A stretch of DNA of 64,000 nucleotides. Origin: Bacillota bacterium (lineage in GTDB: Bacteria; Bacillota; Proteinivoracia; UBA4975). The notes under the pieces are model-generated. The model made no database searches. It was not told the DNA's origin and saw only the letters and a list, made by a program, of their open reading frames with translations. This document shows positions 1 through 64,000 of the stretch, one piece after another. The translations under genes and the position numbers were made by a program. How positions within the stretch are numbered: position 1 is the stretch's first letter; every line of letters starts with the position of its first letter. The DNA is taken from contig JBMNFF010000001.1 of assembly GCA_050949165.1 (NCBI GenBank), positions 1,059,185 through 1,123,184 of the forward strand. The letters run 5' to 3'.

Positions 1-105
1 ACAAAATCCACTGAATGGTATAAAAAGTTATTTTAGTAAAAGAAAGGGGGACAGCGCAAGCCATCCCTCTTTCCTATAAGCACTTAGTGATTGGCTGACG
101 TACCC

Positions 106-1941
106 CTATTCGCCTTTAGAGATGTCGCAAATCATTTCGGCCCATTGCTTGAACGGGGTGGTGTTGAAGCCTTTAACCTCTTTGCGGTAGATGTCGTAGT
201 ACTGGTTGGAATACAGAGGAATAACAGGTAGCTCGTCGTTAAAGAGCTTCTGGAACTCCAGGAACAATGCGGAGTACTCTTCGGTCTGGGTGGGATCGAG
301 GCTGCGCATCTTGACGGTTACTTCGTCCACTTCGGGAGAACTAAACCGCTCGGTGTTGTAGCCATACCGATCCAGCATATCGCTGTGATAGCTGTAGTAG
401 GGGTCAAAGGCAGCGGAGAAGCCAGTTGCCAGGTTGAAGGAGTGGTACAGCCGCTCGTCCCCCATCATGTAACCATCATAGTAGTGGTCCAGCAACTGAG
501 CAAAGTCGCAACGAGTTACAGACCAGTCGATACCGGCATAGGGGGTATTGGCGAGCAACTGGATTTCGATGTTGTCGGTAACGTTGTTGTCTTCGGTTCC
601 CAGGTGCCGGATAACCAGTCTTTCACCGGCAGCATTGTGGCGATAGTAGCCGGTGTCCGGGCCAGCCTTGGACTTATCGAAGGGAGTCTTGCCGTCAGCT
701 TCGAACTTCCACTCGGTCAGATCCAAGAGTTCGTTGGCCTTGTCGGTGTTGAGGACGAAGTTGGGCAGGGCATCGATTTCGGCCTTGTTGTCCTCGTACA
801 TCCACTGGGCAAGACCGTACATGCCGTTGGTCACGGAGCCATAGCCGCCCAGGACGTTCTTGATGATTTCCTGACGGTCCATCAGGTAAGCGACGGCTTT
901 GCGGACGTTCTTGTCAGCAGCAGGACCGAAGTCACAGTGCCAGAAGATTCCGCCGTAACCGTTACGGGGATAGAAGGTGACATCGGTGGTATCAGCAACC
1001 TTGGCCTTTTCAATCTTTTCGCCTTCGATGACGCCGGTTACGACATCAACGTCGCCGTTGATGACCTGGTCAACGTCGGTGGTCTGGTTGATGTAGCGAA
1101 TGATGATGAACTCGAGCTTGGGCTTGTCGCCCTTCCAGTCGCCCTTAAAGTATTCGTTCTTTTGCAGGGTGACAGCGTTGTTTTCAAAGCTCACAAAGTT
1201 GTAGGGGCCACAGGTAACTGTGGGTGCGTAGCGCTCGATCTGAGCGATCCGCATGGCATTGAAGGCCAGGGTCCACTCGGGATTGTCGCTGACCAGCATT
1301 GCGCCGTTGTCATTAGAATCGATGTCAGCTTCGGGACACCAGCTGTGCATGGGCAGGGGACCGTATGCAACATAGGTTACTTCGAAGAAATAGGGAAGTT
1401 CTTCTGCATCGATGGTCAGAGAGAACTTATAGTCGTCGATGAGCTTGACGCCAGCGAAGCGATCGGCTTCGCCGCTATGGTAGGCGGAATAACCCAGCAA
1501 GCCGTCGCCGGCGGAAGTACCTGCTCCAGCTGCTACCCACTCGTCGGAAGCGGAGAAGAGGATGTTGAAGACGTAGTCCTTGGCGGTAATCGGTGTGCCG
1601 TCATTCCACTTCAGGTCGTTGTGGATTTCGAAGGTATAGGTCTTGTTGCCCGCGCCGTCCACCACAGCGCTATAATCCTTGACGACAGTCGGGTTGATGA
1701 TGAACTCGCCCCCAGGGGTGACTTCGTAGGTGGAATAGTAGCCACCGGTCAAGTCTTTTACCCACTTGTCATAGGAGCTGTTGCCAAAACCGTAGATAAA
1801 GTCTCCGGAAATGGCAGGGCTGCCGATGATCAGCGTGTTTTGAGCGGTGGGGGTCTTCTTGTCGCCGCCTTCTTGGATACAACCAACCAAAGCGGCTGCC
1901 ACCAGAGCTGTCACCAGCACTAGTACCAAAAGCCTTTTCAA
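106..1941 (-). CDS. ABC transporter substrate-binding lipoprotein, family 5 (oligopeptide/nickel type)
   Basis: 611-aa ORF; N-terminal signal peptide with lipobox LVGC; family-5 SBP-like sequence; TTG start preceded by AAGGGAGG. Confidence 0.8.
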   Translation of the reverse strand: MKRLLVLVLVTALVAAALVGCIQEGGDKKTPTAQNTLIIGSPAISGDFIYGFGNSSYDKWVKDLTGGYYSTYEVTPGGEFIINPTVVKDYSAVVDGAGNKTYTFEIHNDLKWNDGTPITAKDYVFNILFSASDEWVAAGAGTSAGDGLLGYSAYHSGEADRFAGVKLIDDYKFSLTIDAEELPYFFEVTYVAYGPLPMHSWCPEADIDSNDNGAMLVSDNPEWTLAFNAMRIAQIERYAPTVTCGPYNFVSFENNAVTLQKNEYFKGDWKGDKPKLEFIIIRYINQTTDVDQVINGDVDVVTGVIEGEKIEKAKVADTTDVTFYPRNGYGGIFWHCDFGPAADKNVRKAVAYLMDRQEIIKNVLGGYGSVTNGMYGLAQWMYEDNKAEIDALPNFVLNTDKANELLDLTEWKFEADGKTPFDKSKAGPDTGYYRHNAAGERLVIRHLGTEDNNVTDNIEIQLLANTPYAGIDWSVTRCDFAQLLDHYYDGYMMGDERLYHSFNLATGFSAAFDPYYSYHSDMLDRYGYNTERFSSPEVDEVTVKMRSLDPTQTEEYSALFLEFQKLFNDELPVIPLYSNQYYDIYRKEVKGFNTTPFKQWAEMICDISKGE

Positions 1942-2477
1942 TTTTGTTTCCTCCCTTTAAAAAATTTTAGTGTAAAACACTATATTTTAGGCGGCAGTAG
2001 CCGCACTAAAACCGAACAAAAAGGTGGCATCATTTCCATTTATCTATATTCTACATGGAAGACAAAATTCCTGCTTTCCAGCGCCAAAAAACGGTCCCAC
2101 CGCTTCCAGATGCCGCCAGAGCTTGTCCAATCAGCTTTGCAAATATTATACTGCAATGAAAACAATAGTCAAGGCTGAGCCAAAGTGCTTTTGAGGATTT
2201 TCAACAATTATACTTTGATACTTTAGCGCAGTCAAGCCTTGACGCATGAACAAAAGTGGATTTTGTTCTCAATTTCCTTGTACAGCCCAGCAAAGTCCGT
2301 GGGGATGGAAACACACCGGTATTCAGTTGTCAAAGAGCTCTATATCGCAACTAAATTCAACAAAGGTCGCCGCCTCTCCTGCCTTGAAACAATCCTGAAA
2401 CATATCGGCAGGCAGGCCGGAGGCCGGATCCAGGCGGGAGAAAATCTTACCGCTGCTTTCCGGCCTCCGCGCTCCAA

Positions 2478-3650
2478 CTAAATCAGTTTCATTTCCCGGC
2501 CGACCCTGCCGAAGACATCCAGGGCAAAGTCCAGGTCTTCCCTGCTGTGGGCAGCCGAGAGCATAACCCTGATCCTCGCCTTGCCGTGGGGAACCAGGGG
2601 GAAGCCGATGCTGGTGGCAAAGATGCCCTCTTCAAACAGGCGCTTGCTGAATTCCGAAGCATCCCGGGCATCGCCGATCATCACCGGGGTGATGGGGGTT
2701 TCGGTGACGCCGGTGTCATAGCCCAGTCCCTGCAGGCCCTCCTTAAAGATCCGGGCGTTTTCCCAAAGCCTTTCCACCAATTCGCCGCTCTCCTGGAGGA
2801 TGCGCACTGCCTCCAGAGTAGCGGCAGTATCGGGCACCGTCAGGGCAGAGCTGAAGGTAAAGGGCCGGGCCTTCTGTTTGATATACTCCACTATTTCGGC
2901 GCTGCCCGCTATGCAGCCGCCCATGACGCCCAGAGCCTTGGAAAATGTGCCAATTTCCACATCCACCTGGCCGTGAAGGCCAAAGTGGTCGACGATGCCG
3001 CGGCCAGAGCGGCCCAGGACGCCTTCGCCGTGGGCATCGTCCACATAGGTCATGGCGCCGTACCTTTTCGCCAGCTCGACCATTTCCGGCAATTTGGCGA
3101 TGTCTCCGTCCATGCTGAAGACGCCGTCGGAGATCACCAGTACCCGTCCCTCCAGGTCCTCCTTAAGGACTCTTTCCAGACCTTCCATATCGTTGTGGGG
3201 ATAGACCTTGATTTGGGCCCTGCTCAAGCGGGCGCCGTCGATGATGCTGGCGTGGTTGAGCTCGTCGCTGACTATGGTATCGCCCTTGCCCACCAGGGCG
3301 GGAATTGCGCAGAGGTTGGCATTAAAACCGGACTGAACCGTCAGGCAAGCCTCCACACCCTTAAATTCCGCCAGTTCCCGCTCCAGCTCTTCGTGGATGG
3401 ACATGGTGCCGGCGATGGTGCGCACGGCGCCTGGCCCTACTCCGTACTTGTCGATGGCGGCCTTGGCTGCCTCCCGGATCCGCTCATGGGCGGCGAAGCC
3501 CAGGTAGTTGTTGGAGCAGAAGTTCAGAACTTTCCTGCCGCCAATCTGCACCCAGGCGCCCTGGGCGCTCTCGATGGTGCGGATGTTTTTGTACAGTCCC
3601 TTTTCCTTCAGTTCCTCCAGTTCCGGCTTGATAAAATCCAAAGTTCCCAT
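2478..3650 (-). CDS. kbl: glycine C-acetyltransferase (2-amino-3-ketobutyrate CoA ligase)
   Basis: 390 aa; alignable by eye to Kbl along whole length ([32 protein letters not shown]). Confidence 0.9.
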
Positions 3651-3668
3651 ACTATCTCCCTTCCCTCT

Positions 3669-4694
3669 TTATGGATATAAGATGATTTTGCCGCTATTGC
3701 CACTGATGGCCAGGGCAAAGGCCTCTTCAAACTCCTCAAATTTAAAGCGATGGGTAATCAGGGGTGTCAAATCCAGCCCTGCCCGGAGCAGGGCCTGCAT
3801 CTGGTACCATGTCTCATACATCCTGCGCCCATTGATGCCGTATACCTTGGCGCCCTTGAAGATAATCCCGTCGGCCAGGTCAATTTCCACCGGTTTTGAC
3901 GGCAATCCCAAGAGGGCGGCCCAACCTCCCTTGCGCAGAGCCCGAAAACCTTCGTTGATGGCCGGGGCCGTCCCCGCCATCTCCAGGAGCACATCCACGC
4001 CCAGGCCCTCGGTCTCTTCCAGAATCCGGGCCACCACATCGTCCCTGCCCACTTTGAAAACCCTGTCCGCCCCCAGCTTGAGGGCCAGATCCAGACGATA
4101 ATCATTGAGGTCGCTGGCATAAACCCTCGTGGCGCCTGCCTTTTTGGCGATGGCCGCCGCCGCTACGCCGATGGGACCGCAACCGGTGATGAGCACCGTC
4201 TTGCCCGTGATGGTGTCGGCCAGGGCGGTGTGCACGGCGTTGCCAAAGGGGTCGTGGATGGCGGCAACCTCGGTGGGAATGTCCTCATCCAACACCCAGA
4301 TGTTGCTGCGGGGCACCCGCACGTACTCGGCAAAGCAGCCGTCGGTATCCACGCCGATGATCTCCACATCCTGGCAGATATGGGCCTGACCGGTGCGGCA
4401 GAAATAACACTTGCCGCAGACAAAATGGCCCTCGGCGCTGACCCGGGTCCCCAGGGCCAGGTCTTCAACCCCTTCCCCCAAGGCCGCCACCTCGCCGCAG
4501 AACTCATGGCCGAAGACCAGGGGAGGCTTTATCCGCCCCGCCGCCCAGGGGTCCCAACTGTAAATATGCACATCTGTGCCGCAGATGGCGGCGGCGGTGA
4601 CCTTTACCAATACCTCTCCGCGCCGGGGTATGGGGACAGGAACCTGCTCCAGTCGAGCGCCCGCCTCCGGGGCATGCTTGACCAGAGCCTTCAT
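3669..4694 (-). CDS. tdh: L-threonine 3-dehydrogenase
   Basis: Zn-dependent ADH fold, MKALVK N-terminus and AAICGTDVHIY motif as in Tdh; start may instead be TTG at 4706 (RBS GAGGAGTGG) or the ORF-track GTG at 4736. Confidence 0.85.
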   Translation of the reverse strand: MKALVKHAPEAGARLEQVPVPIPRRGEVLVKVTAAAICGTDVHIYSWDPWAAGRIKPPLVFGHEFCGEVAALGEGVEDLALGTRVSAEGHFVCGKCYFCRTGQAHICQDVEIIGVDTDGCFAEYVRVPRSNIWVLDEDIPTEVAAIHDPFGNAVHTALADTITGKTVLITGCGPIGVAAAAIAKKAGATRVYASDLNDYRLDLALKLGADRVFKVGRDDVVARILEETEGLGVDVLLEMAGTAPAINEGFRALRKGGWAALLGLPSKPVEIDLADGIIFKGAKVYGINGRRMYETWYQMQALLRAGLDLTPLITHRFKFEEFEEAFALAISGNSGKIILYP

Positions 4695-4800
4695 AGTGTC
4701 AACCAAGGTTACCACTCCTCGAATAAGATTTGTCACCCTATTACTATTGGCTCACTTGGAAGAATACGACAAGAGAAATGTGAATTCCTGCCCAAAGAAA

Positions 4801-4850
4801 GGGGACGGGACTTTTCGTTTCACCGACCTGAAACGAAAAGCCCCGTCCCC
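4801..4850 (-). terminator. GC-rich hairpin (about 21-bp arms, 6-nt loop) between transketolase stop and tdh; probable terminator; GGGGACGG-type palindrome
   Basis: ggggacgggacttttcgtttca / tgaaacgaaaagccccgtcccc inverted repeat 8 nt after the tkt stop, followed by T-rich tract on the minus strand. Confidence 0.6.
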
Positions 4851-4857
4851 GTTGTTT

Positions 4858-5787
4858 CTACTTCTTCAGCTTAAGCCCGGCCTCGATGATCTCCTTGGCC
4901 GTCAGGCCATACTTCTCCAGGAGCTCCCCGGGTTTACCGGATTCTCCGAAGGTATCCCGGACGCCGATGCGCACCAGGGGCGTGGGATGTTCCTCGCCCA
5001 GGACTTCGGCGATGGCGCCGCCCAGACCACCGATGATGCTGTGTTCCTCGGCGGTGACCACCGCCCCGCAGCGCCGGGCATACTTGACAACCGTCTCGGC
5101 ATCCAGGGGCTTGATGGTGTGGACATTGACCACGGCGGCGCTGATTCCCCGATCCGCCAGGTCCGCCGCCGCCTCCAGAGCCTGGTGCACCATGTAGCCG
5201 CAGGCAAAGATGACCAGGTCGTCGCCATCCCGCAGCACCTGCGCTCTGCCCGGCTGGAGCTGGTAATCTTCTCCGTTGACGGTGGGCACCGCTGCCCTGC
5301 CTAAACGCAAGTAGACCGGGCCTTGGTGCTCTGCCGCCCAGCGGGTCATGGCTGCGGCCTCGGGGGCGTCGGCGGGCACCAGCACCGTCAGATTGGGCAA
5401 CGCCCGCATCAGGGCGATGTCCTCGTTCATCTGGTGGGTGGCTCCGTCCTCCCCCACGGTGAGCCCGGCGTGGGTGGCGGCAATCTTGACATTGAGATTG
5501 GGATAGGCTATGGAAGTGCGAATCTGATCATAGCAGCGGCCGGCGGCAAAGATGGCGAAGGTGCTGGCAAAGGGGACTTTGCCCGCGGCTGCCAGGCCGG
5601 CGGCGGCGCCCATCATATCCGCCTCGGCAATGCCGATATTAAAAAAGCGGTGGGGAAACTCTTTGGCAAAGAGGGCAGTCTTGGTAGACCCTGAGAGATC
5701 GGCGTCCAGGACGACGATGCGTTCATCCTCGGCCCCCAGCTGGGCCAGAGCCTTGCCGTAGGCCTCCCTGGTAGCTATCTTGGTCAT
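4858..5787 (-). CDS. transketolase, C-terminal subunit
   Basis: MTKIATREAYG start with GGAGGTGG RBS; transketolase C-terminal/pyrimidine-binding domain motifs; longer ORF-track N-terminus rejected. Confidence 0.9.
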   Translation of the reverse strand: MTKIATREAYGKALAQLGAEDERIVVLDADLSGSTKTALFAKEFPHRFFNIGIAEADMMGAAAGLAAAGKVPFASTFAIFAAGRCYDQIRTSIAYPNLNVKIAATHAGLTVGEDGATHQMNEDIALMRALPNLTVLVPADAPEAAAMTRWAAEHQGPVYLRLGRAAVPTVNGEDYQLQPGRAQVLRDGDDLVIFACGYMVHQALEAAADLADRGISAAVVNVHTIKPLDAETVVKYARRCGAVVTAEEHSIIGGLGGAIAEVLGEEHPTPLVRIGVRDTFGESGKPGELLEKYGLTAKEIIEAGLKLKK

Positions 5788-5788
5788 C

Positions 5789-6622
5789 CTACTCCACCTC
5801 CAATTCTCTAAGGGCCTGTTCGGCCTGTTCCCGGCTGGGTGCGCTGCCGTGCCAGCCCGCCTGATTCTCCATAAAGGACACGCCCTTGCCCTTAATTGTC
5901 CGGGCAATAATTACCGAGGGCTTGCCGGCGGCGGCTTTGGCTGCATCCACTGCAGCGAAGATCTGAGCGAAGTCATGGCCGTCGATTTCCTGCACATGCC
6001 AGCCGAAGGCTTCAAACTTGTCCTTGATGGGCGCCACCTCCATGACGGAGCTGACGGCGCCGTCGATCTGCAAGTTGTTATAGTCGACAAAGGCGATGAC
6101 ATTGTCCAGTTTATAATGGGCCGTGGTCATGGCTGCCTCCCAGACCTGGCCTTCCTGGAGCTCGCCGTCCCCCAAGAGCACGTAGATCCGGCGCTCATCC
6201 TGTCCATCCAGCCTGGCGGCCAGAGCCATGCCGTTGGCCGCGGAAAGCCCTTGTCCCAGGGAGCCGGTGGTCATATCCACGCCAGGGGTGAGCTTGCGGT
6301 CGGGATGCCCTTGGAGCCTGCTGTCAATTTTGCGAAAGGTGAGGAGCTCCTCCTTGGCAAAAAAGCCCCTTTCCGCCAAAGCGGAGTAGTACACCGGCGT
6401 TGCGTGGCCTTTGCTGAGGACGAAAATATCCCGCTCCTGCCAGCGGGGCCGGGTGGGATCCACCTTCATGATTTTGAAGTACAGGGCGGCGAGAATTTCC
6501 ACCGCCGATAGCGACCCGCCGGGATGACCCGACGCCGCTTCGGTTACCATGGAGACGATGTGACGGCGCATGCGCTGGGCAACAGCCTTCAGATTTGCAT
6601 ATCCTTCCACTCTCTTCTTCAC
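5789..6622 (-). CDS. transketolase, N-terminal subunit
   Basis: TPP-binding N-terminal half (GHPGGSLS, GDGELQEG); stop 1 nt before the C-terminal subunit start. Confidence 0.9.
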   Translation of the reverse strand: MKKRVEGYANLKAVAQRMRRHIVSMVTEAASGHPGGSLSAVEILAALYFKIMKVDPTRPRWQERDIFVLSKGHATPVYYSALAERGFFAKEELLTFRKIDSRLQGHPDRKLTPGVDMTTGSLGQGLSAANGMALAARLDGQDERRIYVLLGDGELQEGQVWEAAMTTAHYKLDNVIAFVDYNNLQIDGAVSSVMEVAPIKDKFEAFGWHVQEIDGHDFAQIFAAVDAAKAAAGKPSVIIARTIKGKGVSFMENQAGWHGSAPSREQAEQALRELEVE

Positions 6623-7479
6623 CTCTTTATTATATTTAGCGGTGCAAAGCCCATGCCCTGCACTTCGTGAACCTCGGTGACGATTACGAAGGCGTCGCTG
6701 TCTTGCTCCGCTACCAATGCCTTGAGTTTGGAGATTTCGCTGGCGCTGACCACCACCAGGAGGACTTCCCGCTCCCGGCCGCTCCAGGCGCCGCGACCGT
6801 CCAGAAGAGTCGCTCCCCGCTGGAGCTGCTCCAACACGGCGTTGGCAATGGCATTGCTGGCTTCGCTGATGATAAAGGCCGCCTTGGCCCGCCTGAGCCC
6901 CTGCTGGACCAGGTCGATGACCCAGATGGACACAATCAGGGCGATGAGGGCGTACATGGCCAGCTCGGCGTCAAAGACTATGCCCGCCAGGGCCACCACC
7001 AGAAAATCCACCCCCAGGAGGGACTGGCCGACGGTGAGGCCGGTAAATCTGTGGATTATCTGGGCGGCCAGGGCCGTGCCGCCGGTGGTGCCCTGGGCGC
7101 GAAAGACTATTCCCACCCCGACGCCCAGAGTAATGCCGCCGTAAATGGCTGCCAGCAAGAGATCCTCGGTCACGGGACCATAGCCCTCGGTGAGGGCGAC
7201 AAAGGCCGGCAGCAACAGGGACCCCACCAGGGTATTGATTCCAAACCGGGGCCCCAGGACAAACCAGCCCAGGATAAACAAGGGAATGTTGATGGCCAGC
7301 AAGAGGATGCTGACGGGAATGCCCAAAAGATGGGTCAAGACCACCGCAAGCCCGCCTGCGCCGCCCGGAGCGATCTGGTTGGGCACCAGGAGCAGGTTCA
7401 GGGCCAGGGCCGTCACCAGGCAGCCCAGGGCGATTCCCAAGATATTCTTGAGTCGGAACCCTCGAAACAGAGTCTTCAT
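6619..7479 (-). CDS. YitT-family membrane protein (DUF161/DUF2179-like)
   Basis: polytopic hydrophobic N-terminal domain plus soluble C-terminal domain; family call by eye. Confidence 0.6.
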   Translation of the reverse strand: MKTLFRGFRLKNILGIALGCLVTALALNLLLVPNQIAPGGAGGLAVVLTHLLGIPVSILLLAINIPLFILGWFVLGPRFGINTLVGSLLLPAFVALTEGYGPVTEDLLLAAIYGGITLGVGVGIVFRAQGTTGGTALAAQIIHRFTGLTVGQSLLGVDFLVVALAGIVFDAELAMYALIALIVSIWVIDLVQQGLRRAKAAFIISEASNAIANAVLEQLQRGATLLDGRGAWSGREREVLLVVVSASEISKLKALVAEQDSDAFVIVTEVHEVQGMGFAPLNIIKR

Positions 7480-8222
7480 GCCTTGCTGGCAACAATTATC
7501 ATGCGGCGGCTAGAAGCGGTAAAACTGCCGCCGCCGGTGTCGCCGTAGACCTCCTCTACGGAAAATCTGCTATGCCGGAGCAGGAGCATGATTTCCCGGG
7601 GAAAGAGCAGGCTGACAGCCGACTCTTCCAGGACCTGCTCCAGCAGGACGCCGCCTTTATACTGCTGATAGATGGTGGTCAGGTAACAGCGCTGGTTGAT
7701 GAGATCACAGCGGGAATGGACAGTGCGCAGCAGCTTGACATCGCCATCCAGGTTGACGCTGCGCCCGACGCTGGTCCCGCCCTGGAGCAATTCCAGCCTG
7801 GGCGGGTACAGGTCCAACACTATTTTTCCCCCCAGGACCAGAAGTTTACGCAGATTGGCCAGGCAGCGCAGCTGTTCTTCACTGCTGAGGAGGCGGGCGA
7901 AACTGCCCCGGGCCAACAGAGCCGTGGTAAACTGGCTCTCCCAGGGAAAGTCCTGTATATCTCCCTCGACAAAGTGCAGGCGCTCCCGGCTGCTGGGAGG
8001 GAGCTTGTCCGCCTTGTCCCGGGCAATGTCCAACATATAGGGGGAACTGTCCACCCCCACCACTTCCAGACCGGCTCCCGCCAGGTCCAAAGCCAGGGCG
8101 CCGGTGCCGCACCCCAGGTTCAGCACCGGCCCTCCCGTACTCAGGACAAGACGGCGGAAAAAGGGGATATCTTCCCTGCCGGCAAAGTAATCGCAGTAAA
8201 GAGACGCCTTCTTGCCATACAT
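7476..8222 (-). CDS. class I SAM-dependent methyltransferase
   Basis: VLNLGCGTG and VVGVDSS Rossmann methyltransferase motifs. Confidence 0.7.
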   Translation of the reverse strand: MYGKKASLYCDYFAGREDIPFFRRLVLSTGGPVLNLGCGTGALALDLAGAGLEVVGVDSSPYMLDIARDKADKLPPSSRERLHFVEGDIQDFPWESQFTTALLARGSFARLLSSEEQLRCLANLRKLLVLGGKIVLDLYPPRLELLQGGTSVGRSVNLDGDVKLLRTVHSRCDLINQRCYLTTIYQQYKGGVLLEQVLEESAVSLLFPREIMLLLRHSRFSVEEVYGDTGGGSFTASSRRMIIVASKA

Positions 8223-9336
8223 CTACTGCCCCTCCCCGTAGCCTGCTTGCCAGCGCAGCCAGGCGTCAATAAACACATCCACATCTCCGTCCAGGACGGC
8301 GTTGGCATTGCCCACCTCCACATTGGTCCGGTGGTCTTTGACCAGGCTGTAAGGATGAAACACATAGGAGCGAATTTGGCTGCCCCACCCGATTTCCCGC
8401 TGTTCGCCTCGAATCCTGGCCAATTCTGCCTCCTGCTCCTGGCGCTGGCGGTCGGCCAGCTTGGCCTGGAGAATCTTCATGGCAGCCAGCCGGTTGGCGT
8501 GCTGGGAGCGTTCATTCTGGCAGGAGACAACTATCCCCGTGGGCAGGTGGGTGATCCGCACCGCCGAGTCGGTGGTGTTGACATGCTGCCCCCCGGCGCC
8601 GCTGGACCGGAAGGTATCAATGCGCAGGTCGTCGGGATTGATTTCGATTTCCGAATCCTCACTGACCTCGGGAATGACATCCAGGGAGGCAAAGGAAGTG
8701 TGGCGCCGCCCCGAAGAGTCAAAGGGAGAAATCCGCACCAGGCGGTGGACTCCCTTCTCGGCCTTGAGATGCCCGAAGGCATACTCGCCCTTGATCAGCA
8801 GAGTCACGCTCTTGATTCCCGCCTCTTCATCGGGCAGGTAGTCCAGGATTTCCACCCCGAACTTATGCTTCTCCGCCCAGCGGGTGTACATGCGCATCAG
8901 CATCTCCGTCCAGTCCTGGGACTCCAGGCCCCCGGCCCCGGAATGCAGGGAGATGATGGCGTTGTTGCGGTCATACTTGCCGCCCAGGAGTTGGGTCAGC
9001 TCCAATTGGCTGAGCTCTGCCCGCAGCGCTTCCAAGCCCTGACCGATCTCGGCCGCCAGTTCCGCCTCGTCCTCGGCCAGGGCCAGCTCGGTAAGCTCCG
9101 CCAATTCCTGCCAATCCCCCTGGAGCTTGGTCCAGGCATCGGTAACCCGGCGCAGGGAATTGACCTGGCTGATGACGGCTTGGGCCTGCTGTTGATCATC
9201 CCAAAAGTCGGCCCCGGACATTTTGGCTTCCAGCTTCTCTACTTCCCTGAGCTTGGCGGGGAGGTCAAAGGGAGACCCCCATTTCCTCGATTCTCTTGCC
9301 AAGCTGCTGAAGTTCAGACCTGTATTCGCTTAGCAA
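8223..9336 (-). CDS. prfB: peptide chain release factor 2 (requires programmed +1 frameshift)
   Basis: RF2 core incl. SGAGGQHVN; frame-0 leader [23 protein letters not shown] ends at in-frame TGA within CTT TGA C (9264-9270, minus strand); TTG start at 9336 with GAGG RBS. Confidence 0.9.
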
Positions 9337-9361
9337 AAAAACACCTCGCTTTCCTGAGCAT

Positions 9362-9444
9362 CGCGACAACGGGGACGCTTCTCCCTGTCGCGGTTGTCAT
9401 TCATCGCCGCCGACGCGACAGGGAGAAGCGTCCCCGCTGTCGCG
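9362..9444. repeat. nested palindromic element: two 31-bp arms (CGCGACA..GGGGACGC..TGTCGCG) that are near-perfect reverse complements, 21-bp spacer
   Basis: arms 9362-9392 and 9414-9444 differ at one position from perfect inverted repeat; lies in secA-prfB intergenic region. Confidence 0.75.
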
Positions 9445-9445
9445 C

Positions 9446-11950
9446 CTACTGCCCGCAGCAGCGCTTGTACTTCTTGCCACTGCCGCAGGGGCAGGGATCG
9501 TTGCGACCCACCTTTTTGGCGGCCTGCTTGGGCCCGTGGACTGCGGCGCCGCCGCTGGGCGGAGTGGGATTGGCCACTGCCACTGAACGGCGCACCGGCT
9601 GGCTGACCAGGCGCACCCGCATGATCAAGCGGGCCACTTCTTCTTGGATGCTCTCGGTCATATTGTTAAACATATCGTAGGCTTCGAACTTGTACTCCGT
9701 CAGGGGGTCCTTCTGACCGTAGGCCCTGAGGCCGATGCCCTGACGCAGGTCGTCCATGGCGTCCAGCTGCTCCATCCACTTCCTGTCCACGGTGCGCAGC
9801 ACCACCACCCGCTCCAATTCCCGCATGGCTTCGGAGCCGATGGTCTTCTCGCGGAACTCGTAGAGGGAACGAGCCCTGGCCTCCAGCCACTCCCGGATCT
9901 CGTCGTGGATTTTGCCCTCCAGGTCTTCCACCTTGACGCTGCCCGGGACCAGGACGCTGTTCTCGATATATTCTACCAGCCCCTTGAGGTCGTATTCCTC
10001 GGGGTACACTTCCTTGCTGGCCCAGGTATCCACCGCCCGGGCAATCACTTCGTCCATCATCTTGAGGATCTGCCCCTTGAGGTCTTCGCCCTCCAGGATC
10101 TGGCGGCGCTGCCGATAGATGATGTCCCTCTGTTGGTTGAGGACATCGTCATATTCCAGGACATGCTTGCGGATGTCAAAGTTGCGGGCCTCAACCCGCT
10201 TCTGGGCCGATTCGATGGCCCTGGAAAGCAGGGGATGGTCGATGGGCATAGAGTCGTCCATGCCCAGTTTTTCCAACATGCCCATGTAGCGCTCCGAGCC
10301 GAAGAGGCGCATGAGGTCGTCTTCCAGGGAGATGAAGAATTGAGACGAGCCGGGATCCCCTTGGCGCCCGGAACGCCCCCGGAGCTGGTTGTCGATTCTC
10401 CGGGCCTCATGGCGCTCGGTGCCCAGGATGTGCAGGCCGCCCAGGTCGGCAACCCCTTCCCCCAGGACGATGTCGGTGCCCCGACCCGCCATGTTGGTGG
10501 CGATGGTCACGGCGCCCCTCTGACCGGCCCCGGCCACGATTTCCGCCTCCCGCTCGTGATGCTTGGCGTTGAGGACGCTGTGGGGGACCCCCCGCCGCTT
10601 GAGCATGGCGCTGAGGAGCTCCGACCTCTCGATGGATATGGTCCCCACCAGCACCGGCTGCCCGGTACTGTGACGCCGGACAATCTCATCCACCACAGCC
10701 TTGAACTTGCCTGCCTCGCTGCGATAGACGGCGTCGGGCAAATCCTGGCGGATCATGGGCCGATTGGTGGGAATTACCACCACATCCATGCCGTAGATCT
10801 TGCGGAACTCGTCCTCTTCGGTCTTGGCCGTTCCCGTCATGCCGGCAAGCTTTTTATACATGCGGAAGTAATTTTGCAGGGTAATGCTGGCCAGGGTCTG
10901 GCTCTCCCGCTCTATCTTGACATTTTCCTTGGCCTCGATGGCCTGGTGCAAACCGTTGGAATAGCGGCGCCCAAACATCAGGCGACCGGTAAATTCGTCG
11001 ACGATGATGACCTGGCCATCCTTGACCACATAGTCCCGGTCCCGCTTCATCAGAACGTGGGCCCGCAGGGCCTGGTTGACATGGTGGGAAACTTCCATAT
11101 TTTCAGGGTCATACAGATTCTCGATATTCAAGGCCTGCTCGATTTTGGCCACGCCCTCTTCCGTCAGGGCGACGTTGCGGGCCTTTTCATCAACTATGTA
11201 GTCAACTTCATTGCGGAGCCTCGGCACCAGCCGGGCATAGCGGTAGTACTGGCTGGTATCCTGATCGACGGCGCCGGATATGATCAAGGGGGTCCGGGCC
11301 TCGTCGATGAGGATGCTGTCCACCTCGTCGACGATGGCAAAGTGCAGGGGCCGTTGCACCAGGTTTTCCTTGTACAGCACCATATTGTCCCGCAGGTAGT
11401 CAAAGCCGAATTCATTATTGGTGCCGTAGGTAATATCAGCCAGGTAGGACTGGCGGCGTTGGCCCGGGTCGAGGCCGTGAACAATCAGGCCCACATTCAA
11501 ACCCAGCAGTCTGTAAATCTTGCCCATCCATTCACTGTCCCGGCTGGCCAGATAATCGTTGACAGTGACGACGTGAACGCCCTTGCCCTCCAGGGCGTTG
11601 AGATATGTAGGCATGGTGGCCACCAGGGTCTTGCCTTCACCGGTCTTCATCTCGGCGATGCGGCCCTGGTGGAGGACAATGCCGCCCAGGACCTGGACAT
11701 CGTAGTGGCGCTGGCCCAAAGTCCGCTTGGCCCCTTCCCGGACCAGGGCATAGGCCTCCGGCAAGAGGGCGTCCAGCGTTTCTCCCCGGGCCAGGCGTTC
11801 TTTAAACTCCCCGGTCTTAACCGCCAGGCTGTCGGTATTCAGCTTCTCAAATTCGGGTTCCAGGGCGTTGACTTTCTCCACAATGCGCATCAGCGCCTTG
11901 ATTTCCCGGGCGTCATCCCCGGTCAGCAGCCCCTTGATGAACTTAAACAT
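9446..11950 (-). CDS. secA: preprotein translocase ATPase SecA
   Basis: 845-aa ORF with DEAD-like motor motifs and C-terminal zinc-binding [14 protein letters not shown]; start taken at MFKFIKG. Confidence 0.95.
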
Positions 11951-12076
11951 CCTTCCACCCCATTCACTCAATCCTGTCTCCATGGCTATTCTTCATTCTA
12001 TCATCAAGGCAAATAGGTGGCAACCTGACCCCGCTCATAGCAAAAGGAGGATGCGGTTATCGCTATCCTCCTCTTA

Positions 12077-12487
12077 TTATGCTCCCGAATGGGCTTTGAT
12101 GTGTGCGCCCAGGACTTTGTCTGAACGCCGGATGTGGTTGTTGAGCCAGCCCGCCAGTATCCGGTTGGTAATTACCACGATGTGCACCCCAGGTCCCTCC
12201 TGGGCAAAGCGCTCCTTGACCTCGGTCAGGTTAGCGATGAATTCCTGGTGTTGTCGGCGGTGGCTTTCCATTCCGGGAAATTGGTATTTCTGCATATAGT
12301 CTTCCTCGGTGCCGAAGTGCAGGCGGGCATAGCTGTCCAAGAATGACAGGACTTCGCCAACCGCTTGCGCTCCCCGGCCCTGGTGACATGCCTCGATCAG
12401 CATGTTGATTTGCCGGAACAACTCCATATGCTGGTTGTCGATTTCAGTTACGCCCACCGACAAATCTTCAGTCCACTCAATAGCCAT
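12077..12487 (-). CDS. hemerythrin-like metal-binding protein (bacteriohemerythrin)
   Basis: 136 aa from MAIEWTEDL with GAGGAGGG RBS; His/Glu/Asp hemerythrin motifs (IDNQHMELF, HFGTEEDYM, HRRQH). Confidence 0.8.
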   Translation of the reverse strand: MAIEWTEDLSVGVTEIDNQHMELFRQINMLIEACHQGRGAQAVGEVLSFLDSYARLHFGTEEDYMQKYQFPGMESHRRQHQEFIANLTEVKERFAQEGPGVHIVVITNRILAGWLNNHIRRSDKVLGAHIKAHSGA

Positions 12488-12498
12488 GTTATCCCTCC

Positions 12499-12795
12499 TC
12501 AAGTAAAAAGGCCGATCAGCAGATCGTCGACAATTACCAGGCCGACGCCGACCAGGGCCAGGACCGCGCCTTCTAAACCTACCTTGGCTGGGGAGCAACT
12601 GCGGCTGAACAGCCCCTCTGCGAAACGGGCCCCGATCAGGCCCAGGATGAACCCAGCCTTGAGCAAGTTGAAATTTCCCAGTGCGGAGGCAAGGACGGCG
12701 AAAACCCCGATGACGGCGGCGCCGGCCAGGAGAGAGAGCATGAACCCCCTGGGGGAACAACGGGAAAACTCCTTAAACAAATCAAACCCTCCCAT
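12499..12795 (-). CDS. small hydrophobic membrane protein, unknown function
   Basis: 98-aa ORF with two to three hydrophobic helices immediately upstream of hemerythrin. Confidence 0.4.
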   Translation of the reverse strand: MGGFDLFKEFSRCSPRGFMLSLLAGAAVIGVFAVLASALGNFNLLKAGFILGLIGARFAEGLFSRSCSPAKVGLEGAVLALVGVGLVIVDDLLIGLFT

Positions 12796-13003
12796 ACTTA
12801 TCCTTTGGAGCAGACCTTACCCCGGTACGGGGCAAAGGTCTGTCCGCAGATTCCGCGATTGCTGAGTACTGGGCGGGGACTGGTACATGTGGGACATATG
12901 AGCTGCATGGAAAACATGTTGACGTTTATCGACTGTAGCGGAACCACAATAACTATACCATAATTTTCCGCATTTGCCCCCTTGTTGCCAAAAACTAAGC
13001 TTC

Positions 13004-13020
13004 CTGTAACAGTGTTACAG
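13004..13020. promoter_or_regulatory. perfect 8-1-8 palindrome CTGTAACA-G-TGTTACAG, candidate operator
   Basis: located in intergenic region upstream of the membrane-protein/hemerythrin genes. Confidence 0.35.
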
Positions 13021-13039
13021 CATTGGCAGGCCCAATCGG

Positions 13040-13624
13040 CTAATCTTCATCCCGCAGCAGGCGCTCCGCCTCGGCCAATTCTTCCAGGCTGTTGACATTA
13101 AAGAAGCTCTTCCCCAGTGGATCCCGGGCGGCAATCTGGACCTGGTCCACCACGGCAGGCTCCAGGCGGTCCAGCAAGCGGGCCAGGTGATAGCGCCTTT
13201 CGGCAAACATTTCTTCGATAACCCCGGCGGCCCAGCGGGGATACAGGCCCGGCAGAGGTTGCAGGCGCCCCCAGCGGGCCACGGCTCCGCCCCGGTTTTT
13301 GGCGGCCCACAGCAATTCCACCACTTCCCGGCAGATAAAGGGCATATCGCAGGCGCAGACCAGGACCCAGGGAGAGGAACTGGCCAGGAGGCCGGCATAG
13401 ATGCCCAGGAGAGAGCTGGGTTCATGGCCGGGGGGGTCTGGTATGTACCGAGCCTGCACCCAGGGGCGGGCTTGTCCCGCCACCAGGATGCGCCGGCCAC
13501 CCCAGGCGCCGGCATTGGTCAAGGCATGCTCCAGCAAGGTCTTGCCCGCGAGCTTTATGCCGGCCTTGTCCCTGCCCATGCGCCGGGAGCGGCCACCCGC
13601 CAGAATCACAATGTCAAAATTCAT
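13040..13624 (-). CDS. mobA: molybdenum cofactor guanylyltransferase
   Basis: MNFDIVILAGGRSRRMG N-terminus typical of MobA; start at 13624. Confidence 0.8.
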   Translation of the reverse strand: MNFDIVILAGGRSRRMGRDKAGIKLAGKTLLEHALTNAGAWGGRRILVAGQARPWVQARYIPDPPGHEPSSLLGIYAGLLASSSPWVLVCACDMPFICREVVELLWAAKNRGGAVARWGRLQPLPGLYPRWAAGVIEEMFAERRYHLARLLDRLEPAVVDQVQIAARDPLGKSFFNVNSLEELAEAERLLRDED

Positions 13625-13670
13625 GGAATCACCGCCTTGCCTTGCGCCCCTGCCGCAGGAGCGTCCCAAT

Positions 13671-13859
13671 TTACTCCTGGGGGATTATCAGCGCGGCAAT
13701 AATGTACACCAGAATACCGCTGAAGGCGGTGAATACTGTCAGCAGGACGTAGCCCAGGCGAACCAAAGAGGGGTCCAGACCAAAATAATCAGCCAGGCCG
13801 GCGCACACTCCGGCCAGCATGACATTGCTCCGGGAGCGATACAGGCGCTTTTCAGCCAC
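13671..13859 (-). CDS. PspC-domain membrane protein
   Basis: 62 aa; MLAGVCAGLADYFG PspC signature plus one TM helix. Confidence 0.6.
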   Translation of the reverse strand: MAEKRLYRSRSNVMLAGVCAGLADYFGLDPSLVRLGYVLLTVFTAFSGILVYIIAALIIPQE

Positions 13860-13880
13860 AGGGACAACCTCCTTTGCAAC

Positions 13881-15236
13881 TTATTCCCACTTTCTTCCCA
13901 ACTGCTCTTGAATTTCAATCTTGGCGTCCCTGATCAGAGACTGGGTGCCGACGATGACCACGGCGCCATCCTCCCCGGCACTCTCTACTGCCCGGGGCAG
14001 GGCAGACCCCATGCTATCGGCCACCCCGCTCTGGGAATTGTACTTATTGGCCTCGGCCAGCACGGCATCATCCCCGGGAAAGACCAGGTGCTTGTTGTTG
14101 GCCCGGGTCAGAATCAAGGAACTGGCCAGGGGCGCCAGGGTGCCGATAACGCCCCGCCAATCTTTGTCGGCCGGCACCCCGATTATCATATGCAAGGGCT
14201 TGCCGGTTTGCTGCAGCAATTCCCGCAGGTAACCTGCAGATTGAGCGTTGATGGCCCCGTCCAGGATGATCAGGGGGTCCCCCGGCAGCAGCTCACAGCG
14301 CCCCGGCCAGCGCACGGTGTCCAGACCGGCCTGGAGGAGCTCGTCGCTGCTGTCCGGGACGATCTCCTCGGCCAGGGCCAGGGCCACCCCCGCATTATAG
14401 GCCTGAAACGCCCCGGGCAGCGGCACGGTGAAGATGCCCTGCCGGCGCTGGGACCGGTAGCTGAACTTGCTGCCAGCCAGCCCCGTCTCCAGGACTTCCA
14501 CCTGAAAATCTTCGCCGGCCAATTTCAGGGGCACGCCAAAGCGCCGGCACATGGACTTGAGCAGGTCCACCACTTCCGGGGCCTGGTCATAGCTGACGCA
14601 CAGTTCCTGACCGGATTTGATGACGGCCATTTTATTGGCGGCGATGTCCAGCAGGGTAGGGCCCAAATTGCCCGGATGCTCCAGCATGATGGGGGTCAGG
14701 ACCGACCAGCGGTTGGCCATGACATTGACGTCGTCGGCCAGGGCGCCCCGCCCGCATTCCAGGACGTGAAAATCCGTGCCCTGCTCCCGGAACCACAAGA
14801 GGGCCACCGCCAGCACGGTGCCCACCGGCCCCATATAGTGGTCGGGAGGCATGGACCCGGTAATCTGTTCCACCTGGGGGCGGACCAGCTCGATGAGGCG
14901 GACCAGGTCCGGTTCGGGAATCTTATCCCCGTTGACGCGGATTCTTTCACAGAAGTCCACCAGATGGGGACCGGTGAAGAGGCCGACCCGGCGTCCCGCC
15001 GCCTGGAGCAACCGGGCCAGCATGACGCTGGTGGAGCCCTTGCCCTTGCTGCCGGCGATCAAAACCGACGGGGGCTGACTTCGGCTTAAACCCAGCTCCT
15101 CCAGGAGTTGGCGGCAGTATTCGGGATGCCTTTTGTGAACGTCCAATAAGTTGGGATCTATATGGGGTTGAGCTCTCACATACGACTGATAGATAAATTT
15201 AATTGCCTGGTACGAGTCCAACTGACTACCCCCCAA
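13881..15236 (-). CDS. folC: folylpolyglutamate synthase/dihydrofolate synthase family (Mur ligase fold)
   Basis: AGSKGKGST P-loop and DGAIN motif; start codon uncertain (no ATG near N-terminus, TTG at 15236 lacks clear RBS). Confidence 0.7.
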   Translation of the reverse strand: MGGSQLDSYQAIKFIYQSYVRAQPHIDPNLLDVHKRHPEYCRQLLEELGLSRSQPPSVLIAGSKGKGSTSVMLARLLQAAGRRVGLFTGPHLVDFCERIRVNGDKIPEPDLVRLIELVRPQVEQITGSMPPDHYMGPVGTVLAVALLWFREQGTDFHVLECGRGALADDVNVMANRWSVLTPIMLEHPGNLGPTLLDIAANKMAVIKSGQELCVSYDQAPEVVDLLKSMCRRFGVPLKLAGEDFQVEVLETGLAGSKFSYRSQRRQGIFTVPLPGAFQAYNAGVALALAEEIVPDSSDELLQAGLDTVRWPGRCELLPGDPLIILDGAINAQSAGYLRELLQQTGKPLHMIIGVPADKDWRGVIGTLAPLASSLILTRANNKHLVFPGDDAVLAEANKYNSQSGVADSMGSALPRAVESAGEDGAVVIVGTQSLIRDAKIEIQEQLGRKWE

Positions 15237-15349
15237 ACTGGAAGTCTGAGCCCGGAGTCACAAACTTCTCAATAGAATTCTCGGAACATCTGTCCTTTGC
15301 CTCAATGATAAAACAAAAGGGCCGGTAATACCAGCCCTTTGGCATGATT

Positions 15350-15874
15350 TCAAACCTGCGGCTCGATCAGGCCGTAGTTGCCGTCCTTGCGCCGGTAGAC
15401 GACATTGGCCTGGTTGGACTCGGCATTGGTAAACACGAAGAAGTCGTGTCCCAGCAGGTTCATCTGCAGCACTGCCTCGTCGGGAAGCATGGGCTTGATG
15501 GCAAAGCGCTTGGTCTTGACAATCCTCGGTTCGTCTTCATCCCAGATTCTGCCGTCTTCACCGGCAGCCAAGCCGGTTTGCCTAGCTTTGCGGTTGATTC
15601 TGGTCTTGTATTTGCGGATTTGGCGCTCCAGTTTCTCCACCACCAGGTCGATGGAGGCATACATGTCCGCCGATTCCTCTTCTGCCCTGATCAGCATTCC
15701 GCCATTGAGCAAGAGCATCGCCTCTACCACGTGGGATTCCTTGACCACACTGAGGGTGACCTGAGCTTCGGTGTTGGCATCAAAGTACTTGGCTATCTTC
15801 CCTATTTTCTTTTCCACATGAGCCCTGAGCGCGTCTGTTATTTCGATATTCTTACCCCGAGTAGTAATCCGCAT
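15350..15874 (-). CDS. hpf: ribosome hibernation-promoting factor (long form)
   Basis: MRITTRGKNIEITDALR start with AAAGGAG RBS; HPF N-domain plus C-terminal dimerisation domain. Confidence 0.9.
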   Translation of the reverse strand: MRITTRGKNIEITDALRAHVEKKIGKIAKYFDANTEAQVTLSVVKESHVVEAMLLLNGGMLIRAEEESADMYASIDLVVEKLERQIRKYKTRINRKARQTGLAAGEDGRIWDEDEPRIVKTKRFAIKPMLPDEAVLQMNLLGHDFFVFTNAESNQANVVYRRKDGNYGLIEPQV

Positions 15875-15973
15875 ACAACCAACTCCTTTCAGTGCTGTAC
15901 TATATTTATTCCCCAAATCCCCATGAAATCCTGCCAGTAAAAACTAAAATCCCGCCGAAGCGGGATGGTTAGT

Positions 15974-16171
15974 CTACAGTTTTACAACGTTTGCAGCTTG
16001 CAGGCCCTTGTCACTGTCCACCAAATCAAATTCGACAACGTCGCCTTCGTCAAGGGTTCTGTAACCTTCGCCTTGAATGGCGCTGTAGTGTACAAACACG
16101 TCGTCGCCATCCTCGCGCTGAATGAAACCCCAACCCTTTTTCTGATTAAACCACTTGACCTTTCCTTGCAC
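15974..16171 (-). CDS. cold-shock protein, CspA family
   Basis: 65 aa, GKVKWFN and GFGFI-like RNP motifs; GTG start with GGAGGT RBS. Confidence 0.9.
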
Positions 16172-16482
16172 TAAAACTTACCTCCAAAAATGATGTAGCT
16201 TGTAAAGCTCGATTCATCCTACCATAGTAAAAAGGCCAATGTCAATTTTACCGAAAAAACTGTCAATGAAGTCCGACAGCTGACCTGGTCTTTGCCCCCA
16301 CACTCGCCTGCTGGAGGGTTCGCGCTAACTACTGCCTCTCTCGGTTTTCCCGGCAGGACTTACTTCTAAGCCGCACCATGCTCGGCAGTTGGTTTTTTTT
16401 GCTGCCTTACGTGGGTCGTTTCGCCTGCGACTGGCCTCGACTTTCAACCACAGACCTGTCAGACATCATTAGAGTAACGTAT

Positions 16483-16734
16483 TCTGACCAAAATTGCAAA
16501 AGCAATTTTGGTCAGAATTGGGGACGGTCCTCAGCCCATTACCCCTTCCCACGGCAGGAGGCCCGTCCCATAAATTGCAAAAGCAATTTTGGTCAGAATT
16601 GGGGACGGTCCTCAGCCCATTACCCCTTCCCACGGCAGGAGGCCCGTCCCATAAATTGCAAAAGCAATTTTGGTCAGAATTAGGGACGGTCCTCAGCCCA
16701 TTACCCCTTCCCGCGGCAGGAGGCCCGCTCCCAT
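16483..16734. repeat. three tandem copies of an 81-bp unit, each containing a palindromic spacer and a GGGGACGG..CCGTCCC inverted repeat
   Basis: units at 16491-16571, 16572-16652, 16653-16733 (third copy with 3-4 substitutions); 34-bp palindrome TCTGACCAAAATTGC-AAAA-GCAATTTTGGTCAGA at 16483-16516. Confidence 0.9.
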
Positions 16735-16739
16735 CTCCA

Positions 16740-17390
16740 TCAGGCCGCCAGGGTCAGCACCAACACCCTCCTGGCCCCGGCTCTGATGAGGGCGCCGGCG
16801 CAGGCGTCGGCGGTAGCGCCGGTGGTAAAGACATCGTCCACCAGCCAGATATTTCCCGTCAGGTCTTGTCGGCGGGCATGGATATAATCCTCCAGACCCT
16901 GAAGGCGCTGGTGCCCGCTCAGAAATACCTGGGGCTGCCTGCCCGGCCGCCGGGCCAGAGCCCGGACCAGCGGTGCGCCGACATTCCTGGCCAGTTCCCG
17001 GGCCGTTAAGCCCACGGCGTCAAAATAGCGCCAGTGCTTCCCCGCCGCCGGCGCCGGCGTCACGGCCTGGGGCTTGGGAAAGCCGGCTTCCCCGGCCAGC
17101 CTGGCCAACTCCCGGGCCAGCTCCATCGTTACCCTCCGGTCCCGGGCAAACTTGGCGGCCTGGACCACCTTGCGCCAGGGCCCCAGATAATGGGCCAGGG
17201 AGAGCACCCGGCTATATCTGTGATCCAGGGGGGCGCAGGTGCGCCCCCCGCAGATTCGCCCACAGCGAATACAACCCCTGAGCCCGGTAAACTCCACCTG
17301 GGCCAGACATTGGGAGCAGAGGCCGAACTTCTCCCGGACATTCCGGCGACAATTCAAGCAGAGTGGCGGAAACAGGGCGTCCATCGCCAT
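16740..17390 (-). CDS. comFC: ComF-family protein (phosphoribosyltransferase domain, ComFC-like)
   Basis: N-terminal Cys-rich zinc finger (CLNC...CSQC...CIRCGR) and C-terminal PRTase motif VDDVFTTGAT. Confidence 0.7.
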   Translation of the reverse strand: MAMDALFPPLCLNCRRNVREKFGLCSQCLAQVEFTGLRGCIRCGRICGGRTCAPLDHRYSRVLSLAHYLGPWRKVVQAAKFARDRRVTMELARELARLAGEAGFPKPQAVTPAPAAGKHWRYFDAVGLTARELARNVGAPLVRALARRPGRQPQVFLSGHQRLQGLEDYIHARRQDLTGNIWLVDDVFTTGATADACAGALIRAGARRVLVLTLAA

Positions 17391-17457
17391 CACCCTTCCA
17401 CCTGATCTTTCGGAGGTAATTCTCCACCCGCCGCCGTCAATCCTGCCCCTGGCCAAA

Positions 17458-18330
17458 CTATTCCAGGTAGTCGGAAATCAGGACAAATTCATAGCCCCGG
17501 GCCCTGGCCTCATCGATAAATCGGGGCAGCACCTCCAGGGTAACCTGGGGACCGTCGTGAAAGAGGACGATGCACCCGGGCTTGAGCCCCGAGAGGGCCC
17601 TGTTCAGGACGATTTCCGGATCATCGTACTGCCAGTCCCGGGTGTCCACATTCCAGAGGACCAGCCGATAGCCCAGGGTCTCGGACACCTGGCGGACCTC
17701 TTCATTCCACTCGCCATAGGGTGGCCGCAGATAGGGCTGGGCCACCGCACCTGTGGCTGCCAAGGCCTGGGCGCTGTCGTCCACTTGGGCGATAATCTCC
17801 TCCCGCCCCAGCCCGGTGAGGTGGGGATGAGACCAAGTGTGGTTGGCAATCTCACAACCGGCCTCGACGATGGCCCGGACCAAGGCCGGCCGCTTTTGGG
17901 CATGGGAGCCCAGGAGAAAAAATGTAGCCGGCGCTTCCTTCTCCTCCAGGATGGCCAGCAACTTCCCCAGGGTGGACCTGGGACCATCGTCAAAGGTCAG
18001 GGCAATTACTTTGTCGTCGGTGGGCAGACTGCGGAAGACAACACTCCCCTCCCCGGTCCCTTGACCTTCTGCCTTCGCCTCTTCCTGCATTCCCTCGGCC
18101 GCGGGCAGCCGCCGGGGAGCGGGGATCCTCTCGTGATTCCACTGGGGATGCAAGATCACCATCACATCCCGAAGGCCGGGGGCGGTGCTTTTGGCAGCGG
18201 GCAGAGGTTGTCCGTCGGCCTTGACGGCCCTGCTCTCCATGGCAGCAAGGCCATGGGGATACAATAGCAGACAGACCAAGGCGATATTTGCCAGGAAGAA
18301 ACCCAAGTTAATCAGGAAATTTCTACCCAT
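17458..18330 (-). CDS. polysaccharide deacetylase family protein (NodB domain)
   Basis: TFDDGP and HTWSHP NodB motifs; start MGRNFL with AAAAGGGGGG RBS; N-terminal signal anchor. Confidence 0.8.
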   Translation of the reverse strand: MGRNFLINLGFFLANIALVCLLLYPHGLAAMESRAVKADGQPLPAAKSTAPGLRDVMVILHPQWNHERIPAPRRLPAAEGMQEEAKAEGQGTGEGSVVFRSLPTDDKVIALTFDDGPRSTLGKLLAILEEKEAPATFFLLGSHAQKRPALVRAIVEAGCEIANHTWSHPHLTGLGREEIIAQVDDSAQALAATGAVAQPYLRPPYGEWNEEVRQVSETLGYRLVLWNVDTRDWQYDDPEIVLNRALSGLKPGCIVLFHDGPQVTLEVLPRFIDEARARGYEFVLISDYLE

Positions 18331-18388
18331 AGTACAGCCCCCCTTTTCCATACAATTTATGTGACAGGGGGGCACGGTATGAAAGATA

Positions 18389-18922
18389 TTACTCTTGGGC
18401 CAGGACGGCCCGGATCAAGTCGAGCATTTGGCGCAAGCTTGGATTCCCCTGCCGGGACAGCATCCCTCCGCGCTCCAGCTCCCGCAGGACCAGTTGAGCC
18501 CGGAGCAGGCGATTGCGCAGGCTGGCCACCGAGAGGGCGCATTCCACCACATTGCCTCCCTCTAATTCCACTCTGCTACCCTTGCCCTGGGGGTGAACAG
18601 CCCGGACAGCCAGCAAATTTAGATAACCCGTCCTCTCTCCGCATTTTCCCAGGGCCAGGGGAACCAGAACCATTTCTGAACTCAGGGGAAGGGGCAGGTA
18701 GTTGCGGCCATGGAGCAACCTGCTGCACCGCTGGCGCAGGGCCACCAGGTCCACTGCATAGTGCCGGGCCATGGCTTCCAAAATGGCCCGGTTGCGCCGG
18801 GGGTCGTACACGCGCTTTCCATCCAGCAGGAACAGCTCGCTGACCCGCCCCTGACCCTCCAGGCAGACAGAACGCATGGCGGTTAAGTTGGCGGCAAATA
18901 CAGGTGTGGGTATTTTCTGCAA
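18389..18922 (-). CDS. hypothetical protein
   Basis: 177-aa ORF, TTG start with AAGGAGGG RBS; no motif recognised by eye. Confidence 0.4.
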   Translation of the reverse strand: MQKIPTPVFAANLTAMRSVCLEGQGRVSELFLLDGKRVYDPRRNRAILEAMARHYAVDLVALRQRCSRLLHGRNYLPLPLSSEMVLVPLALGKCGERTGYLNLLAVRAVHPQGKGSRVELEGGNVVECALSVASLRNRLLRAQLVLRELERGGMLSRQGNPSLRQMLDLIRAVLAQE

Positions 18923-19066
18923 GCACTGAACCCTCCTTGCGAATTCCCCCTGCTACAGTATATGGCCGGCCCGGGACATGTTTCTGTGCCAGACTCCCGC
19001 CGGACAAAAGGGCTAGGCAGACATAAAGGGAGCGGGGATTCCTCCCCGCCCCAAAGCTTTGGCCGC

Positions 19067-19306
19067 CTAAAACTCGATAATCGCATCCTCGTCCCTGGAG
19101 ACCACCACCGCCCTGACCTTGCTGACCAGGCCGCCGCCGGAAGTAATCACCACATCGGCAGCCAGGATCTGGTCCATGGCCTGCTCTACTGCCTGGGGGT
19201 CCAGTTCATCCAGGGGATCCGGGATGTTCAAGCTCACCCTGTTCCCCGCCAGGTTCAAAAACACCAATTGCAGGGTTTTGTTCACATGCATCACCTCCCT
19301 CGCCAA
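19067..19306 (-). CDS. small conserved protein (DUF2922-like)
   Basis: 79-aa ORF directly downstream of a DUF1659-like ORF and a sigma factor; family call tentative. Confidence 0.35.
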   Translation of the reverse strand: MAREVMHVNKTLQLVFLNLAGNRVSLNIPDPLDELDPQAVEQAMDQILAADVVITSGGGLVSKVRAVVVSRDEDAIIEF

Positions 19307-19318
19307 AATCTCCCGGCC

Positions 19319-19552
19319 CTAGGCCTGGGCGAGCACGGAATTGTCTATCCGGCGCACCTCTGCCACCGGATATTTCTGCAGGCCGGAAATGGCAGCGGCA
19401 ACCGCCCACAGGGCCTCGTCGCTGCCGTCGGACTTGACATTGGCCAGGGTCCGGGTGCTGTAAATCGGCTGATCCTGTTCGTCCACCCCTACCTGGTAGC
19501 GAACAGACAGGCGCGAGTTAAGCGCAACTCTCTCCACAGGCATACCTGTCAC
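19319..19552 (-). CDS. small conserved protein (DUF1659-like)
   Basis: 77-aa ORF in operon position after sigma factor gene; family call tentative. Confidence 0.35.
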   Translation of the reverse strand: MTGMPVERVALNSRLSVRYQVGVDEQDQPIYSTRTLANVKSDGSDEALWAVAAAISGLQKYPVAEVRRIDNSVLAQA

Positions 19553-19583
19553 CTCCCTTCACTTTACCAGGTGCCGGGAGGGT

Positions 19584-20045
19584 TCAGTTTTTACTACGGG
19601 ACTGGCGCCTGAGGGCTTCCAGACCCCGTTGCTTATGAGTGTGAACGGCGGAGAGGGATAGCCCCAGCTGCCGGGCTATTTCCCTCAGGGGCAAATCGTC
19701 TCGATAGTACATCGCCAGGACCTGCCGCTGGCGTCGGGTCAAACCCGCCACCAGCTCGTCAAACCCGTCCCTTGGCGGTCCGGGCTGGGGCATTTCCTCC
19801 ACCAGGCTGGAAGAGCGCCAGAACAGGGCATCCCGGCGATACCGGCGCAGGACATCTGCCAGGGCCGCCCGCACCCGGCACCGATAAAAGGCGGGACGAG
19901 CCCCCAACTCCGGGCGGTAATCCCTCCGGGCCTTGATAAGCGCCAACCAGGCCTCCTGGGCCAAATCCTCCCCCTCCAGCCCCGGGCCCCGGTAGCGCCT
20001 GACCATGGCCCGGACCAAGGGGGTATACTGACAAAGCTCATCCAT
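19584..20045 (-). CDS. sigma-70 family RNA polymerase sigma factor (short, ECF-like)
   Basis: region 2-like GEDLAQEAWLAL and region 4 HTH LPLREIARQLGLSLSAVHTHKQRGL; ATG with GGGGAGG RBS. Confidence 0.7.
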   Translation of the reverse strand: MDELCQYTPLVRAMVRRYRGPGLEGEDLAQEAWLALIKARRDYRPELGARPAFYRCRVRAALADVLRRYRRDALFWRSSSLVEEMPQPGPPRDGFDELVAGLTRRQRQVLAMYYRDDLPLREIARQLGLSLSAVHTHKQRGLEALRRQSRSKN

Positions 20046-20227
20046 CCTTACTGCCTCCCCGGCCGGCCATATTTTCCCCGGGGAGTTTAAGTTTAAGGGT
20101 CAGGGCCGGGGTGTGCAAAGGGAAGAGCGCGCCCCCAGCAGCCCCCGCCGGCGGCAGGGGCGCGGGAATCGCGCTCTCGCCCGGGGAATAGGCCCTCAGC
20201 CGAAAAAAGGCAAAAAAAATACCGGCC

Positions 20228-20713
20228 TCAACCGGTATTGACATCTGCCCGCCTTGCCATTTGCCCACTGCTGTGTTTGGGAGCCGTTTTCTGAAGGATG
20301 TAGCGGGCCGCCTTCAGGGCTTCTTTTACATGCAGCACCCGCAAATCCAGGATCAGGACGCCTTGGCGAAATTCCTCCAGGACTTCGCCCACTTGAGTCT
20401 CTTCCAGGGTGCGGAGGTGAAGGAAAGAAAATTCCCTGACCAGTCGGCGCAGAATTGCCAGTGTCTGGTCTTGGGAACCCAGGTCGACAACCAGCACCCG
20501 GCCCGGAACTGAATAACCCCCTAAGAAGTAACAGTCCAGGGCCAGCTGGCGGAACAGGCCTTCTACACTATCCTGATTGTTCTTGACCAGGAATAACAAA
20601 CTTACCTGGGGAGGGACAAATCGGAAGGAGAGTAACCAGCGCCAGATTGTCAAAGCCAACTGCCAAAGTCCGAACAGGGCCAGCAGCCAAAGTACGGTAT
20701 CCATGCCCTTCAC
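20228..20713 (-). CDS. hypothetical membrane-anchored protein
   Basis: 161-aa ORF with N-terminal hydrophobic helix; no recognised motif. Confidence 0.3.
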   Translation of the reverse strand: MKGMDTVLWLLALFGLWQLALTIWRWLLSFRFVPPQVSLLFLVKNNQDSVEGLFRQLALDCYFLGGYSVPGRVLVVDLGSQDQTLAILRRLVREFSFLHLRTLEETQVGEVLEEFRQGVLILDLRVLHVKEALKAARYILQKTAPKHSSGQMARRADVNTG

Positions 20714-20886
20714 CCCCGCACTCTATATATATGCGGAGGGAGGAAGAAAGTTGTTTGGGAGGGACAAAAGGAAGCTATCCGGCGCAACCCCCTGGATATC
20801 TCCCCGGGCTCTCCGGCAATGCTCGTCATTCAAGAGCAGCAGGCTGGCGGGGTCAATGTCCTGTATAACCAAATCTAAACTGTTAA

Positions 20887-20908
20887 GGCCCGACCAAATG
20901 GTCGGGCC
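20887..20908 (-). terminator. hairpin downstream of metK
   Basis: ggcccgacc-aaat-ggtcgggcc perfect 9-bp stem 7 nt after metK stop; T-rich tail weak. Confidence 0.45.
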
Positions 20909-20914
20909 CTAATT

Positions 20915-22105
20915 TTATTCTTCCAGTCCTGCCTCCCGGCGCAGCACCTCGGCCTTGTCGGTCTTTTCCCAGGGCAGGTCCAAGTCGGTGCGGCCCATGT
21001 GGCCGTACGCAGCGACCTGCCGGTAGATGGGGCGGCGCAGGTTCATGTCCCGGATGATGCCGCCGGTGCTGAGGTCAAAGTGCTTGGCAATCAGCTCTTC
21101 TATCTTGGCATTGGGCACCTTGCCGGTGCCGAAGGTCTCCACGCTGATGGAAACCGGCTGGGCCACGCCAATGGCATAGGCCAACTGCACTTCGCACTTG
21201 TCGGCCAGGCCGGCGGCCACCACATTCTTGGCAACCCAGCGGGCAGCATAGGCCCCGGAGCGGTCCACCTTGGTGGGGTCCTTGCCCGAGAAGGCGCCGC
21301 CGCCGTGGCGGGAATAGCCGCCGTAAGTATCCACGATGATCTTGCGCCCGGTGAGTCCGGCATCCCCCTGGGGTCCTCCCACCACAAAGCGGCCGGTGGG
21401 GTTTATGTAGTACTTGGTCCCGGCATCCAGGAGGTCGGCGGGGATGGACTTCTTGACCACTTCTTCGATGATCTCCTCCCGCAGCCGCTCCAAGGGAATA
21501 TCCGGCTTGTGCTGGGCCGAAACCACCACGGTGTGGACCCGGGCAGGCTTGCCGTCGATATATTCCACGGTGACCTGGGTCTTGCCGTCGGGACGAAGGT
21601 AAGGGAGAATCCGCTCCTTGCGCACCTCGGCCAGGCGCCGGGCCATGGTATGGGCCAAGGCGATGGGCATGGGCATCAATTCCGGGGTCTCAGCGCAGGC
21701 AAAGCCGAACATCATCCCCTGATCCCCTGCCCCCACCTGCTCGCCGTCTTTCTGCTCCCTGGCCTCCAGGGCTGTATCCACCCCCAGGGCGATGTCCGGG
21801 GACTGCTCGTCGATGGCAGTGAGGACGGCGCAGGTATCCCCGTCAAAGCCGTACTTGGCCCGGGTGTATCCGATTTTGCGCACTGTGTCCCGGACCAGGG
21901 AGGGGATGTCCACATAGCACTCGGTGGTAATCTCTCCCGTCACCAGGACCAGGCCGGTGGTGACCATGGTCTCGGCGGCTACCCGGGCATAGGGGTCGGC
22001 TTCTAGTATCGCATCTAAGATGGCATCGGATATCTGATCGGCGACCTTGTCGGGATGGCCCTCGGTAACTGATTCGGAAGTAAACAAGAACCTGTCAGCT
22101 TTCAA
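20915..22105 (-). CDS. metK: S-adenosylmethionine synthetase
   Basis: [19 protein letters not shown] and other MetK motifs; start moved to TTG at 22105 ([11 protein letters not shown]) preceded by GGAGGTG. Confidence 0.95.
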
Positions 22106-22144
22106 TTCCAACACCTCCACAAATATTCTGCTCAAACTGGCAAC

Positions 22145-22266
22145 AAAAAACCCCTTCAGGTTTGAAAGGGTTCGTCACCCCTCATCTGCGGGAATTGGCA
22201 CCGTGCCCCGTGGCCGGTTGCCGGGTTTCATCGGGCCCGCCCCTCCACCTCTCTCGATAAGAGCTC
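22145..22266 (-). ncRNA. SAM-I (S-box) riboswitch with intrinsic terminator, leader of metK
   Basis: minus-strand sequence CTCTTATCGAGAGAGGTGGAGGGGCGGGCCCGATGAAACCCGGCAACC...GGTGCCAATTCC...GCAGA matches S-box consensus; followed by hairpin and TTTTTT. Confidence 0.85.
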
Positions 22267-22427
22267 TATGCAGTTAGGGTCATTTTATCTGAGCAGGGGA
22301 GAAATGTCAATTGCCCCGCCGCTCTTTCTTCCCGGCACGGATAAATCCGGAAGAATTGTTGTAAAAGTAGGACTGCCCCCCTCCATTGTCGAATACATAT
22401 GCAAAGAAAAATCTGGAGGGAAGGATT

Positions 22428-23369
22428 ATGGACAAGGTGCTAATCGGCATCGACCTGGGCGGGACCAACATCCAGGGAGCCGCCGCCAGCGGCGAGGAAA
22501 TCCTGCGCCGGGGCAAGATCGCCACCCGGGCCGCCCTGGGCCCGGAGACAGTGTTGGCGGATATCGCCGCCCTGGCCCTGGAACTGGCCCAGGGCAAAGA
22601 AATTGCCGCCATAGGCTTGGGCGCCCCCGGGCTCCTGGATTTGGAGCGGGGAATCTGCCTCTTCTCAGGCAATTTGCGCTGGCAAGGAGTTGCCCTCACC
22701 CAGCCCCTTTCCGATGAGCTGGGGGCCCCCGTCTTTCTGGACAATGACGTGCGGGTGGCCGCCCTGGGCGAACTGTCCCAAGGCAAGGCCAAGGGCTGCA
22801 AGGACTTTATCTATCTGACGGTGGGCACCGGCATCGGCTCCGGAATCTTCATCGACGGCCGCCTGCTTCGGGGACCCCGCTGGTCAGCCGGGGAAGTAGG
22901 CCATATGATTCTGGACCCCCAGGGCCCCCACTGCACCTGCGGCAGGCAGGGCTGCCTGGAGGCCCTGGCCTCGGCCACGGCCATAGCCCGGGAAGGGCGC
23001 GCCGCAGCGGCAGCGAACCCCGCCAGCCTCCTCAACACCCTGGCCGGCTCCCCCGAGGAAATCGACGCCGCCAAGGTCTTTGAGGCAGCCTCCGCCGGCG
23101 ACCCGGCCGCAAGCCAGGTGGTGGATACCGCCATGAACTGGCTGGGGATAGGCGTGGCCAACCTCATCAACATCTTCAACCCCCGGCTGGTGGTCATAGG
23201 CGGCGGCGTTTCCCTGGCGGGAGAGCAGCTCCTGGCCCCGGTCCGGGCCCAGGTTCAGCGCTACTGCATGGAGGTGCAAAAGGAAACCGTCACCGTCACC
23301 ACCTCGGCCCTGGACGACAGCGCCGGGGTGGCCGGCGCCCTGGAGCTGGCGCGCCGGCGCCTGGGTTGA
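22428..23369 (+). CDS. ROK-family sugar kinase
   Basis: IGIDLGGTN N-terminus, ROK zinc motif CTCGRQGCLE; ATG with GGAGGGAAGG RBS. Confidence 0.8.
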   Translation: MDKVLIGIDLGGTNIQGAAASGEEILRRGKIATRAALGPETVLADIAALALELAQGKEIAAIGLGAPGLLDLERGICLFSGNLRWQGVALTQPLSDELGAPVFLDNDVRVAALGELSQGKAKGCKDFIYLTVGTGIGSGIFIDGRLLRGPRWSAGEVGHMILDPQGPHCTCGRQGCLEALASATAIAREGRAAAAANPASLLNTLAGSPEEIDAAKVFEAASAGDPAASQVVDTAMNWLGIGVANLINIFNPRLVVIGGGVSLAGEQLLAPVRAQVQRYCMEVQKETVTVTTSALDDSAGVAGALELARRRLG

Positions 23370-23382
23370 GGAGGATAAACCC

Positions 23383-24258
23383 ATGCTCATCAACCCTGCC
23401 CGTCTCTTGGTTAGGGCCAGGGCCCAGGGCCGGGCCCTGGCGGCCTTTAACATCTACAATCTCGAGACCCTCCAGGGAGTGGCCGCCGCCGCAGCCCGGG
23501 CCGGCAGTCCCCTCCTGCTTCAGGCTTCGCCCCGAACGGTGGAATTTGCCGGCGCAGCTTACCTGGTCGCCATGGCCCGGGCCGCCGCCCGCCACTGGCA
23601 GATTCCCGTCGCCCTGCACCTGGATCATGCCAGGGACTTTGATCTGGTTGAGGAATGCCTCAGGGCCGGCTTCACCTCGGTGATGTATGATGGCTCCCGC
23701 CTGCCCCTGCAGGAAAACATCGCCAACACCCGACAGGTGGTGGAACTGGCCGCCCGCTACGGCGCCGCCGTGGAGGGAGAGTTGGGCCAGGTGGGAGGCG
23801 GCGGGTTAAGCCCCGATGACGAACAATACACCGATCCCCAGGAAGCCAGGGAATTTGCCCGGGCCACCGGCGTAGATATGCTGGCGGTGGCGGTGGGAAC
23901 GGCCCACGGCCTCTACCGGGGCGAACCCCATCTGGACTTTGGGCGCCTTGCCGAAATTGCCCGGGAGGTGCCCCTGCCCCTGGTCCTCCACGGCGGCTCC
24001 GGGGTGCCGGCCCCGGCAATTCGCCAGGCCATCGCCCTGGGAATCGCCAAGGTCAATATCGCCACCGAGCTGAAGCTGCCCTTCACCCGCACCCTGGTTC
24101 AGGAGCTGGTCCATCTGGCCGACCGCTCCCCGGAGGAAAGCGATCCCCGCCGGTACATGGCCGCCGCCCGGGAAGCGGTGGAGAAAATCGCCGCCGTCAA
24201 GGTGGCCATGTGTTGGATCCAAACCACCGCAAAGGAGTGCTGCTATGATTCTCAATGA
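23383..24258 (+). CDS. class II ketose-bisphosphate aldolase (tagatose/fructose-bisphosphate aldolase family)
   Basis: LHLDHA and HGGSG metal-binding motifs of class II aldolases. Confidence 0.8.
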   Translation: MLINPARLLVRARAQGRALAAFNIYNLETLQGVAAAAARAGSPLLLQASPRTVEFAGAAYLVAMARAAARHWQIPVALHLDHARDFDLVEECLRAGFTSVMYDGSRLPLQENIANTRQVVELAARYGAAVEGELGQVGGGGLSPDDEQYTDPQEAREFARATGVDMLAVAVGTAHGLYRGEPHLDFGRLAEIAREVPLPLVLHGGSGVPAPAIRQAIALGIAKVNIATELKLPFTRTLVQELVHLADRSPEESDPRRYMAAAREAVEKIAAVKVAMCWIQTTAKECCYDSQ

Positions 24259-25315
24259 CCCCCATGCCCTGCGCCAATTGGACAGCCTGGGTTCTCTGGC
24301 CGCCACCGAAGACTATCCCAGCCAGTTTGCCCTGGGCTTGGAGCTTGCCGCCGACTTCTCCCTGCCCCCCTGCTTTAAGCGGGAGTACCACGAAATCCTG
24401 GTCCTGGGCACCGGCGGCGGCTCCTCCATCGCCGGCGCCCTCCTCACCTCCCTCTTCTTTGACCAGCTGAAGCAGCCGGTAATTATCAACCAGGGATACA
24501 ACATCCCCGCCCATGCCGACAGGGACACCCTGGTCATCGCCCTCTCCCATTCCGGCAACACCGAAGAGATCCTCTCAGCCCTGGGCCAGGCCCGGCGCCG
24601 GGGCTGTCCCGCCCTGGCCATCACCGCCGGCGGCGCCCTGGGGGATATTTGCCGGACCGAGGACATCCCCCACATCATCGTCCCCCGGGACATCGGCCAT
24701 CCCCGGCGGAACCTGGGCTACATAGTGCCGCCCCTGGTCCTGGCCCTGGCCCAACTGGGCCTGGTCCCGGACATCTCCGCCGACATCCGGGAGGCCATTG
24801 CCCTGATGGCGGATCTCAAGAACCAGTACGGCGTCGACACTCCCCTGGAGCAGAACCCGGCCAAGCAGCTGGCCGCCAGGCTCCGGGGTCACATCCCCCT
24901 GATCTACGGTTCCAGCGATTACCTCCAGGCCCCGGCCTGGCGCTGGAAGAACCAGTTCGGCGAGAACGGCAAGCTGATGGCCTTCTACAACCTCATCCCC
25001 CACCTCCACCACGATGAGGCGGTGGGCTGGGATATGGAGCCGGAGTTGCTGCGCCATTTCTTCTTAATCATACTCCGGGATGACCAATTGGACCTTCCCA
25101 AGGTCCAAAAGCGCAAGGAAATCACGGCCCAGATGCTGAGGGAGCGCATGGGGGGGGTAGAAGAAGTCTGGGCCCAGGGCCGGTCCCGCTTTGCCCGCCT
25201 CTTCTCCCTCACCTACCTGGGGGACTTTGTCAGCCTGTATGTGGCGGCAGTCCGGGGCATCGACCCCACCCCCGTGGCGATCATCAACCTCTTTAAGGAG
25301 AAGATGGGCCAGTGA
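24245..25315 (+). CDS. SIS-domain sugar-phosphate isomerase (bifunctional PGI/PMI-like)
   Basis: LGTGGGSSIAG and SHSGNTEE SIS motifs; start overlaps aldolase stop. Confidence 0.7.
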   Translation: MILNDPHALRQLDSLGSLAATEDYPSQFALGLELAADFSLPPCFKREYHEILVLGTGGGSSIAGALLTSLFFDQLKQPVIINQGYNIPAHADRDTLVIALSHSGNTEEILSALGQARRRGCPALAITAGGALGDICRTEDIPHIIVPRDIGHPRRNLGYIVPPLVLALAQLGLVPDISADIREAIALMADLKNQYGVDTPLEQNPAKQLAARLRGHIPLIYGSSDYLQAPAWRWKNQFGENGKLMAFYNLIPHLHHDEAVGWDMEPELLRHFFLIILRDDQLDLPKVQKRKEITAQMLRERMGGVEEVWAQGRSRFARLFSLTYLGDFVSLYVAAVRGIDPTPVAIINLFKEKMGQ

Positions 25316-26241
25316 TCCTCAGCATCTGCCTCAACACTTCTCTGGACACCCGCTACACCGCGCCCGGCTTTAAAAAGGGCGGCATCCACAGCGTGGCCCC
25401 GCCCAGCGTCACCGCCGGGGGCAAGGGCCTCAACCTGGCCCGGGTGGCGGCCCAGTTGGGCGCCTCCGTCACCGCCCTGGGCCTGGTGGGGGAAAGAGAC
25501 CTGGACTTCTTTACCCAAGCCATGGAGGCCGAAGGGGTGAGCCCCCGTTTCACCCCCCTCCCCTCCCCCAGCCGGCGCTGCCTCAACATCATCGACCCCG
25601 ATACCAAGAGCGTCACCGAAATCCTGGAGCAGGGCTACCCCGCCCGGCAGGAACACTTTCAGAGCCTCCTCAGTCAGGTGGAAGCAATGGCCCCCCAGGC
25701 AGCGGTTATCGCTGCCAGCGGCAGCGTTCCCCCGGGGTTGGACCCCGACGTCTATGCCCAACTGGGCGAGCTGGCCCGGCGCCTTGGCAAGCCCTTTGTC
25801 CTGGACGCCCGGGGCCGGCACCTTCAAGAAGGGCTCAAGGGCCGCCCCTTTGCCGTCAAGCCCAACCGAAGGGAACTGGAAACTTGGGCAGGGGCGCCCC
25901 TGGAGACGGATGCGGACATCGCCGCCGCCCTCTTGCGGCTGGCCCAAGCCGGCGTGGCCCTGGCCACCGTCAGCCTGGGGGCGGAGGGCGCCATGGCCGC
26001 CGCCCAGGGCAAGCTCTGGCTGGCCCGCCCGCCCCGGGTAGAGGTCGTAAACCCCGTGGGGGCAGGGGATGCCTTCGCCGCCGGCCTCTGCGTAGCAATA
26101 ACCCGGAATCTCAGCTTGCCCGAAACCCTGGCCCTGGCCGTAGCCAGCGGCGCCGCCAGCGCCATGCATCCCGAGACCGGCCATGTGGACATAATGCGCC
26201 TGGAGCAGCTGCTGCCCCAGGTAGAGATCACCGAAATCTAA
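25312..26241 (+). CDS. PfkB-family sugar-phosphate kinase (1-phosphofructokinase/tagatose-6-phosphate kinase-like)
   Basis: GGKGLN and C-terminal GAGDAF motifs of ribokinase/PfkB family; start overlaps upstream stop. Confidence 0.8.
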   Translation: MILSICLNTSLDTRYTAPGFKKGGIHSVAPPSVTAGGKGLNLARVAAQLGASVTALGLVGERDLDFFTQAMEAEGVSPRFTPLPSPSRRCLNIIDPDTKSVTEILEQGYPARQEHFQSLLSQVEAMAPQAAVIAASGSVPPGLDPDVYAQLGELARRLGKPFVLDARGRHLQEGLKGRPFAVKPNRRELETWAGAPLETDADIAAALLRLAQAGVALATVSLGAEGAMAAAQGKLWLARPPRVEVVNPVGAGDAFAAGLCVAITRNLSLPETLALAVASGAASAMHPETGHVDIMRLEQLLPQVEITEI

Positions 26242-26243
26242 AG

Positions 26244-26315
26244 CGCGACAGCGGGGACGCTACAGATTGTCGCACCCCCGGCGGCCGCGACAGGCCGAAG
26301 CGTCCCAGATGTCGC
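26244..26315. repeat. paired-hairpin element related to 9362-9444 (CGCGACA..GGGGACGC..TGTCGC and CGCGACA..GCGTCCC..TGTCGC)
   Basis: two 30-bp halves at 26244-26273 and 26286-26315 in the PfkB-GH36 intergenic gap. Confidence 0.6.
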
Positions 26316-26333
26316 AGACGGGAGGTTTAGAGA

Positions 26334-28322
26334 ATGCAATTTGGCAAAGCCCGCCTCAGCTTCCGCGACGCAGGGAGGGCAGAGACAGTGACCTTCTCTG
26401 ACCTGAGCTGCAGCCACCCCCGGCTGCAGGTCTCCCCTCACCTGCAAAAACTCCGCCACGGCGCCGTCCTCACCTTGACCCTGACCGCTTCCGAGCCGGT
26501 GGAACTGGAAGAATTCATCCTGGAGGCCCAGCTTCCCAAGGGGAATATGCTCAGCAACGGTTACCAATCCTGGTCCCGAACCAAGCTCTACCGCCCCGAC
26601 CAATATATGGCTCCCCTCTTCGCCCTGGCCCGGCCCCTGCTCAGTCCTTACGGGGATTACTCCCTGATTCGGCGCAGCGGCCGCCGCGGCCATTTCTTTT
26701 CCTGGTCCTGGACAGGCTTTGAGCAGGAGGGCAACTGGTTCTTGCTGGGTTCCGACGCCGAAGACTGGGGATACACCCTCTTTGAGGTCGATGGACGCCA
26801 GGAAAAACTCTATATCCGCCGGGACTGCCAGGGCGAAATAACCTCGTCCTACCCCCTCCTCCAGCTCTACTACGGCTGGGGCGGTGAAGGTGAGGTGTGG
26901 GATGAATATGCCTCCCTGCTGACCCGCCGACGTCCCAACGCCCGGCGCTGCACCGGCTGGACCAGCTGGTACAACTACTATACAAAGATCGACGAGGAGA
27001 TCATCCTGGACAACCTCCGGGCCCTTTCGACCTCGGGGCACCCCTTCCAGATCTTCCAAATCGACGACGGCTGGCAGGAGGCCATCGGCGACTGGCTGGA
27101 TATCAACGCAAAATTCCCCTCGGGCCTGGCCAGCCTCGCCCGGACAATTCGCCAACGGGGTTTCCGCCCCGGCCTGTGGCTTTCCCCCTTCATTTGCGAT
27201 AAAAAATCCCGCCTGTGGCGGGAGAATTACGACTGGGTCCTCAAGGACGAGAAGGGTCGTCCTGTCAAGGCCGGCTGGAACCCCGGCTGGAATGGCTGGT
27301 TCTACGCCCTGGACTTCTATGCCCCGGGCTTTCAGACCTGGCTCAAGGAGGTCTTTGCCACCATCCTGGACCAATGGGGGTTCCAGATGGTCAAGCTGGA
27401 CTTCCTCTATGCCGTGGCCCTGCGCCCCCACCACGGCCGCTGCCGGGGGCGGATCATGGCCGAGGCCATGGAGTTCCTGCACCAAATCTGTGGAGACAAT
27501 TTCATCCTGGGCTGCGGCGTACCCCTGGCCCAATCAGCGGGCCGGGTGGACTTCTGTCGCATCGGCGCCGACGTGGCCCCCTACTGGGAAGACCGATTCC
27601 TGCGGACGATAGGCTACCGGGAGCGGGTCTCCACCCGCAACTCCCTGGCCAGCACCCTGCACCGGCATATGCTGGACAGGCGGTTCTTCCGCAACGATCC
27701 CGATGTCTTCCTCCTCCGGGACGGCGTCCCCAAGGTCAATGAGAACAAGCTCAGCCTCGCCGAGCGCCATACTTTATTCTTCCTCAACAACCTCCTGGGC
27801 GGCCTGGTCTTCCTCTCGGACCATGTGGGGGAGTACACCCCGGAGCAGCAGGCCCAGCTGGCCGAGATGTTCCCCAGCCTGGAAGCAGAAATAACCCGCT
27901 TCCATTACCAGGGGGAACTGTTTGTAATTGAGTTCCAGGTGGAGGAGCGGGAATACGTCGCCCTGGTAAACTTAAGCCCCAAACCCGCTTACCTCGACCT
28001 ACCCCCGGGCCAGTGGTTCCACCCGGAGCTTAAAGTCTGCACCGGCCACCTGGATTTGCAGCCCCACCAGACCCTCTGCCTGGCCAAGGTCAAGCCCCAG
28101 GCCCAGCCCTATGTGCTGGGGAGCAGCGGCCACCTGTACCCCGGCGCCCAGGTAGAATCCTTTACCCGGGAAGGGGATGGCTGGACCCTGACCCTGAAAT
28201 CCTACTCTTCCCCCCACACCCGGGTCTGGATAGCCCTGCCTGAAGGGATGGAAGAACTGGTGGTCAACGGCACCCGCCCAGAAATCATCCACTGGGGACG
28301 GTTCCCAGTGGCGCAAATCTAA
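26334..28322 (+). CDS. glycoside hydrolase, GH36-like (clan GH-D, alpha-galactosidase fold)
   Basis: QIDDGWQ, GLWLSPF and MVKLDF motifs typical of GH36/GH27 catalytic domain; family assignment by eye. Confidence 0.6.
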   Translation: MQFGKARLSFRDAGRAETVTFSDLSCSHPRLQVSPHLQKLRHGAVLTLTLTASEPVELEEFILEAQLPKGNMLSNGYQSWSRTKLYRPDQYMAPLFALARPLLSPYGDYSLIRRSGRRGHFFSWSWTGFEQEGNWFLLGSDAEDWGYTLFEVDGRQEKLYIRRDCQGEITSSYPLLQLYYGWGGEGEVWDEYASLLTRRRPNARRCTGWTSWYNYYTKIDEEIILDNLRALSTSGHPFQIFQIDDGWQEAIGDWLDINAKFPSGLASLARTIRQRGFRPGLWLSPFICDKKSRLWRENYDWVLKDEKGRPVKAGWNPGWNGWFYALDFYAPGFQTWLKEVFATILDQWGFQMVKLDFLYAVALRPHHGRCRGRIMAEAMEFLHQICGDNFILGCGVPLAQSAGRVDFCRIGADVAPYWEDRFLRTIGYRERVSTRNSLASTLHRHMLDRRFFRNDPDVFLLRDGVPKVNENKLSLAERHTLFFLNNLLGGLVFLSDHVGEYTPEQQAQLAEMFPSLEAEITRFHYQGELFVIEFQVEEREYVALVNLSPKPAYLDLPPGQWFHPELKVCTGHLDLQPHQTLCLAKVKPQAQPYVLGSSGHLYPGAQVESFTREGDGWTLTLKSYSSPHTRVWIALPEGMEELVVNGTRPEIIHWGRFPVAQI

Positions 28323-28464
28323 ACCTGCGACAACAGGGATGTTTCAGATCGTCTCAAAATCCATCTCCGCACGCTCCCGGAACCAGGGAGGTAATCGGCT
28401 CTCGAGACGGCGCCCATAACACAACGGAAACAAATTTGAGACAGGTGCACGCGTCCCCGCTGTA

Positions 28465-29118
28465 TCATTGCGAAGGGAAAAAGTGCTGCATTGCCCTATT
28501 TTTATTTTCTTGTGACAGCTTAGTTATTTCATTGGATCGGTGGATATTATTTAATCTATACCTAACCCAAGCCGGAAATATCTCTTTCATGTCCTGGGCA
28601 TACAAAGAGCCGTCCCTGGGAAACTGTTTCCCGATTACCGTAAATCCGCCGTTGGTTAAATCCACTGTAACCAAACAGGGCATGGATGAACCGCTTTCCT
28701 TCACGACTCTTCCCTGTTGGGGAAAATAAATTTCCTCCAGCACCCAGAGGTAAACCTCCACCTTTTCATCTGAAATAAAAGAGTATCCATAGATTCTAAA
28801 GGATGCAAAGCTTTCTGCATTATCCGATTTGGCATGCCCCGCTGTCAAATATTCCTGAATAACTTTGATATTATCCTCAGCAAAGGACATGTTTCTTTGC
28901 TTGCCAAATAAAGTAATCATTTCACTAACGTTTCTACCCTTTTTCGCAACCTTATAGCCTAGGCCGATGTAAATAATTGCTTCATCAGTATCGGAAGTCC
29001 GAATGCTGAATATCGGATTTTTATTAGCCAGAAATCTGTAATAGTCCACTCCGAATAGTATGGTCCACGCAACCAAAATAACCAGACCAAAGAACAACAG
29101 TTTGCGTTTTAGTAACAA
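28465..29118 (-). CDS. hypothetical membrane-anchored protein encoded in an AT-rich insert
   Basis: 217-aa ORF, TTG start with AAGGGG RBS; N-terminal TM helix; local GC clearly below flanks. Confidence 0.5.
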   Translation of the reverse strand: MLLKRKLLFFGLVILVAWTILFGVDYYRFLANKNPIFSIRTSDTDEAIIYIGLGYKVAKKGRNVSEMITLFGKQRNMSFAEDNIKVIQEYLTAGHAKSDNAESFASFRIYGYSFISDEKVEVYLWVLEEIYFPQQGRVVKESGSSMPCLVTVDLTNGGFTVIGKQFPRDGSLYAQDMKEIFPAWVRYRLNNIHRSNEITKLSQENKNRAMQHFFPSQ

Positions 29119-29144
29119 TTATATTTCCCCTTAATCATTAGATA

Positions 29145-29168
29145 TGGCCAAGAAATATTTCTTGGCCA
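29145..29168. promoter_or_regulatory. 24-bp perfect palindrome TGGCCAAGAAATATTTCTTGGCCA upstream of the AT-rich-island gene
   Basis: about 27 nt upstream of the TTG start at 29118; candidate operator or terminator. Confidence 0.4.
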
Positions 29169-29400
29169 CTAGCCTCTATCTTCTAACCCTAGCGTACTTA
29201 GGGATATTGTTCTCCCAGCCGTTTACGGAACTACTTGTCCAAGCATGATAGTTGCTAGTGTGTTGAGCTACCTTATAGTCATAATAAGTTTTCCAGAATA
29301 TTGTACTCCTTATTATTTTATAATTTAACTATATTGCTACTTGATTAACATTTCAAGTATTTATATACAATAAATTTTTGTTTTAAAAGGAGGCATTGAA

Positions 29401-30735
29401 ATGTCCACCCTGGTAAAACCCCGCATGACCACCCGCGATAAGATCACCCTGGCCATCCTGGTCCTGATGTCTGTCTTCCTCTATGCCGACATGAACGCCA
29501 TCACTCCCGTGGTCACCGACATCATGGCCGAGTACGGCATCAGCGAAAGCGACATCGGCCTGGTGGGCTCGGCCTTCACCCTGATTGGCGCCATCGTCAG
29601 CATCGTCTTCGGCTTCCTGGCCGACCGCACTTCCCGCAAATGGCTGCTGGCCTTTGTGGTCCTGGTGGGGGAAATCCCCTGCTTCCTCACCGGCATCAAG
29701 TTCTTCACCCAAACCTATGAGCAGCTTCTCTTCCTGCGGATTTTGACCGGTCTGGGAGTGGGCGGCATCTTCCCCATCACCTTCTCCCTCATCGGCGACT
29801 ACTTCCACGCCCATCACCGCCCCATGGCGACGGCCTTTGTGGGAGCGGCCTGGGGCATCGGCGAAATTGCCGGCAGCATTATCGCTGGCTTCCTGGCCGG
29901 CCCCTACGGCTGGCGCCTGCCCTTCATCGTCGCCGCCGCCCCCAACTTCCTCCTGGTGCCCCTCTTCCTCCTCATCGCCAAGGAACCGGCCCGCGGCGCC
30001 CAGGAAGAGCAAGTCCAGGAACTCATGGCCCAGGGCATCGAGTACAACGAAAAGATCCGCCTCAAAGACCTCAAGTACGTCCTCACCAACAAGACCAATA
30101 TCCTGGGCTACCTCCAGGGAGTCCCCGGCTCTCTGCCCTGGGGCATCCTACCCTTCTACCTCATCGCCTATTACGAGGTTGTCCAGGGCTTCAGCAAGGA
30201 AATGGGCACCACCATCTTCTTCCTCTTCGGCGTTGGCGCCACCATCGGCGGCATCCTGGGGGGTTGGCTGGGCCAGGTTGTTTACAAAAAGGACCCCCGC
30301 TACATGCCCCTGCTGGCCGGCGGCACCGTCCTGGCCGGCATCATCCCTACCATGTTCCTCCTCAACATCTCCTGGCCCACCGACCCCGGACTGGTGGACT
30401 GGCTGCTGCCGGTGGCCTTTGCTATCTTTTCCGGAGCCCTGATCACCATTGCCGGGCCCAATATCAAGTCCATCCTCCTCAATGTCAACCCGCCGGAGCA
30501 CCGGGGTACCGTCTTTGCCCTCCACAATATCTTCGACTCTATCGGCAAGGGCGTGGGCCCCTTCATCGGCGGTCTCCTCATCACCAAAATTGGCTACACC
30601 TTCACCGTGTATTTTTCCGCCCTGATGTGGATCCCCTGCGGCCTCATCTTCCTGGCCATCTACTGGACCATCAGGAAGGACATCGACTATGTCAATCGCT
30701 ACCTGGACGAAAAAGCGGCCAAGCTGGCCGGGTGA
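29401..30735 (+). CDS. MFS transporter
   Basis: 444 aa, 12 predicted TM helices, MFS signature RxxRK-like loop between TM2 and TM3; AAAGGAGG RBS. Confidence 0.85.
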   Translation: MSTLVKPRMTTRDKITLAILVLMSVFLYADMNAITPVVTDIMAEYGISESDIGLVGSAFTLIGAIVSIVFGFLADRTSRKWLLAFVVLVGEIPCFLTGIKFFTQTYEQLLFLRILTGLGVGGIFPITFSLIGDYFHAHHRPMATAFVGAAWGIGEIAGSIIAGFLAGPYGWRLPFIVAAAPNFLLVPLFLLIAKEPARGAQEEQVQELMAQGIEYNEKIRLKDLKYVLTNKTNILGYLQGVPGSLPWGILPFYLIAYYEVVQGFSKEMGTTIFFLFGVGATIGGILGGWLGQVVYKKDPRYMPLLAGGTVLAGIIPTMFLLNISWPTDPGLVDWLLPVAFAIFSGALITIAGPNIKSILLNVNPPEHRGTVFALHNIFDSIGKGVGPFIGGLLITKIGYTFTVYFSALMWIPCGLIFLAIYWTIRKDIDYVNRYLDEKAAKLAG

Positions 30736-30744
30736 GGTGATAGT

Positions 30745-32046
30745 ATGAAGGGTTTTGAGCTGGGACAGGATTTCCTCCTGGGCACCGCCACCGCCGCCCT
30801 CCAGATCGAAGGGGGCGACCGCAAAAACAACTGGTACCGTTGGTGCGAACAGGGCAGAATCAAGGACGGGGCTCACTGCCTCCGGGCCAATGACCATTAC
30901 AACCGGGTGGAAGAAGACATCGCCCTGATGCAGGCCATGCACAACGAAACCTATCGCCTGGGCCTGGAATGGAGCAGAATTGAGCCCGCTCCCGGCCAGT
31001 GGAGCCAGGAAGGCCTGGACCATTACCGCCGGGAGCTGGAACTGCTCCTGGCCGCTGGCATCACTCCCCTGGTCACCCTCCACCACTTCTCCCACCCCCT
31101 CTGGTTCGAGGATATGGGGGGCTGGGAAAATAGCCAATCTCCCGAACTCTTCCGTCGCTTTACCCGCACCGTGGTGGAAAATTTGGGCGACCTGGTCCAG
31201 GATTGGATTACCATCAATGAGCCCAATGTCTACGCCATGGGTAGCTTCCTCACCGGGGAATGGCCCCCGGGCAAGAAGAGCATCCCTGCGTACTTCCGGG
31301 TCCTGAAGAACATGGTCCTGGGCCACATCCTGGCCTATCAGGAAATCCATGCCATCCGCAAGGCCCAGGGCTTCCCGGGTCCCACCCGGGTGGGCGTGGC
31401 CAACCACATCCGGGTCTTCTCCCCCGAGGACAATGCCCTGGCCCGCGGCGCCGCCCGTCGCCTGGACTACCTCTTTCATACCATGGTGGTCCGGGGCATG
31501 GTGGAAGGCAAGCTCTCCTTCCCCCTGGGAACCGGGGGCTACCCCCTGGGTAAGGGGTTCTATATGGACTTCTTTGGCCTCAACTACTATTCCCGGGACA
31601 TCGTGGCCTTCTCCTGGAAAAACCCCGGCATGCTCTTCGCTCAGCTCAGGACCGACCCCACCCTTCCTAAGAACGATCTGGGCTGGGATATCTATCCCGA
31701 GGGCTTGTACAGCATCTGCAAGGAGTATTATCAGCGGTACAAGGTCCCCATCTACATCACCGAAAACGGCATCTGCGACGCCGACGATGATCAGCGCCCA
31801 AGCTACATCTACCGCCACCTGGAGCAGGTGGCCCGGCTCCGCCAAGAGGGGATCCCCGTGGAGCGCTACTACCACTGGACCCTGATGGACAATTTCGAAT
31901 GGGCAGAGGGTGAGAGCGCCCCCTTCGGCCTCATCCACTGCAATTTCGAGACCCAGGAGCGCACCATGCGCGAGAGCGGCCGCTTCTATGGGGAAATCTG
32001 CCGCCGCAAGGCAGTGACCCAGGAGATGATCGAGAAATATCTATAG
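30745..32046 (+). CDS. glycoside hydrolase family 1 (beta-glucosidase/6-phospho-beta-glycosidase family)
   Basis: TINEP (acid/base) and ITENG (nucleophile) GH1 motifs. Confidence 0.85.
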   Translation: MKGFELGQDFLLGTATAALQIEGGDRKNNWYRWCEQGRIKDGAHCLRANDHYNRVEEDIALMQAMHNETYRLGLEWSRIEPAPGQWSQEGLDHYRRELELLLAAGITPLVTLHHFSHPLWFEDMGGWENSQSPELFRRFTRTVVENLGDLVQDWITINEPNVYAMGSFLTGEWPPGKKSIPAYFRVLKNMVLGHILAYQEIHAIRKAQGFPGPTRVGVANHIRVFSPEDNALARGAARRLDYLFHTMVVRGMVEGKLSFPLGTGGYPLGKGFYMDFFGLNYYSRDIVAFSWKNPGMLFAQLRTDPTLPKNDLGWDIYPEGLYSICKEYYQRYKVPIYITENGICDADDDQRPSYIYRHLEQVARLRQEGIPVERYYHWTLMDNFEWAEGESAPFGLIHCNFETQERTMRESGRFYGEICRRKAVTQEMIEKYL

Positions 32047-32236
32047 CACCCAATAAAAAAGGGTTACCGGAAATGACAGGTAACCCTTTCTTAAATTATG
32101 CAAGGCCTTTTAGCCATCCTGACGAAGCCGGGCGGCAAGAGCCGCCCCTGCAACGCCGCCACCCGCAGGTCCAGGGGGAGCAGCCGAACCATGTAATCGC
32201 CCCTCCGACACCGGGTGTGAAGCAAAAGAACCGTCC

Positions 32237-33574
32237 CTATGCTTCCAATGTTACGGTAAAGACCGCCCCCTGGTCATTATGCACCTGGATTTCTCCCCCA
32301 TGCTGCTGGACCACGGCCTGGGCGATGGAGAGGCCGATGCCATGCTTGCCGCCCAGGCCCTTGTAAAAGCGGTCAAAGATATGGGGAAGGTCCTGGTCGC
32401 TGATGCCAGGACCATCGTCGGCCACCCGGGCCACCGCCCGGCCTTGGACAAGGCGGCAGGACAGGGTGATGCGGCTGTCGGCATAGCGGATGGCATTGGC
32501 AATGAGATTGGAAAAGGCCCGGGACAGGCCCTCCTCGTCGCCCACCACCTCCACCGGCTCCGGGTCGAACTCAAAGGTGAGGGATATTCCCCCTTTCTCA
32601 GCCAAAGGGCGCAGGGTCTCGGCGCTGTTGGAGATGACCTCCCGCAGGTCCAACCGCTCCTTCTTTGCCGTGCCCAGGCTGCTGTCCATCCGGGAAAGGT
32701 AGAGCAGACCATCCACCATCTCCCTGAGTCTATCGGCTTCGTCGATGATAACACCGCTGGACTGCTGGCTGTCCAGGATGCCGTGCTGGATGCCCTCGGC
32801 ATTGCTGCGAATGGCCTGGAGGGGGGTGCGCAGTTCGTGGGAGACATTCTGAAAGAAGGTCTTTTGCTCCCGATCATAGCTTTCCAGCTGCTGCGCCGCC
32901 CAGTTCATGCTCTCGGCCAACTCTGCCAGCTCGGCATCCCGGTACTCCGGGCTGCTGGTCCGGAAATCCCCCTGCCCCAGGCGGGTGGCAAAGCGGGTCA
33001 GCTCCCGCACCGGCCGGGCGATGACCCCGGACAGGAAGAAGGCCAGGCCCACCGCCAGCAAGCCCGCCACCGCCATGACCCAGACCAAAGTGGTGTTGAT
33101 ACGGTCGGCAAAGGCAGAGATGGCTGTCATATCGAAGTAAAAGATATAATAGTAATAACTCCCGGGCTGGTTCACCGAGACAAAGTAGTAGTCCCGACCC
33201 GAGGCCCGGAGGTTCATAATCTTGTTACTGTCCAGGTTGACCTTCTCCGCCGCCAGCGCCCTGGCCAGGACGTAGACCTCTTTGAAGTTCTCCAAATAGG
33301 TCAGGCCCAGATCCGGCACCACCAAGTCGTAGTCCCTGGTGACGATGATGAACTGCCCCGACCCCGCCGGGCCCAGGGGCAGGCCGATGGTGCTGCGCCC
33401 GGGCGTTATCCGGAGCACTTCCCCCAGTTGGGCCTGGACGCTGCTCAAGATATAATCCCGAACCAGGTAGTTAAAGGCCACCTGGATCAGGAGAAAGGTC
33501 ACGGCCAGCAGGAGGAGGATGGAGATCAAGATACGGGCGCGGATGCTGATTTTTCCCCGGCTAGCCACGGCCAT
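32237..33574 (-). CDS. two-component sensor histidine kinase
   Basis: two TM helices, HAMP-like linker, H-box SHELRTPL, HATPase domain. Confidence 0.85.
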   Translation of the reverse strand: MAVASRGKISIRARILISILLLLAVTFLLIQVAFNYLVRDYILSSVQAQLGEVLRITPGRSTIGLPLGPAGSGQFIIVTRDYDLVVPDLGLTYLENFKEVYVLARALAAEKVNLDSNKIMNLRASGRDYYFVSVNQPGSYYYYIFYFDMTAISAFADRINTTLVWVMAVAGLLAVGLAFFLSGVIARPVRELTRFATRLGQGDFRTSSPEYRDAELAELAESMNWAAQQLESYDREQKTFFQNVSHELRTPLQAIRSNAEGIQHGILDSQQSSGVIIDEADRLREMVDGLLYLSRMDSSLGTAKKERLDLREVISNSAETLRPLAEKGGISLTFEFDPEPVEVVGDEEGLSRAFSNLIANAIRYADSRITLSCRLVQGRAVARVADDGPGISDQDLPHIFDRFYKGLGGKHGIGLSIAQAVVQQHGGEIQVHNDQGAVFTVTLEA

Positions 33575-34253
33575 CCCGCCTTTTTAAGCGAAAACCGAAA
33601 CCCCACACCGTTTCCACCACAGTGTCGGTATCCTGGATCTTCTTGCGCAGGCGCCGGACGGTGTCGTCGGCGGCCCGGGTCTCCACCGGGCTGTCAAAGC
33701 CCCACACCTTGTTCAGCAGTTCTTCCCGGGATACCGCCCGCTCCTGGTGCTCCACCAGGTAAGCCAGGAGGTTGAATTCATTGGGGGTGAGGTCCAGGGG
33801 TTTGCCCTGGGCGGTGACGGTCTTGGTCCTCTGATCGATGACCAGGTCGGCGAAGGTGAGGACGTCCTGGGCGGACCTCCCGGCCTCGTAGTCGATGCGG
33901 CGGAAGATGGCCTTGACCCTCAGGACCAGGGCCATGGCAGAAAAGGGCTTGGTAAAGTAATCGTCGCTGCCCAGGTTGATGCCCGTGGCATAGTCCAGGT
34001 CGCTGTCCCGGGCAGTGAGCATGATGATGGGAACGGTGCTGATTTTCCGCAGCTCCCGGCAGATCTCGAACCCGCTGCTGCCGGGCATCATGACGTCCAG
34101 AATAACCAGGTCCGCCGGCGCTACCCGGAATGCTTCCAAGAGCGCATCGCCGTCCTCGAAGGCAGTGACCTCATACCCCTCGCTCTCCAGAAAGGCCTTG
34201 ACCACCTCGCGGATATTCTCTTCGTCATCGGCCAGGTAAATTGTCCTCGCCAT
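33561..34253 (-). CDS. OmpR-family response regulator
   Basis: receiver domain (DDEE...D...K) plus winged-helix C-terminal domain; ATG with AGGGGGTG RBS. Confidence 0.85.
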   Translation of the reverse strand: MARTIYLADDEENIREVVKAFLESEGYEVTAFEDGDALLEAFRVAPADLVILDVMMPGSSGFEICRELRKISTVPIIMLTARDSDLDYATGINLGSDDYFTKPFSAMALVLRVKAIFRRIDYEAGRSAQDVLTFADLVIDQRTKTVTAQGKPLDLTPNEFNLLAYLVEHQERAVSREELLNKVWGFDSPVETRAADDTVRRLRKKIQDTDTVVETVWGFGFRLKRRDGRG

Positions 34254-34308
34254 CAGCCGCACCCCCTGCTGAAGTTCTATGACAGTCTACTTCCAGAGTA
34301 TAGCAAAT

Positions 34309-35427
34309 TTACTTCCTCTCTCCCAGGGTGAGCTCCACAGTATGGGTGCCGCCATCCCGGTAGATTTCCACTTCCACGGTATCCCCCACCTTGTGCTCCT
34401 TCAGGATGCCGGTGACATCTTTCAGGGAGCGGACCTTGATTCCGGCCAGGGAGAGGATGATATCATTGGCCTTGATTCCTGCCGCCTCAGCCCCGCTGCC
34501 CTCGACCACTTCATTTACCAGCAGCCCCTGGGGCACATTATTATACAGGGCTGCCATGGGACTGATTTCCGAACAGAAAATTCCCAGAGCGGGACGGCCC
34601 CTGACATAACCGTGCTCAATCAGGTCTTCAACTATGGGCAGGACCAGGTCGATGGGGATGGCGAAGCCGATGCCCTCCACATCGGTGGCGGCGATCTTAA
34701 TGGTGTTGACGCCGATGACCTTGCCCTGGGCGTTGACCAAGGCGCCGCCGCTATTGCCGGGATTGATGGCGGCATCGGTCTGGATCAGACGCTCGGCCAC
34801 ATTTTCCCCCGCCACCTGGCGGTTGATTCCGCTGATGACCCCTGCCGTGACGGATCCTTCCATGCCCAGGGGATTGCCGATGGCCATGGCAAAATCCCCC
34901 ACCCGGACCTCTTCAGAGCTGCCAAACTCCGCCACCGGCAAGTTGTCCAGCTCGATCTTGATTACCGCCAGATCGTTCTGCTCATCGCCGCCCACATAGG
35001 TGGCCTCAGCCGACCGGCCGTCGGCCAGATAGACCTCCAGCTGGGCCTGGTTGTTATTCAGCAATGGTTTGACCACGTGGTAGTTGGTAATAATGTAACC
35101 ATCCCGGGAAGCGATAATCCCCGAGCCCTTGCTGGTCTGTTCCCTGGTTTGAGGCAATCCCAAGGGACTGGAATTGGCAAGTCTGGTAGTGACGGTGATC
35201 CCCACCACCGAGGCCCCGGCTTTCTCGGCGATGTCGGCGGTGCTGAGGCCAGGAGCAGGATAGTCCACGGGGGTCAAGCTGGGTAACTCTTCCCCAACCC
35301 TTTCCAGGCTTTCCATCAACTCCTGGAATCTTGCATCATAGTCTGATTTCACCGCTGCCATTCCCAAACCACCAAAAAGTATCACAGCAATTAAACCCAT
35401 GGTTAAAAATTTATTTGCTCTTGTCAA
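34309..35427 (-). CDS. htrA: HtrA/DegP-family serine protease with PDZ domain
   Basis: N-terminal TM anchor, catalytic triad context (ITNYHVV, NDLAV, GNSGGAL), C-terminal PDZ; TTG start with AAGGGGGATG RBS. Confidence 0.85.
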   Translation of the reverse strand: MTRANKFLTMGLIAVILFGGLGMAAVKSDYDARFQELMESLERVGEELPSLTPVDYPAPGLSTADIAEKAGASVVGITVTTRLANSSPLGLPQTREQTSKGSGIIASRDGYIITNYHVVKPLLNNNQAQLEVYLADGRSAEATYVGGDEQNDLAVIKIELDNLPVAEFGSSEEVRVGDFAMAIGNPLGMEGSVTAGVISGINRQVAGENVAERLIQTDAAINPGNSGGALVNAQGKVIGVNTIKIAATDVEGIGFAIPIDLVLPIVEDLIEHGYVRGRPALGIFCSEISPMAALYNNVPQGLLVNEVVEGSGAEAAGIKANDIILSLAGIKVRSLKDVTGILKEHKVGDTVEVEIYRDGGTHTVELTLGERK

Positions 35428-35546
35428 TCAGCATCCCCCTTTTTTTGATTTCTCCAGTTATAATTTACCTGGGGGGCGACTTGGAAATCACCGCAGCGGG
35501 CAAGCAAAATTGCCGCAAACCTGCGGCAGAAGCATGGGGAAGCATG

Positions 35547-35609
35547 GGGACGGTTCTTTTGCTTCCCCAACAACGCCTTGGAAGGCAAAGGAAGCAAAAG
35601 AACCGTCCC
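35547..35609. repeat. perfect 20-bp inverted repeat GGGACGGTTCTTTTGCTTCC / GGAAGCAAAAGAACCGTCCC (GGGGACGG family) directly upstream of the ATP-grasp RBS
   Basis: arms 35547-35566 and 35590-35609 with 23-nt loop; preceded by tandem 10-bp duplication agcatgggga x2 (35531-35550). Confidence 0.8.
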
Positions 35610-35625
35610 ATTTGGAGGAGTGAGC

Positions 35626-36804
35626 ATGTACAATAACAAAGCCCTGGTCATCGGGGCCAATTACTATATCGGGCTCAGCGCCATCCGCTGCCTGGGCAGC
35701 CAGGGGGTGCCGGTGGCGGCGGTGGACTATTCCCGGGAAAGAGCCTATGCCTTCAAATCCCGCTGGTGTCGGGAGCAGTTGTTGGCGCCCAACTACCGCC
35801 GGCAACCCCAGGCGTTCATCGACTTCCTCCTGGAGTACGGGAAAAGGCAGAGCTCAAAGCCGGTACTGTTTCCCACCGCCGACGCCTATGCAGAAATCCT
35901 GGACCAAAATTATTACGCCCTCCGGGAATACTTCTTGCTGCCCAACCCCCGCCAGGGCTTCTATACTGAGCTCCTGGACAAGAACCGCCTCCATCGGCTG
36001 GGAATCCATCACGGCATGGCGATGCCCGAATCCCTGTCGGTGCGGGATATAGACCGGGTGGAGCGGGAGATTGGCTACCCCTGCCTGCTGAAACCCGTCA
36101 CCTCTCCGGATTTTGTCCGCATCTTCCGGGTCAAGGTCTTGGTGGCCCAGACAAGAGCCCAGTTGGAAGAGGCCATCGCCCTGGCCCAGAAGCACGGCCT
36201 GGAGACAATCATCCAGCGGATAATTCCCGGCTTCGACGATCACATGCACACTTACGACGCCTATGTCGACGGGAAGGGAAATGTTACCCACTGGACCACC
36301 TGCCAGAAAAAGCGCCAGTATCCCATCAATTTCGGGGCTTCGGTATTTACCCAGCAAAAGCACGTCCCCGAGCTGCACCGGCTGGGTTCAGAATTCTTCC
36401 GGCGCATCGGCTACCGGGGCTTTGGCGAAATCGAGTTCAAGTACGATGCAGACAGGAATAAGTACTATATGATTGAAGTCAATGTCCGCCTCAGCAACCT
36501 CAACGCCCTCCTGCACCGGGCCGGCCTCAACTTCCCCTATATCATGTACCGGGACCTCATCGGCGACTCCCTGGCTCCTGAGGCCATCACCTGGGATACC
36601 GGCCTCCACTTCTGGTCGGCCCTGGAGGATGCCTTCGCCCTCCGGGATTACCTGCGCCAGGGCCAGCTCACTCCCGGGCAGGTTGCCAGGTCCCTGCTCA
36701 GCAAAAAGGTCCCTTCAATCTGGGACTGGCGGGACCCCCTGCCGGGCCTGAGCTACGGCGGCCAGCTACTGGGCAAGGTTGGTAGAAAAATATTTCGCCG
36801 CTGA
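35626..36804 (+). CDS. ATP-grasp domain protein (predicted carboxylate-amine ligase)
   Basis: N-terminal Rossmann-like KALVIGANYY, central ATP-grasp motifs (CLLKP, EIEF), ATG with GGAGGAG RBS; ORF-track N-terminal extension rejected. Confidence 0.7.
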   Translation: MYNNKALVIGANYYIGLSAIRCLGSQGVPVAAVDYSRERAYAFKSRWCREQLLAPNYRRQPQAFIDFLLEYGKRQSSKPVLFPTADAYAEILDQNYYALREYFLLPNPRQGFYTELLDKNRLHRLGIHHGMAMPESLSVRDIDRVEREIGYPCLLKPVTSPDFVRIFRVKVLVAQTRAQLEEAIALAQKHGLETIIQRIIPGFDDHMHTYDAYVDGKGNVTHWTTCQKKRQYPINFGASVFTQQKHVPELHRLGSEFFRRIGYRGFGEIEFKYDADRNKYYMIEVNVRLSNLNALLHRAGLNFPYIMYRDLIGDSLAPEAITWDTGLHFWSALEDAFALRDYLRQGQLTPGQVARSLLSKKVPSIWDWRDPLPGLSYGGQLLGKVGRKIFRR

Positions 36805-36830
36805 AAATCACCCACTGAGAACCGTCCCCC

Positions 36831-37874
36831 GTGGACTTACCACTGGTAAAGAAGTATAATTTCAATCTAGCCCAGAGCGTGTTGAAAGCGGGTGATACGG
36901 TGATAAAACTGGAGGGAATCAACAAGACCTTTCGGGTTGCCAAGCGCCAGTCCGGATTTGGCCGGGCGGTAAAGGCGCTCTTCTCCCGGGAATATGAGAC
37001 AATCCATGCCCTCAGCGATGTCAGCTTCTCCATCAAGGACGGAGAAATGGTGGGGTACATAGGCCCCAACGGCGCCGGCAAGAGCACCACTATCAAGATT
37101 ATGTGCGGCATCCTCACCCCCGACAGCGGCAGATGTGAAATCGACGGGCGCACCCCCTGGCGGAACAGAATCGCCCATGTCCGCAACATCGGAGTGGTCT
37201 TTGGCCAGCGCAGTCAGCTATGGTGGGATGTCCCGGTCTGCGACAGTTTTGATCTCATCAAGGATATCTACAAGGTGGAGACAAGGCAGTATCGGCGCAT
37301 CCTGGATGAGCTGATCAGCCTCCTGGACCTGGCCGAGATTCTCAAGACGCCCACCCGCAACCTCAGCCTCGGCCAACGCATGCGCTGCGAACTGGCCGCC
37401 TCCTTGCTCCACAGCCCCAGAATCCTCTTTTTGGACGAGCCCACCATCGGCCTGGATGCCGTATCCAAGCTGGCGGTGCGTCAATTCATCAGGGAACTCA
37501 ACGCCAGGCAGGGAACCACCGTTATCCTGACCACCCATGACATGCAGGATATCGAGGCCTTGACCGAGCGCATTCTCCTCATCGGCAAGGGGAGAATCCT
37601 CCTGGACGGCAGCTTGGACGAGCTTAAGAAGCGCTGGTCAGGACGCAAAACCATAGTCTTCGAGTATAAAGGCCTGACCCCAGCTACCTGTGAAGGTATG
37701 ACCACGGTGGAGGATCGCCCAGGACGGCTGGTAATCGAGCTGGAGCCCGACCTTTGCCCGGTATCCGGGGCCATCGCCCATATTTCCGCCCAGGTGGATA
37801 TCACCGATATTTCGGTTTCCGGCATCAGCGCCGAAGAGATGGTGGCGGGCCTGTACCAGGAGTACCGCATATGA
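36831..37874 (+). CDS. ABC transporter ATP-binding protein
   Basis: Walker A GPNGAGKST, signature LSLGQRMR, Walker B LFLDEPT; start codon uncertain (GTG at 36831, poor RBS). Confidence 0.85.
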   Translation: MDLPLVKKYNFNLAQSVLKAGDTVIKLEGINKTFRVAKRQSGFGRAVKALFSREYETIHALSDVSFSIKDGEMVGYIGPNGAGKSTTIKIMCGILTPDSGRCEIDGRTPWRNRIAHVRNIGVVFGQRSQLWWDVPVCDSFDLIKDIYKVETRQYRRILDELISLLDLAEILKTPTRNLSLGQRMRCELAASLLHSPRILFLDEPTIGLDAVSKLAVRQFIRELNARQGTTVILTTHDMQDIEALTERILLIGKGRILLDGSLDELKKRWSGRKTIVFEYKGLTPATCEGMTTVEDRPGRLVIELEPDLCPVSGAIAHISAQVDITDISVSGISAEEMVAGLYQEYRI

Positions 37875-38674
37875 AAGCATACTTGGCACTTTTCCGCATC
37901 CGCTTTATCAACAGCCTTCAATACCGGGCCGCCGCCCTGGCCGGCATGGCCACCCAGTTTGCCTGGGGCTTCATGGAAATCCTGGCCTTCTCGGCTTTTT
38001 ACCGGGCCAATCCCGCCGCCTTCCCCATGGAATTTTCCCACACCGTCTCGTACATCTGGATGCAGCAGGCCTTCCTGGCCCTGTTCATGGTCTGGTTCTA
38101 TGAAAACGAAATCTTTGCTTCAATTACCAGCGGCGGCATCGCCTATGAACTGGCCCGCCCGGCAGACCTGTACACCCGCTGGTTTTGTCAAGCGGCGGCC
38201 AACCGGCTGGCCAAGGCGGTACTGCGCTTTCTGCCCATCCTGATGGTCGCCCTGCTGCTGCCCCAGCCCTTTCGCCTGTCCCCTCCGCCCAATGCCGGTC
38301 AATTCGCCCTCTTTCTGATCTCTGCCGCCCTCAGCCTGGGCGTGGTGGTGGCCTTTACCATGCTGGTCTACATATCCGCCTTTTATACCCTCTCCGCCAC
38401 CGGCCAGCGCGTTATCTCGGCGGTGCTGGCAGATTTCCTGGCCGGGGCAATCATCCCCCTGCCCTTTTTCCCCGAGCCCTTCAGGAGCATCGCCGAACTG
38501 CTGCCCTTTGCTGCCATGCAAAACATGCCCCTGCGCATCTACAGCGGCAATATCGCTGGCAGCGCCGCCGGATGGGGCATCGGCCTGCAGGTGCTCTGGC
38601 TGGTGGCCCTGATCGGCATCGGCAAGGGAATGATGAACAAGGCTCTGGGCAAAGTCGTGGTACAGGGGGGCTAA
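37871..38674 (+). CDS. ABC-2 family transporter permease
   Basis: six predicted TM helices; ATG overlaps upstream stop (ATGA); follows ABC ATPase. Confidence 0.65.
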   Translation: MKAYLALFRIRFINSLQYRAAALAGMATQFAWGFMEILAFSAFYRANPAAFPMEFSHTVSYIWMQQAFLALFMVWFYENEIFASITSGGIAYELARPADLYTRWFCQAAANRLAKAVLRFLPILMVALLLPQPFRLSPPPNAGQFALFLISAALSLGVVVAFTMLVYISAFYTLSATGQRVISAVLADFLAGAIIPLPFFPEPFRSIAELLPFAAMQNMPLRIYSGNIAGSAAGWGIGLQVLWLVALIGIGKGMMNKALGKVVVQGG

Positions 38675-38675
38675 C

Positions 38676-39452
38676 ATGAGGCTGTATTTGAAGTTTGTCG
38701 CCATGCACATACAGAGTCAGATGCAGTACAAGGCTTCTTTCTTCCTCACGGCCCTGGGCCAGTTCCTGGTCTCCTTTACCGCCCTCCTGGGAATTTGGTT
38801 TATGTTTATCCGGTTCAACGAAGTGGAAGGCTTTAGCTTTCCCGAAGTGCTGCTATGCTCTGCCACCACCCTGATGGCCTTTTCCCTGGCGGAATGCTTT
38901 GGCCGCGGCTTTGACCGCTTCCCCCGGATTATCAGCAATGGCGAGCTGGACAGGATGCTGGTGCGTCCCTGGCCGGTGGTGCCCCAAGTGCTGGCGGCAG
39001 AAATTGACTTTTCCCGCCTGGGCCGCCTAATCCAGGCCGTCCTGGTCTTCAGCTACGCAATCCCCGCCAGCCAGATTCACTGGACCATTGCCAAGATCAT
39101 CACTCTCATCCTGATGATTCTCTGCGGCAGCATCGTCTTTTTCTGCCTCTTCCTGATCTACGCCGCCTTTTCTTTCTTCACCATTGAAGGCCTGGAATTC
39201 ATGAATGTCCTCACCGATGGCGGCCGCGAGTTCGGACGCTATCCCTATTCGGTGTACGGCAATGATGTGCTGCGCTTCCTGACCTACGTCGTCCCCCTGG
39301 CCCTGTTTCAGTACTACCCCCTCCTCTACCTTCTGGACAGAAAAGACAGTATCCTCTACATGCTGGCGCCCCTGCTGGCCCTTCCCTTTGCCATCCCTGC
39401 CTACGCCTTCTGGCGCTACGGGCTCAGCAGGTATAAATCCACGGGTTCATAA
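38676..39452 (+). CDS. ABC-2 family transporter permease (second subunit)
   Basis: 258 aa, multiple TM helices, immediately downstream of first permease. Confidence 0.65.
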   Translation: MRLYLKFVAMHIQSQMQYKASFFLTALGQFLVSFTALLGIWFMFIRFNEVEGFSFPEVLLCSATTLMAFSLAECFGRGFDRFPRIISNGELDRMLVRPWPVVPQVLAAEIDFSRLGRLIQAVLVFSYAIPASQIHWTIAKIITLILMILCGSIVFFCLFLIYAAFSFFTIEGLEFMNVLTDGGREFGRYPYSVYGNDVLRFLTYVVPLALFQYYPLLYLLDRKDSILYMLAPLLALPFAIPAYAFWRYGLSRYKSTGS

Positions 39453-39625
39453 AAGCGGTTGCCCCGTGCATCGTAAGATATGGTGGTGATGTCTTCCTCT
39501 TCTTGAACCTGTATCTGACGATCCAACTCATCATAGGTGTAGCTTACCACCGTCCCGTCGGGGTAGCATGAATACAAAGAAAACCCGGTTACCGTTTTAC
39601 TTAGTAGCCGGGTATAAGTTTTGTC
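39419..39625 (-). pseudogene. RHS/YD-repeat protein fragment (no start codon)
   Basis: minus-strand frame translates to ...YPDGTVVSYTYDELDRQIQ...TTISYDARGNRF... (two YD-repeat units) bounded by stops; lies in AT-rich patch. Confidence 0.5.
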
Positions 39626-39904
39626 TTAAAAGATATTTTTGCATCAGCCAGAGAATGCGCAACCTGCGGTTCTAAACTAGCTCTACTGCCTTAAATGAAT
39701 AGCCGGTAAACCTATTCTTTTCGAAAACATCTTTAAACTGCTCGGACACAAAAAACCTTTGCTTATAATCTTTCAAACGAATAATATCAAACCCTAGAAG
39801 TTTTTCCTTCTGCAATACATATTTGATATTTTACAGATGTTAAGCTGGTAGGACCTGCTGATGGCCAAACAGATTGAGGGAGCTTGTGTAAGCTCCCTCG
39901 TTTC

Positions 39905-41023
39905 TTATTCCGCTAATATCTCTACATTGGCCCGGGGCACGGTGACCCGCTGGCCGGTATCCAGGGTGACCTCCAGGACCCGGACCTTGGCCTCGCTCTC
40001 GATTTTCTGCAACTGCACCGGGAGGGCGCTGACCGCCCCCAGGCGGCCAAACCAGGGGGTGCGGATTACCCGGACCCGGGTCCCTATTTCCAGCCCGGTG
40101 GCGGCGGCCTCTGCCTGGACCGCTGCTCCGCCGGGCCGCGCCACCACCACTTCGGGACGCAGTACCCCGGCCCGAATCTGGGTGGTCCCGTTGATGGAGG
40201 CCGTCTCGCCTGCCAGCTTCTGGAAAAGAGCGAAGGTCTTCTCGGCCATGGGTATTTTGCCGAAGCCCTCGGTGACCACCAGGGAAAGGGGAATGTCCTC
40301 GTGGCCGGTGATGGCCACCCCGATTTCATAGCCCAGGTATTCATGGAGGTCCCGGTCCAGGACGCCGCCGCTGACCAGACCCACCACGCCAACTTCGCCG
40401 GCCCGCTGCAGGGCGTCGGCGGTGACCAGGGCTCCGCCTACCAAGATGCGGCCCCGATCCCCGTCCAGGATCTGCCGGGCAGTGAGGGTATCGGTGGGCT
40501 TTTTCACCGCAATGCGCAGCGTGCCGCAGCCTTCACCGCCGATGCCGAAGATGCCCTGAATCAGGGCGGCGGGGGTCTCCACCACCACCCCTTCCCTGGG
40601 CAGGACCTCGGTGACGGTGCCGGAGATATACGCCTTCACTGCCACCGGCGCCGCCGGTTCCCGAATGGTGACCTGGCCGGTTACGGAGGATATGTGCTCA
40701 ATGGTTCCCGTGGCCGGGGACTGGCACTGCCCCCGAAAAAGGCCGAAGAAAGCAGAATAACGGGCGATTACCTCCCCTTCCCGGACGCTGTCTCCTACGG
40801 ACTTGACCATGACCTCATCAATTTCCGAGGGCTCTATATTCAGCTGGTTGGAGACCGCCACCAAGTGGGGGCGGCCGGGAATAAAGGCCTGGGCCACAAT
40901 TGTTTCCGGCTCTACCCTCATGCCCCGCTCGACCAATACCTCCCCCTTCAGGGGCAGGCGCCTGGCCTTGCGGATAATGGTTCCCTCACTGACTGTCAAG
41001 CCTGGCAAATACGCGTCGCTCAT
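39905..41023 (-). CDS. hypothetical protein, last gene of 7-gene operon
   Basis: 372-aa ORF, start overlaps stop of upstream GlmL-like gene; Gly-rich segments, no recognised family. Confidence 0.5.
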   Translation of the reverse strand: MSDAYLPGLTVSEGTIIRKARRLPLKGEVLVERGMRVEPETIVAQAFIPGRPHLVAVSNQLNIEPSEIDEVMVKSVGDSVREGEVIARYSAFFGLFRGQCQSPATGTIEHISSVTGQVTIREPAAPVAVKAYISGTVTEVLPREGVVVETPAALIQGIFGIGGEGCGTLRIAVKKPTDTLTARQILDGDRGRILVGGALVTADALQRAGEVGVVGLVSGGVLDRDLHEYLGYEIGVAITGHEDIPLSLVVTEGFGKIPMAEKTFALFQKLAGETASINGTTQIRAGVLRPEVVVARPGGAAVQAEAAATGLEIGTRVRVIRTPWFGRLGAVSALPVQLQKIESEAKVRVLEVTLDTGQRVTVPRANVEILAE

Positions 41024-42822
41024 AATTTTCCCCCCACCAGCATCGGGTACATTCCCACCTGCTCATACCATTTGAGCAGCTGGCGCACCCGGGTTTTCTC
41101 GTCTTCCGCCAGGAGCAGGGGCCGCCCCCGGCAGTCCAGGAAGAGTCCGCACGCGCCCCCAGCCAATTTCCGGCGCAAGGTGCGGCCCCGGCCGGCGCCA
41201 ATATTGGCTCCCCCCTGGGGATGAAGCTCCACCTGGAAGGGGCCCTCCCCGGAAATTAGCTGGATTTCTCCCCAAGCCACGTCCACAGCGGCACTGCCTT
41301 TGTCCCACTTGACGGCGCCGCGAATTGCCCGCTCGCCAATTCGGCCCCTGCCTGCGGGCGCCACTACGGTGCCCAGGTAAATGAGGCAGTCCTTCTCGAA
41401 GACCTGGGTGGCTCCCTGGGGATGAATCTCCGAAAGCACACCCAACTGGGGCATCATGAAGATGCTATCCACCGCCAGCCGGGTCACCCCCTGGGGCTGG
41501 AAGGCGTCCACCATCATCATGGCGCTCTGGACCCGGCGCGGGGCGTGGGAAAGGGCGCCGCCGCTGCCCACCAAGAGATCCAGCTCCAGCATGTCGATGA
41601 AGGTTTCCTCGCCGCTGGTCTGTTGGAAGGCATCGCCGATGGAGCGCTGGCGCTGTACTCCCCGGAGCCCCACCGCCAGGGTCTTGTGATGGGCAAAGGC
41701 CAGCCCCAAGGCCTCCCGGGCGATGGCCTGCTCGATTAAGAGGTCCTCCAGGGTGTGGGGAATGGTGGTGGGGCGGATCATCTTGTTGCGGATGCGGTTC
41801 TTCAGCTCCGCCGGGGCGATGCTGAAGGGCAGCCAGCGCAGAATATTGTCTATCCCCGTTTCCACCAGCACATTGCACACGCTGTAACTCATGCCCAAAT
41901 TGGCGCTGACGGTGCGGTTAAAGATCCCCGCAAACATGGAGAACACGTCGGTGGTAGCGCCGCCGATATCCACGCCGATGACATTGATTCCGTTTTCCCT
42001 GGCCACCGTCTGGATAATCTTGCCCACCGCCGCCGGCGTAGGCATGATGGGGGCATGGGTCCAGTCCAGCAGCTTTTTATAGCCCGGGGCCTGGGCCATG
42101 ACATGCTCCATGAAGAGATTGTGGATTTCCTCCCGGGCAGGACCCAGCTCCTCCTTCTCCAGCACCGGCCGGATATTGGGGAGAAAGCGCAGGTCTGTCT
42201 TATCCCGCAGGAGTTCTCCCACCTGGGGTTGGGCATGGGTGTTGCCGCAGTAGATTACCGGCAAATTGTAGCCGCTGCCCAGACGAGGCCGGGGATCCGA
42301 GGCGGCGAGGATTTCCGCTATCTCCACCACATGGGAGACGGTGCCCCCGTCGATGCCCCCCGCCACCAGAACCATGTCGGGGCGGAGCTGGCGGATGCGC
42401 TCGATCTTCTGGTAAGCCAGGCGTCCATCGTCCACGGCAATGGTGTCCATGACGATGGCCCCGGCCCCCAGGGCCGCCCGCTGGGCGCTCTCGGCGGTCA
42501 TCTTCTTGACCACCCCGGCCACCATCATCTGGAGGCCGCCCCCGGCGCTGCTGGTGGCCAGGAACAAGTCCACGCCCCGCTCATCCCGGGCGGGAGTGAT
42601 GATGCCTCGGGAATCCATAAATACGCGTCCCGTCAATTCCTCCACTTCCCGGATGGCATTCCTGACCCCCATGGTCACATCTTCAAAGGGCTTTTCCACC
42701 GTGGTGGGAGCTTCGCCTCGCACCTGCAGACGGTACTCCCCCTGGACCAGTTCAATGAGTATTGCCTTGGTGGTGGTGCTTCCACAGTCCACAGCCAGGA
42801 TTACCTGAACAGGTTTATTCAA
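41020..42822 (-). CDS. GlmL/MutL-family protein (ASKHA-fold ATPase-like), long form
   Basis: motifs shared with glutamate mutase accessory protein GlmL as recalled: DCGSTTTK, SSAGGGLQM, QRAALGAGA, GGIDGG, EPAREEI, IMPTPAAV, VDIGGATTD; about 130-aa C-terminal extension. Confidence 0.7.
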   Translation of the reverse strand: MNKPVQVILAVDCGSTTTKAILIELVQGEYRLQVRGEAPTTVEKPFEDVTMGVRNAIREVEELTGRVFMDSRGIITPARDERGVDLFLATSSAGGGLQMMVAGVVKKMTAESAQRAALGAGAIVMDTIAVDDGRLAYQKIERIRQLRPDMVLVAGGIDGGTVSHVVEIAEILAASDPRPRLGSGYNLPVIYCGNTHAQPQVGELLRDKTDLRFLPNIRPVLEKEELGPAREEIHNLFMEHVMAQAPGYKKLLDWTHAPIMPTPAAVGKIIQTVARENGINVIGVDIGGATTDVFSMFAGIFNRTVSANLGMSYSVCNVLVETGIDNILRWLPFSIAPAELKNRIRNKMIRPTTIPHTLEDLLIEQAIAREALGLAFAHHKTLAVGLRGVQRQRSIGDAFQQTSGEETFIDMLELDLLVGSGGALSHAPRRVQSAMMMVDAFQPQGVTRLAVDSIFMMPQLGVLSEIHPQGATQVFEKDCLIYLGTVVAPAGRGRIGERAIRGAVKWDKGSAAVDVAWGEIQLISGEGPFQVELHPQGGANIGAGRGRTLRRKLAGGACGLFLDCRGRPLLLAEDEKTRVRQLLKWYEQVGMYPMLVGGKL

Positions 42823-42872
42823 ATCTTACCACCTCCCAGAGTTAAGGGCCCGCCGGAGCGGGCCCGTTCAGC

Positions 42873-43502
42873 TTATAGAATCGACAGCCACTCACCCAGC
42901 AGGAAGTAGATCCTGCCTACCAGCAAGGACATTCGGGCCATGACGGTGTTGCCGAAAGACGCTCCGAAGGCGATCATCATCACCCACTTGCCGATGCTGG
43001 CACCGACCTTCAAGGGGCCCTTCTGCTCCCGGGAGAAGTAGAAATAGATTAGAGTCCCCAACACACCCAGGATAAAGAGCAGGGAGTCGATGCCGAACTT
43101 GGACATCACGCCCCAGAGGGGCAGGGCCATGGTGGAGGTAATCTGGCTCATAAAGGAAGCCCCGATTACGCCCCGGATGGCCAGGGCACTGCCGACCCCG
43201 ACGACAAAGCCCAGGGGAATACGACTGATCCACTTCCCCGTCTTTAAGAAGCGGGTGTAGAGGAGCACGCCCAGGACCAGGGGCACGATCATAATCCACT
43301 GGCGGGGCTCACCCTCGGCCGGATTGACGAGCGGATTCCACGCGTTGGTGACTATGGACTGGTAACCATAAAAGATGCCGATCCCCGCCGCTAACCCGAT
43401 AAACAGGTGTTCAGCAGTGCGGTAAAAGGGGTTTTCTCGGAGCAGGTAGCTGAGAATAGCCAAAGTGCAGAGGGCGCCTATCCAAATTCCCAAGGTTTCC
43501 AT
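42873..43502 (-). CDS. polytopic membrane protein, unknown function
   Basis: 209 aa, 5-6 hydrophobic helices. Confidence 0.5.
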   Translation of the reverse strand: METLGIWIGALCTLAILSYLLRENPFYRTAEHLFIGLAAGIGIFYGYQSIVTNAWNPLVNPAEGEPRQWIMIVPLVLGVLLYTRFLKTGKWISRIPLGFVVGVGSALAIRGVIGASFMSQITSTMALPLWGVMSKFGIDSLLFILGVLGTLIYFYFSREQKGPLKVGASIGKWVMMIAFGASFGNTVMARMSLLVGRIYFLLGEWLSIL

Positions 43503-43536
43503 AATTTCACCTCCTTGCAGCTCTTTTCAATCCGGA

Positions 43537-44373
43537 CTAATCCTTCTTCTTCCTGCCCACGGCGACATAGGCGATGTTGCCGATGAGGATCAGGGCAATT
43601 ATCACCAGGTGGGAAATGGACTGGGCATCCATTCCGCCCAGACCCAGCCCCGGCCGGTCCACCAAGACCTCGTACTGAGCGGCGCCGCTCATACCCGCCA
43701 GCAGGCCCACCAGGTCTCCCGACTGGAGATAGGGGAGCATGCCGGGAACGGAAACGGCAGTGACGCCACCGGTGATGGTGACGGGATACTGAGAACCGAT
43801 CTGCTCGATATAGGTCCGAAGACCGGGATCACCGGCAGAAAGGCAGATAATCAAGTCTATGTCCTCGATGGTCTTGATATCCTTCATCATGGGGATGCTG
43901 CCCGTCCGGGTCCGGGTGACGTCCTCGGGGAAGGTGGCGTGGATATCCCGGGCCAGGGAATTGAGGACCACGGCCTGCCCCGGGCGATAGCCCAGGTTGA
44001 CATAGTCTTCGCCGTACACCGCCTCCAGTTCGGGAGCGACGGCATTGTGGACCCTGTCGGCAAAGGTGGCGCCCTGGTTCCATAGGGCCACGGCCACTAA
44101 CTTGTGCTTCTTTTCCAGGATGTGCCTGGTCACGGCTTCGGCCTGAGGCAGGAGCTCCGGAGCGCTGGCGGCATCCCAGTCATAGGACAGCAACACCACC
44201 GAACCGGCGGGCAGCCTATCCACCAGGTCATACACCGCCTGGGTGTTTGCGGTGATGTCAACTGGGAGTCCCAATGGGAAGAGCAGGGGCAGGACGATGG
44301 ACAGGAACAGGAGCAGGTAGATAATCCGCCGGTCGATGGTCTGCAGTTTTTCCAACCACTTCACTGATTTCAC
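43537..44373 (-). CDS. bitopic membrane protein with extracytoplasmic domain, unknown function
   Basis: N-terminal and C-terminal TM helices flanking about 200-aa soluble domain. Confidence 0.5.
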   Translation of the reverse strand: MKSVKWLEKLQTIDRRIIYLLLFLSIVLPLLFPLGLPVDITANTQAVYDLVDRLPAGSVVLLSYDWDAASAPELLPQAEAVTRHILEKKHKLVAVALWNQGATFADRVHNAVAPELEAVYGEDYVNLGYRPGQAVVLNSLARDIHATFPEDVTRTRTGSIPMMKDIKTIEDIDLIICLSAGDPGLRTYIEQIGSQYPVTITGGVTAVSVPGMLPYLQSGDLVGLLAGMSGAAQYEVLVDRPGLGLGGMDAQSISHLVIIALILIGNIAYVAVGRKKKD

Positions 44374-44402
44374 CTCCCTGTATGCATATTAATCCGGGGC
44401 GG

Positions 44403-45032
44403 CTACTGCCCGCCAAAATACGATCTGTCGATGCCAAAGATTACCCGCAGGGCCGTCACTATAGCGCCCAGGGAGGCGCCGATCATGATTCCCCGCATGC
44501 CGGCGGTGGTAAACACCGTCTGCAGCCAGCCCGAGTATTCGGGAAAGCCGCTCCATATTTTCGCTCCCACCGGAGTCGCTCCCAACATCACCACCACGGC
44601 GGAAATCAGGAGCACTGTGGCCTCCTTGGTCCTGATCCGGAAGGCCCTGTACGCAGCCGAAGCGATATAGAAGGCCAACAGGGCAAACATCGTCCCGTTG
44701 AGATGCTCAAAGATATTGCTGAACAGGTACTGGTAAACGGCGTTCTGCTGGGTCCAGATAATGGGGATTACGGCCATGACCACCATAGCCACCAGCAGGA
44801 TCAGGCTGTTCCACCATTCCTTCTTGCGCTTGACAATCCTCTGCACGTGAATCCGCAGGAGATTGGCTGCCCCCAGCAAGAGGGCAAAGGCGGCGATGAC
44901 TATTGCCCATTCCAGGAAGTGACCAACCACATATTCGGAGAGGAAGGGAATCTTGACAAAGTAGTCCAACAAGAACAGGATGCCCGCCACAAAGGTAATG
45001 GCAATTGGAACTTCGCGACGCACTTCTTTCAC
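44403..45032 (-). CDS. polytopic membrane protein, unknown function
   Basis: 209 aa, same length and similar hydropathy pattern as 42873-43502 product. Confidence 0.5.
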   Translation of the reverse strand: MKEVRREVPIAITFVAGILFLLDYFVKIPFLSEYVVGHFLEWAIVIAAFALLLGAANLLRIHVQRIVKRKKEWWNSLILLVAMVVMAVIPIIWTQQNAVYQYLFSNIFEHLNGTMFALLAFYIASAAYRAFRIRTKEATVLLISAVVVMLGATPVGAKIWSGFPEYSGWLQTVFTTAGMRGIMIGASLGAIVTALRVIFGIDRSYFGGQ

Positions 45033-45089
45033 CTCCTCTTCTTCCAGATGTCTGCGGGAACCGCTTTCCCGCAGGGACTTTTCAGCTCA

Positions 45090-45887
45090 TCATGACGAGA
45101 ACTTGACCAGGAAGTCGCAGATTACCGGCCAGTTGAAGGTGGTGGTGATGGTGCCCACCACGATCAGGATGATGGCAGCGATCTTGCCCAGGTCCTGGAC
45201 CTTGATTCCTGCAACCTGCATGGGATCCTGGGAAAGATAGGCGCCGGCGGCAAAGAGCTCTTCTCCAATCAGGCAGTAATCGCAGGCGGCAATGAAGAAG
45301 GGAAGCTGATGGGTATTGGCAGTGCCCGCCACCTGGATGGAGCCCGACACAAAGCCGCCCTCGGCAAAGATCAGGGATTCCGCCCAGAATGCTCCCATCA
45401 TGATGTTGGCGGCCACCTTTTCCCGGGCCATGATCCCCATACATCCGGCGGCATAGGCGAATTGCTCGTCGGACAGGAAGCGGATATTATCGGGGTTATA
45501 GGACTCCGGCTTGCCCTCGGTGAGGTAGCTCTGGCGCACCACCTCCTCGCTGATAGGCAGGACCTCGGGCATCCTGTTGGTGACGATAAGATCGGTGTCG
45601 TACTTGGCCGTCAGCCGGGACACATAGCCCAGGACCGCCAGCCCTGCCAGGGTTTGGGCTGCCGTCTCTTCGCTGAGGGCGGCGATGCCGGGGCTGAAGT
45701 GCACCGGGCGCCCCATCTCGGTGGCCCGGCCTACAGCTTCATCAATGGCCTCCAGACCGCTGATGCGGCGGATAAAGAACTTCTTGCCCTTTTTGGCCTG
45801 CTTGATGGTGATGAGCAGCACCACGGCAATCAGCAGGGCAAACACCAAGAGCGCCAAGCGATTGACCACAAAGATCTCTTCTAACAC
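45090..45887 (-). CDS. membrane protein, unknown function
   Basis: 265 aa with N- and C-terminal hydrophobic helices. Confidence 0.5.
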   Translation of the reverse strand: MLEEIFVVNRLALLVFALLIAVVLLITIKQAKKGKKFFIRRISGLEAIDEAVGRATEMGRPVHFSPGIAALSEETAAQTLAGLAVLGYVSRLTAKYDTDLIVTNRMPEVLPISEEVVRQSYLTEGKPESYNPDNIRFLSDEQFAYAAGCMGIMAREKVAANIMMGAFWAESLIFAEGGFVSGSIQVAGTANTHQLPFFIAACDYCLIGEELFAAGAYLSQDPMQVAGIKVQDLGKIAAIILIVVGTITTTFNWPVICDFLVKFSS

Positions 45888-46174
45888 TGGGTTTTCACCT
45901 CCTTGCCTTTGTTTCTATCCAACTCCTCGAGCCGGGAGATCAGCCTCTCCACCTGCTCCCGGTCGCCGATGAGGTTGGCGAAGTCCTCGGTATTGGCCTC
46001 GCCGAAGATCCAGTCCAGCCCTGGCGCCGCAATCTGGATCAGGGCGCCGCCAACACCAGCCAGGGGCTTGTGCATTTCCAGAAACATTATTGCGGGAATG
46101 GTCAGACCATGGCGGTTGATGCGTTGGGCGATTCTTTCCGTCAGCTGATTCAGGCGTTCTTCCATACAATTCAC
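45881..46174 (-). CDS. small protein with one hydrophobic segment, first gene of operon
   Basis: 97-aa ORF overlapping next gene by 7 nt; start codon uncertain. Confidence 0.4.
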   Translation of the reverse strand: MNCMEERLNQLTERIAQRINRHGLTIPAIMFLEMHKPLAGVGGALIQIAAPGLDWIFGEANTEDFANLIGDREQVERLISRLEELDRNKGKEVKTQC

Positions 46175-46412
46175 CTCATGGGATTACTGGTAAAATATAT
46201 TGAAGAGGTGTGATAAAAATGCCTAATCGAAGAAAACCCCTGGGACAAAGCCAGGGAAAACACCCTTGCCAAGCCCCAGGGGACAAGCAATGCGCGGATA
46301 TTACGATTTAAGCACCCAATCCACCCTTATTTATTATTTTCTTCACATGGTCCACTCCGCCAATATGTGGTATATTACCAGTAATATTTTAAGTCATAGG
46401 GAGTTGCATGAT

Positions 46413-47182
<770 letters not shown>

Positions 47183-47186
<4 letters not shown>

Positions 47187-49036
47187 AAATTCAGGCGCCC
47201 CCTCCCCTGACCCAAGCTCCGCCCCCCCGCGGCTTCTGGCAGGATTTTCGCCTCCTCGCCGCCACCCAGTTGCGCCTGACCTGGAACAAGCTCAGGCATT
47301 GGCCGGCCAAGATCTGGATTCTCATCATCATATCCAGCCTGGGCTTTCTGGGAATGCTGACGGGTTTAGGATTTTTGGCCTTCGGCGCCTTTGCCCAACT
47401 CTCGCCTGACACCGCCCAAGGCTTTTTGTCCCTGCTCTTTATGGTTGGCGTTGCCGCCGAGATGTTCTTCGGCATTACCGCGGCCTTCACCACCCTGTAC
47501 ATGTCCGAGGATCTGGAGTTGCTCTTCGTAGCCCCCATCTCCACCCGGGCGGTATTTGCCGTAAAAACCTTGGTGATAGCCTTCAGCAACCTCCTGGCCA
47601 CCACAGTCTTAATAGTCCTGCCCGGCCTTTTTTACGGCCTGCTCTTCAAGGCCTCCCTGGCCTTTTTCCTCTGGCTGCCGGTGATTGCCCTGGCCCTGCT
47701 GGCCATCGGCACCGCCCTGGCCGAGCTCTTAAACATGGTGGTCATGCGCATCGTCCCGCCCCACCGCAGCAAGGAAGCGGTAGGCGTCATCGGGGCTGTA
47801 TCGGGAATCCTCATCGCCATAGTCTTTCAAATTCCCAACCTGCTCCTGAGCAATCAGGCAAATATAAATCTGGACCAGTGGCTGGCCGCCCAGGAACAGC
47901 TGCTGCATGTCATGAACTACTTCCCCTGGGGGTGGAGCGCCCAGGCCCTGATTGAGGCCAGCGCAGGCCGATACTTGCCTGCCCTGGGCTGGACCCTGTT
48001 GGTCCTGGCCCTGGGAGCGGGAATCTTTACCCTGGCCTTCCTCCTGGTGGAGCGAGGCTTTCGCCGGGGTTGGATCTCCTTGAGCCAGGGTGGTGGTCGC
48101 CGCCGCAAGGACCGGCAAACTAAGGAGGAGCAAACCCAGGCCCGGAAAAGGCGCGGGGAAATCCCCGTCCTTCCCCAAACTCAGCCCTGGCCTCTGACCT
48201 CACCCTGGAACGGGATGTGGGCGGTGGCCAGGAAGGACCTGCTCTACATGAAGCGGGATACCAGGGAATGGTTCGGCTACCTGACCCCTCTCCTGTTGAT
48301 GTTCTTTTTCACCGCCCGGGTCCTCTTCTTTCCCGGGCCTGGCGCCGAGCAGAGCCTGGTTATGGTCCTGATTATGTACACCATCATGTTCAGCGGCAAC
48401 ATTGCCCTGCAATCCTTTGGCAGGGAAGGTGAATCGGACTGGCTCCTGAACAGCGTGCCCCTGGCCGGATGGCCGGTGGTGTGGGGCAAGCTCATAGGCT
48501 CCGTCTTGCCTACCCTGGTCCTGATGGAGGCGCTCCTCACCGGCACCGGCCTGGCCATAGGCCTTCCTCCCAACATCCTGGTGGCCATGGCCGTGGGGGC
48601 AGCCCTGATCTCGGTGGGCTCCAGCGCCATCGGTCTCTACTACTCGGTGAATAACTGCCGCTACAATCCCGACGCCCCCCAGCAGAGAATTGCCCCCGGC
48701 GCCACCCTGCTGATGTACCTGGTCAACCTCCTTTTCATCGGCGTGCTGGCACTTTGCCTGGTCTATACCTTCCCGCCCCAGGGATTGCTGGCCTTTGTCG
48801 GGGAACTGCCGCCGGCGCCCTTTGTCTGGGGATTCCCAGAAACCTTGATCTATTTACTTTTCCTCATCCTGGCTCCCTTGCGCTGGCCGCCTGCGGCGCG
48901 CATAGGCTTAGGCTTGCTCTTCACCTTGTCCCTCTGGCTGGCTGTGTTCTTCAGCTTCATGAAGGCCACCGTCCGGCAAAGCCTTAAGGGCCTAAGGGTA
49001 GAGCTGGTTACAAGCACAGGCAAGAAAAGGAAATAA
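47183..49036 (+). CDS. large polytopic membrane protein, putative ABC exporter permease
   Basis: 617 aa, about 12 TM helices with a basic cytoplasmic loop; GTG start overlaps ATPase stop. Confidence 0.55.
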
Positions 49037-49068
49037 AATAATAAAGACCGCCGCAGCGGTCTTTATTA

Positions 49069-49563
49069 TTATTCAACAATCCTGAAGGCCTTGGCGCCTG
49101 CTCCGCAAATGGGGCACTTGTCCACCGGGGCCAGCTCGATATTGCCGCACACCGTACACAGGTGGAAGGTCAGTTCTTCTTGGGAATCCAGGTTATCCAA
49201 AAGCCTCTGGTAGAGGCCGGCGTGGACCCGCTCGGCTTCCATGGCAAATCTGAAGGAGCGGGCAGCTTCCTTTTCCCCGGCTTCTTCGGCACGCTTGACC
49301 ATGTCGGGGTACATGCTCTCGTATTCATAGGTCTCGCCGGCCACACCTTCCTTGAGGTTCTCGGCGGTGCTCCCAATTCCCTTCATGGCCCGCAGATGAG
49401 AATGGGCATGTATTGTCTCTGCCTCGGCGGCAGCCCGGAACATTTTGGCGGCGTTCTTATACCCCTCCTGCTCCGCCTTGGCAGCAAAAGCCAAGTACTT
49501 GCGGTTTGCCTGGGCCTCTCCGGCAAAGGCCTCCTTTAAGTTCTGCAAAGTCTTCTCATCCAT
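49069..49563 (-). CDS. rubrerythrin (ferritin-like diiron domain plus C-terminal rubredoxin-like CxxC...CxxC)
   Basis: ExxH diiron motifs and CTVCGN...CPICG; start at MDEKTL with AAGGAGG RBS. Confidence 0.85.
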   Translation of the reverse strand: MDEKTLQNLKEAFAGEAQANRKYLAFAAKAEQEGYKNAAKMFRAAAEAETIHAHSHLRAMKGIGSTAENLKEGVAGETYEYESMYPDMVKRAEEAGEKEAARSFRFAMEAERVHAGLYQRLLDNLDSQEELTFHLCTVCGNIELAPVDKCPICGAGAKAFRIVE

Positions 49564-49581
49564 TATTGGCATCCTCCTTAT

Positions 49582-49596
49582 CAGTAATGATTACTG
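49582..49596. promoter_or_regulatory. 7-1-7 palindrome CAGTAAT-G-ATTACTG, Fur/PerR-family-like box
   Basis: perfect dyad immediately upstream of rubrerythrin RBS in divergent promoter region. Confidence 0.45.
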
Positions 49597-49677
49597 CTTA
49601 ACTATACACCATGGGCGCCCTGCTGTCAAGAAAATATCTTGCATGGCGCCGGCCAATTGGCTATGCTCTATTAAGAG

Positions 49678-50364
49678 GTGATTGCCGTGCACAAATGCCC
49701 CTGCAATAACACATGCGCGTCCCGGGTTCCTATCTTCCAGGGGCTCACTCCCCATGAGTTGGGCCGCTTCAACGATATCCTCACCACCAGAGAATATCCC
49801 GATAGCGAGATAATATACACCCAGGACAGTCCAGCCCAGGTTCTCTGTATCGTCAATTCGGGAGCGGTCAAGCTGTTTAAGACCTCTCCCGAAGGCAAGG
49901 AACAGGTCCTGCGCATCCTGAGTCCCGGGGATTTCTTCGGGGAAGCGGTGCTCTTCAGCCAGCAAACCCGGACCAGCTCGGCCCAGGCCCTGGGCCCCAC
50001 CAAGATCTGCCAGTTGGACAAGTCCCAGGCCGAAGAGATCATCCAGCGCCATCCGGAAATCGCCCGCAAGCTCATTGCCGCCCTCAACCTCCGCCTCGCC
50101 CAGGCCGAGGAGCAGATAGAATACCTGGGGACCCGCACCACCCTGCAGCGGGTGGCCCGCCTGGTGGTGGACCTGGCCCGGGAGCAAGGGGACAAAATCG
50201 TCACCCTCCCCCTGAGCCGGGAGGGCCTGGCCAGCCTCACCGGCATGACGGTGGAAAACTTCAGCCGCAAACTCAGCGAGCTCACCGAGCAGGGACTGAT
50301 CACTCCCCAAGGGCGCAGAAAGTTAGTTATAAAGGACTTGGAGAGCTTGGAGAAGCTGACATAA
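49678..50364 (+). CDS. Crp/Fnr-family transcriptional regulator
   Basis: N-terminal Cys cluster (CPCNNTC), cNMP-binding-like fold, C-terminal HTH (REGLASLTGMTVENFSRKL). Confidence 0.8.
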   Translation: MIAVHKCPCNNTCASRVPIFQGLTPHELGRFNDILTTREYPDSEIIYTQDSPAQVLCIVNSGAVKLFKTSPEGKEQVLRILSPGDFFGEAVLFSQQTRTSSAQALGPTKICQLDKSQAEEIIQRHPEIARKLIAALNLRLAQAEEQIEYLGTRTTLQRVARLVVDLAREQGDKIVTLPLSREGLASLTGMTVENFSRKLSELTEQGLITPQGRRKLVIKDLESLEKLT

Positions 50365-50403
50365 AAAAAGAACAGGTCAATCTTCTAAGGATTGGCCTGT
50401 TCT

Positions 50404-51399
50404 TTAATTGCTGAGTTCCGCCCTAAGCTGCAAGACCTCAGATATGGGAAGCTCAGACACTTGCGCCACTTGCTCAGGAGTAAATCCCAGCCGGAGCGCA
50501 TTTCTGGCTGCTAGTCTCTTTGCCTCCAGAATCCCTTCAGCCCTGCCCTCTGCCCTGCCTTCTGCCCTGCCTTCAACCCGGTACTTCTGCCAGGTTTCCT
50601 GCAAGATTCGTTCAAAATTAGTTATCAATGATTTTCCCCCCTTCCTTCTCAAATGGATCAGGACTCGATCACGGTCGTGTTTCTCCATTCCCTTTAAGAG
50701 TACCTTACCTGTCCACCTAGAAAAACGCCGTACATCTTCTTCCGGCATCTGATCCAAGACTGCAGCAAGCTCACCGATTCCAAACAGCACCTCATCCATC
50801 CCTCTGTGTTGCTCCATATAGAAGACACTACCCATCAAATTGCCCAGGGCAAGCAGCTGGCCCTTGCCATATCTATTTACATCAACGAGGATGTATTTAA
50901 AATCTAATGCGTATTTGCTAAAGAACTGAAATCCTGCCTGACATTGGCTAAAGCTTGTCCCCGCCGTCCATTTGCCTTTCCCATTGTATAGCACGCACGG
51001 GACAATAACCGGCAGAGCGAAACTCCCTTTACAGGCAACCTCATTGAACCAATAATTGCGCCAGATTTCCACCATATACATCAATAAACGAAAGGGCATC
51101 ATTTGATCGACGGTAGATTGCAATTCCAGCAAGAGATAGAAGTATACATCTTGCTCGGCCAAACGAAGCCTGTAGATCAGATCGGCCTCTTGGTGCCGAA
51201 AGTCCTGTAGTATAAAGGATTTTGGAATAAGCATTACGTCTTTCGCCTGAATGCCCTTGACCCACTCTGCCTTAACAAAGGTCTGCAAGAATTGCAGAAA
51301 GGTCGACTTATTGGCCAGCAAATACTTGTACCCCGTATCATGCTTATTGCTGGGGACCGCATATTCCTGGTCTGGCTCCCTAACCAAGGCTAAGGACAT
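50404..51399 (-). CDS. Rpn-family (YhgA-like, PD-(D/E)XK) recombination-promoting nuclease / putative transposase
   Basis: N-terminal HDxxYKxL and nuclease core pattern, C-terminal repeat-containing domain (EGRA x3-4 then LGFTPEQVA...LP) as in E. coli Rpn proteins; start moved to MSLALV at 51399. Confidence 0.7.
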   Translation of the reverse strand: MSLALVREPDQEYAVPSNKHDTGYKYLLANKSTFLQFLQTFVKAEWVKGIQAKDVMLIPKSFILQDFRHQEADLIYRLRLAEQDVYFYLLLELQSTVDQMMPFRLLMYMVEIWRNYWFNEVACKGSFALPVIVPCVLYNGKGKWTAGTSFSQCQAGFQFFSKYALDFKYILVDVNRYGKGQLLALGNLMGSVFYMEQHRGMDEVLFGIGELAAVLDQMPEEDVRRFSRWTGKVLLKGMEKHDRDRVLIHLRRKGGKSLITNFERILQETWQKYRVEGRAEGRAEGRAEGILEAKRLAARNALRLGFTPEQVAQVSELPISEVLQLRAELSN

Positions 51400-51524
51400 A
51401 GTAGCCGCCGCCTTAATAATAATGTTAGCACAGTTTCCAATAATATAATATAGGAACACGTGTTCCCTGTCTAGCTTATCTTTTCTCTGATGGTAGCAGA
51501 AATAGAGTCTCCAATTAAGCGGGT

Positions 51525-51773
51525 GGGGCTGTCGCAAAATGAGATATTCGTACATATTCTCCCGAAAATCTCTCCGGGTAGGGGCCGAAAGTATAAAGAA
51601 GGAGCTGTCGCAAAACTAAATCTCCGCGCATATTACCTCAAGAAAATCTCTGTGGGTGGGGGCCAAAAGATCCCCCTATAAAGGTAATCCAATGTAGGGG
51701 CGGGTTTTCCCGCCCGACTCACAAGAATGGCTAATTGGGGAATATGGCGGATTGCCAGTTTTGCGACAGCCCC
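51525..51773. mobile_element. MITE-like element bounded by inverted GGGGCTGTCGCAAAA(T/C) termini, with internal partial duplication
   Basis: left terminus 51525-51541, internal direct copy 51601-51616, inverted right terminus 51758-51773; no ORF. Confidence 0.55.
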
Positions 51774-51779
51774 TTGCTT

Positions 51780-53702
51780 TTACGCCAAGGCCTTTTCTAT
51801 TTCCGCCATGGCCCTTTCCTCCAGGTCGCAGCATTGCCGGACCAAGGCGAGGACCGCCGGAGCCTTGCCAGGGTCAAAGGCCTGGCCCCCGGGCCCGGTA
51901 AAGGGGACCAAGCGGGTTATCTCCTGGTAATTCGCTGCCACCTGGCGGTAGAGGTCAATTGTACCCTCCAGGCCCTTTAGTTCACCGGACCGGGCGGCAA
52001 CATACTCCAGGTATTTGGCGATGCAGGCCTTGGAGTCAGCATAGACGTTGAGATTATAGGCCAGGCCGAAGGGGTCGTAATCTCCCCGTTCCAAAGTGCT
52101 TATGAGATTGGCATAGGCCTTTCTGCCGCAGGCATACCCGGGAGTCGAGTGCTGCTCTTTATTCCACTCCCTCAAGCCGTATTCCAGGGAATCCCGATAG
52201 ATCTTCTCCGGGTCGACCTCCACCCTGCCCTTGAGAATCTGCACAAACAGGTATGGAACCTCGGATATGCCCAGGTTGCCATAGCTCAAGGGATCCGGAT
52301 CTGAGTTGAGGCAATCTTGAACAAACAAAACTTCATCGCCGTCATCATAACCGTCAATCAGGCCAAATTCCAGGAGACCTGTCGGCGCCCAGGTGATCGC
52401 CGGCACCCCCCTGGCTATGGATGCTTTGATCTTTGCCAGGGCATCCTCCTGAATCATATGGAAAGTGTTGAGCCTGGGGTCCCTGAAGACCAGGACTATT
52501 TCGCTGTGCACGCCAATCCTGTCCAGCATGGTGAAATGCTCCATCCCCCAGTCGTACACCGTCACCGAGCTGGGGCAGGCCGTTTCGTGCACGATGAAGT
52601 GAAAGGCCATCCCCGTCATGCCCATGAGTTTATAGATCTCGTCCTGCCACCACTCCACCTTGCGCAAAGCGCCGTCCACGCTGGCGATATATGAGTTCCA
52701 GGTCATTCCCATCTTCGCACCCAGTCGCATTGCCGCATCAGTACCTCCTTTAACAGGTTGTGGCTCCATTATAATCGACGGGGTAGGACATAAAGTGTCG
52801 CACCCCTCAGGCATATTTGCCAAAATCATCTTTTGTAGCCTGGAACAGAAGCGCTGCCGTAACCAGCGGGGTGAAAGAAGGGTAAATTGTTCTACCCCGG
52901 CTATAATTGCCGCCAGAAATTTGCTGGAATTTGTGAATTCCACTCTGTAGACCTGAGGCTCTCCAGAGGGAGATACCCGCAGCCCCGCCTTTCTCAACTG
53001 ATTCTCCCCCTGGGTTTTTACAAGGGCCACATAAGGCCTGCGGTAGTTAAAGTCATCTTTATATTCCTCCGGATCAAACCAGGGAACGATGGTAAACTCC
53101 TCGTCCCGAACCAGGGCGCCTCTTATCCGCTCCAGTTTAAAGATGCGGACCTCCCCGCGGAGTTCACAATACCCGACCACATAATTGCCATCCCCCTGAC
53201 AGAAGAATTTATAGGGGCAGATGATCCTGCGGGATTTTACCCCCGCGGCGCTGACATACTCTATCTCAACTTTATGCCTCGATTGCATGGCTTTGCTGAG
53301 GAGCTTATATGCCCTGACCTCCCGGGGACCGGGATTGATAATTGGTAAATTCCTCTCGCCTTCGCAGTTTCCTTCCCCGCCCAAGCGGGCAAAGAGTTGG
53401 GCCAACTGCCGGGCCTGTCCACCTTCCCTGTTTCGGTAGTGGAAGGCCAGGTAATCCAGGGTGGCCTTTTCTTCTGCCGAAATAAAATTGGCCGGCAGGA
53501 TAAAAGCTCCCCCTCGGTAAAAATACCCGTTGTTCCTGGGACAATATGCAACGGGCGCCCCCAGGGAGTAGCGCAAGTACTCAATATCCCGGGAAGCCTG
53601 GCGGGTAGAAATCTCAAATTCCTCGGCAATAATTCGGCAATTGGGATACCTGCCATGGCGAATCTGCTGGTCAATCCAGAGTATCCTGTGTAAGCTGCTC
53701 AT
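51780..53702 (-). CDS. HTH-WYL domain regulator fused to about 340-aa uncharacterised C-terminal domain
   Basis: N-terminal HTH (NCRIIAEEFEISTRQASRDIEYL), WYL-type beta domain (RRIICPYKFFCQGDGNYVVGYCELRGEVRIFKLERI), continuous 640-aa ORF; ATG with GGGGGTGA RBS. Confidence 0.65.
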   Translation of the reverse strand: MSSLHRILWIDQQIRHGRYPNCRIIAEEFEISTRQASRDIEYLRYSLGAPVAYCPRNNGYFYRGGAFILPANFISAEEKATLDYLAFHYRNREGGQARQLAQLFARLGGEGNCEGERNLPIINPGPREVRAYKLLSKAMQSRHKVEIEYVSAAGVKSRRIICPYKFFCQGDGNYVVGYCELRGEVRIFKLERIRGALVRDEEFTIVPWFDPEEYKDDFNYRRPYVALVKTQGENQLRKAGLRVSPSGEPQVYRVEFTNSSKFLAAIIAGVEQFTLLSPRWLRQRFCSRLQKMILANMPEGCDTLCPTPSIIMEPQPVKGGTDAAMRLGAKMGMTWNSYIASVDGALRKVEWWQDEIYKLMGMTGMAFHFIVHETACPSSVTVYDWGMEHFTMLDRIGVHSEIVLVFRDPRLNTFHMIQEDALAKIKASIARGVPAITWAPTGLLEFGLIDGYDDGDEVLFVQDCLNSDPDPLSYGNLGISEVPYLFVQILKGRVEVDPEKIYRDSLEYGLREWNKEQHSTPGYACGRKAYANLISTLERGDYDPFGLAYNLNVYADSKACIAKYLEYVAARSGELKGLEGTIDLYRQVAANYQEITRLVPFTGPGGQAFDPGKAPAVLALVRQCCDLEERAMAEIEKALA

Positions 53703-53941
53703 GTTTCACCCCCAGGGAAATGATAGACGTCCCTGCACTGTTCTCAGCCTTCTCCTGCCCGGACAAAGGGCCGGCTGCCAAAGAACAGTTCTGCGCGGGC
53801 GCATCCCAACCTCGGCTCCCCGACCGCTTTTTCCCAGTATAGCATCTGAAAAAATAAATTTCTAATTTGATTTTTATCATGTTTTCCCTTTTCTGGCTCC
53901 TCCATAATGAAGACAGAACAAAGGTGAAGGAGTGTTGAAGG

Positions 53942-54178
53942 ATGAAAAAAATTACCTTGTTAGGAGTTGAAGGGTGCCCCACCTGCGCCCGCCTGGATGC
54001 AAAGGTTCAGGAGGCCGTGGCCGCCCTGGCCGCCCCGGTAGAGGTGGAGAAGATCGCCGATCCCGCGAAAATAATGGAAATCAATGCCGGCGGTCTGCCC
54101 GCCGTGCTCGTCGACGGGGAAGTCAAGGCCCTGCGCCGGGTCCCGGAAGTAAAGGAGCTGGTAGAATGGCTGCAGTAA
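53942..54178 (+). CDS. thioredoxin-fold small redox protein (CPTC active-site motif)
   Basis: 78 aa, GCPTC motif near N-terminus typical of glutaredoxin/thioredoxin-like proteins. Confidence 0.6.
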   Translation: MKKITLLGVEGCPTCARLDAKVQEAVAALAAPVEVEKIADPAKIMEINAGGLPAVLVDGEVKALRRVPEVKELVEWLQ

Positions 54179-54399
54179 AGGTAACCGCCCGTCTGGAACA
54201 ACTGTCCTGCCCCAGCTGCGCCGACATGATTGTCAATGTAGTCCGGAAAATCAAGGGCGTAGAGGAAGCGGAAGTACGCTACACCACCAGCAAGCTGCTG
54301 GTCACCTATGACGACGCTGTTGTAGCCTGGGATGAAATAGAAGATACCGTGACCAAGCTGGGTTACGCCGTTACCGGCAAGAGCGAGAGGAGGGATTAG
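54166..54399 (+). CDS. heavy-metal-associated (HMA) domain metallochaperone
   Basis: 77 aa from MAAVKV; CPSC metal-binding motif in ferredoxin-like fold context; AAGGAG RBS. Confidence 0.65.
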   Translation: MAAVKVTARLEQLSCPSCADMIVNVVRKIKGVEEAEVRYTTSKLLVTYDDAVVAWDEIEDTVTKLGYAVTGKSERRD

Positions 54400-54400
54400 C

Positions 54401-56287
54401 ATGGCCGTGGCCACAAACCGCATGCCCAAGCCCACCGGCCTTTGGCTGAGGAAAAATGAAAAGTTCCTGATACTGCTGGTTTCCGGCGCCCTCATCATCC
54501 TGGGCTGGCTGGCGGGATACCTCTCTCCCCAAGCCAGGGCCATCCTCATGGTGGCTGCGGCAATTGTGGCCGGCTACCGCATCGCCCAGACTGCCTGGTA
54601 CGCCCTCCGGGCCCGGGTGGTCAGCATCCAGCTCCTGGTCACCATCGCCGCCGTGGGTGGAGTCCTCATCGGCGACCAGTGGGAAGCCGCCGCCGTCACC
54701 TTCCTCTTTGCCCTGGGCAACTACCTGGAAGCCCGGACCCTGAACAAGACCCGGGATGCCATTCAGCAGCTCATGAGCATGGCCCCGGCCACAGCCGTGG
54801 TCCTCCGGGACGGCCGGGAAGTGGAGGTAGACCCCGATGAAGTTCGGAAGGGAGAGATCGTCCTGGCCCGCTCCGGGACCAAAATCCCCGTAGACGGCAT
54901 CGTCGTCAAGGGCAGCGCCTCGGTCAACCAGGCCGCCATCACCGGCGAGTCGGTGCCGGTGGAGCTCACCCCAGGCGGCCAGGTCTTCAGCAGCACCCTG
55001 GTGGAGGCTGGCTACCTGGAGATCCAAGCCCAGCGCGTGGGCGAGGACACCACCTTCGCCCGCATCCTCCACATGGTGGAAGAAGCCCAGGAGCGCAAGG
55101 CCCCCACCCAGAAGTTCATCGAGAAGTTTGCCCGCTGGTACACCCCTGCCATCATTGGCCTGGCCATTGTCACAGGCCTCGTCACCGGCAACCTGCACAT
55201 GGCTCTGACCCTCTTGGTCATCGGCTGCCCCGGCGCCCTGGTCATCTCCACCCCCATCTCCATGGTGGCCGGCATCGGCAACGCCGCCAAGAACGGCGTC
55301 CTGGTCAAGGGCGGCGAATTCCTGGAAAAGGCCGGCAAAGTCACCCTGGTGGCCTTTGACAAGACCGGCACCCTCACAGTGGGCCGACCCGAGGTCACCG
55401 CCGTCCTGGCCCTGGTGGGCAGCCAAGAAGATCTGCTCCGCCAGGTGGCGGCAGTGGAGAAGGGCTCGGAGCATCACATCGGCCGGGCCATAGTGCGCCG
55501 GGCCGAAAACCTGACCCTGCCCCAGGCCTCAGGCATCGAGGTCTTCCCCGGCGGCGGCATCTCCGGCCGGGTAGAGGCTGAAGAAATCCTGGTGGGCAAT
55601 CCCCGCCTCCTGGCCGAGAGGGGCGTCGGCCTGCCGGAACAGGTCCAGGATTGGATGGCTACCCGGGAGGAGCGGGGCGAAACGGCAGTGCCGGTGGCCG
55701 TCGACGGCCAGGTTCGCGGAGCAATTGCCATCGCCGATACCCTGCGCCCCGAGGCCAGAGAAGCAATCGCCGTCCTGCGCCGGTCCGGCAAAAAGGTGGT
55801 AATGCTGACGGGGGATAATCCCCGCACCGCCGCGACAATTGCCGCCGAACTGGGCCTGGACGACGTCAAGGCCAATCTCCTGCCCCAGGACAAGGTCAAG
55901 GCCATTCAAGACTACCGCCGCCAGGGCCACATGGTGGCCATGGTGGGAGACGGCATCAATGACACCCCCGCCCTGGCCGAGGCAGACCTGGGCGTAGCCA
56001 TGGGAGCTGCCGGCACCGATGCCGCCATCGAGACCGCCGACCTCACCCTGATGAGCGATAACCTCAACCGGCTGGTCCGGGCCCTGCACCTGGGCAAAGC
56101 CACCCTGAGCAATATCCGCCAGAACGTCGCCTTCGCCGTGGCAGTGGTCCTCCTCCTGGTCCTGGGCGTCCTGGGCCAGAAGGTCTTCTTGGCCACAGGT
56201 ATGCTGGCCCACGAAGCCAGCGTCATGCTGGTCATCCTCAACGCCATGCGGCTGCGAGTGTGGAAGCCCAAAAAGAACCCGCGTTAA
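54401..56287 (+). CDS. heavy-metal translocating P1B-type ATPase
   Basis: DKTGTLT phosphorylation motif, GDGINDTPAL, TGES actuator motif; TM6 motif reads CPG rather than CPC; no N-terminal HMA domain. Confidence 0.9.
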   Translation: MAVATNRMPKPTGLWLRKNEKFLILLVSGALIILGWLAGYLSPQARAILMVAAAIVAGYRIAQTAWYALRARVVSIQLLVTIAAVGGVLIGDQWEAAAVTFLFALGNYLEARTLNKTRDAIQQLMSMAPATAVVLRDGREVEVDPDEVRKGEIVLARSGTKIPVDGIVVKGSASVNQAAITGESVPVELTPGGQVFSSTLVEAGYLEIQAQRVGEDTTFARILHMVEEAQERKAPTQKFIEKFARWYTPAIIGLAIVTGLVTGNLHMALTLLVIGCPGALVISTPISMVAGIGNAAKNGVLVKGGEFLEKAGKVTLVAFDKTGTLTVGRPEVTAVLALVGSQEDLLRQVAAVEKGSEHHIGRAIVRRAENLTLPQASGIEVFPGGGISGRVEAEEILVGNPRLLAERGVGLPEQVQDWMATREERGETAVPVAVDGQVRGAIAIADTLRPEAREAIAVLRRSGKKVVMLTGDNPRTAATIAAELGLDDVKANLLPQDKVKAIQDYRRQGHMVAMVGDGINDTPALAEADLGVAMGAAGTDAAIETADLTLMSDNLNRLVRALHLGKATLSNIRQNVAFAVAVVLLLVLGVLGQKVFLATGMLAHEASVMLVILNAMRLRVWKPKKNPR

Positions 56288-56307
56288 GAGCCGCGGGTTC
56301 TTTGCTT
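56273..56307 (+). terminator. intrinsic terminator after P1B-ATPase
   Basis: aagaacccgcg-ttaagagc-cgcgggttctt hairpin followed by TTTGCTT. Confidence 0.7.
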
Positions 56308-56582
56308 ATGGGATAACCCGCTTCCTTCTACATGCTAAGAATAATGACGCCCTGCATGGTGAAAATAGCCTGACGGGTTGACATCCCACCAGCGACGGCA
56401 TGCCAACGGGTAGAGAATGACTATACTCATTCCCGGACCGAACTGCCACCCGCGCCGCTGCGTCACATTTATTGAGCAGAAGCCAGCTGACCTGTTACCC
56501 GTTTGCCAAGCCGATGCATTACCTTGGTAAACCTCTATATAAATATATTAAAATAACTTATTAAAGAAATTAAGGTAAGGGC

Positions 56583-56611
56583 TTGCAAAATAAAATTGAA
56601 CCCTGTATAAT
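56583..56611 (+). promoter_or_regulatory. sigma-70-type promoter TTGCAA-N17-TATAAT with AT-rich upstream tract
   Basis: -35 at 56583-56588, -10 at 56606-56611, AT-rich UP-like region 56530-56580. Confidence 0.6.
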
Positions 56612-56664
56612 TATGGCGGAAGGTAGCGGACATACCAGCGAGACGAAATAAGGAGGTGAATTCC

Positions 56665-56766
56665 ATGAAAGAAACCTTCCCCTATCGCCCCACCGGCCTC
56701 TCCACCGGCAAGGGCAAACCCCCAACCCGTCCCCCCTTTCCCATCCAACTGCTTCCACCCCGGTAA
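56665..56766 (+). CDS. small peptide, 33 aa (MKETFPYRPTGLSTGKGKPPTRPPFPIQLLPPR)
   Basis: ATG 7 nt after AAGGAGGTG; paralogous to next ORF; below ORF-track size cutoff. Confidence 0.5.
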   Translation: MKETFPYRPTGLSTGKGKPPTRPPFPIQLLPPR

Positions 56767-56793
56767 ACCAAAGCCATAAAAGGAGGTAAAACC

Positions 56794-56886
56794 ATGAACA
56801 GAACTTTCCCCTATCTGTCCACCGGCCTTTCCAGCAAGAGGAATCCGGCGCCGCGGCCAGTTAATCTGCCCCCGCGTCACTGCTAA
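56794..56886 (+). CDS. small peptide, 30 aa (MNRTFPYLSTGLSSKRNPAPRPVNLPPRHC)
   Basis: ATG 8 nt after AAAGGAGG; shares TFPY-xx-TGLS and LPPR with preceding ORF. Confidence 0.5.
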   Translation: MNRTFPYLSTGLSSKRNPAPRPVNLPPRHC

Positions 56887-56909
56887 AAACCCACTGGGAG
56901 GTGAATTCA

Positions 56910-56972
56910 ATGAAAAGAAAAGTTGCCGTCCGCATCCGCCACGACGTCGCCTTGCCGGGAAAGATGCGCTGA
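56910..56972 (+). CDS. small basic ORF, 20 aa (MKRKVAVRIRHDVALPGKMR)
   Basis: ATG 6 nt after GGGAGGTG; unrelated in sequence to the two preceding peptides. Confidence 0.3.
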   Translation: MKRKVAVRIRHDVALPGKMR

Positions 56973-57147
56973 TGAAAACACGCGGAAACATGGTTATCGG
57001 CACCGCAAGACACCGCAATACAGGATAAACGGGCTGTTCCCCGGTAAGGGAAGAGCCCGTTTGCGTTATATAAAAAGCGTGGCCTTGTCCCCCCGAGGCG
57101 ATAACAGATATAATTAACACAAGCGATTTTAAGAAGGAGGAAGAAAA

Positions 57148-57873
57148 ATGAAGAATACCGGTCTCGAGTTCCTGGAGCTGACCAAATACCCTCACCTCAG
57201 CGAGTCGGATCAGGAAAAGGACCTGCCCTGCCCCCAGTTGGAGACCCCGGAGAGCGGTGAACAGATAGACCTGCCTGGCCCCGAGAGCATCAGCCTCGCC
57301 GAAATCAGCATTCAGACGGCCATCAACAACCGGCGCAGCCTGCGCAAATTCAGCACCACTCCGCTGAGCATGGAAGAGCTGTCCTGGCTGCTCTGGGCCA
57401 CCCAGGGGGTCAAGGAAAAGCTGTCCCATGCCACCTTGCGCACCGTCCCCTCGGCGGGAGCCCGCCACCCCTTTGATACATACCTGGCAGTGGCCAATGT
57501 CTCCGGCTTGAAGCCCGGCCTCTACCGCTACCTGGCCCTGACCCACAAACTGGTCCTGATCAGGGAAGACAGTCAAATCGGGGAGAAAGTGGCAACTGCC
57601 TGCATCAAGCAGAAGTGGATTGCCAAGGCGGCGGCGACCTTTTTCTGGGCAGCCGTTCCCTACCGCACCACCTGGCGTTACAGCGAGCGGGGCTGGCGCT
57701 ACATCTTCCTGGATGCCGGCCACATCTGCCAGAACCTCTACCTGGCCTGCGAGGCCGTCGCCGCCGGCTGTTGTGCCGTCGACGCCTTCGACGACGACGC
57801 CCTCAACCAACTGCTGGGCCTGGACGGCAAAGAGCGGTTTGTTCTCTATGCCGCGCCTGTGGGCCATAAATAA
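57148..57873 (+). CDS. SagB-type dehydrogenase (nitroreductase-fold FMN enzyme)
   Basis: RRSLRKF, LLWATQG, PSAGARHP, GLYRY, RYSERGWRYIFLDAGHICQNLYLA, LGLDG motifs; ATG with AAGGAGG RBS. Confidence 0.7.
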   Translation: MKNTGLEFLELTKYPHLSESDQEKDLPCPQLETPESGEQIDLPGPESISLAEISIQTAINNRRSLRKFSTTPLSMEELSWLLWATQGVKEKLSHATLRTVPSAGARHPFDTYLAVANVSGLKPGLYRYLALTHKLVLIREDSQIGEKVATACIKQKWIAKAAATFFWAAVPYRTTWRYSERGWRYIFLDAGHICQNLYLACEAVAAGCCAVDAFDDDALNQLLGLDGKERFVLYAAPVGHK

Positions 57874-57876
57874 AAC

Positions 57877-57908
57877 GCAAAAACCTGCGGGTGACCGCAG
57901 GTTTTTGC
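57877..57908. terminator. bidirectional intrinsic terminator
   Basis: gcaaaaacctgcgg-gtga-ccgcaggtttttgc, 14-bp perfect stem flanked by A-run and T-run. Confidence 0.8.
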
Positions 57909-58316
57909 GTGGGTGTTATTTGCGCTTATTTTCCGGATTATGAGTCCGGACCGGGGAAGCTGCCCGCTACAGGGCCCGGTCTGACGATCTCAGTGCATGG
58001 CGCCATTAGAGGCTGTCCGGACTTGATTCCTGTCACCCGAAACCAATCCCGACCCAAGCACCTGGGCTCCCGATCTGCTACGCCACAGCCGCGCATAAGC
58101 TGGCGACACAGCAATACCGGGTAACCCGTCCTCATCACCCCTGCTTCCAAAATAGTTTCATTTACTATGATGCCCTAAAATGGAAAAGAGTTCAACCCCC
58201 GGCAGGATTTTTTTTCTGCTCCCCGTACAATATTATACGCGGAAAACCCATAGTTTTCAGGGGTTGAAGGCCAAATATTTTATTTTTTTCTAAAGCATGA
58301 AGAGTTTAAATGGATA

Positions 58317-58805
58317 TTACCTTCTCTTCAAATACAGGGCCAGGCCTCCGACCACAGCCAATACCGCCAGACCGCCTGCCGCCCAGATGAATGCCCCATT
58401 GGAATTGGAAATAGGCGCCGCCTCAATCGGTTCGGCATCATCCAGCTCTACATCCAGGTCCTCGGCGCCGGACAGGATTGTAAAGATGGGGTTCTCCGCC
58501 TGGGCATCGGCCTCGGCCTGGACCAGCTGCTGATATTCTTCCTCCCCCAGGATGACCTCCCGGGGCACATCGACATGGACGGTAACCGACTGGTCGTCCT
58601 TGACCAGGACGATGTTGAAGACCTCCCGGCCCAGAGCGACAAAATCCTGGACCCAGCTTTCCGAAACCTCGTAGCCGGGATATTCCTCCAGGGCCAGCCC
58701 ATGCAGGCGATTCTGCACCTCTTCGGGCAATATCCGCAAGACGGCGGAGGCTGGGGCGACGGCCAGCACCAGGATAATAGCGGTAAGAACCAACAAGCGT
58801 TTCAT
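58317..58805 (-). CDS. secreted protein with N-terminal signal peptide and C-terminal hydrophobic anchor plus KRR tail
   Basis: start MKRLLVLTAIIL with GAAGGAGG RBS; acidic central region; C-terminus ...GGLAVLAVVGGLALYLKRR. Confidence 0.6.
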   Translation of the reverse strand: MKRLLVLTAIILVLAVAPASAVLRILPEEVQNRLHGLALEEYPGYEVSESWVQDFVALGREVFNIVLVKDDQSVTVHVDVPREVILGEEEYQQLVQAEADAQAENPIFTILSGAEDLDVELDDAEPIEAAPISNSNGAFIWAAGGLAVLAVVGGLALYLKRR

Positions 58806-58875
58806 GTTTTTTCCTCCTTCACGCCAGTTTACAATAGGACGCCGAAGCCGGGCAATTGGTTCATTCATAAAGAAC

Positions 58876-58976
58876 GGGGCTGCCGCAAAATGTCCCCCTG
58901 TCATATTGGAAAGCCCGCCCTGCCGGGAATGTCCCGCAGCGGGCAATATGCAGAGATATCATTTTGCGACAGCCCC
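58876..58976. mobile_element. MITE-like element, second copy (GGGGCTGCCGCAAAATG ... CATTTTGCGACAGCCCC)
   Basis: 17-bp inverted termini at 58876-58892 and 58960-58976; same terminal motif as 51525-51773. Confidence 0.5.
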
Positions 58977-59258
58977 TATATTAACAAGCGCCCTGATGTC
59001 CAGCGATTCGGCAACCTGCCGCGGGTACCGCTATGGCGGCAAGAAATCGCCGAACGGGCGCTTGGTGGCAGGAAATTGTCCTGACTGTTGGGGGAAGGAA
59101 ATAGTGGGGGCAACTCCTGCCTGCTTTATTCTATTACCTGGTTCGCCCCATGGTGCTAGACATTGACCCCAGGCCGCCTGACACCCACGACCCTCCTAAG
59201 GCATAAAAAAACAGAGGTCAGCAACCCGCATCAATTCCGGGCTCCGACCTCCTTGCCT

Positions 59259-60803
59259 CTAACTGATTCGCCTTCTCAGCTTTCCGCTCAAATTGTCCAC
59301 CAACATCACCATGACCACCATACCCAGGAGGAGGAGGCCCACCCGCTCCCAGTTCCGGCCCGAAAGATTCATCATCAGCCAGGTCCCCAACCCGCCGGCG
59401 CCCACGATCCCCAGAATCGTCGCCGTGCGCACATTGGATTCCAGGCGGTAGAGAGAAGCGGAGAGGAAATCCGGCAGCACCCGGGGCAGCACCCCAAAAA
59501 ACCAGACCTGCAACGGCGCCGCTCCCGTGGCCTCGATTGCCTCCCAGCCCCTGCGGTCCAGGGCTTCCACCGCCTCGGTATAGAGCTTGCTGAGGACTCC
59601 GGCGGTATAGATGGTCAGGGCCAGCGCCCCGGCCAGGGCCCCCGGCCCCACCCCCCGGAAGAACATGATGGCCAGCACCACAGAGGGAAAGGTCCGGATT
59701 ACGTTGACCGCCAGTTTATTCAGCATGGGCCATACCTTGCGGCGCCACAGGTTCATGGCTCCCATGAAGGCCGCGGGCACTGCGGCTATGCTCCCCACCA
59801 GGGTGGCGAAGACGGCGATGGCCAGGCTCTCGGCCAGGCCCTGGGCCAAGCGGGGCCAGTAGCCCCAGTCGGGAGAGAGCATCCTCCCCACCATGGCTTG
59901 CCCCTGCCGAATTCCGATGCTGAAGCGCTCCCAGCTGAGGCCCAGGAGGGAAATCCCCCAGACCACGGCGACGGCCACACAAATTGCTCCCAGCCCCAGC
60001 TTCAGCCCCTGCCAGATTCGAAAGGACTTATAGCTGTCAAAGCTGAGGCCGGAAAAGGTCAGTTTCCGCCCCCGCCGGGCCAGCCAGCTCAAGCCGTCGA
60101 TGGCCGCTACCGTGACAAAGAGGATCAGAATTAAGGTGGCAAGGCGGTCATAGCGTAGGAAATTCAGATCCCGCCACAGGAGCTGGCCGATTCCCCCGGC
60201 CCCCACCAGTCCCAGGACGGTGGCCGCCCGCACATTGACCTCCAGGGTGAAGAAGAGCAGGGACCAGGCCTGCCCGGCAATCCGGGGCAGGATGCCGTAG
60301 GTCACCATGGCGCCCCAGCCAGCTCCTACGCCGGTCAGGGCTTCCAGCTGGCGTCCCTCCAAATTCTCGATGTACTCGCTGAGGAGTTTGGCGACAATAT
60401 TGGCGGCGGTGATGGTCAGGGCCATCACCCCGGCGCCCCGGCCAATGCTGAACACCGTCACCAGCAGCGCCGCCCAGACCACGTGGGGGATGGTGCGCAC
60501 CCCCGCCAGCAGCCCGCGCACCCCCCGGTGCAACAGGGGATGGGGGGAGATGTTCCCCGCCCCGATAATGGCCAGGAACAGGCCAATGACCGTGCCCAAC
60601 ACCGCCCCGGCCACCGCCATTTTCAGGGTCTCCACCAGGGTGACCAGAACCTCGGCGGCATAACTCCACTGGGGCGAGGCCATCCTCGCCAGGAGGTTGC
60701 CCATATCCGGCAGGCCCTGCCAGATCTTGACCGGATCCAGGCCCACCTGCCAGGCGCTGATTGCCAAAACCCCAAGGACCAGCAGCCACCTGAGCTTACG
60801 CAT
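59259..60803 (-). CDS. phnE: phosphonate ABC transporter permease (duplicated PhnE-type)
   Basis: two tandem permease domains each with binding-protein-dependent transport signature; start choice among three ATGs uncertain. Confidence 0.8.
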   Translation of the reverse strand: MRKLRWLLVLGVLAISAWQVGLDPVKIWQGLPDMGNLLARMASPQWSYAAEVLVTLVETLKMAVAGAVLGTVIGLFLAIIGAGNISPHPLLHRGVRGLLAGVRTIPHVVWAALLVTVFSIGRGAGVMALTITAANIVAKLLSEYIENLEGRQLEALTGVGAGWGAMVTYGILPRIAGQAWSLLFFTLEVNVRAATVLGLVGAGGIGQLLWRDLNFLRYDRLATLILILFVTVAAIDGLSWLARRGRKLTFSGLSFDSYKSFRIWQGLKLGLGAICVAVAVVWGISLLGLSWERFSIGIRQGQAMVGRMLSPDWGYWPRLAQGLAESLAIAVFATLVGSIAAVPAAFMGAMNLWRRKVWPMLNKLAVNVIRTFPSVVLAIMFFRGVGPGALAGALALTIYTAGVLSKLYTEAVEALDRRGWEAIEATGAAPLQVWFFGVLPRVLPDFLSASLYRLESNVRTATILGIVGAGGLGTWLMMNLSGRNWERVGLLLLGMVVMVMLVDNLSGKLRRRIS

Positions 60804-61554
60804 GGGCCTCTCCCCGGGGAGGACGCCCATAAATCCGGGCAAAGGTCTCCCCGTTCACCTCAGCCACGGGGCCGTCGTAGACAATCCTGCCCTCCCGCAT
60901 GCCCACCAACCGGCGGCCATACTCGGCAGCCAGGCCGATGTCGTGGAGGTTGACGATGACGGTGATCCCCTCCTGTTGGTTGATCCGGCGAAACCAGTCC
61001 ATTATATCCCGGGCGGTGGGGGGGTCCAGGCTGGCCACCGGCTCATCGGCCAGGATGGTATGGGGCTCCTGGGCCAGGGCCCGGGCAATGCTGACCCGCT
61101 GCTTTTGCCCACCGCTGAGGTCACCGGCCCTGTTGAACATCTTGTCCGCCAACCCAACCCGCTCCAAGGCCCCTTGAGCCAGGGCCACGTCGGCGGGGGG
61201 AAAGAACCCCAGCACCGTCTTCCAGGCGGGCAGGTAGCCCAGGCGGCCGGCCAGGACATTGGTCAGCACGGTGGAACGCTCCACCAGGTTGAAATCCTGA
61301 AAGATCAGGCCGATCCCCCGGCGCAACTCCCGCAGTTCCCGCTTCCCCAGGGAAGAGATATCCCGACCCCGGACCACAACCTGGCCGGAGTCGGGCCTGA
61401 CCAAACCGTTTATGGTGCGGAGCAAGGTAGACTTGCCGGCCCCGCTTTCGCCCACAATAACCACGAATTCCCCCGGCTGGATGCTCAGGTTCACATCGCT
61501 CATGGCCTGAACCCCGCCGGGAAAGGTCTTGTTTACTCCATGCAGTTCCAGCAT
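60796..61554 (-). CDS. phnC: phosphonate ABC transporter ATP-binding protein
   Basis: Walker A GESGAGKST, signature LSGGQKQR, Walker B ILADEP; start ATG at 61554 or GTG at 61578. Confidence 0.8.
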   Translation of the reverse strand: MLELHGVNKTFPGGVQAMSDVNLSIQPGEFVVIVGESGAGKSTLLRTINGLVRPDSGQVVVRGRDISSLGKRELRELRRGIGLIFQDFNLVERSTVLTNVLAGRLGYLPAWKTVLGFFPPADVALAQGALERVGLADKMFNRAGDLSGGQKQRVSIARALAQEPHTILADEPVASLDPPTARDIMDWFRRINQQEGITVIVNLHDIGLAAEYGRRLVGMREGRIVYDGPVAEVNGETFARIYGRPPRGEAHA

Positions 61555-61574
61555 CTCCTCACCCCAAATCCGAC

Positions 61575-62443
61575 TCACTCGCCCCGGAGGTCCACATCCA
61601 GGGCTTCGGCGGTATGTCGGACCACGTCATAATCTGCATCGGTGGCCCGGACAAAGCCGTGCATATTGAACATTTCCTTGAGCATGGCCGCTCCCTGGGG
61701 ATCTTCGGCAATGGCCAGGAGGGCGGCGCTGATCCTTTCCGCCAGTTCCTCATCCATATCTCCCCGCACCGTCACAGAAATATTGGGGATTTCCCTGGTG
61801 TAGCCGATGACGGCCACTTCTTCCTTAGCGGTGGGGAAATCTGCCGAATAGCGGTCGCGCACGTCCACAAAGGCCGCCGCCACGTCCACATCGCCGTTGA
61901 GCACCGCCTGCAGGGACTTGTCGTGGCCGCCGGCAAAGACCGAATCGATATCCTTATCGATATCGTAGCCCAGGCCGACCAGGTGGGCGGCGGGATAGAG
62001 ATACCCCGAAGCGGAAGAGGGGTCGACAAAGGCCACCTTCTTGCCCCTGATGTCGCTGAGATCGGCGATACCGCTGTCAACCCGGGCCATGAACTGAGAC
62101 CGGTAGTAGGGCAGATTGTCCTTGCCCAGGGCAGTGAGGATTACCCTGGCGCCGCTCTCGCTATTGGCCAGGACATAGCTGAAGGGAGGAATGAAGCCAA
62201 AGTCCACCTTGCCCGAACCGAGCCCCTCCACCACCGAGACGTAGTTGACGGCGGTAAAGGGCTTGACCTTGATGCCCAGTTCCTCCGAGAGCATTTCGGC
62301 CAGGGGCTCCACCTCTTCGATCAGGGCCTCGGCGTCCTTCATGGGCACAAAACCCATCACCAGCACTTCCTCCTTCTGACCGGAGCATCCGGCCGCTGCC
62401 AGAACTGCCAGCAACACAGCCAGTACCAAAGCGATTCTTTTCA
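61575..62443 (-). CDS. phnD: phosphonate/phosphite ABC transporter substrate-binding lipoprotein
   Basis: signal peptide with lipobox (AAGCSG), PhnD/SsuA-type periplasmic binding fold; ATG with AAGGAAAGGTG RBS. Confidence 0.8.
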
Positions 62444-62592
62444 TCTTTTTCACCTTTCCTTCAATATGTCCTTTACTATCCCGGTAAACCGGGATATAAT
62501 AAATGTATCGATACAATCATTTAGATTGTTCCTACTACCATTATTGCACTGGCTTGACGCGCTGTCAATAAGTTCAAAGGGGGAAAGTGAAA

Positions 62593-64000
62593 TTGTCAGA
62601 CGCCTTAAATAATGTACCCATACACCTCCAGAGAGATTCCCACCAGCCCCTCTATACCCAGATCGTCGCCGCCCTCTCCCAGGCCATAGACTCCGGGGTC
62701 CTGGCCCCGGGCGCCCGCCTCCCCTCCATCCGCGCCCTGGCCCGCCGCCTGGAGGTCAACGTCGTCACCGTGGTCACCGCCTATAAAGAGCTGGAACTGG
62801 GGGGATATATCTGGTCCCGGGTGGGCAGCGGCACCTTTGTCCGCACCGCCCCTCCCGCCGAGACCACCCGGCAGATCTACATCCCCCACCACGGCATCAA
62901 CTTCGCCAGCGCCACCCCTACGCCCGAGATCTTCCCGGCAGACGACTTTAAGCGCCTCCTCAACCAGGTCCTGGACCGGGACGGAGGCCACGCCTTCGGC
63001 TATCAGGAGAGCCAGGGCTGGCCGCCCCTGCGGGAGTCCATGGCCCAGTACCTGGCCAAGAACGGCATCCGGAGCTCGGTGGAAAACATCCACATCATCT
63101 CCGGAGCCCAGCAGGGCATCGACCTGGCCGCCAAGATTCTCGTCAATCAGAACGACACCATTTTCGTGGAAGAGCCCACCTACCACGGGGCCATCGCCTC
63201 CTTTCAATCCCGGGGCGCCAGGATAATCCCCATTCCCTTGGAGAACAACGGCCCCAACCTCAAAATCCTGCGCCATCAGCTGCGCCGGCACCGGCCCAAG
63301 CTCTTCTATGCCATGCCCAATTTCCAAAACCCCACCGGCTACTCCTATTCCAGGCAAAAAAAACAGGCCCTCCTGGACCTGGCCCGGGAACATCAATTTG
63401 CCGTGGTGGAGGACGACTACCTCAGCGAGCTCAGCTTCCAAGGCCCACCAGCTCCCCGCACCCTAAAGGCCATGGACAAGGAGGATCAGGTCGTCTACAT
63501 CAAGAGTTTCTCCAAAATCCTCATGCCCGGCCTGCGCCTGGGCCTGTTGGTGGCCCCGGCACACCTCAATCAAAGCCTGGGCGCCGCAAAACAGTTCTCC
63601 GATATCTCCAGCTCCGGCCTCCTTCAACGCACCCTGGACCTCTATCTCCGGGAAGAGGCCTGGCTGGCCCATTTGGAAAAACTGCGGCGAATTTACTCCG
63701 CCCGTTACCAGCGGGCAGAAGCGGAACTCAGGCGGCACCTGCCCCAACTCCGGTTTACCGCCCCCGGCGGCGGCCTCCACATCTGGCTGCAGCTGCCCCA
63801 GGGCATGAACGGCGATGAGTTGTATCGCCACTGCCTGCGGGAGGAGGTCCTCATCACCCCCGGCAGCTACTTCTCCCCCGGCGGCAGCTATCGCCAGTAC
63901 TTCCGCCTCAGCTATGCCGCCGTCACCCAGGAGGAAATTTCCCGGGGCATCGAGATCATGGGCAAAATCCTCGCCCAGACCGGCGCCCCCCCGACAATTC
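62593..64000 (+). CDS. MocR-family regulator (GntR HTH fused to aminotransferase-like domain), 3' end beyond window
   Basis: N-terminal PLYTQIVAALSQAI...LPSIRALARRLEVNVVTVVTAYKEL GntR HTH followed by class-I aminotransferase-like domain; open to end of window; TTG or GTG (62587) start. Confidence 0.7.
   Translation, partial: MSDALNNVPIHLQRDSHQPLYTQIVAALSQAIDSGVLAPGARLPSIRALARRLEVNVVTVVTAYKELELGGYIWSRVGSGTFVRTAPPAETTRQIYIPHHGINFASATPTPEIFPADDFKRLLNQVLDRDGGHAFGYQESQGWPPLRESMAQYLAKNGIRSSVENIHIISGAQQGIDLAAKILVNQNDTIFVEEPTYHGAIASFQSRGARIIPIPLENNGPNLKILRHQLRRHRPKLFYAMPNFQNPTGYSYSRQKKQALLDLAREHQFAVVEDDYLSELSFQGPPAPRTLKAMDKEDQVVYIKSFSKILMPGLRLGLLVAPAHLNQSLGAAKQFSDISSSGLLQRTLDLYLREEAWLAHLEKLRRIYSARYQRAEAELRRHLPQLRFTAPGGGLHIWLQLPQGMNGDELYRHCLREEVLITPGSYFSPGGSYRQYFRLSYAAVTQEEISRGIEIMGKILAQTGAPPTI

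Follow-up and report, generated by a model that had tools for sequence, protein, structure and literature searches.

The locus at 50404-51399 of the window (the whole stretch of DNA that was analysed, 64,000 nucleotides long) raises the question of whether a gene for an Rpn-family nuclease also carries, within its own reading frame, the coding sequence of a small protein that would neutralize the nuclease, as in the RpnL/RpnS toxin-antitoxin systems described for E. coli RpnA-E and the plasmid-borne RpnP2 (Zhong et al. 2023, PMC10400941; Kingston et al. 2017, PMC5350276). Family membership, the conservation of an internal translation start, the position and variability of a C-terminal repeat, and the relationship of the C-terminal domain to a known antitoxin make it probable that this is a toxin-antitoxin module of the RpnL/RpnS type, a gene within a gene, belonging to the Rpn family. 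The features discussed below are collected in Table 1.

Table 1. Features of the rpn locus, in coordinates of the window.
Feature	Position	Strand	Details
rpnL, full-length Rpn-family nuclease, 331 aa	50404..51399	-	ORF from ATG 51399 to TAA 50404-50406
PD-(D/E)XK nuclease core and remaining Transposase_31 domain, residues 18-170	50890..51348	-
rpnS, predicted intragenic small protein, 74 aa	50404..50628	-	TTG 50628-50626 (Leu258); frame and stop of RpnL
Internal Shine-Dalgarno (SD) AAGGAAGGGGGG	50636..50647	-	includes G6 tract 50636-50641; 7 nt upstream of TTG
ATG (Met238) of the earlier note	50686..50688	-	judged unlikely as internal start
12-nt x 3.4 tandem repeat, (EGRA)3EG	50533..50574	-	inside the long first helix of RpnS / RpnL C-terminal domain
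rpnL promoter	51445..51473	-	TAGACA 51473-51468, 17-nt spacer, TATTAT 51450-51445; consensus scan 10/12
Palindrome GAACACGTGTTC (GAAC-N4-GTTC)	51454..51465	.	matches Gram-positive LexA (Cheo) box consensus; in promoter spacer
rpnL Shine-Dalgarno AAGGCGG	51408..51414	-	-7.2 kcal/mol; conserved in orthologues
Intrinsic terminator, hairpin and U-run	50360..50405	-	directly past the stop, between rpn and the convergent crp-family gene

Identity of the nuclease gene

The full-length product falls into the family known under the names Rpn and YhgA-like (PF04754, TIGR01784, COG5464). It matches the Pfam model PF04754 (Transposase_31) over residues 18-183 (E 2.5e-30; 106 bits, cut-off 21) and passes the NCBIfam model TIGR01784 ('Rpn family') over residues 19-324 (57.4 bits, cut-off 52.1). 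Homologues of the 331-aa protein numbered 687 at E<=1e-5; the exact protein is absent from a collection of 15 billion proteins, and a phmmer search of the full protein against PDB sequences returned no match. When aligned with E. coli RpnA, the protein shows 28% identity over the N-terminal 124 residues only, and all five of its predicted active-site residues (D21, D73, E92, Q94, and R104) are kept, pairing with RpnA D11, D63, E82, Q84, and R94. The active site is of the D...E-x-Q variant of the PD-(D/E)XK type, with an additional N-terminal HD and an Arg; D73, E92, and Q94 are invariant among 39 homologues, and D21 and R104 are found in at least 90% of them. The profile scores and the retained catalytic residues bear out the earlier note, which had assigned the product to the Rpn-family PD-(D/E)XK nucleases.

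On the minus strand, a second, longer in-frame opening is available at ATG 51555. The start at ATG 51399 is taken as the real one because the orthologues begin with MSLALVREP and because the promoter lies inside the extension that ATG 51555 would add. Measured against three syntenic orthologues, each half of the gene has an omega of 0.05-0.19, with dS saturated; judged from these comparisons of sequence, the 331-aa gene is under purifying selection and functional.

Promoter, LexA-type box, and terminator

The promoter region of rpnL is conserved in the orthologues (L001-L003), as well as in P0004, which has 57% identity and lies in another genomic context, and in P0005 (45% identity). The palindrome in the promoter spacer is the sole perfect match to the GAAC-N4-GTTC consensus (PMC4234289) in the 64-kb window, and is kept in the orthologues as GAACACACGTTC, CGAACAAGCGTTCC, AAACATATGTTC, AAACACTTGTTC, and CGAACGTATGTTTG. 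A perfect box is also present upstream of 7 of 73 distant rpn loci, compared with 0.14 in shuffled sequences and 3 among 409 upstream regions used as controls, and the full architecture (i.e., -35 element, box, and -10 element) was found at 12 of 77 loci, compared with 2 matches in 1.46 Mb of control sequence. A LexA-type operator occurs in the promoter of about 16% of the related Bacillota rpn genes. Conservation in the orthologues, combined with strong enrichment upstream of related Bacillota rpn genes, suggests that the palindrome is a putative LexA operator placing rpnL under SOS control; the 64-kb window offers no SOS gene with the box as a positive control, and the palindrome is assigned to LexA by its motif. 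The palindrome was also considered as an operator of the neighboring Crp-family regulator, a candidate that was rejected since the box recurs at distant rpn genes without that neighbor. The LexA-type box in an rpn promoter is a new observation here, and LexA is not mentioned in the Rpn reports PMC10400941 and PMC5350276.

At the other end of the gene, the RNA fold of the terminator has an energy of -17.9 kcal/mol (z -4.7), with none of 200 shuffles as stable, and an equivalent hairpin is found 3' of the gene in one further locus (L005).

Genomic context and the possible role of the module

The neighbors of rpn encode a Crp-family regulator, a rubrerythrin, an ABC transporter, a Trx-like protein, HMA, a P-type ATPase, and a WYL regulator. 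No defence island is evident around rpn: PADLOC matches only the WYL protein, and none of its models fits the Rpn protein. The WYL regulator upstream was considered as a functional partner of rpn and rejected, as none of 84 family loci has a WYL homologue and the syntenic loci of the orthologues lack the regulator. Synteny of the locus holds across lineages with saturated synonymous sites, which makes it less mobile than defence genes typically are. The GC content of rpn is 11 points under the window average, which suggests a foreign origin, and relatives of rpn adjoin integrases and are carried on thousands of plasmids. A MITE-like inverted-repeat element lies upstream of rpn, and its inverted repeats do not flank the gene.

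This context bears on what the module is for. Instead of acting against phages, the same pair of proteins could constitute a housekeeping nuclease for recombination or DNA processing, induced by the SOS response and buffered by RpnS. The LexA-type operator in the promoter, the stable position beside crp and rubrerythrin across lineages with saturated dS, and the lack of defence neighbors are all as expected for such a role; furthermore, Rpn proteins promote RecA-independent recombination (PMC5350276), and roles of this kind are allowed for by Zhong et al. 2023 (PMC10400941). However, SOS induction fits defence too, the low GC content suggests a foreign origin, relatives adjoin integrases or are carried on plasmids, and the number of C-terminal repeats varies among the orthologues, a type of variation that PMC10400941 reads as the result of diversifying phage pressure. 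A housekeeping role in place of an anti-phage one is considered unlikely.

A probable internal start for a small C-terminal protein

Within the gene, the duplex formed between AAGGAAGGGGGG and the anti-SD (-11.9 kcal/mol) is the strongest among all in-frame start codons, exceeding that of the annotated start given in Table 1. The codon that it serves, TTG 50628, lies in an alignment column that is Met in 100 of 121 homologues, and at the DNA level, over 76 genome loci, the internal-start codon is ATG in 62, TTG in 5, and GTG in 3. When the internal in-frame starts of each family locus are ranked by SD strength, this site comes first in 71 of 72 loci; the mean is -13.5 at the conserved internal start versus -2.6 at other in-frame starts. 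The TTG and its purine- and G-rich SD are kept in all four orthologues despite saturated synonymous sites, and synonymous conservation reaches its maximum within the gene at codons 246-262. Sequence conservation therefore strongly indicates that a small C-terminal protein has its own conserved in-frame start inside the gene, most likely TTG 50628, which would yield the 74-aa RpnS.

Alternatively, the gene could have a single product, with the conserved Met/Leu and the purine-rich stretch serving a structural purpose or acting as a translational pause. The use of TTG, which is a weaker initiator than ATG, is compatible with this explanation, as is the result of the promoter searches: no sigma-70-like site was found by consensus scan on the coding strand inside rpnL (a weak or non-sigma-70 promoter could escape such a scan), and across 73 family loci the 200 nt preceding the internal start show no enrichment of sigma-70-like sites. 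A purely structural requirement, however, does not account for the observation that wherever the residue at the internal-start column is not Met, it is encoded by a start-capable codon (GTG for Val in 3 of 3 cases, TTG for Leu in 5 of 5), nor for the persistence of the internal SD across different encoded amino acids (KGGK here, EEVE in most family members) and its rank at nearly every family locus. In addition, stand-alone ORFs begin exactly at the internal-start codon, and experiments have demonstrated internal initiation in five rpn genes of E. coli and one of C. difficile (PMC10400941). A gene without the small product is thus distinctly improbable.

The position of the start is a separate matter. 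The earlier note had proposed that an intragenic antitoxin of 94 aa begins at ATG 50688 (Met238), while describing its ribosome-binding site as poor. The codon is present and in frame, is a better initiator than TTG, and corresponds to a column that is Met in 25 of 121 homologues. Its poor binding site was confirmed (SD pairing of -4.0 kcal/mol, the background level of the gene, whose mean is -3.5), and Leu predominates in the column (62 of 121), with a mean SD of -1.2 at those family loci that do have Met. Counted from ATG 50688, the repeats would start 38 residues downstream, outside the 8-20 residues reported for all RpnS (PMC10400941), and the stand-alone homologues begin at the position of TTG 50628, not at that of ATG 50688. 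An antitoxin beginning at ATG 50688 is very unlikely. The proposal of an intragenic antitoxin thus gains support from the conserved internal start with its strong SD, and its position moves to TTG 50628, which was probably overlooked because it is not an ATG.

Least credible is a degraded transposase remnant, which the earlier note had named among the outcomes that would refute it, or a pseudogene. The historical annotation 'putative transposase', the low GC content, and the MITE-like element upstream can be cited in favor of this reading, but it is contradicted by the data: the ORF is intact with low omega over both halves, the catalytic residues are invariant, conservation extends to the promoter, SD, and terminator, the gene is not flanked by the inverted repeats, and the Rpn family is not regarded as one of autonomous transposases (PMC10400941).

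The C-terminal repeat and domain

Tandem Repeats Finder reports a period of 12 with 3.4 copies (89% matches, score 68) at 50534-50574. Codons 276-289 (50574-50533) read EGRAEGRAEGRAEG, and the first two 12-nt units are identical (GAAGGCAGGGCA); the 12-bp repeat encoding EGRA units, placed by the earlier note at about 50538-50574, is therefore present at a slightly greater extent (50533-50574). Published RpnS repeats are four residues long, contain one hydrophobic residue along with charged residues or Gly, and lie 8-20 residues after the initiator (PMC10400941), a range that includes the 18 residues separating the TTG initiator from (EGRA)3. Throughout the family, repeats with a four-residue period and Gly at every fourth residue are found at the same alignment position in 2-10 units, and the first period-4 Gly is located 19 residues after the internal start in 62 of 72 loci. 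Since the period recurs at the same alignment position family-wide, the four-residue repeat is more than a product of chance. The four syntenic orthologues (65-73% identity) have either 3 or 4 units, differing by independent 12-nt indels, and the C-terminal repeat can be equated with the hypervariable repeat described for RpnL/RpnS (PMC10400941). Other strains of the source lineage were sought in metagenome contigs with a pattern of the repeat flanks separated by a variable gap, and there were 0 matches.

A profile built from 28 C-terminal domains matches 7TH0_A, the crystal structure of RpnA-S (E 1.4e-4, chain residues 9-45), and the AF2 model of the 74-aa RpnS consists of three helices (residues 4-46, 51-58, and 62-73), of which the first is long. 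The profile match and the three-helix model point to the C-terminal domain of RpnL being an RpnS related to RpnA-S. Foldseek with the RpnS model did not retrieve 7TH0, every match having E>1 and an HTH-type fold. Pfam searches with residues 234-331 or 258-331 gave nothing even at E<=10, including DUF4351 (PF14261), a model that one relative (P0021) does match. The tail here is of the other, HTH-like type (...AxNxLxxGxxxExVxxxTGLS...), and its relatives are weakly similar to resolvase HTH_7.

The C-terminal module also exists as a separate ORF. In a sister lineage, a stand-alone ORF of 78 aa beginning at the internal-start codon was found on 24 contigs, and many stand-alone homologues of 61-98 aa start at profile position 1. 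The G tract in a sister lineage exists in two states: with G7 the gene is fused, and with G8 the nuclease is truncated and RpnS becomes a separate gene. The G-rich internal SD could be a slippage-prone tract by which the toxin is switched on and off; when metagenomes were scanned for variants of the G tract, a single contig, with G7, was recovered.

Proposed mechanism and significance

By analogy with the work on E. coli and C. difficile (Zhong et al. 2023; Kingston et al. 2017), RpnL would be a DNA endonuclease that depends on Mg, has low sequence specificity, and is toxic in its free form, and RpnS would bind and block it through the shared repeat-containing helix, with the number of repeats deciding which RpnS fits which RpnL. 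The same analogy suggests that the RpnL/RpnS pair may serve as an anti-phage defence of the abortive type. RpnS is probably translated from the rpnL mRNA by way of the stronger SD, and not, as happens in E. coli, from a short transcript of its own, because no internal promoter is detectable.

The promoter adds a further, more speculative layer, which is put forward here for the first time. If the palindrome is a LexA operator, the shared rpnL/rpnS mRNA would be repressed in the absence of damage and induced by SOS, and the operator in the promoter spacer would appear to travel with the gene across genomic contexts. Since free RpnL is expected to make DNA breaks that activate RecA, the outcome would be a self-amplifying, damage-triggered switch buffered by RpnS. 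The composite proposal that some Bacillota Rpn modules, including this one, are wired to SOS through a single LexA-controlled mRNA, operate as a self-amplifying switch, and possibly toggle at the G tract is tentative, and is given somewhat less than even chances. Zhong et al. 2023 (PMC10400941) leave open what releases the Rpn toxins, and an SOS switch, if real, could be the missing 'release' signal.

The gene would be a further example of the known RpnL/RpnS gene-within-a-gene toxin-antitoxin kind. It extends the family-wide rule (i.e., a strong internal SD, a start, and four-residue repeats about 19 residues on) to an uncultured Bacillota lineage that uses TTG, and the TTG start shows why scans limited to ATG misplace the antitoxin. 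The more useful by-product of the analysis is the LexA-type operator in rpn promoters, which leads to a testable hypothesis of SOS induction.

Comparison with known systems

The module resembles the E. coli Rpn proteins in its N-terminal PF04754 PD-(D/E)XK domain with the same active-site residues, in the (here predicted) in-frame internal SD and start leading to a small C-terminal protein, in a C-terminal helical domain whose sequence is related to that of RpnA-S (PDB 7TH0), and in a four-residue repeat of variable number in the first helix, at the same distance range from the initiator. It differs in its low identity to RpnA, confined to the N-terminal portion, and is the equivalog of none of the E. 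coli paralogues (42 bits versus a cut-off of 583). The internal start is TTG rather than ATG, and the predicted RpnS is longer than RpnA-S (74 versus 49 aa). No internal promoter was detected by the consensus scan here, whereas an internal promoter gives rise to a short rpnS transcript in all five E. coli genes (Zhong et al. 2023, PMC10400941). E. coli rpnA has no SOS box upstream, in contrast to the Gram-positive LexA-type box in the promoter here. The Rpn system of Clostridioides difficile is alike at the family level, being a Bacillota rpn whose small product needs a predicted internal RBS and start; expression of the C. difficile RpnS was shown in E. coli, and its four-residue repeats vary between strains (Zhong et al. 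2023, PMC10400941).

Stand-alone RpnS-type genes (e.g., E. coli ypaA/rpnE-Ss; DUF4351, PF14261) parallel the relatives in which the C-terminal module is a separate small gene, and differ from the tail described here, which is fused, lacks a DUF4351 match, and is of the HTH-like type. The SOS regulon of E. coli includes LexA-repressed toxin and toxin-antitoxin genes such as tisB, symE, dinQ, and yafNO. These share with rpnL a toxic gene under a LexA operator that overlaps the promoter (putative in the present case), but their toxins are proteins or peptides unrelated to Rpn, countered by RNAs or by antitoxins from separate genes, and the operator here is of the Gram-positive GAAC-N4-GTTC type, with binding of LexA predicted from the motif.

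Family assignment and selective constraint

Residues 18-183 of the rpn product match Pfam PF04754 (Transposase_31; E 2.5e-30), and the whole product scores above the threshold of NCBIfam TIGR01784, titled 'Rpn family recombination-promoting nuclease/putative transposase' (57.4 bits, cut-off 52.1), without reaching the E. coli RpnA equivalog model (42 bits, cut-off 583). In a BLASTP alignment with E. coli K-12 RpnA (query taken from NC_000913; 28% identity over residues 17-140), D21, D73, E92, Q94 and R104 align with RpnA D11, D63, E82, Q84 and R94, whose mutation abolishes or changes activity (PMC5350276). Across 39 aligned homologues, D73, E92 and Q94 are invariant, while D21 and R104 occur in at least 90%. 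The earlier note's assignment to the Rpn-family nucleases is borne out by both models and by the aligned RpnA active-site residues, and the gene is almost certainly an Rpn nuclease.

The open frame (coordinates of this and other features are tabulated below) extends upstream to ATG 51555 on the minus strand; the start was placed at 51399 because the orthologues open with MSLALVREP and a promoter-like site lies inside the extension. Each of three syntenic orthologues (73, 69 and 65% identity) faces the same Crp-family regulator gene in convergent orientation, and in one of them the rubrerythrin and ABC-transporter genes are shared as well. Synonymous sites among them are saturated (pS 0.56-0.83); for the comparisons that allowed an estimate of dS, dN/dS is 0.05-0.14 upstream of the candidate internal start discussed below and 0.12-0.19 downstream of it. 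Such low ratios (0.05-0.19) at saturated synonymous sites therefore rule out a decaying transposase remnant, the alternative that the earlier note had set against its own reading. At 47.9%, the GC content of rpn is below that of the window (59.1%) and of the crp-family gene beside it (60.1%), despite a position kept across lineages with saturated synonymous sites.

Features of the rpn locus in the window
Feature	Position	Strand	Details
rpn ORF	ATG 51399 to TAA 50404-50406	minus	331 aa
Candidate rpnS start	TTG 50628-50626 (Leu258)	minus	7 nt after AAGGAAGGGGGG
Promoter-like site of rpn	51473-51445	minus	TAGACA-17 nt-TATTAT
LexA-type palindrome GAACACGTGTTC	51454-51465		within the 17-nt promoter spacer
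Hairpin and U-run	from the rpn stop codon, between rpn and the convergent crp-family gene		-17.9 kcal/mol, z -4.7
WYL-HTH protein gene	51780-53702	minus	640 aa; PF13280 E 5.8e-16; PADLOC WYL models
MITE- or REP-like element, copy 1	51525-51773		249 bp; between the WYL gene and the rpn promoter
MITE- or REP-like element, copy 2	58873-58978		106 bp

The probable internal start codon

Among all in-frame ATG, GTG and TTG codons of rpn, TTG 50628 has the strongest anti-Shine-Dalgarno (SD) pairing (-11.9 kcal/mol, with -7.2 at the annotated start). Of 121 homologues, 100 have Met in its column, 7 have Val and 5 have Leu, and the corresponding codon of 76 genome loci is ATG in 62, TTG in 5 and GTG in 3; three loci with sense codons (ATA, ATC, GTT) each have an ATG one codon downstream, and the other three comprise a poly-G frameshift (locus L005) and two ORFs that stop before the column (L023 and L070). 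This site carries the strongest SD among internal in-frame starts in 71 of 72 distinct loci (mean -13.5 versus -2.6 kcal/mol at other such starts), and the first Gly of a period-4 run lies 19 residues past it in 62 of the 72. The SD is retained though the residues that it encodes vary (KGGK in the window, EEVE in most relatives); GGGGGG or GGGAGGG precedes the TTG in 4/4 orthologues amid diverged neighbouring synonymous sites, and synonymous conservation in rpn peaks at codons 246-262 (6/10 invariant versus 25% overall). In the predicted 74-aa RpnS, (EGRA)3 would start 18 residues past the initiator, within the published range of 8-20 (PMC10400941). On these sequence comparisons, it is likely that TTG 50628 gives rise to a 74-aa product translated on its own.

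The sequence observations of the earlier note (the ORF, the tandem repeat and the in-frame ATG 50688, which is Met238 and would give a 94-aa product) were all confirmed, and the kind of antitoxin that it proposed appears right; its choice of ATG 50688 as the start does not fit, given poor SD pairing (-4.0 kcal/mol, gene mean -3.5), Met in only 25/121 homologues and repeats beginning 38 residues on.

The C-terminal domain as a separate unit

Proteins that cluster with the closest orthologue at 90% identity include full-length 335-aa forms (on at least 29 contigs), 262-aa truncated nucleases (at least 16 contigs) and a 78-aa protein (24 contigs) that starts exactly at the internal-start codon (MITNFERII...). 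The split is caused by 8 G rather than 7 G in the SD tract (L005 versus loci L001 and L086). The tract is G6 in the window (50636-50641), G7 in intact genes of the sister lineage and G8 in L005 (6759-6766 of JAAYIH010000028.1), where the extra G shifts the frame of the full-length nuclease (RpnL) to the 262-aa form and leaves the 78-aa RpnS ORF separate. The G7 and G8 forms could reflect polymorphism between strains, phase variation or systematic error at homopolymers.

A profile built from 28 C-terminal domains matched 38,146 representatives among 1.84 billion (E<=0.001), and at least 24 of the best 150 matches are stand-alone proteins of 61-98 aa with residue 1 at profile position 1. The profile also matches 7TH0_A (RpnA-S; E 1.4e-4). 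In an AF2 model of the 74-aa protein, the repeats sit in a long helix (4-46), which is followed by two short ones (51-58 and 62-73); a Foldseek search with this model returned only HTH-type matches, none significant. The tail of the rpn product does not match DUF4351 and is of the HTH-like type. Some proteins are made up of 2-7 tandem RpnS-like modules, each a repeat helix with an HTH-like tail (e.g., the profile matches P0146, 141 aa with 2 copies; P0137, 233 aa with 3 copies; and P0136, 579 aa with 7 matched stretches).

Tandem Repeats Finder reports a 12-nt-period repeat at 50534-50574 (3.4 copies, 89% matches); the sequence at rpn codons 276-289 is EGRAEGRAEGRAEG, with no DNA difference between the first two units. 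The window encodes EGRA-EGRA-EGRA, and the orthologues EGLA-EGRA-EGRA, EGRA-KGMA-EGRA-EGRA and EGMA-QGRA-EGLA-LGRE, i.e., the unit number is 3 or 4, and two 12-nt insertions arose independently. Across the family, the period-4 Gly run has 2-10 units, and gaps in the tract are all multiples of four residues.

Promoter and LexA-type box

About 90 nt upstream of the rpn start are kept among the orthologues despite saturated synonymous sites. The palindrome GAACACGTGTTC is the sole GAAC-N4-GTTC in the 64-kb window, a pattern that in B. subtilis and clostridia forms the LexA operator consensus (PMC4234289). The box is present in the orthologues (GAACACACGTTC, CGAACAAGCGTTCC and AAACATATGTTC), in P0004, a 57%-identical homologue with unrelated neighbours (AAACACTTGTTC), and in P0005, a 45%-identical homologue adjoining two integrase genes (CGAACGTATGTTTG), each time between TTGACA-like and TATAAT-like hexamers. 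A perfect box lies within -200 to +20 in 7/73 more distant family loci (dinucleotide shuffles, 0.14, maximum 2; control upstream regions, 3/409), and the full -35/box/-10 architecture was found in 12/77 loci, and 1.46 Mb of control sequence yielded it twice. The neighbouring Crp-family regulator is confined to close orthologues and so does not account for the box. No E. coli-type SOS box was found upstream of E. coli rpnA, neither Rpn paper (PMC10400941, PMC5350276) mentions LexA, and the literature searched held nothing relevant to an Rpn-LexA link. The LexA-type promoter box of rpn is new here; the basis for LexA control consists of the motif, its conservation and its enrichment, which tip the balance slightly towards such control.

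Downstream of the -10, a second conserved block (51420-51434, minus strand) reads AACTGTGATAATATT in the orthologues, a form resembling an extended -10 (TGnGATAAT), and AACTGTGCTAACATT in the window; similar GTGTGATA(A/C)AAT blocks lie downstream of LexA-boxed promoters in distant family members. The block may serve as an additional promoter or an additional operator half-site.

Genomic context

On one side, rpn is flanked by genes for an ABC transporter, rubrerythrin and the Crp-family regulator, and on the other by those for a Trx-like protein, HMA and a P-type ATPase; the locus is no obvious defence island. A stretch of ~2.4 kb located between the Trx-like gene and the rpn promoter is missing from the orthologue loci and contains the WYL-HTH gene and the 249-bp element. 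The WYL-HTH protein has an N-terminal HTH and a WYL domain, with no Pfam match in its C-terminal ~400 aa; since 84 rpn family loci hold no WYL homologue, its adjacency to rpn is incidental. The element ends in a 15-nt inverted repeat, GGGGCTG(T/C)CGCAAAA ... TTTTGCGACAGCCCC, whose 15-mer has 6 matches in the window versus 0.4 expected, and within the 249-bp copy ~76 bp are directly duplicated (51525-51574 and 51601-51650). A 21-bp tandem repeat at 51771-51818 (2.3 copies, 78% matches, consensus CCCTTTCTATTTACGCCAAGG; Tandem Repeats Finder) extends across the 3' end of the WYL gene into the right inverted-repeat arm of the element.

Relatives occur often on plasmids (4,429 records) and seldom in phage records. 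P0005 lies directly upstream of two tandem tyrosine-recombinase (Phage_integrase) genes (locus L089, 2020-3912), which suggests that this copy is carried by a mobile element, with its LexA-boxed promoter retained.

Comparison with the published RpnL/RpnS system

The defining RpnL/RpnS features testable from sequence were found at this locus, with repeat variation judged between orthologues, except an internal promoter and an association with a defence island. An internal promoter is present in 5/5 E. coli rpn genes (PMC10400941); none was detected in this rpn, with no enrichment across the family, and we therefore infer that RpnL and RpnS would come from a single mRNA, probably LexA-repressed. 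A C. difficile rpn gene also yields RpnS, dependent on its RBS and internal start, and a plasmid Rpn protects against T-even phages (PMC10400941). Zhong et al. 2023 (PMC10400941) showed a gene-within-gene arrangement for rpn genes, in which RpnS, the C-terminal domain produced from an internal start, binds and blocks the toxic full-length RpnL (PMC10400941). RpnA-S (PDB 7TH0) is a dimeric three-helix bundle whose long first helix can hold four-residue repeats, the number of which differs among strains and determines RpnL-RpnS specificity (PMC10400941). By homology with this system, the predicted 74-aa product probably acts as an antitoxin, and the rpn locus is a member of the already known RpnL/RpnS family.

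Follow-up and report, generated by a model that had tools for sequence, protein, structure and literature searches.

An apparently lineage-specific palindromic repeat at two intrinsic-terminator positions in an uncultured Bacillota genome

The window analysed here is a stretch of 64,000 nt from the genome of a member of the Bacillota, and two of its intergenic spaces hold related elements, which we call copies A and B (Table 1). Copy A begins 6 nt past the stop codon (51780-51782) of a gene for a WYL-domain regulator and lies between that codon and the promoter of an Rpn / Transposase_31 gene. Copy B is located between a phnE-like permease gene, followed by a conserved noncoding stretch, and a gene for a secreted protein of 162 aa. 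All relevant genes around the two copies are on the minus strand, and a Crp-family regulator gene is also among the neighbours. The window lies within a 1.1-Mb metagenome contig of JGI and is matched by an NCBI metagenome-assembled genome. For comparison we used nine syntenic loci from related uncultured species (124 kb in all, labelled with L and a number), to which proteins homologous to Rpn, to WYL and to the 162-aa product had led.

Table 1. Positions of the two elements, their repeat units and the adjoining features in the window
Feature	Position	Strand	Remarks
Rpn / Transposase_31 gene, short model	50404-51399	-	331 aa
Rpn promoter-like TAGACA-17-TATTAT	51473..51445	-	GAAC-N4-GTTC box at 51452-51467
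Copy A	51525-51773	-	249 bp; three units: u1, u2 direct, u3 inverted
Unit u1	51525-51600	+	additional copy of the u2 unit, in tandem with a period of 76 nt; placed downstream of the U-tract
15-mer of u1	51525-51539	+	exact
CATATT block of u1	51553-51558	+	unit alignment
U-rich tract UUCUUUAUAC	51591-51600	-	directly 3' of the copy A inner hairpin; 11/14 match to the L094 flank
Copy A inner hairpin	51601-51773	-	173 nt, -81.4 kcal/mol; u3 = 5' arm and u2 = 3' arm on the transcribed strand
15-mer of u2	51601-51615	+	one mismatch
CATATT block of u2	51629-51634		unit alignment
AATATG block of u3	51741-51746		unit alignment
15-mer of u3	51759-51773	-	exact
WYL-domain regulator gene	51780-53702	-	640 aa
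Gene for 162-aa signal-peptide protein	58317-58805	-	70 nt downstream of copy B
U-rich tract GUUCUUUAUG	58866-58875	-	3' of copy B; native flank, homologous to GTCTTTATAG in L091
Copy B	58876-58976	-	two inverted units, 101-nt hairpin; u5 = 5' arm, u4 = 3' arm
15-mer of u4	58876-58890	+	one mismatch
CATATT block of u4	58902-58907		unit alignment
AATATG block of u5	58945-58950		unit alignment
15-mer of u5	58962-58976	-	exact
Structured noncoding RNA candidate	58977-59133	-	3' end abuts copy B; ordinary terminator follows in relatives

The genes beside copy A vary among the relatives. The interval from the gene for a Trx_3 (thioredoxin-like) protein to the Crp-family gene, at 50404-53702 in the window, is a hotspot of gene content across L075, L076, L078, L080, L091, L092, L094 and L096, in which it holds WYL only, Rpn only, WYL with MazE/PemK, a split WYL gene with Rpn, or extra genes; in L091 the last codons and the terminator remain of a deleted Rpn gene. 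The C-terminal half of the WYL protein, about 315 aa, has no Pfam match. Because L094 encodes this half as a separate gene of 318 aa (8315-9271; 70% identical), a separable effector or sensor domain in the WYL protein is suggested.

The elements are built from a common repeat unit. Five matches to the 15-mer GGGGCTGTCGCAAAA with no more than one mismatch were found in the window, all of them within copy A or copy B, compared to 0.007 expected from base composition; the remaining matches all have three mismatches, as would be expected by chance. The repeat that the preliminary description had reported at these two places is thus real, as are its inverted termini: the repeat finder paired the outer ends of copy A at 15 of 15 positions and gave copy B arms of 17 nt with one mismatch. 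Alignment of the five units revealed that CATATT is common to all of them, 11-13 nt inside the 15-mer. The full unit, GGGGCTGTCGCAAAA followed by 11-13 variable bases and CATATT, is about 35-45 nt long, which is more than had been seen before, and an nhmmer profile of it (in short form GGRGCTGYCGCAAAA-N11-13-CATATT) matched u1 to u5 alone in the window. Spacing between the two blocks is nearly constant, and the gap between inverted units is 71 nt in one element and 143 nt in the other. Neither the 15-mer nor the 15-mer with its CATATT block has internal dyad symmetry; the hairpin is formed by paired units alone. The unit begins GGGGCTG and carries a GTAG or CGTC tag at neither end, and the elements end in GGGGCTG.../...CAGCCCC. 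Copies A and B have only these feet and CATATT in common, their spacers and interiors being unrelated; GC content is 49.8% in copy A, 59.4% in copy B and 59.1% in the window.

The internal direct copy of the terminus previously noted in copy A proved to be part of a tandem duplication of 76-78 nt (51525-51600, repeated from 51601 to about 51678 with 70-82% identity). When u1 is set against u2, the 15-mer agrees at 14 of 15 positions and CATATT at all six, and the 13-nt spacer at only 5 of 13. Because the inverted repeat formed by u2 and u3 (27 nt, 85%; 51591-51617 with 51757-51783) is longer and better than the outer pair, the best hairpin of copy A is the inner one, whose arms reach 27 nt (51591-51783) when the A-tract and the U-tract are included. 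In the NCBI metagenome-assembled genome (MAG) GCA_964472835.1, the end of contig CAYYLV010000038.1 (L008) falls inside copy A, between u2 and u1, and the tandem units of copy A apparently broke this assembly.

The 383-aa open reading frame of Rpn runs through u1, and the preliminary description had taken this in favour of a shorter gene. The shorter model is right: gene calls give 331 aa with a start at 51399, orthologues have 334-336 aa, the Pfam match begins only at residue 70 of the long frame, and that frame encloses a conserved promoter (51445-51473), which contains a GAAC-N4-GTTC box. The palindrome of this promoter sits between the -35 and -10 elements, as GGAACACGTGTTCC in the window and as CGAACATATGTTCT, CGAACAAGCGTTCC and GGAACATACGTTTC in the relatives (L075 and L076, both at about 9925-9965, and L094, at about 9480-9520). 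The box resembles the Gram-positive LexA (Cheo) box, a likeness of sequence that suggests possible SOS control of the Rpn nuclease.

The stretch abutting copy B belongs to a conserved noncoding region of about 150 nt that occurs in five species (the window; L075 4338-4486; L076 6182-6326; L091 2520-2652; L094 3738-3879). It ends in the invariant GCGYTTGTTAATATA, a terminator follows, and in three species a gene for a secreted protein of 157-162 aa comes next. RNAalifold predicted 41 pairs from the five sequences, of which 8 have compensatory changes, and no Rfam family matched the region in the window at E values up to 5. Because the phn operon is not upstream of it in L094, it is an independent unit. 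Judged from its sequence and predicted fold, it is a candidate for a new leader, a riboswitch-like RNA or a small RNA.

Both elements fold much better than shuffled sequences (z = -6.0 to -8.1). On the transcribed strand each reads as an A-tract, a long hairpin, GC-rich over a foot of 15 bp or more, and then (G)UUCUUUAU; on the minus strand the foot and the U-tract are ...GCAGCCCC-GUUCUUUAU at one element and ...ACAGCUCC-UUCUUUAU at the other. The geometry of both elements is that of a bidirectional intrinsic terminator. Both arm mismatches, G3 in u2 and C8 in u4, can pair as G-U wobbles in the transcript, whereas the opposite strand has A-C mismatches in their place. Copy B folds at -63.7 kcal/mol in the sense direction and at -54.1 kcal/mol on the other strand, a sense advantage of 9.6 kcal/mol; the two strands of copy A fold at -87.5 (sense) and -90.6 kcal/mol (antisense), and show no sense advantage. 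Among 10 contigs from different samples neither hairpin was polymorphic. Three variants were found in copy A, all in u1, one of which destroys the CATATT block of that unit, and a fourth variant lies at the Rpn promoter.

Comparison with the relatives revealed what the elements have replaced. The repeat unit is absent from all nine of their loci (124 kb), and at both sites the relatives with the same gene order have an ordinary intrinsic-terminator hairpin of 25-30 nt exactly at the position of the element. At site B, L075, L076, L091 and L094 read ...GCGYTTGTTAATATA / CTGGRCCGGGCT-loop-AGCCCGGYCCAG / GTCTTT..., where slashes mark the junctions and the hairpin (25-29 nt) scores as a terminator, and the window reads ...GCGCTTGTTAATATA / 101-nt element / GTTCTTTATGAATGAAC...; L091 and L094 also share the downstream gene of the window and a homologous right flank. 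At site A, L078, L080 and L094 read GC(G/A)TAA..AAG(A/C)AA / TCCAGGCAG..-loop-..CTGCCTGGA / T-rich, L081 has a diverged form of the same hairpin, and the window reads GCGTAAAAGCAA / GGGGCTGTCGC...GCGACAGCTCC / TTCTTTATAC. The order in L094 is that of the window, with the gene for the WYL C-terminal half followed by the hairpin, a spacer and the Rpn promoter. On the left, the flanking sequence of A and of B is preserved base for base. On the right, homology is clear for site B, and the right junction of copy A is uncertain, since the alignment of its spacer to L094 is marginal (reached by 7 of 500 shuffles). The elements fold at -64 (B) and -81 (A) kcal/mol, compared to -17 to -27 kcal/mol for the terminator hairpins of the relatives. 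A simple terminator scan called the latter and did not call copies A and B, which exceed the dimensions of compact terminator hairpins (stems of 5-20 bp, loops of 3-8 nt), and Rfam has no family at either element, at gathering thresholds or at E up to 5.

These comparisons bear directly on how the elements arrived. Because the flanks are conserved and the old hairpin of 25-30 nt is missing, the resident hairpin was swapped for the element; only short, unconvincing GC-rich resemblances to the ancestral hairpin were seen inside the elements. Because the unit is absent from the relatives, and the ordinary hairpin is present there, the elements are a derived acquisition specific to the window's lineage. 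No target-site duplication of any length was found at either copy when they were compared to the empty sites (L078, L080 and L094 for A; L075, L076, L091 and L094 for B), both flanks at site B, and with more certainty the left than the right one at site A, aligning with those of the relatives and only the old terminator hairpin being gone.

Searches for further copies, and for a source of mobility, covered the source genome to about 18 kb beyond both ends of the window (about 82 kb in total) and several large collections. The profile found no further unit in the 82 kb; one match with three mismatches after serS (L085 2135) had no partner and was dismissed. Since only two loci were seen in this length of the source genome, the term family rests here on n = 2. 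The collection scans used the pattern AATATGN{11,13}TTTTGCGRCAGCYCC, which requires the CATATT block and would let an insertion sequence (IS) that shares only the 15-mer escape. In 185,579 reference genomes (596 Gb) they returned 6 singletons, and in the JGI metagenome collection 4, both at about the chance level and without an inverted partner; because the five units of the window itself were not returned, the source genome is in neither collection. The 15-mer alone gave 54 single matches in viral contigs, again the chance level, blastn with both copies found nothing relevant among plasmids, and in a full-text search of the literature the motif matched nothing but unrelated primers. In the window and its extensions, Pfam revealed no transposase, integrase or HUH gene besides Rpn, and no IS with these termini was present.

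The source genome also contains a second, unrelated hairpin repeat, with the arm GGGGACGGGACTTTTCGTTT, which forms an inverted pair both at 4801-4850 of the window and at 4733-4796 of L085, about 3.7 kb past the right end of the window; 0.01 matches would be expected by chance. Because this second family is present, hairpin repeats scattered in this way are a feature of the source genome.

Palindromic structures of other kinds occur elsewhere in the window. Three perfect palindromes of 38 nt, ATTCTGACCAAAATTGC-AAAA-GCAATTTTGGTCAGAAT, lie about 81-91 nt apart at 16481-16680 and form an operator-like array directly beside a raiA RNA (16271-16464, minus strand). A near-perfect long hairpin with 31-nt arms, 97% complementary, is found at 9362-9444, between a prfB-like gene and secA.

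On balance, we favour the view, with some reserve, that copies A and B are lineage-specific interspersed palindromic repeats that spread without target duplication and now serve as the terminators of the WYL gene and the leader-like RNA. Two inverted units around an unrelated GC-rich interior form a long hairpin (101 nt in B; the 173-nt core in A), which in this lineage has replaced an ordinary terminator hairpin in two unlinked places, one behind the WYL gene and one behind the leader-like RNA that lies downstream of the phn operon. The A-tract upstream and the U-tract downstream, both native, were retained at the replacement, and because they were kept, the transcribed strand reads as a stable GC-footed hairpin followed by (G)UUCUUUAU. 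The element would then act as a Rho-independent terminator and as a structure protecting the 3' ends of those transcripts; from its sequence and position we infer that termination is the most likely function. Copy A may later have gained u1 through a local 76-nt tandem duplication, and u1 appears to be decaying. Because of the wobble asymmetry, and because the hairpins are invariant and the variants fall in u1, the elements are best read as functional terminator replacements and u1 as a decaying by-product. Spread without target duplication could have taken place by microhomology-mediated or hairpin-directed terminator exchange, or through a hairpin-specific enzyme, rather than by cut-and-paste; such an exchange could use the microhomology of the A-tracts and U-tracts, and the Rpn gene is adjacent. 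One observation is left unexplained by a terminator role: u1 has no U-tract and is dispensable for the hairpin, yet its 15-mer and CATATT are conserved. These conserved blocks hint at a possible sequence-specific protein-binding role.

The preliminary description had proposed a MITE-like element of a mobile or recently mobile family. What stands of this reading is a repeated palindrome at two unlinked intergenic sites in one lineage; the hallmarks of a MITE do not. A classical MITE would be a deletion derivative of an IS, moved in trans by a transposase encoded elsewhere that binds the 15-bp termini and the inner CATATT. Its length below 500 bp, perfect 15-bp terminal inverted repeats, intergenic position and absence from the relatives all agree with such an origin, the bipartite terminus resembles the two-domain ends of many IS elements, and a parent IS sharing the 15-mer alone would have been missed by the collection scans because these demanded CATATT. 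However, no duplication accompanies A or B, the resident hairpin was deleted to the base with intact flanks, and the interiors are unrelated, unlike those of copies of one master element, and for these reasons classical transposition is disfavoured. There is also no transposase but Rpn in the window and its extensions, and the unit has only chance matches in the 185,579 genomes, the plasmids and the viral contigs. By the refuting condition that the preliminary description had itself set (two sites only, no flanking duplications, no related IS), the claim fails as far as it is testable. We consider an origin of this kind unlikely, and the element is not a demonstrable transposon. A transposon borne by Rpn was rejected as well, there being no terminus beyond the other side of Rpn and the Rpn orthologues of L075, L076, L094 and L096 having no units. 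Arrival of the element together with the WYL gene or the 162-aa gene, which L075 and L076 suggested, is ruled out by L091 and L094.

Alternatively, a single ectopic event could have put a copy of one terminator hairpin in the place of the other, leaving two sites and no more; the A-tract and U-tract flanks would have recombined illegitimately or through microhomology. As such an event would predict, the 82 kb of source genome contain two loci and the 124 kb from the relatives contain none, both sites in the window share the context A-tract / hairpin / TTCTTTAT, and the adjacent gene encodes a recombination-promoting nuclease, Rpn proteins being known to promote RecA-independent recombination in E. 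coli (PMC5350276). Recent copying should not, however, have left unrelated spacers and interiors, which imply selective retention of the blocks, and neither site looks like a donor, as both differ from the ancestral state; a single event therefore seems improbable to us. The conserved blocks might instead be sites for a sequence-specific DNA-binding protein, with the hairpin being secondary; the protein could be a regulator, or else a recombinase that works on inverted sites in pairs. Units u1 and u2 keep the 15-mer and CATATT while their spacer has drifted, the 11-13 nt between the blocks hardly vary, the 15-mer of u1 is perfect although it lies outside the best hairpin, and regulator genes (WYL, Crp-family) are nearby. 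Against this, the distance between inverted units is not constant, both elements lie exactly at terminator positions and not at promoters, the relatives retain the same regulators without the units, no recombinase is found nearby, and one natural variant has lost the CATATT of u1. Together these points make a primary role as protein sites distinctly unlikely. We rejected the idea that the units are promoters, with CATATT as -10 and the 15-mer as -35, because they point towards one another and run antisense into the 3' ends of genes, and because the Rpn promoter is outside the element. Finally, conserved ends with an interior of variable sequence and length recall an integron-like attC or another cassette recombination site, and WYL, Rpn and MazE come and go in the Trx_3-Crp region as cassettes might. 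The element ends have no RYYYAAC / GTTRRRY core sites, however, and no integrase occurs in the 82 kb. At site B, L091 and L094 have the window's genes to the left and to the right, and at site A L094 has the window's gene order, yet the element is missing in each case; because of this the element does not mark a cassette boundary, and a recombination site of this type is very improbable indeed.

A bolder form of the terminator-replacement reading is that the element moves hairpin for hairpin: a mobile palindrome would seek out intrinsic terminators and exchange their stem-loop exactly, while keeping the A-tracts and U-tracts. We consider this rather unlikely. If true, it would imply a form of terminator-directed mobility that has not been described, by a hairpin-specific nuclease, an HUH enzyme or microhomology recombination of the Rpn type, and would provide a route for terminator turnover in bacterial genomes. 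A new family of small repeats in an uncultured Bacillota MAG is unsurprising by itself, as such repeats are common. It is unusual, however, that both copies can be compared to clean empty sites in several relatives, so that an exact terminator exchange is visible. Further copies with the same pattern would document the spread of a terminator-targeting repeat and a concrete case of terminator replacement in evolution. The elements are also of value for annotation, since they support the short Rpn model, and since the assembly of the NCBI MAG breaks at one of them.

In their location, copies A and B are like Rho-independent terminators: they stand right after a stop codon or an RNA 3' end, with a GC-rich foot beside a U-tract and an A-tract upstream, in the orthologous position of the relatives' terminator hairpins. 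The elements differ from ordinary terminators in being 4-6 times longer, in containing internal loops, and in repeating one foot of 15 bp beside two genes that are not related. MITEs such as RUP, Correia, ERIC and BOX (PMC10969869) share with them a length below 500 bp, terminal inverted repeats, an intergenic location, stable RNA hairpins and the lack of coding capacity, and BOX elements have a tandemly repeated internal module, as u1 and u2 are here. In contrast to MITEs, copies A and B have no target-site duplication, unrelated interiors and no parent IS that we could find in the sequences searched, and are not clearly AT-rich (50-59% GC, with 59% in the window). The likeness to integron attC sites is limited to conserved ends and a variable interior, the core sites and the integrase being absent here.

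REP, BIME and REPIN sequences, which are mobilised by RAYT transposases (Di Nocera et al. 2013, PMC3733652), offer another parallel. REP units and BIMEs are also short, occur singly, in tandem or in inverted pairs that form long hairpins, are extragenic and often at the 3' ends of genes, lack target duplications, and have been proposed to act in termination or mRNA stabilisation. However, the REP unit is itself an imperfect palindrome of 20-40 nt and our unit is not palindromic, it has neither of the tags, GTAG and CGTC, by which two superfamilies of REP are defined (PMC3733652), and no RAYT (Y1 HUH) gene was seen in the 82 kb of the source genome. In behaviour, the closest counterpart of copies A and B appears to be the SPRITE of S. 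pneumoniae, a repeat of about 28% GC with AAAA/TTTT ends that was proposed in 2011 to be co-opted as a terminator (PMC3049150). SPRITE is likewise a low-copy Firmicute repeat with an extra-long stem and a U-rich tract near the 3' ends of genes; no IS shares its termini, a target duplication could not be demonstrated, and it occurs only in one species and the nearest relative of that species (PMC3049150). It differs from the elements described here, which form hairpins of 101-173 nt with a GC-rich foot of 15 bp, an inner CATATT and an unrelated interior, and given its composition no sequence relationship would be expected. For SPRITE, empty sites could not be examined or found (PMC3049150), whereas the empty sites available here show that a resident terminator hairpin was replaced. 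The repeat described here joins the small interspersed palindromic repeats, a broad class, as a new member.

Follow-up and report, generated by a model that had tools for sequence, protein, structure and literature searches.

A conserved in-frame fusion of a WYL regulator with its usual neighbour, a BtrH-like domain

The open reading frame and its regulator half

The window analysed here, a stretch of 64,000 nucleotides from a bacterium of the Bacillota (contig JBMNFF010000001.1), carries on its minus strand a gene that runs from 53702 to 51780 as a single unbroken ORF with an ATG start, encoding 640 amino acids. The protein is laid out as a wHTH-WYL-WCX regulator (residues 1-297), a flexible linker (298-324) and then 316 further residues. 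An Rpn/YhgA-like gene (Transposase_31, TIGR01784) adjoins the ORF at 50404-51555, and the spacer between the two is repeat-rich and MITE-like, so that both the Rpn-family nuclease and the MITE-like element reported next door by the first-pass annotation are present. The features of the locus are, in the direction of the gene:

53836..53864 (-), promoter-like site (TAGAAA, 17 nt, TG-n-TATACT) upstream of the ORF, from consensus match and conservation
51780..53702 (-), whole 640-aa ORF including the stop codon, wHTH-WYL-WCX regulator and BtrH-like domain, fused
53517..53702 (-), winged helix-turn-helix DNA-binding domain, residues 1-62
53319..53516 (-), helical linker joining wHTH to WYL, residues 63-128, from the model at lower confidence
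53097..53318 (-), WYL domain, residues 129-202 (Pfam PF13280; beta-strands 143-202 in the model)
52812..53096 (-), WCX-like C-terminal extension of the regulator, residues 203-297
52731..52811 (-), linker, residues 298-324, predicted to be disordered, made up of the regulator tail and the former intergenic spacer
52743..52751 (-), retained Shine-Dalgarno sequence AAAGGAGGT inside the ORF, encoding K318-G319-G320
52728..52730 (-), in-frame ATG, Met325, candidate internal translation start 12 nt downstream of the Shine-Dalgarno sequence
52143..52730 (-), papain-like (C39/BtrH_N-like) N-lobe, residues 325-520
52692-52694 (-), S337, in the papain-like N-lobe
52368-52370 (-), E445, in the papain-like N-lobe
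52341-52346 (-), D453/D454, in the papain-like N-lobe
51783..52142 (-), helical-bundle C-lobe (DUF4872-like), residues 521-640, with long helices (model residues 192-305)

The description of the gene as an HTH-WYL regulator with a large extra C-terminal domain in one ORF is upheld by our analysis. The 640-aa protein recurs unchanged in two further independent assemblies (JGI 3300062814 and Logan SRR31066179), and at least 21 protein clusters align with it over 94-100% of its length, most of them over 100%. These full-length fused relatives range from 84% down to 35% identity and their length is conserved. No frameshift or sequencing error that would split the ORF into two genes, a concern raised in the first-pass annotation, was found, and a frameshift or assembly error at 51780-53702 is ruled out by the identical ORFs elsewhere and by the full-length relatives. 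The 640-aa gene is a genuine conserved fusion of two normally adjacent bacterial genes. That an error, or a recent and functionless loss of a stop codon, joined two ordinary genes is extremely improbable; the linker is former intergenic DNA with the downstream gene's ribosome-binding site and start codon still inside it, and the sister lineage L001 carries a broken version with an HTH remnant of only 48 residues, but the independent assemblies, the relatives of conserved length and the existence of several independent fusion clades all stand against such an origin.

The regulator half is of the type shared by PafBC, DriD, CapW and BrxR (COG2378/YafY). It has the N-terminal winged HTH DNA-binding domain of these regulators, with a weak match to the Pfam model HTH_11 at residues 25-60. 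PF13280 (WYL) matches residues 132-196 with 58.7-61.2 bits (cut-off 21.8), and PADLOC WYL models match residues 5-206 and 133-292. The Pfam WCX match is below threshold in the window protein (E 0.16, 12.8 bits; cut-off 23.9) and above it in the fused relative P0116 (29.2 bits), and the structure model predicts an alpha/beta unit at 224-296, a size that fits WCX. The helical linker at 63-128 has the same layout as the linker domain of CapW (residues 71-136, PMC11662680). Sequence similarity to the solved wHTH-WYL-WCX members is marginal, PafBC being matched with an E-value of 0.004 over the WYL domain only. Unlike PafBC, DriD, CapW and BrxR, the window protein has the extra 316-residue BtrH-like domain, and its gene adjoins neither a defence system nor an obvious DNA-damage regulon. 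Upstream of the ORF, blocks TGCTATACT and ATCAAATTAGAAAT are conserved in relatives. When a common palindromic operator was sought upstream in five relatives none was found, these promoter-like blocks alone being common to them, and an Rfam scan of 51300-54000 identified no RNA family.

A conserved gene pair, repeatedly fused

Residues ~298-640 have no match in Pfam, NCBIfam, PADLOC or PDB sequences, in agreement with the earlier statement that no motif could be assigned to them. The domain belongs to a large unnamed family, with 1,401 clusters at 50% identity, whose members are usually standalone proteins of ~320 aa. The family has no Pfam or NCBIfam model, we came across no account of it in the literature that could be searched, and a search for literature on WYL combined with BtrH or papain-like returned nothing relevant. 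It is a regular partner of WYL, yet one without a known function, rather than the common WYL-associated domain of known function that had been considered as an alternative.

A homologue of regulator residues 1-300 lies directly upstream of the partner, on the same strand, in 73 of 84 loci from at least six phyla. Seven of these are in-frame fusions and 66 are pairs of separate genes, which answers the question, posed at the outset, of whether homologues encode the C-terminal domain separately. Because the genes are separate and adjacent in 66 of the 73 loci, the ORF is to be seen as a conserved gene pair that has fused rather than as a regulator with a novel appendage. In about 94% of the judgeable loci the two genes lie side by side in the same orientation; the others include two XRE-HTH fusions (L037 and L042). 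A LuxR/MalT-type regulator lies directly upstream of the partner gene in L057, and no regulator was detected upstream of it in L005 and L019. Clustering of all ORFs in 80 loci identified no conserved third gene beside the pair. The regulator and its partner diverge together (Mantel r = 0.82, a value reached in 0 of 999 permutations). With a standalone root, the tree, in which 22 sequences are fused with WYL and 17 are fused without it, has ~13 state changes. In-frame fusion of the pair has happened several times independently, and the window gene is one such case, here by read-through past the regulator's stop codon and over a short spacer.

Traces of this history are preserved in the linker, whose residues 300-321 have a pLDDT below 50 in the model. 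The linker motif GCDTLCPTP is the regulator's C-terminal tail, and in L009 and L017 the regulators, which are separate genes there, end in it too; the linker region is conserved with L001 at both the DNA and protein level. None of the other in-frame ATG/GTG codons in the ORF, 28 in all, is preceded by a sequence that pairs with the anti-SD as well as AAAGGAGGT does, and Met325 lies three codons downstream of the GCG (Ala322) that is aligned with the start codon of standalone homologues. In all ten fused ORFs examined the Shine-Dalgarno sequence and start codon of the downstream gene are kept, ranking 1-3 among 19-36 in-frame starts, although this retention could partly reflect the recency of some fusions. 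The full-length model (pTM 0.68) has a disordered linker and no confident packing of the two halves, and therefore neither supports nor excludes their docking.

The BtrH-like domain has also been combined with other partners. It is fused to a WYL-less version of the regulator, to HTH_3 (XRE; P0088 and P0132) and to HTH_5/MarR (ArsR/MarR type; P0257 and P0259), and in the XRE and ArsR/MarR fusions it is the sole domain that does not bind DNA. In BlaR1-type proteins it sits C-terminal to the M56 domain, in the sensor position, as tandem copies (P0146, P0186, P0216 and P0250), two to three of which are detected by the family HMM, while profile search gives two to six matched stretches. Fusions to GNAT and to a beta-lactamase-fold domain also exist.

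An enzyme-derived fold without the Cys-His pair

The C-terminal domain had been thought possibly enzymatic, and the fold that we identified is indeed derived from enzymes. It gives a bipartite structural match to CtaG, AziU3 and CcbD, with the papain-like N-lobe and helical C-lobe of BtrH-like acyltransferases/ligases. Identity to BtrH, CtaG, AsbE and CcbD, which are papain-fold acyltransferases/ligases, and to AziU3 is just 10-13%. The window domain does not match Pfam BtrH_N (PF14399) or DUF4872 (PF16169) even at E-values up to 10; among 54 family members, seven match BtrH_N and two match DUF4872, every one below threshold. Sequence and profile searches of the PDB with the domain were empty, and single domain copies cut from the M56 proteins likewise gave no match in sequence searches. 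Since these searches gave no residue-level alignment with CtaG, AziU3 or CcbD, the equivalence of S337 with the catalytic Cys and of E445 with the His is topological, being based on the topology of secondary structures, on the spacing of motifs and on Pfam coordinates below threshold rather than on superposition of residues.

The catalytic triad of CtaG is Cys11/His128/Asp144 (PMC12865890). With columns assigned by topology and motif spacing, a Cys-His-Asp triad of this type is absent from the 240 domain instances. The Cys column is occupied by Ser in 150, Thr in 76, Ala in four, Met in three and Cys in one, and the His column by Glu in 218, Asp in seven and Gln in three. Since His is found at the His column in none, the Cys-His pair is missing from 240 of 240 instances. 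Where BtrH, CtaG, AsbE and CcbD have a catalytic Cys and His, the family described here has Ser/Thr and Glu. Ser/Thr337, Glu445, Asp453/454, several Trp and Tyr residues and Glu628 are strongly conserved, and the set presumably lines the former active-site pocket. The families also differ in context, the one described here being paired or fused with transcription regulators and lying outside any carrier-protein or biosynthetic setting: no carrier-protein or NRPS family is among the top 25 Pfam families of the 141 flanking genes, which are heterogeneous.

A putative second input for a WYL regulator

The BtrH-like partner, without the usual catalytic residues, most likely acts as a signal-sensing partner. 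The fusions to XRE and ArsR/MarR HTH domains and to BlaR1-type transducers favour such a sensor or regulatory role. We therefore suggest, with a probability of roughly one half, that the ORF is the single-polypeptide form of a two-gene module in which the BtrH-like domain is a ligand-binding regulatory partner. The first gene of the module encodes a transcription factor of the PafBC/DriD/CapW/BrxR type and the second a ~320-aa protein with the papain-like lobe and helical bundle of the BtrH-like fold, which would act physically on the regulator as an input domain and would not be its downstream product. The protein, probably a dimer, would bind its own promoter, and its DNA binding would be modulated by two inputs, through WYL and through the BtrH-like pocket. 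The WYL ligand would be of nucleic-acid type, on the analogy of CapW, DriD and PafBC, which sense ssDNA; that of the BtrH-like pocket may be some small molecule, acyl group or peptide. Translation that starts internally, at Met325, may in addition yield the free domain, of 36 kDa.

The sensor of BlaR1 has an enzyme-derived (penicillin-binding) fold. BlaR1/MecR1-type transducers, and one-component regulators with enzyme-derived sensors, thus offer a parallel for a BtrH-like domain in the sensor position, although the fold here is different, its sensing role is putative, and in the window protein the domain is cytoplasmic and lies beside a second candidate sensor, WYL. Tentatively, we extend the proposal to the whole family: the BtrH-fold domain may be a widespread signal-input family, either a pseudo-enzyme or a single-turnover acyl acceptor that uses Ser337 as BlaR1 uses its serine, attached to DNA-binding domains of at least four kinds as well as to transmembrane proteases of the BlaR1 type. 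It would give the WYL regulator a second, chemically distinct input, and the Met325 start would provide tethered and free sensor from one ORF.

The conserved Ser/Thr-Glu-Asp set could instead be a non-canonical active site. The domain would then be an active enzyme, for example an acyl/amide transferase or hydrolase, whose expression is induced by the WYL regulator, for instance after DNA damage; the fusion would be a tether, or DNA binding would report occupancy of the enzyme as in BirA or PutA. We consider this somewhat unlikely. The very strong conservation of polar residues at former active-site positions, the fact that the nearest structural relatives are all enzymes and the GNAT and beta-lactamase-fold fusions, which hint at enzymatic contexts, are consistent with it, as is the order of regulator then partner in the 66 separate loci, which is also expected of a regulator and its cargo in CapW- or BrxR-controlled operons (PMC11662680). 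However, besides the universal loss of the Cys-His pair and the absence of carrier-protein and biosynthetic genes nearby, Ser and Thr replace each other freely in the nucleophile column and some members have Met, Ala or Gly there, which is unusual for a nucleophile, and the domain has repeatedly been joined to BlaR1-type transducers and to DNA-binding domains of four kinds, a pattern typical of input domains rather than of cargo enzymes.

A papain/C39-like fold obligatorily paired with HTH regulators, XRE-type included, also brings to mind an anti-repressor protease that cleaves its regulator on a signal, perhaps in the flexible linker or tail. In ImmA/ImmR, IrrE/DdrO and CapP/CapH an HTH regulator likewise has a genetically coupled partner with a protease fold, the two being fused on occasion, and in CapH/CapP a protease activated by DNA damage cleaves the partner repressor (PMC11662680). 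This reading is improbable. ImmA, IrrE and CapP are metalloproteases with intact active sites, whereas the partner here is papain-like and no member has the Cys-His pair at the catalytic positions; neither the ORF nor family members have a Pfam match for a zinc-metalloprotease feature (HExxH, Peptidase_M78-like) or any peptidase match above threshold. In addition, the BlaR1-type proteins have an M56 protease of their own.

WYL regulators are common in defence islands (PMC9122601, PMC4012209), and the first-pass annotation had thought the setting of the gene to fit such an island. A two-gene anti-phage module, with a WYL sensor-regulator and a BtrH-like effector, would accord with a compact, self-contained unit that occurs in variable neighbourhoods and that is flanked in the window by Rpn and a repeat element, but the wider neighbourhood makes it equally doubtful. 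Only in the window's own lineage is the gene flanked by Rpn homologues, and Rpn was rejected as a functional partner; the MITE-like repeat is also lineage-specific, and relatives at 55-64% identity have the same core neighbourhood without Rpn. The syntenic core-genome position, with Trx-like/HMA/P-type ATPase or nitroreductase on one flank and Crp/rubrerythrin/ABC on the other, is kept in relatives down to 55% identity. The check for defence genes near homologues revealed no enrichment among 141 genes flanking the pair in ~75 species, PADLOC matching at most two of the 141 per model or family, and a bulk Pfam scan of the flanking genes yielded no dominant family. Among the window's neighbours PADLOC gave generic ABC-ATPase and cNMP-binding cross-matches only; no known defence system of the kind that accompanies CapW or BrxR was found beside the regulator, and the partner has no PADLOC match. 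The N- and C-terminal halves diverge as a unit, which indicates co-inheritance, although transfer of the whole module would still be compatible with this.

WYL regulators are central to the control of bacterial DNA-damage responses and phage defence and, to our knowledge, have so far been understood as single-input ssDNA sensors. Here, a partner family goes with one large WYL subfamily in about 94% of loci, from at least six phyla, and repeated fusions have joined the two, a Rosetta-stone pattern that predicts a direct functional or physical link. The fold of the partner derives from thiotemplated acyltransferases but the catalytic pair is absent. If it is a sensor domain, it would be a new input module for bacterial signal transduction, and S337, E445, D453/D454, the linker and the Met325 start would provide a testable handle on the signal of WYL regulators.

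Anatomy of the fused gene

The fused gene is a single ORF at 51780-53702 (-) with an ATG start, encoding 640 aa. Pfam detects WYL at residues 132-196 (58.7 bits against a cut-off of 21.8) and, weakly, HTH_11 at residues 25-60, and the WYL-regulator models of PADLOC span residues 5-206 and 133-292. Searches of Pfam, NCBIfam, PADLOC and PDB sequences found nothing for residues ~298-640. The first-pass annotation had described an HTH-WYL protein with an unassigned C-terminal part in one ORF, adjoining an Rpn gene and a MITE-like element; since the downstream gene is indeed Rpn/YhgA-like (PF04754, TIGR01784) and lies beyond a repeat-rich spacer, that description is accurate. A frameshift or assembly error is excluded, as the identical protein occurs in the same gene order in two other independent assemblies and a full-length protein search finds relatives of 606-695 aa, which cover 94-100% of the query (most 100%), with identities graded from 84%, through 65-50%, down to 35%. 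A predicted model of the full-length protein (pLDDT 83.7, pTM 0.68) resolves the following units:

Residues 1-62, wHTH
After the wHTH, two-helix linker
Residues 143-202, WYL
Residues 224-296, alpha/beta WCX-like unit
Residues 300-321, disordered stretch
After the disordered stretch, BtrH-like domain

Searched alone, the C-terminal part has 95 close relatives, nearly all of them standalone, ~320 aa long and devoid of Pfam domains, and a profile search of 1.84 billion representatives gives 1,401 clusters at E ≤ 1e-3 and 153 at E ≤ 1e-30. Its matches to BtrH-like proteins extend over about 250-270 residues at 10-13% identity, and C39-like peptidase domains and other papain-like proteases rank after them. 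Among family members, sub-threshold Pfam matches recur to Peptidase_C39_2 (18/54), BtrH_N (7/54) and DUF4872 (2/54), and some paralogous copies in other proteins miss the BtrH_N cut-off by 2-4 bits. By these low-identity and recurrent sub-threshold matches the domain is an unnamed, remote branch of the BtrH-like fold, with no Pfam or NCBIfam model of its own.

Pairing and repeated fusion with regulators

We surveyed 84 loci, 80 from species-level genomes and four from metagenomes; the genomes include Bacillota (many Paenibacillus), Desulfobacterota, Thermotogota, Spirochaetota, Caldisericia and Anaerolineales. In 73/84 the domain is immediately preceded, on the same strand, by a homologue of residues 1-300. 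The first-pass annotation asked whether homologues carry the C-terminal domain as a separate gene; 66 of the 73 do, mostly at a gap of 17-250 nt, and seven are in-frame fusions. Upstream sequence is too short to judge in six of the 11 partnerless loci, and three judgeable ones have another regulator, either an XRE HTH fusion (L037, and L042 with protein P0088) or a LuxR/MalT-type protein encoded directly upstream (L057); in L005 and L019 upstream sequence is present and no regulator was detected there. In L057 (5335-8936, one Paenibacillus MAG) that protein is an 802-aa STAND and LuxR HTH regulator, not a WYL protein, and the domain gene comes after it. Distance matrices of the two halves are correlated (Mantel r = 0.82, reached in 0/999 permutations), and no conserved third gene was found beside the pair. 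In 20 Paenibacillus loci (L061-L084, ~7000-10000 in each) the HTH-WYL regulator is followed by two tandem BtrH-like paralogues, a three-gene form that may point to a hetero-oligomeric partner.

By architecture, the database proteins divide into 166 standalone forms, 22 fusions with the complete wHTH-WYL-WCX regulator, 17 fusions with a version whose WYL barrel is lost and whose HTH and WCX remain, and 28 proteins with extensions of other kinds. On an NJ tree, parsimony counts ~13 state changes from a standalone root.

Other architectures of the domain in database proteins
XRE HTH_3 fusion: P0088, P0132
ArsR/MarR-type wHTH fusion, one or two domain copies: P0257, P0259
Beta-lactamase-fold domain fusion: P0249
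GNAT fusion: P0235
Secreted two-copy proteins: P0183, P0205
Tandem copies behind BlaR1-type M56 transducer domains: P0146, P0186, P0216, P0250

The M56 proteins are transmembrane, 1,208-2,590 aa long, and contain 2-3 domain copies by the family HMM or 2-6 matched stretches in the profile search, with HEAT repeats additionally in P0250. Where BlaR1 has its sensor domain, these proteins have the tandem BtrH-like copies.

The linker of the fused protein (residues 298-324) consists of the regulator's C-terminal tail, whose motif GCDTLCPTP also terminates the separately encoded regulators in L009 and L017, and a former intergenic spacer. Within the fused ORF this spacer keeps a Shine-Dalgarno sequence, AAAGGAGGT (52751-52743), 12 nt upstream of an in-frame ATG (52730-52728, Met325); the start codon of standalone homologues aligns three codons earlier, with GCG (Ala322). 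In 10/10 fused ORFs, representing at least five fusion clades, the junction start ranks best to third-best in anti-SD pairing among 19-36 in-frame ATG/GTG codons, suggesting continued translation of the free domain from inside the fused ORF. The signal is kept in the window's own clade down to 55% identity, and recent ancestry could contribute to its retention. An out-of-frame ATG (52736-52738 (-)), only 4 nt after the internal Shine-Dalgarno, would open an 11-codon ORF ending in TGA and may either compete with initiation at Met325 or be coupled to it. In the sister lineage (L001, 5682-6957) the counterpart of residues ~49-320 has been lost by internal deletion, leaving a 48-residue HTH remnant (81% identical, shifted frame) and then a BtrH-like gene that stands alone (70% identical), so that the fusion has been split naturally.

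Loss of the Cys-His pair and candidate functions

Such repeated joining to DNA-binding domains of unrelated kinds, and to a transmembrane signal transducer, is characteristic of an input domain, as is the domain's persistence when the WYL barrel is lost. Both point to a candidate function, to which we give a probability of about 0.5, in which the BtrH-like module would act on the regulator together with the WYL domain, as a ligand-binding or regulatory partner. The WYL domain itself, if CapW, DriD and PafBC are a guide, probably senses a nucleic-acid-type ligand.

The main rival candidate is a regulated enzyme with a non-canonical Ser/Thr-Glu-Asp site. The catalytic triad of CtaG, BtrH and AsbE is Cys-His-Asp; the CtaG residues are Cys11 (N-terminal end of helix α1), His128 and Asp144 (PMC12865890). 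We assigned the equivalent columns by secondary-structure order, motif spacing and weak C39_2 coordinates, not by superposition, in 240 domain instances. The column of the window's S337, where helix α1 begins, is Ser in 150, Thr in 76, Ala in 4, Met in 3 and Cys in 1, and that of E445 (motif LEFGxIxGYDD), preceding the central strand, is Glu in 218, Asp in 7 and Gln in 3. None of the 240 has His at the His column, and therefore none has Cys and His together; on this topological rather than superposed mapping, thiol-imidazole chemistry appears to be gone from the domain. F367, W385, G397, W438, G451, Y452, D453, D454, Y530, Y549, K/R558 and E628 are near-invariant, a set under strong constraint that presumably lines the former active-site pocket. 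With such conservation on one side and the repeated fusion to regulators on the other, we regard the enzyme as possible, though clearly less likely than the sensing partner. A protease anti-repressor, to which the C39-like matches might be related, is improbable beside it, the Cys-His pair being lost. All of these functions are proposals, whereas anatomy, pairing, repeated fusion, loss of the Cys-His pair and the retained internal start signal are established.

Genomic neighbourhood

Features around the fused gene are as follows:

46266-50364 and 53942-57873, neighbourhood conserved in relatives and rich in redox/metal homeostasis genes (ABC transporter pair, rubrerythrin, Crp/Fnr, thioredoxin-like, HMA chaperone, heavy-metal P-type ATPase, nitroreductase)
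50404-51555 (-), Rpn ORF, 383 aa, 5' end probably over-extended, (EGRA)n repeat at the C-terminus of the protein
51403-51779, spacer separating the fused gene from Rpn, with a MITE/REP-like element in it
51525-51539 and 51759-51773, 15-nt perfect inverted repeat GGGGCTGTCGCAAAA / TTTTGCGACAGCCCC, enclosing 76-78-nt tandem repeats
53703-53900 (-), region upstream of the fused gene and shared by the divergent thioredoxin-like/HMA/P-type ATPase operon, with blocks ATCAAATTAGAAAT and TGCTATACT (extended -10) conserved in relatives (L087, L001) and no Rfam family
~53782-53792, near-palindrome AGAACtGTTCT in the ~130-nt leader
58879-58973, inverted pair (58879/58962) of the 12-mer TTTTGCGACAGC, which has 5 copies in the window against 0.27 expected

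The true Rpn start is probably an ATG near 51402, because the 347-aa L001 homologue and the gene calls of L085/L086 (331 aa) align from MSLALVREPDQEY.

The defence-island setting proposed in the first-pass annotation did not hold up. Rpn homologues lie beside the gene in the window's lineage and its sister only, and relatives at 64% and 55% identity have the same neighbourhood without Rpn: one flank holds thioredoxin-like, HMA and P-type ATPase genes, or a nitroreductase, and the opposite flank Crp/Fnr, rubrerythrin and an ABC transporter. The 141 genes next to the pair, from ~75 genomes, form a mixed set (GyrI-like 5, GNAT 5, Cass2 4) and are not enriched in defence genes, each PADLOC model matching at most two, and on the window's neighbours PADLOC gives nothing but generic ATPase and cNMP-domain cross-matches. 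A defence effector, as the Rpn neighbour might have led one to expect, is a far weaker candidate than a regulated enzyme, on a par with the protease anti-repressor.

A clue to the physiological signal of the regulator could lie in the redox/metal neighbourhood. Searches of the literature gave no account of WYL paired with a BtrH-like domain, and what is new here is that a WYL regulator has a conserved, previously unreported partner or sensor domain.

Follow-up and report, generated by a model that had tools for sequence, protein, structure and literature searches.

A lineage-restricted family of small basic peptides encoded beside a stand-alone SagB/ThcOx-type oxidoreductase gene in a Bacillota bacterium

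SagB-like RiPP enzymes that act independently of YcaO were described in 2025, in the tiarins and in PflD (10.64898/2025.12.02.691738; PMC12636437). The tiarin/trifolitoxin clusters use a pair of FMN dehydrogenases, TfxB and TfxC, with YcaO only as an accessory; both dehydrogenases are needed, with their RRE domains, as is a conserved Gln in the precursor (10.64898/2025.12.02.691738). PflD, a fusion of an MNIO with a nitroreductase, forms dehydro-Phe in a Pseudomonas RiPP without a YcaO, and its operon holds a HEXXH enzyme, a GNAT, transporters, and a long precursor with a leader (PMC12636437). In the azoline dehydrogenase McbC, the catalytic Lys-Tyr pair is K201/Y202 (PMC6395948).

Could a single SagB-type enzyme, encoded beside a row of very short peptide genes, be a further system of this kind? 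The initial annotation of a 64 kb stretch of DNA from a Bacillota bacterium (the window) had proposed such a candidate peptide-modification system: a single operon of three short ORFs ending in a dehydrogenase, an arrangement that it called not a described RiPP architecture. This last statement is outdated, as TfxB/TfxC and PflD act without YcaO. Of the proposal itself, the part that stood is that the peptides are genuine, whereas neither the single operon nor a fixed pairing of the enzyme with short ORFs was borne out. The locus represents a new, lineage-restricted small-peptide family adjoining an ordinary SagB-like oxidoreductase.

Layout of the locus and its transcription units

The cassette is composed of a promoter, two to five tandem basic peptides, a 20–30-aa "RIRHD" peptide and a terminator. 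In three further species (L024, L023 and L014), whose enzymes are 66–75% identical, we found it directly 5' of the enzyme gene. In the window, it is preceded by a P-type ATPase gene with an intrinsic terminator hairpin (56272..56303, + strand; a 12-bp stem then UUUGCUUAU, z = -3.6) that overlaps the gene's own stop codon. About 150 nt 5' of the cassette promoter, a conserved non-coding block (56405..56480, no strand assigned) aligns in 4/4 species and appears in the relatives as a TATA-like box, then CCGAAC, then CATCTCACT-N3-TTGTGCGG. L023 keeps this block despite a different upstream gene, and the alignment of the four species revealed neither a conserved ORF nor an RNA structure in it. The conserved module probably begins, on its left side, at this block.

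The promoter scan placed the cassette promoter at 56529..56611 (+ strand), as an AT-rich, UP-like tract (GC 0.45–0.46) followed by TTGCAA-N17-TATAAT. The hexamers at 56583–56611 gave 10/12 matches, in agreement with the near-consensus promoter first reported. The same element is present in L023 and L024, its L014 counterpart, TTGCAT-N17-TATAAT, was not called by the scan, and the region as a whole is alignable between species (alignment A2). Downstream of the small ORFs, the peptide transcript ends at an intrinsic terminator (57027..57062, + strand; dG -27.7 kcal/mol, z = -4.9) with an A-tract on its upstream side and a U-rich tail on the other. With the equivalent hairpins of L023, L024 and L014, a terminator follows ORF 3 in 4/4 species (dG -22 to -28 kcal/mol, z -4.3 to -4.9), and apart from its helix no RNA structure is conserved in the interval from ORF 3 to the enzyme gene (RNAalifold, four species).

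The same scan assigned the SagB-type gene its own promoter, TTGTCC-N18-TATAAT (57085..57114, + strand), with equivalent sites in L024 and L023. Homology to the cassette-free L007/L008 locus (enzyme 86% identical) starts at 57083, exactly at this promoter, and covers it. The gene itself (57148..57873, + strand) is monocistronic and encodes the 241-aa SagB/ThcOx-type FMN oxidoreductase recognised by TIGR03605 and PF00881. It is closed by a bidirectional intrinsic terminator (57875..57910, no strand assigned; dG -31.6 kcal/mol, z = -6.5) whose 16-bp stem was detected on both strands; the two flanking terminators of the initial annotation, this one and that of the ATPase gene, are therefore both present. 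Because the terminator at 57027–57062 and the second promoter at 57085–57114, both overlooked in the initial annotation, separate ORF 3 from the 241-aa gene, the locus is predicted to form two adjacent, co-oriented transcription units, not one operon. Some read-through from the cassette into the enzyme gene may occur because the terminator tails are only moderately U-rich.

The small ORFs as genes

Small ORF 1 (56665..56766, + strand) encodes the 33-aa peptide MKETFPYRPTGLSTGKGKPPTRPPFPIQLLPPR, with the Shine–Dalgarno sequence AAGGAGGTGA 8 nt ahead of its ATG, and small ORF 2 (56794..56886, + strand) encodes the 30-aa peptide MNRTFPYLSTGLSSKRNPAPRPVNLPPRHC, with AAGGAGGTAA 7 nt ahead. The two are paralogues with 51% identity, and we refer to them as the "FPY" peptide family. 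Homologues of ORF 1 were found in L024 and L023, and the L024 peptide MSKTFPWISFGLSNKKPVPRPVCPPHLFLPR is clearly homologous to ORF 2 (score 75, shuffle z = 10.2). Small ORF 3 (56910..56972, + strand) encodes the 20-aa peptide MKRKVAVRIRHDVALPGKMR, the conserved "RIRHD" peptide, which is the last ORF of the cassette in every species carrying it and in which V5, R8, I9, R10, H11, D12, L15 and K18 are invariant (alignment A10). All three have GGAGG 7–8 nt ahead of the ATG, and the short ORFs of 33, 30 and 20 aa with AGGAGG-type ribosome-binding sites are thus as first described.

The peptides are strongly basic, with a net charge of +3 to +7, a pI of 9.5–12 and negative GRAVY values (-0.2 to -1.4). 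They are rich in Pro, Lys and Arg (Pro up to 28%), contain 0–1 Cys and share F-P-[YW] as a conserved aromatic motif. The FPY peptides are hydrophilic, with no signal or transmembrane segment. In the L014 peptides, the FPY motif is lost and the position is retained.

Might these ORFs have arisen by chance in a spacer between genes, or be parts of a non-coding RNA that is not translated? Gene callers skip them, as no small ORF was called in nine cassette contigs except for one 51-aa extended version, and the peptides are missing from protein databases, in which a search with a peptide profile returned only this 51-aa call from L024 itself. On the other hand, 15/15 small ORFs from the four species have GGAGG 6–9 nt ahead of the start; such GGAGG-N6-9-start sites number 18 on the + strand of the whole 64 kb, and 4/18 fall inside 56652–57136. 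Furthermore, the paralogous copies B1 and B2 of L014 show 8 synonymous and 0 non-synonymous codon differences and, similarly, the LPGK codons of ORF 3 vary synonymously among species with the peptide motif unchanged. Rfam gave no match to the cassette at the four loci, and there is no excess of RNA structure; at a fold z of -0.8, a structured non-coding RNA was ruled out. We find the chance-ORF and non-coding readings hardly credible. Judged by these comparisons, the small ORFs are genuine, conserved genes under selection for the peptides that they encode, and the same architecture in L024, L023 and L014 speaks against chance far more strongly than the clustering of start sites. Within-species polymorphism amounted to three variable positions in total, too few to give more than low power, all upstream of ORF 1, either within the 5' leader or within the promoter.

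A regulatory role in cis would be another way of reading conserved short ORFs. The order of promoter, short ORFs, terminator and gene is that of a leader, in which the small ORFs, especially ORF 3, would be sensor or arrest peptides controlling termination at 57027–57062 and hence read-through, and the amino-acid sequence of ORF 3 is conserved, a trait that it shares with arrest peptides. However, RNAalifold detected no conserved antiterminator or alternative pairing in the four species, only the terminator; the folding of the transcript is ordinary (z = -0.8); no Rfam leader matched; and the stop codon of ORF 3 lies 30–57 nt ahead of the hairpin. A conserved promoter of its own serves the enzyme gene, which functions with no leader in relatives, and 2–5 tandem, selected peptide genes would be superfluous for a leader. 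We consider this explanation highly improbable.

The cassette is variable in copy number and restricted in distribution. There are 2 to 5 peptide copies across species, and L014 holds a 119-bp array of 4.8 copies. In the four species, which are the only ones known to carry the cassette, its upstream neighbour is either a histidine kinase or an ATPase operon, and no cassette was seen apart from the enzyme gene. A mobile element was also considered and set aside, the comparison of L023 with L009 having yielded no usable boundary repeats. Ten peptides searched against Pfam and NCBIfam returned nothing at E<=10, and matches to PDB sequences were at chance level (E at least 1.4). Likeness to the N-terminus of ribosomal protein bL34, to SpeFL and to MgtL is limited to composition. 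At the DNA level, a degenerate TFPY..TGLS pattern had 0 matches in genome_contigs and metagenome_contigs, an ORF 3 pattern had 2 chance matches only (eukaryote-like JGI contigs), a combined Shine–Dalgarno and ORF 3 pattern had 0 matches among 100,044 species genomes, and a RIRHD..LPGK pattern had 0 among viral contigs. Each pattern fits only 2–3 of the 4 known variants and the source species itself lies outside the collections, so that these negatives denote rarity, not absence.

The SagB-type enzyme with and without the cassette

The 241-aa protein scores 142.5 bits against TIGR03605 (SagB family peptide dehydrogenase; cutoff 78.4), covering 172/173 model positions, and matches PF00881 at E=2.6e-30 as a single domain. 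The SagB-related model TIGR04511, "putative peptide maturation dehydrogenase", gives 110.5 bits, below its cutoff of 240. The AlphaFold2 model is compact and single-domain (pLDDT 93.4), and its top Foldseek matches are ThcOx (query-normalised TM-score, TMq, 0.82), BmdC, 3EO7 and McbC, with NfsA/NfsB behind. HMM and fold thus agree in grouping the protein with SagB/ThcOx and not with nitroreductases of the NfsA/NfsB type, and the SagB-type, nitroreductase-fold assignment of the initial annotation was confirmed. TyzC-type N-acyl-Tyr desaturases, which belong to a different nitroreductase subgroup, offer an analogy only.

Compared with the azoline dehydrogenases SagB, McbC and ThcOx of the LAP/TOMM and cyanobactin systems, and with the NRPS oxidase BmdC, the protein belongs to the same HMM family and has the same nitroreductase fold. 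Its W176-R177-Y178 aligns with the "KY" of BmdC and CyaGox/ThcOx, so that Tyr occupies the catalytic Tyr position in both, whereas the catalytic Lys is replaced here by Arg; this WRY motif is invariant in 33 homologues. Unlike in those systems, the 64 kb contains no YcaO or E1-like partner, the peptides are not rich in Cys, Ser or Thr, and the enzyme gene is monocistronic. We looked for YcaO, radical-SAM, lanthipeptide and ThiF domains in the 30 window ORFs that reach 250 aa or more and found none (8/30 had no Pfam match at E<=1e-5), as the initial annotation had stated for the first three, and the gene tables of six contigs list none of the four within +/-4 kb. A tblastn search of the 64 kb with the 241-aa protein found only itself (next E=0.23).

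The nearest relatives are elsewhere. Between this enzyme and the stand-alone or tandem "SagB/ThcOx family dehydrogenase" proteins, a name that public records already give to it, we found no difference of substance. These are likewise single-domain, about 240–260 aa long and very widespread; one of them, 3EO7 from Anabaena variabilis, is the best PDB sequence match (E=9e-38) and has the same WRY motif. The family comprises at least 801 clusters at 50% identity for E<=1e-30 and 6986 for E<=1e-10, and the short N-terminal extension of the enzyme is common to all of it. These results indicate that the enzyme is an ordinary member of a very large family of stand-alone SagB/ThcOx-type FMN oxidoreductases.

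Does the enzyme depend on the cassette? Orthologues in L007/L008 (86%) and L009 (74%) have 155–200 bp upstream of the gene and no cassette, and the 86%-identical orthologue retains the same enzyme promoter with no small ORFs ahead of it. Homologues at 62–71% and 54–61% identity occur in other contexts, again with no adjacent short ORFs; the initial annotation had itself named such homologues as evidence that would count against its proposal. In the enzyme tree, cassette-bearing and cassette-free members are interspersed; the enzyme alignment has no column specific to cassette-bearing members, and no co-evolution of enzyme and cassette was seen. The neighbouring genes, an SBP-dependent ABC importer and a hypothetical membrane protein, are found at cassette-free loci too. 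Nevertheless, in 4/4 species that have the cassette, the SagB-type gene follows it directly and in the same orientation. Such constant adjacency is a pattern that a functional pair would also show, and it counts against separate functions. Overall, we regard coupling of peptides and enzyme as improbable.

One form of coupling is a RiPP-like pair, in which the tandem peptides would be substrates of the adjoining flavoenzyme without a YcaO partner and the two units would be co-expressed from separate promoters or by read-through of the terminator. The enzyme might, for instance, dehydrogenate the F-P-[YW] aromatic residue at C-alpha/C-beta or oxidise a prolyl ring. Consistent with this reading are the position of the cassette, which is kept in two upstream contexts; the presence of several diversifying, precursor-like genes beside a single enzyme gene; the SagB HMM score above cutoff; the closest folds, which are peptide or peptidyl azoline oxidases; and WRY, which places the conserved Tyr and a basic residue at the azoline-oxidase K-Y site. 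The tiarins and PflD are precedents. Like the tiarin clusters, the locus has a SagB-like dehydrogenase with short precursor-type genes immediately upstream and strong Shine–Dalgarno sequences and, like PflD, which modifies an aromatic residue, it combines a nitroreductase-fold enzyme with peptides in which F-P-[YW] is conserved.

The differences from both precedents are considerable. Unlike in the tiarins, in which two homologous dehydrogenases are encoded within about 2.7 kb, there is one enzyme, and no RRE or other extra domain, judging from the single PF00881 domain and the predicted compact model; ORF 2 lacks Gln, and alignment A4 has no conserved Gln column. Unlike in PflD, there is no fusion, HEXXH enzyme, GNAT, transporters or long leader-bearing precursor. 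Peptides and enzyme are set apart by a terminator, itself conserved, and by a second promoter. Sister lineages and numerous stand-alone relatives retain the enzyme unaltered with no cassette, and it has no cassette-specific residues. Moreover, the peptides have no leader/core organisation, neither a protease nor an exporter is present, the FPY motif is gone from the L014 peptides at a position that is kept, and the TIGR04511 score falls short (110 bits against 240). A peptide-modification system is therefore possible, but the evidence favours another reading. We consider the RiPP-like pair unlikely, and it is distinctly unlikely that the enzyme has the FPY and RIRHD peptides as its natural substrates and forms with them a minimal, one-enzyme, YcaO-free RiPP system of very short leaderless peptides.

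On purely inferential grounds, the peptides might instead interact at the protein level with the flavoenzyme or its pathway, as partners or regulators, for example by binding the acidic N-terminal region of the enzyme, with no covalent modification. The first 50 residues of the enzyme are rich in acidic residues, to which cationic peptides might bind, and the adjacency is kept in four species. However, this region is equally conserved in cassette-free relatives and no co-variation was seen, and we think such a partnership very unlikely.

A proposed separate peptide operon and comparable systems

The reading that we prefer, and to which we give about an even chance, is that of two separately transcribed units in which the peptides act unmodified by the enzyme and the adjacency is inherited synteny. 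Unit A (about 56530–57066) would be a small-peptide operon ending at the intrinsic terminator, in which a strong sigma-70-type promoter with its AT-rich upstream tract would drive three ORFs, each with a near-perfect Shine–Dalgarno sequence. Its products would be two paralogous, very basic, Pro-rich FPY peptides of 30–33 aa and the basic 20-aa RIRHD peptide. Unit B (57085–57910) would be the monocistronic enzyme gene, with its own promoter and bidirectional terminator, and the job of the enzyme would be independent of the peptides. At the level of sequence, this separation is supported by the unit boundaries, selection at the level of translation, the occurrence of the cassette in four species and the persistence of the enzyme without it.

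The peptides would then act alone. Their most likely role would be that of abundant small intracellular proteins binding a polyanionic target (RNA, ribosome or DNA), because the module contains no export, processing or immunity gene and all of the peptides are strongly cationic. As a second option, they might be leaderless secreted cationic peptides.

The new element of the locus is the peptide cassette; the enzyme is ordinary. The cassette is maintained, under purifying selection and with changes in copy number, in species whose adjoining enzyme is only about 66% identical, and it is an example of the "dark" small proteins of uncultured Bacillota. If the peptides served the enzyme as substrates or partners, the locus would represent a minimal system independent of YcaO and open a way to the function of a very large orphan family of stand-alone SagB-like proteins with hundreds of clusters; as substrates, they would give the first functional handle on it. 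If the two are not coupled, the locus warns that short ORFs beside a "RiPP-type" enzyme are weak evidence alone.

As cationic peptides, the products resemble the animal proline-rich antimicrobial peptides (PrAMPs) oncocin, apidaecin and Bac7 in size, charge and P-x-P-R-P-like motifs; unlike for these, no pro-region or export route is evident. A kinship was rejected, the likeness being one of composition only (shuffle z at most 2.2). As an operon, the cassette can be compared with the polycistronic small-peptide operons of S. aureus psm-alpha and of aureocin A70, a four-peptide leaderless bacteriocin. The peptides of those operons are amphipathic, helical and hydrophobic, and they are accompanied by dedicated ABC exporters or immunity genes, whereas those of the cassette are hydrophilic and rich in Pro, and the conserved module has no exporter or immunity genes. 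On the other hand, the cassette shares with psm-alpha and aureocin A70 the trait of tandem, Shine–Dalgarno-led, leaderless ORFs of 20–45 aa; here too, paralogous ORFs of 20–35 aa lie in tandem, each with its own ribosome-binding site, vary in copy number and are easily missed by annotation.

Two probable transcription units at the locus

A 12-bp hairpin at 56272–56303 ends the upstream P-type ATPase gene, and beyond it an AT-rich tract (GC 0.45–0.46) precedes a promoter-like site, TTGCAA-N17-TATAAT, at 56583–56611. Three short ORFs follow, namely ORF 1 (56665–56766, 33 aa), ORF 2 (56794–56886, 30 aa) and ORF 3 (56910–56972, 20 aa), each with GGAGG 7–8 nt upstream of its ATG, and then a 241-aa ORF (57148–57873) closed by a 16-bp bidirectional terminator at 57875–57910. 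The initial annotation had described all of these features and read them as a single small-peptide operon ending in a SagB-type dehydrogenase. It overlooked two features of the stretch that separates ORF 3 from the 241-aa gene: a stable hairpin whose tail is U-rich (57027–57062; dG −27.7 kcal/mol, z = −4.9) and a second promoter-like site, TTGTCC-N18-TATAAT, at 57085–57114.

Do these signals divide the locus? The arrangement is identical in the same-species contigs (L001–L006 and L021). Nucleotide homology between the window and its closest different relative, L007/L008 (enzyme 86% identical), starts at 57083, exactly at the promoter belonging to the enzyme gene; the relative has kept this promoter, and all sequence upstream of it is unrelated. 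Furthermore, L009 (enzyme 74% identical) has just 155 bp upstream of the gene, with no small ORFs in it. Every species bearing the peptide genes has a hairpin following ORF 3, and no other RNA structure is conserved from ORF 3 to the enzyme gene; no antiterminator is present there, and the whole transcript folds no more strongly than usual (z = −0.8). Given the promoter kept in L007/L008 and the recurring hairpin, we conclude from sequence comparison that the small ORFs and the enzyme gene would form separate transcription units rather than one operon, with some read-through possible.

In L021, the enzyme homologue P0019 (3501–4217) shows 92% identity over 78% coverage. The assembly has low coverage (2.7x), and apparent frameshifts in it account for this odd alignment; the three small peptides of L021 match those of the window exactly.

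A family of small cationic peptides

We observed the same module (promoter, tandem peptide ORFs, closing "RIRHD" peptide ORF and terminator; hereafter, the cassette) directly upstream of a SagB-type gene in three further species. L024 (enzyme identity 74–75%), with an ATPase gene further upstream, encodes the tandem peptides MSKTFPWISFGLSNKKPVPRPVCPPHLFLPR and MHKLFPYLPAQSRNISPASRPHLNFPIRSW and the closing peptide MKKESVAVRIRHDVALPGKKR. In L023 (68%), the cassette follows a divergent histidine kinase and response regulator and encodes MSKHFPYIFTDKKKPTPKPQTTPYWLITRSM, MKNCFPYIQPEKRPPDNPPTPYFMPRYR and MKDNVYPYIYSDKKAPATKTEIKIPWPLIRA, closed by MKKKVSTRIRHDAELPGKRI. L014 (66–67%), again with an ATPase further upstream, carries five MRRIPRKDEPRFKPEANIAWITRRIW-type copies in a 119-bp array of 4.8 copies, closed by MTKKVTTRIRHDVSLTNKAKGGNGMMHLAS.

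GGAGG lies 6–9 nt upstream of the start codon in 15/15 ORFs of the four species, all eight codon differences between L014 copies B1 and B2 are synonymous, and the cassette recurs across species; the small ORFs are thus real genes, as had been proposed. The LPGK codons of ORF 3 also differ synonymously between species. ORF 1 and ORF 2 are paralogues (51% identity) of an "FPY" family, and ORF 2 is clearly homologous to the first L024 peptide (shuffle z = 10.2). The L014 peptides, which have lost the FPY motif, tie to the family only moderately, via L023 (z = 2.4–3.4; FPY alignment A4). All cassette peptides are hydrophilic and strongly basic (net charge +3 to +7).

At the DNA level, the promoter with its AT-rich tract, the ORF 3 start and the terminator are conserved between species. 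Approximately 150 nt upstream of the cassette promoter lies a further conserved non-coding block (window 56405–56480; L024 ~2765–2830; L014 ~2425–2500; L023 ~2555–2640) with a TATA-like box, CCGAAC and CATCTCACT..TTGTGCGG, retained also with a different gene upstream. The block holds no conserved ORF or RNA fold across the four species and could be an operator or second promoter of the module.

The peptides had no match in Pfam or NCBIfam and nothing beyond chance level among PDB sequences, and the cassette DNA had none in Rfam. A peptide profile run against 5.8 billion proteins returned a single accidental 51-aa gene call. None of the degenerate DNA scans for the peptide motifs, which covered the JGI metagenome collection, viral contigs and 100,044 species genomes, gave a true match. 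Each pattern would detect only 2–3 of the 4 known variants and the collections lacked the source species; the scans show rarity of the cassette and not its absence. Every instance known so far is from an ENA, Logan or JGI assembly of uncultured Bacillota. Judged by its sequences, then, this compact and strongly signalled cassette appears to encode a new, translated, selected and lineage-restricted family of small cationic peptides, which is the main interest of the locus, rather than the enzyme.

Genomic neighbourhood

Across relatives, the SagB-type gene remains in one neighbourhood of varying gene order (window 46266–56287 compared with L012, L022 and L025), with ABC_tran/ABC_tran_2 genes, a thioredoxin-like gene, an HMA metallochaperone and a P-type ATPase. 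A Crp-type regulator joins it in L012, L022 and L025, and a rubrerythrin-like ORF (49069–49572, −) in the window; in L012-type loci, the enzyme gene comes directly after ABC_tran_2 and ahead of the Crp gene. This company hints at a possible redox or metal-stress role for the enzyme. In the window, a YhgA-like transposase (PF04754; 50407–51555, −) and a 640-aa WYL-domain protein (51783–53702, −) separate the ABC genes from the ATPase operon, occupying the place that the SagB-type gene has in relatives. Their placement and the GC content of the ATPase operon (0.65–0.69, markedly above the 0.45–0.55 of its flanks) suggest rearrangement or acquisition.

Downstream, region 57914–58865 includes an ORF (58317–58946, −) whose hypothetical 209-aa product carries a signal-like segment at its N-terminus and matches nothing in Pfam; L007/L008 lack this region, L009, L023 and L024 have it, and its presence does not track with the cassette. 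No second enzyme copy was found within the 64-kb window. The L023 genome may carry two on one contig (ENA ERZ24908655, NODE_25, 41.5 kb), since a longest contig of 41,514 bp is listed both for P0015 and for P0025, a second SagB-type homologue 61% identical to the query. Elsewhere, the window holds a full-length raiA motif (RF03072; 16271–16464, −; 182 bits, gathering score 101), a structured RNA typical of Bacillota and Actinomycetota, and a SAM-I riboswitch (RF00162, 71 bits; 22179–22263, −) directly upstream of the S-adenosylmethionine synthetase gene (20918–22135, −).

The enzyme and its relation to the peptides

The 241-aa protein scores 142.5 bits on the SagB family model TIGR03605 (cutoff 78.4) and only 110.5 on TIGR04511, below the cutoff of 240; PF00881 is its single domain. 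Among PDB structures, its confident AlphaFold2 model (pLDDT 93.4) is nearest to two azoline oxidases, ThcOx (TMq 0.82) and BmdC, followed by BF3017, 3EO7 and McbC. Family score and predicted fold agree with the proposed SagB-type assignment. NfsA/NfsB-type enzymes rank below these neighbours, and the protein therefore falls outside the ordinary NAD(P)H nitroreductases.

Of 8000 scored candidates, 7805 reach E ≤ 1e-5, and the best 120 of these are nearly all 237–265 aa with PF00881 alone; a 50%-identity representative library gave 801 matches at E ≤ 1e-30 and 6986 at E ≤ 1e-10. Stand-alone enzymes make up most of this very large family, and the exact protein is already named "SagB/ThcOx family dehydrogenase" in NCBI and JGI records (uncultured Bacillota MAG). 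As first reported, the window holds no YcaO, radical-SAM or lanthipeptide enzyme, and no ThiF domain either, among its 30 ORFs of at least 250 aa. Within this very large, mostly stand-alone family, a SagB-type enzyme lacking YcaO is nothing unusual and in itself not novel.

Could the peptides nevertheless be its substrates? The cassette is directly upstream of and co-oriented with the enzyme gene in 4/4 species, in two different further-upstream contexts, and SagB-like or nitroreductase enzymes working on peptides without YcaO are now documented: the tiarin TfxB/TfxC pairs (10.64898/2025.12.02.691738) and the nitroreductase domain of PflD, responsible for forming Z-dehydro-Phe (PMC12636437). 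Under such RiPP-like coupling, dehydrogenation of a conserved aromatic residue, as in PflD, would be the most plausible chemistry. On the other hand, the terminator lies only ~85–120 bp from the enzyme gene start, so that adjacency is explicable by inheritance, and each unit has its own promoter and terminator. In the tree, cassette-bearing enzymes (window, L024, L023, L014) are mixed among cassette-free ones (L007, L009), which points to an ancestral cassette repeatedly lost with the enzyme left intact, and no alignment column separates the two groups. Homologues 62–71% identical follow an ABC_tran_2 gene and precede a Crp-type regulator without small ORFs, and those 54–61% identical occupy unrelated contexts, also without them. 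The enzyme has no RRE or further domain, and the L014 peptides lack the FPY motif. We consider coupling a testable but improbable minority hypothesis. The features described in the initial annotation are confirmed, and its reading of them is supported in part, in the peptide genes and the SagB-type assignment and not in the single operon. Our best guess is that the peptides have a role apart from the enzyme, most likely binding a polyanionic target inside the cell; a role as leaderless secreted peptides would be less likely.

The active site can be set beside that of the azoline oxidases. The catalytic pair of McbC is Lys201-Tyr202 (PMC6395948). In phmmer alignments, W176-R177-Y178 of the enzyme aligns with the "KY" of BmdC and CyaGox/ThcOx, and this WRY motif is invariant across 33 homologues. 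Compared with the azoline oxidases, the enzyme keeps the Tyr of the catalytic pair but has Arg in place of Lys.
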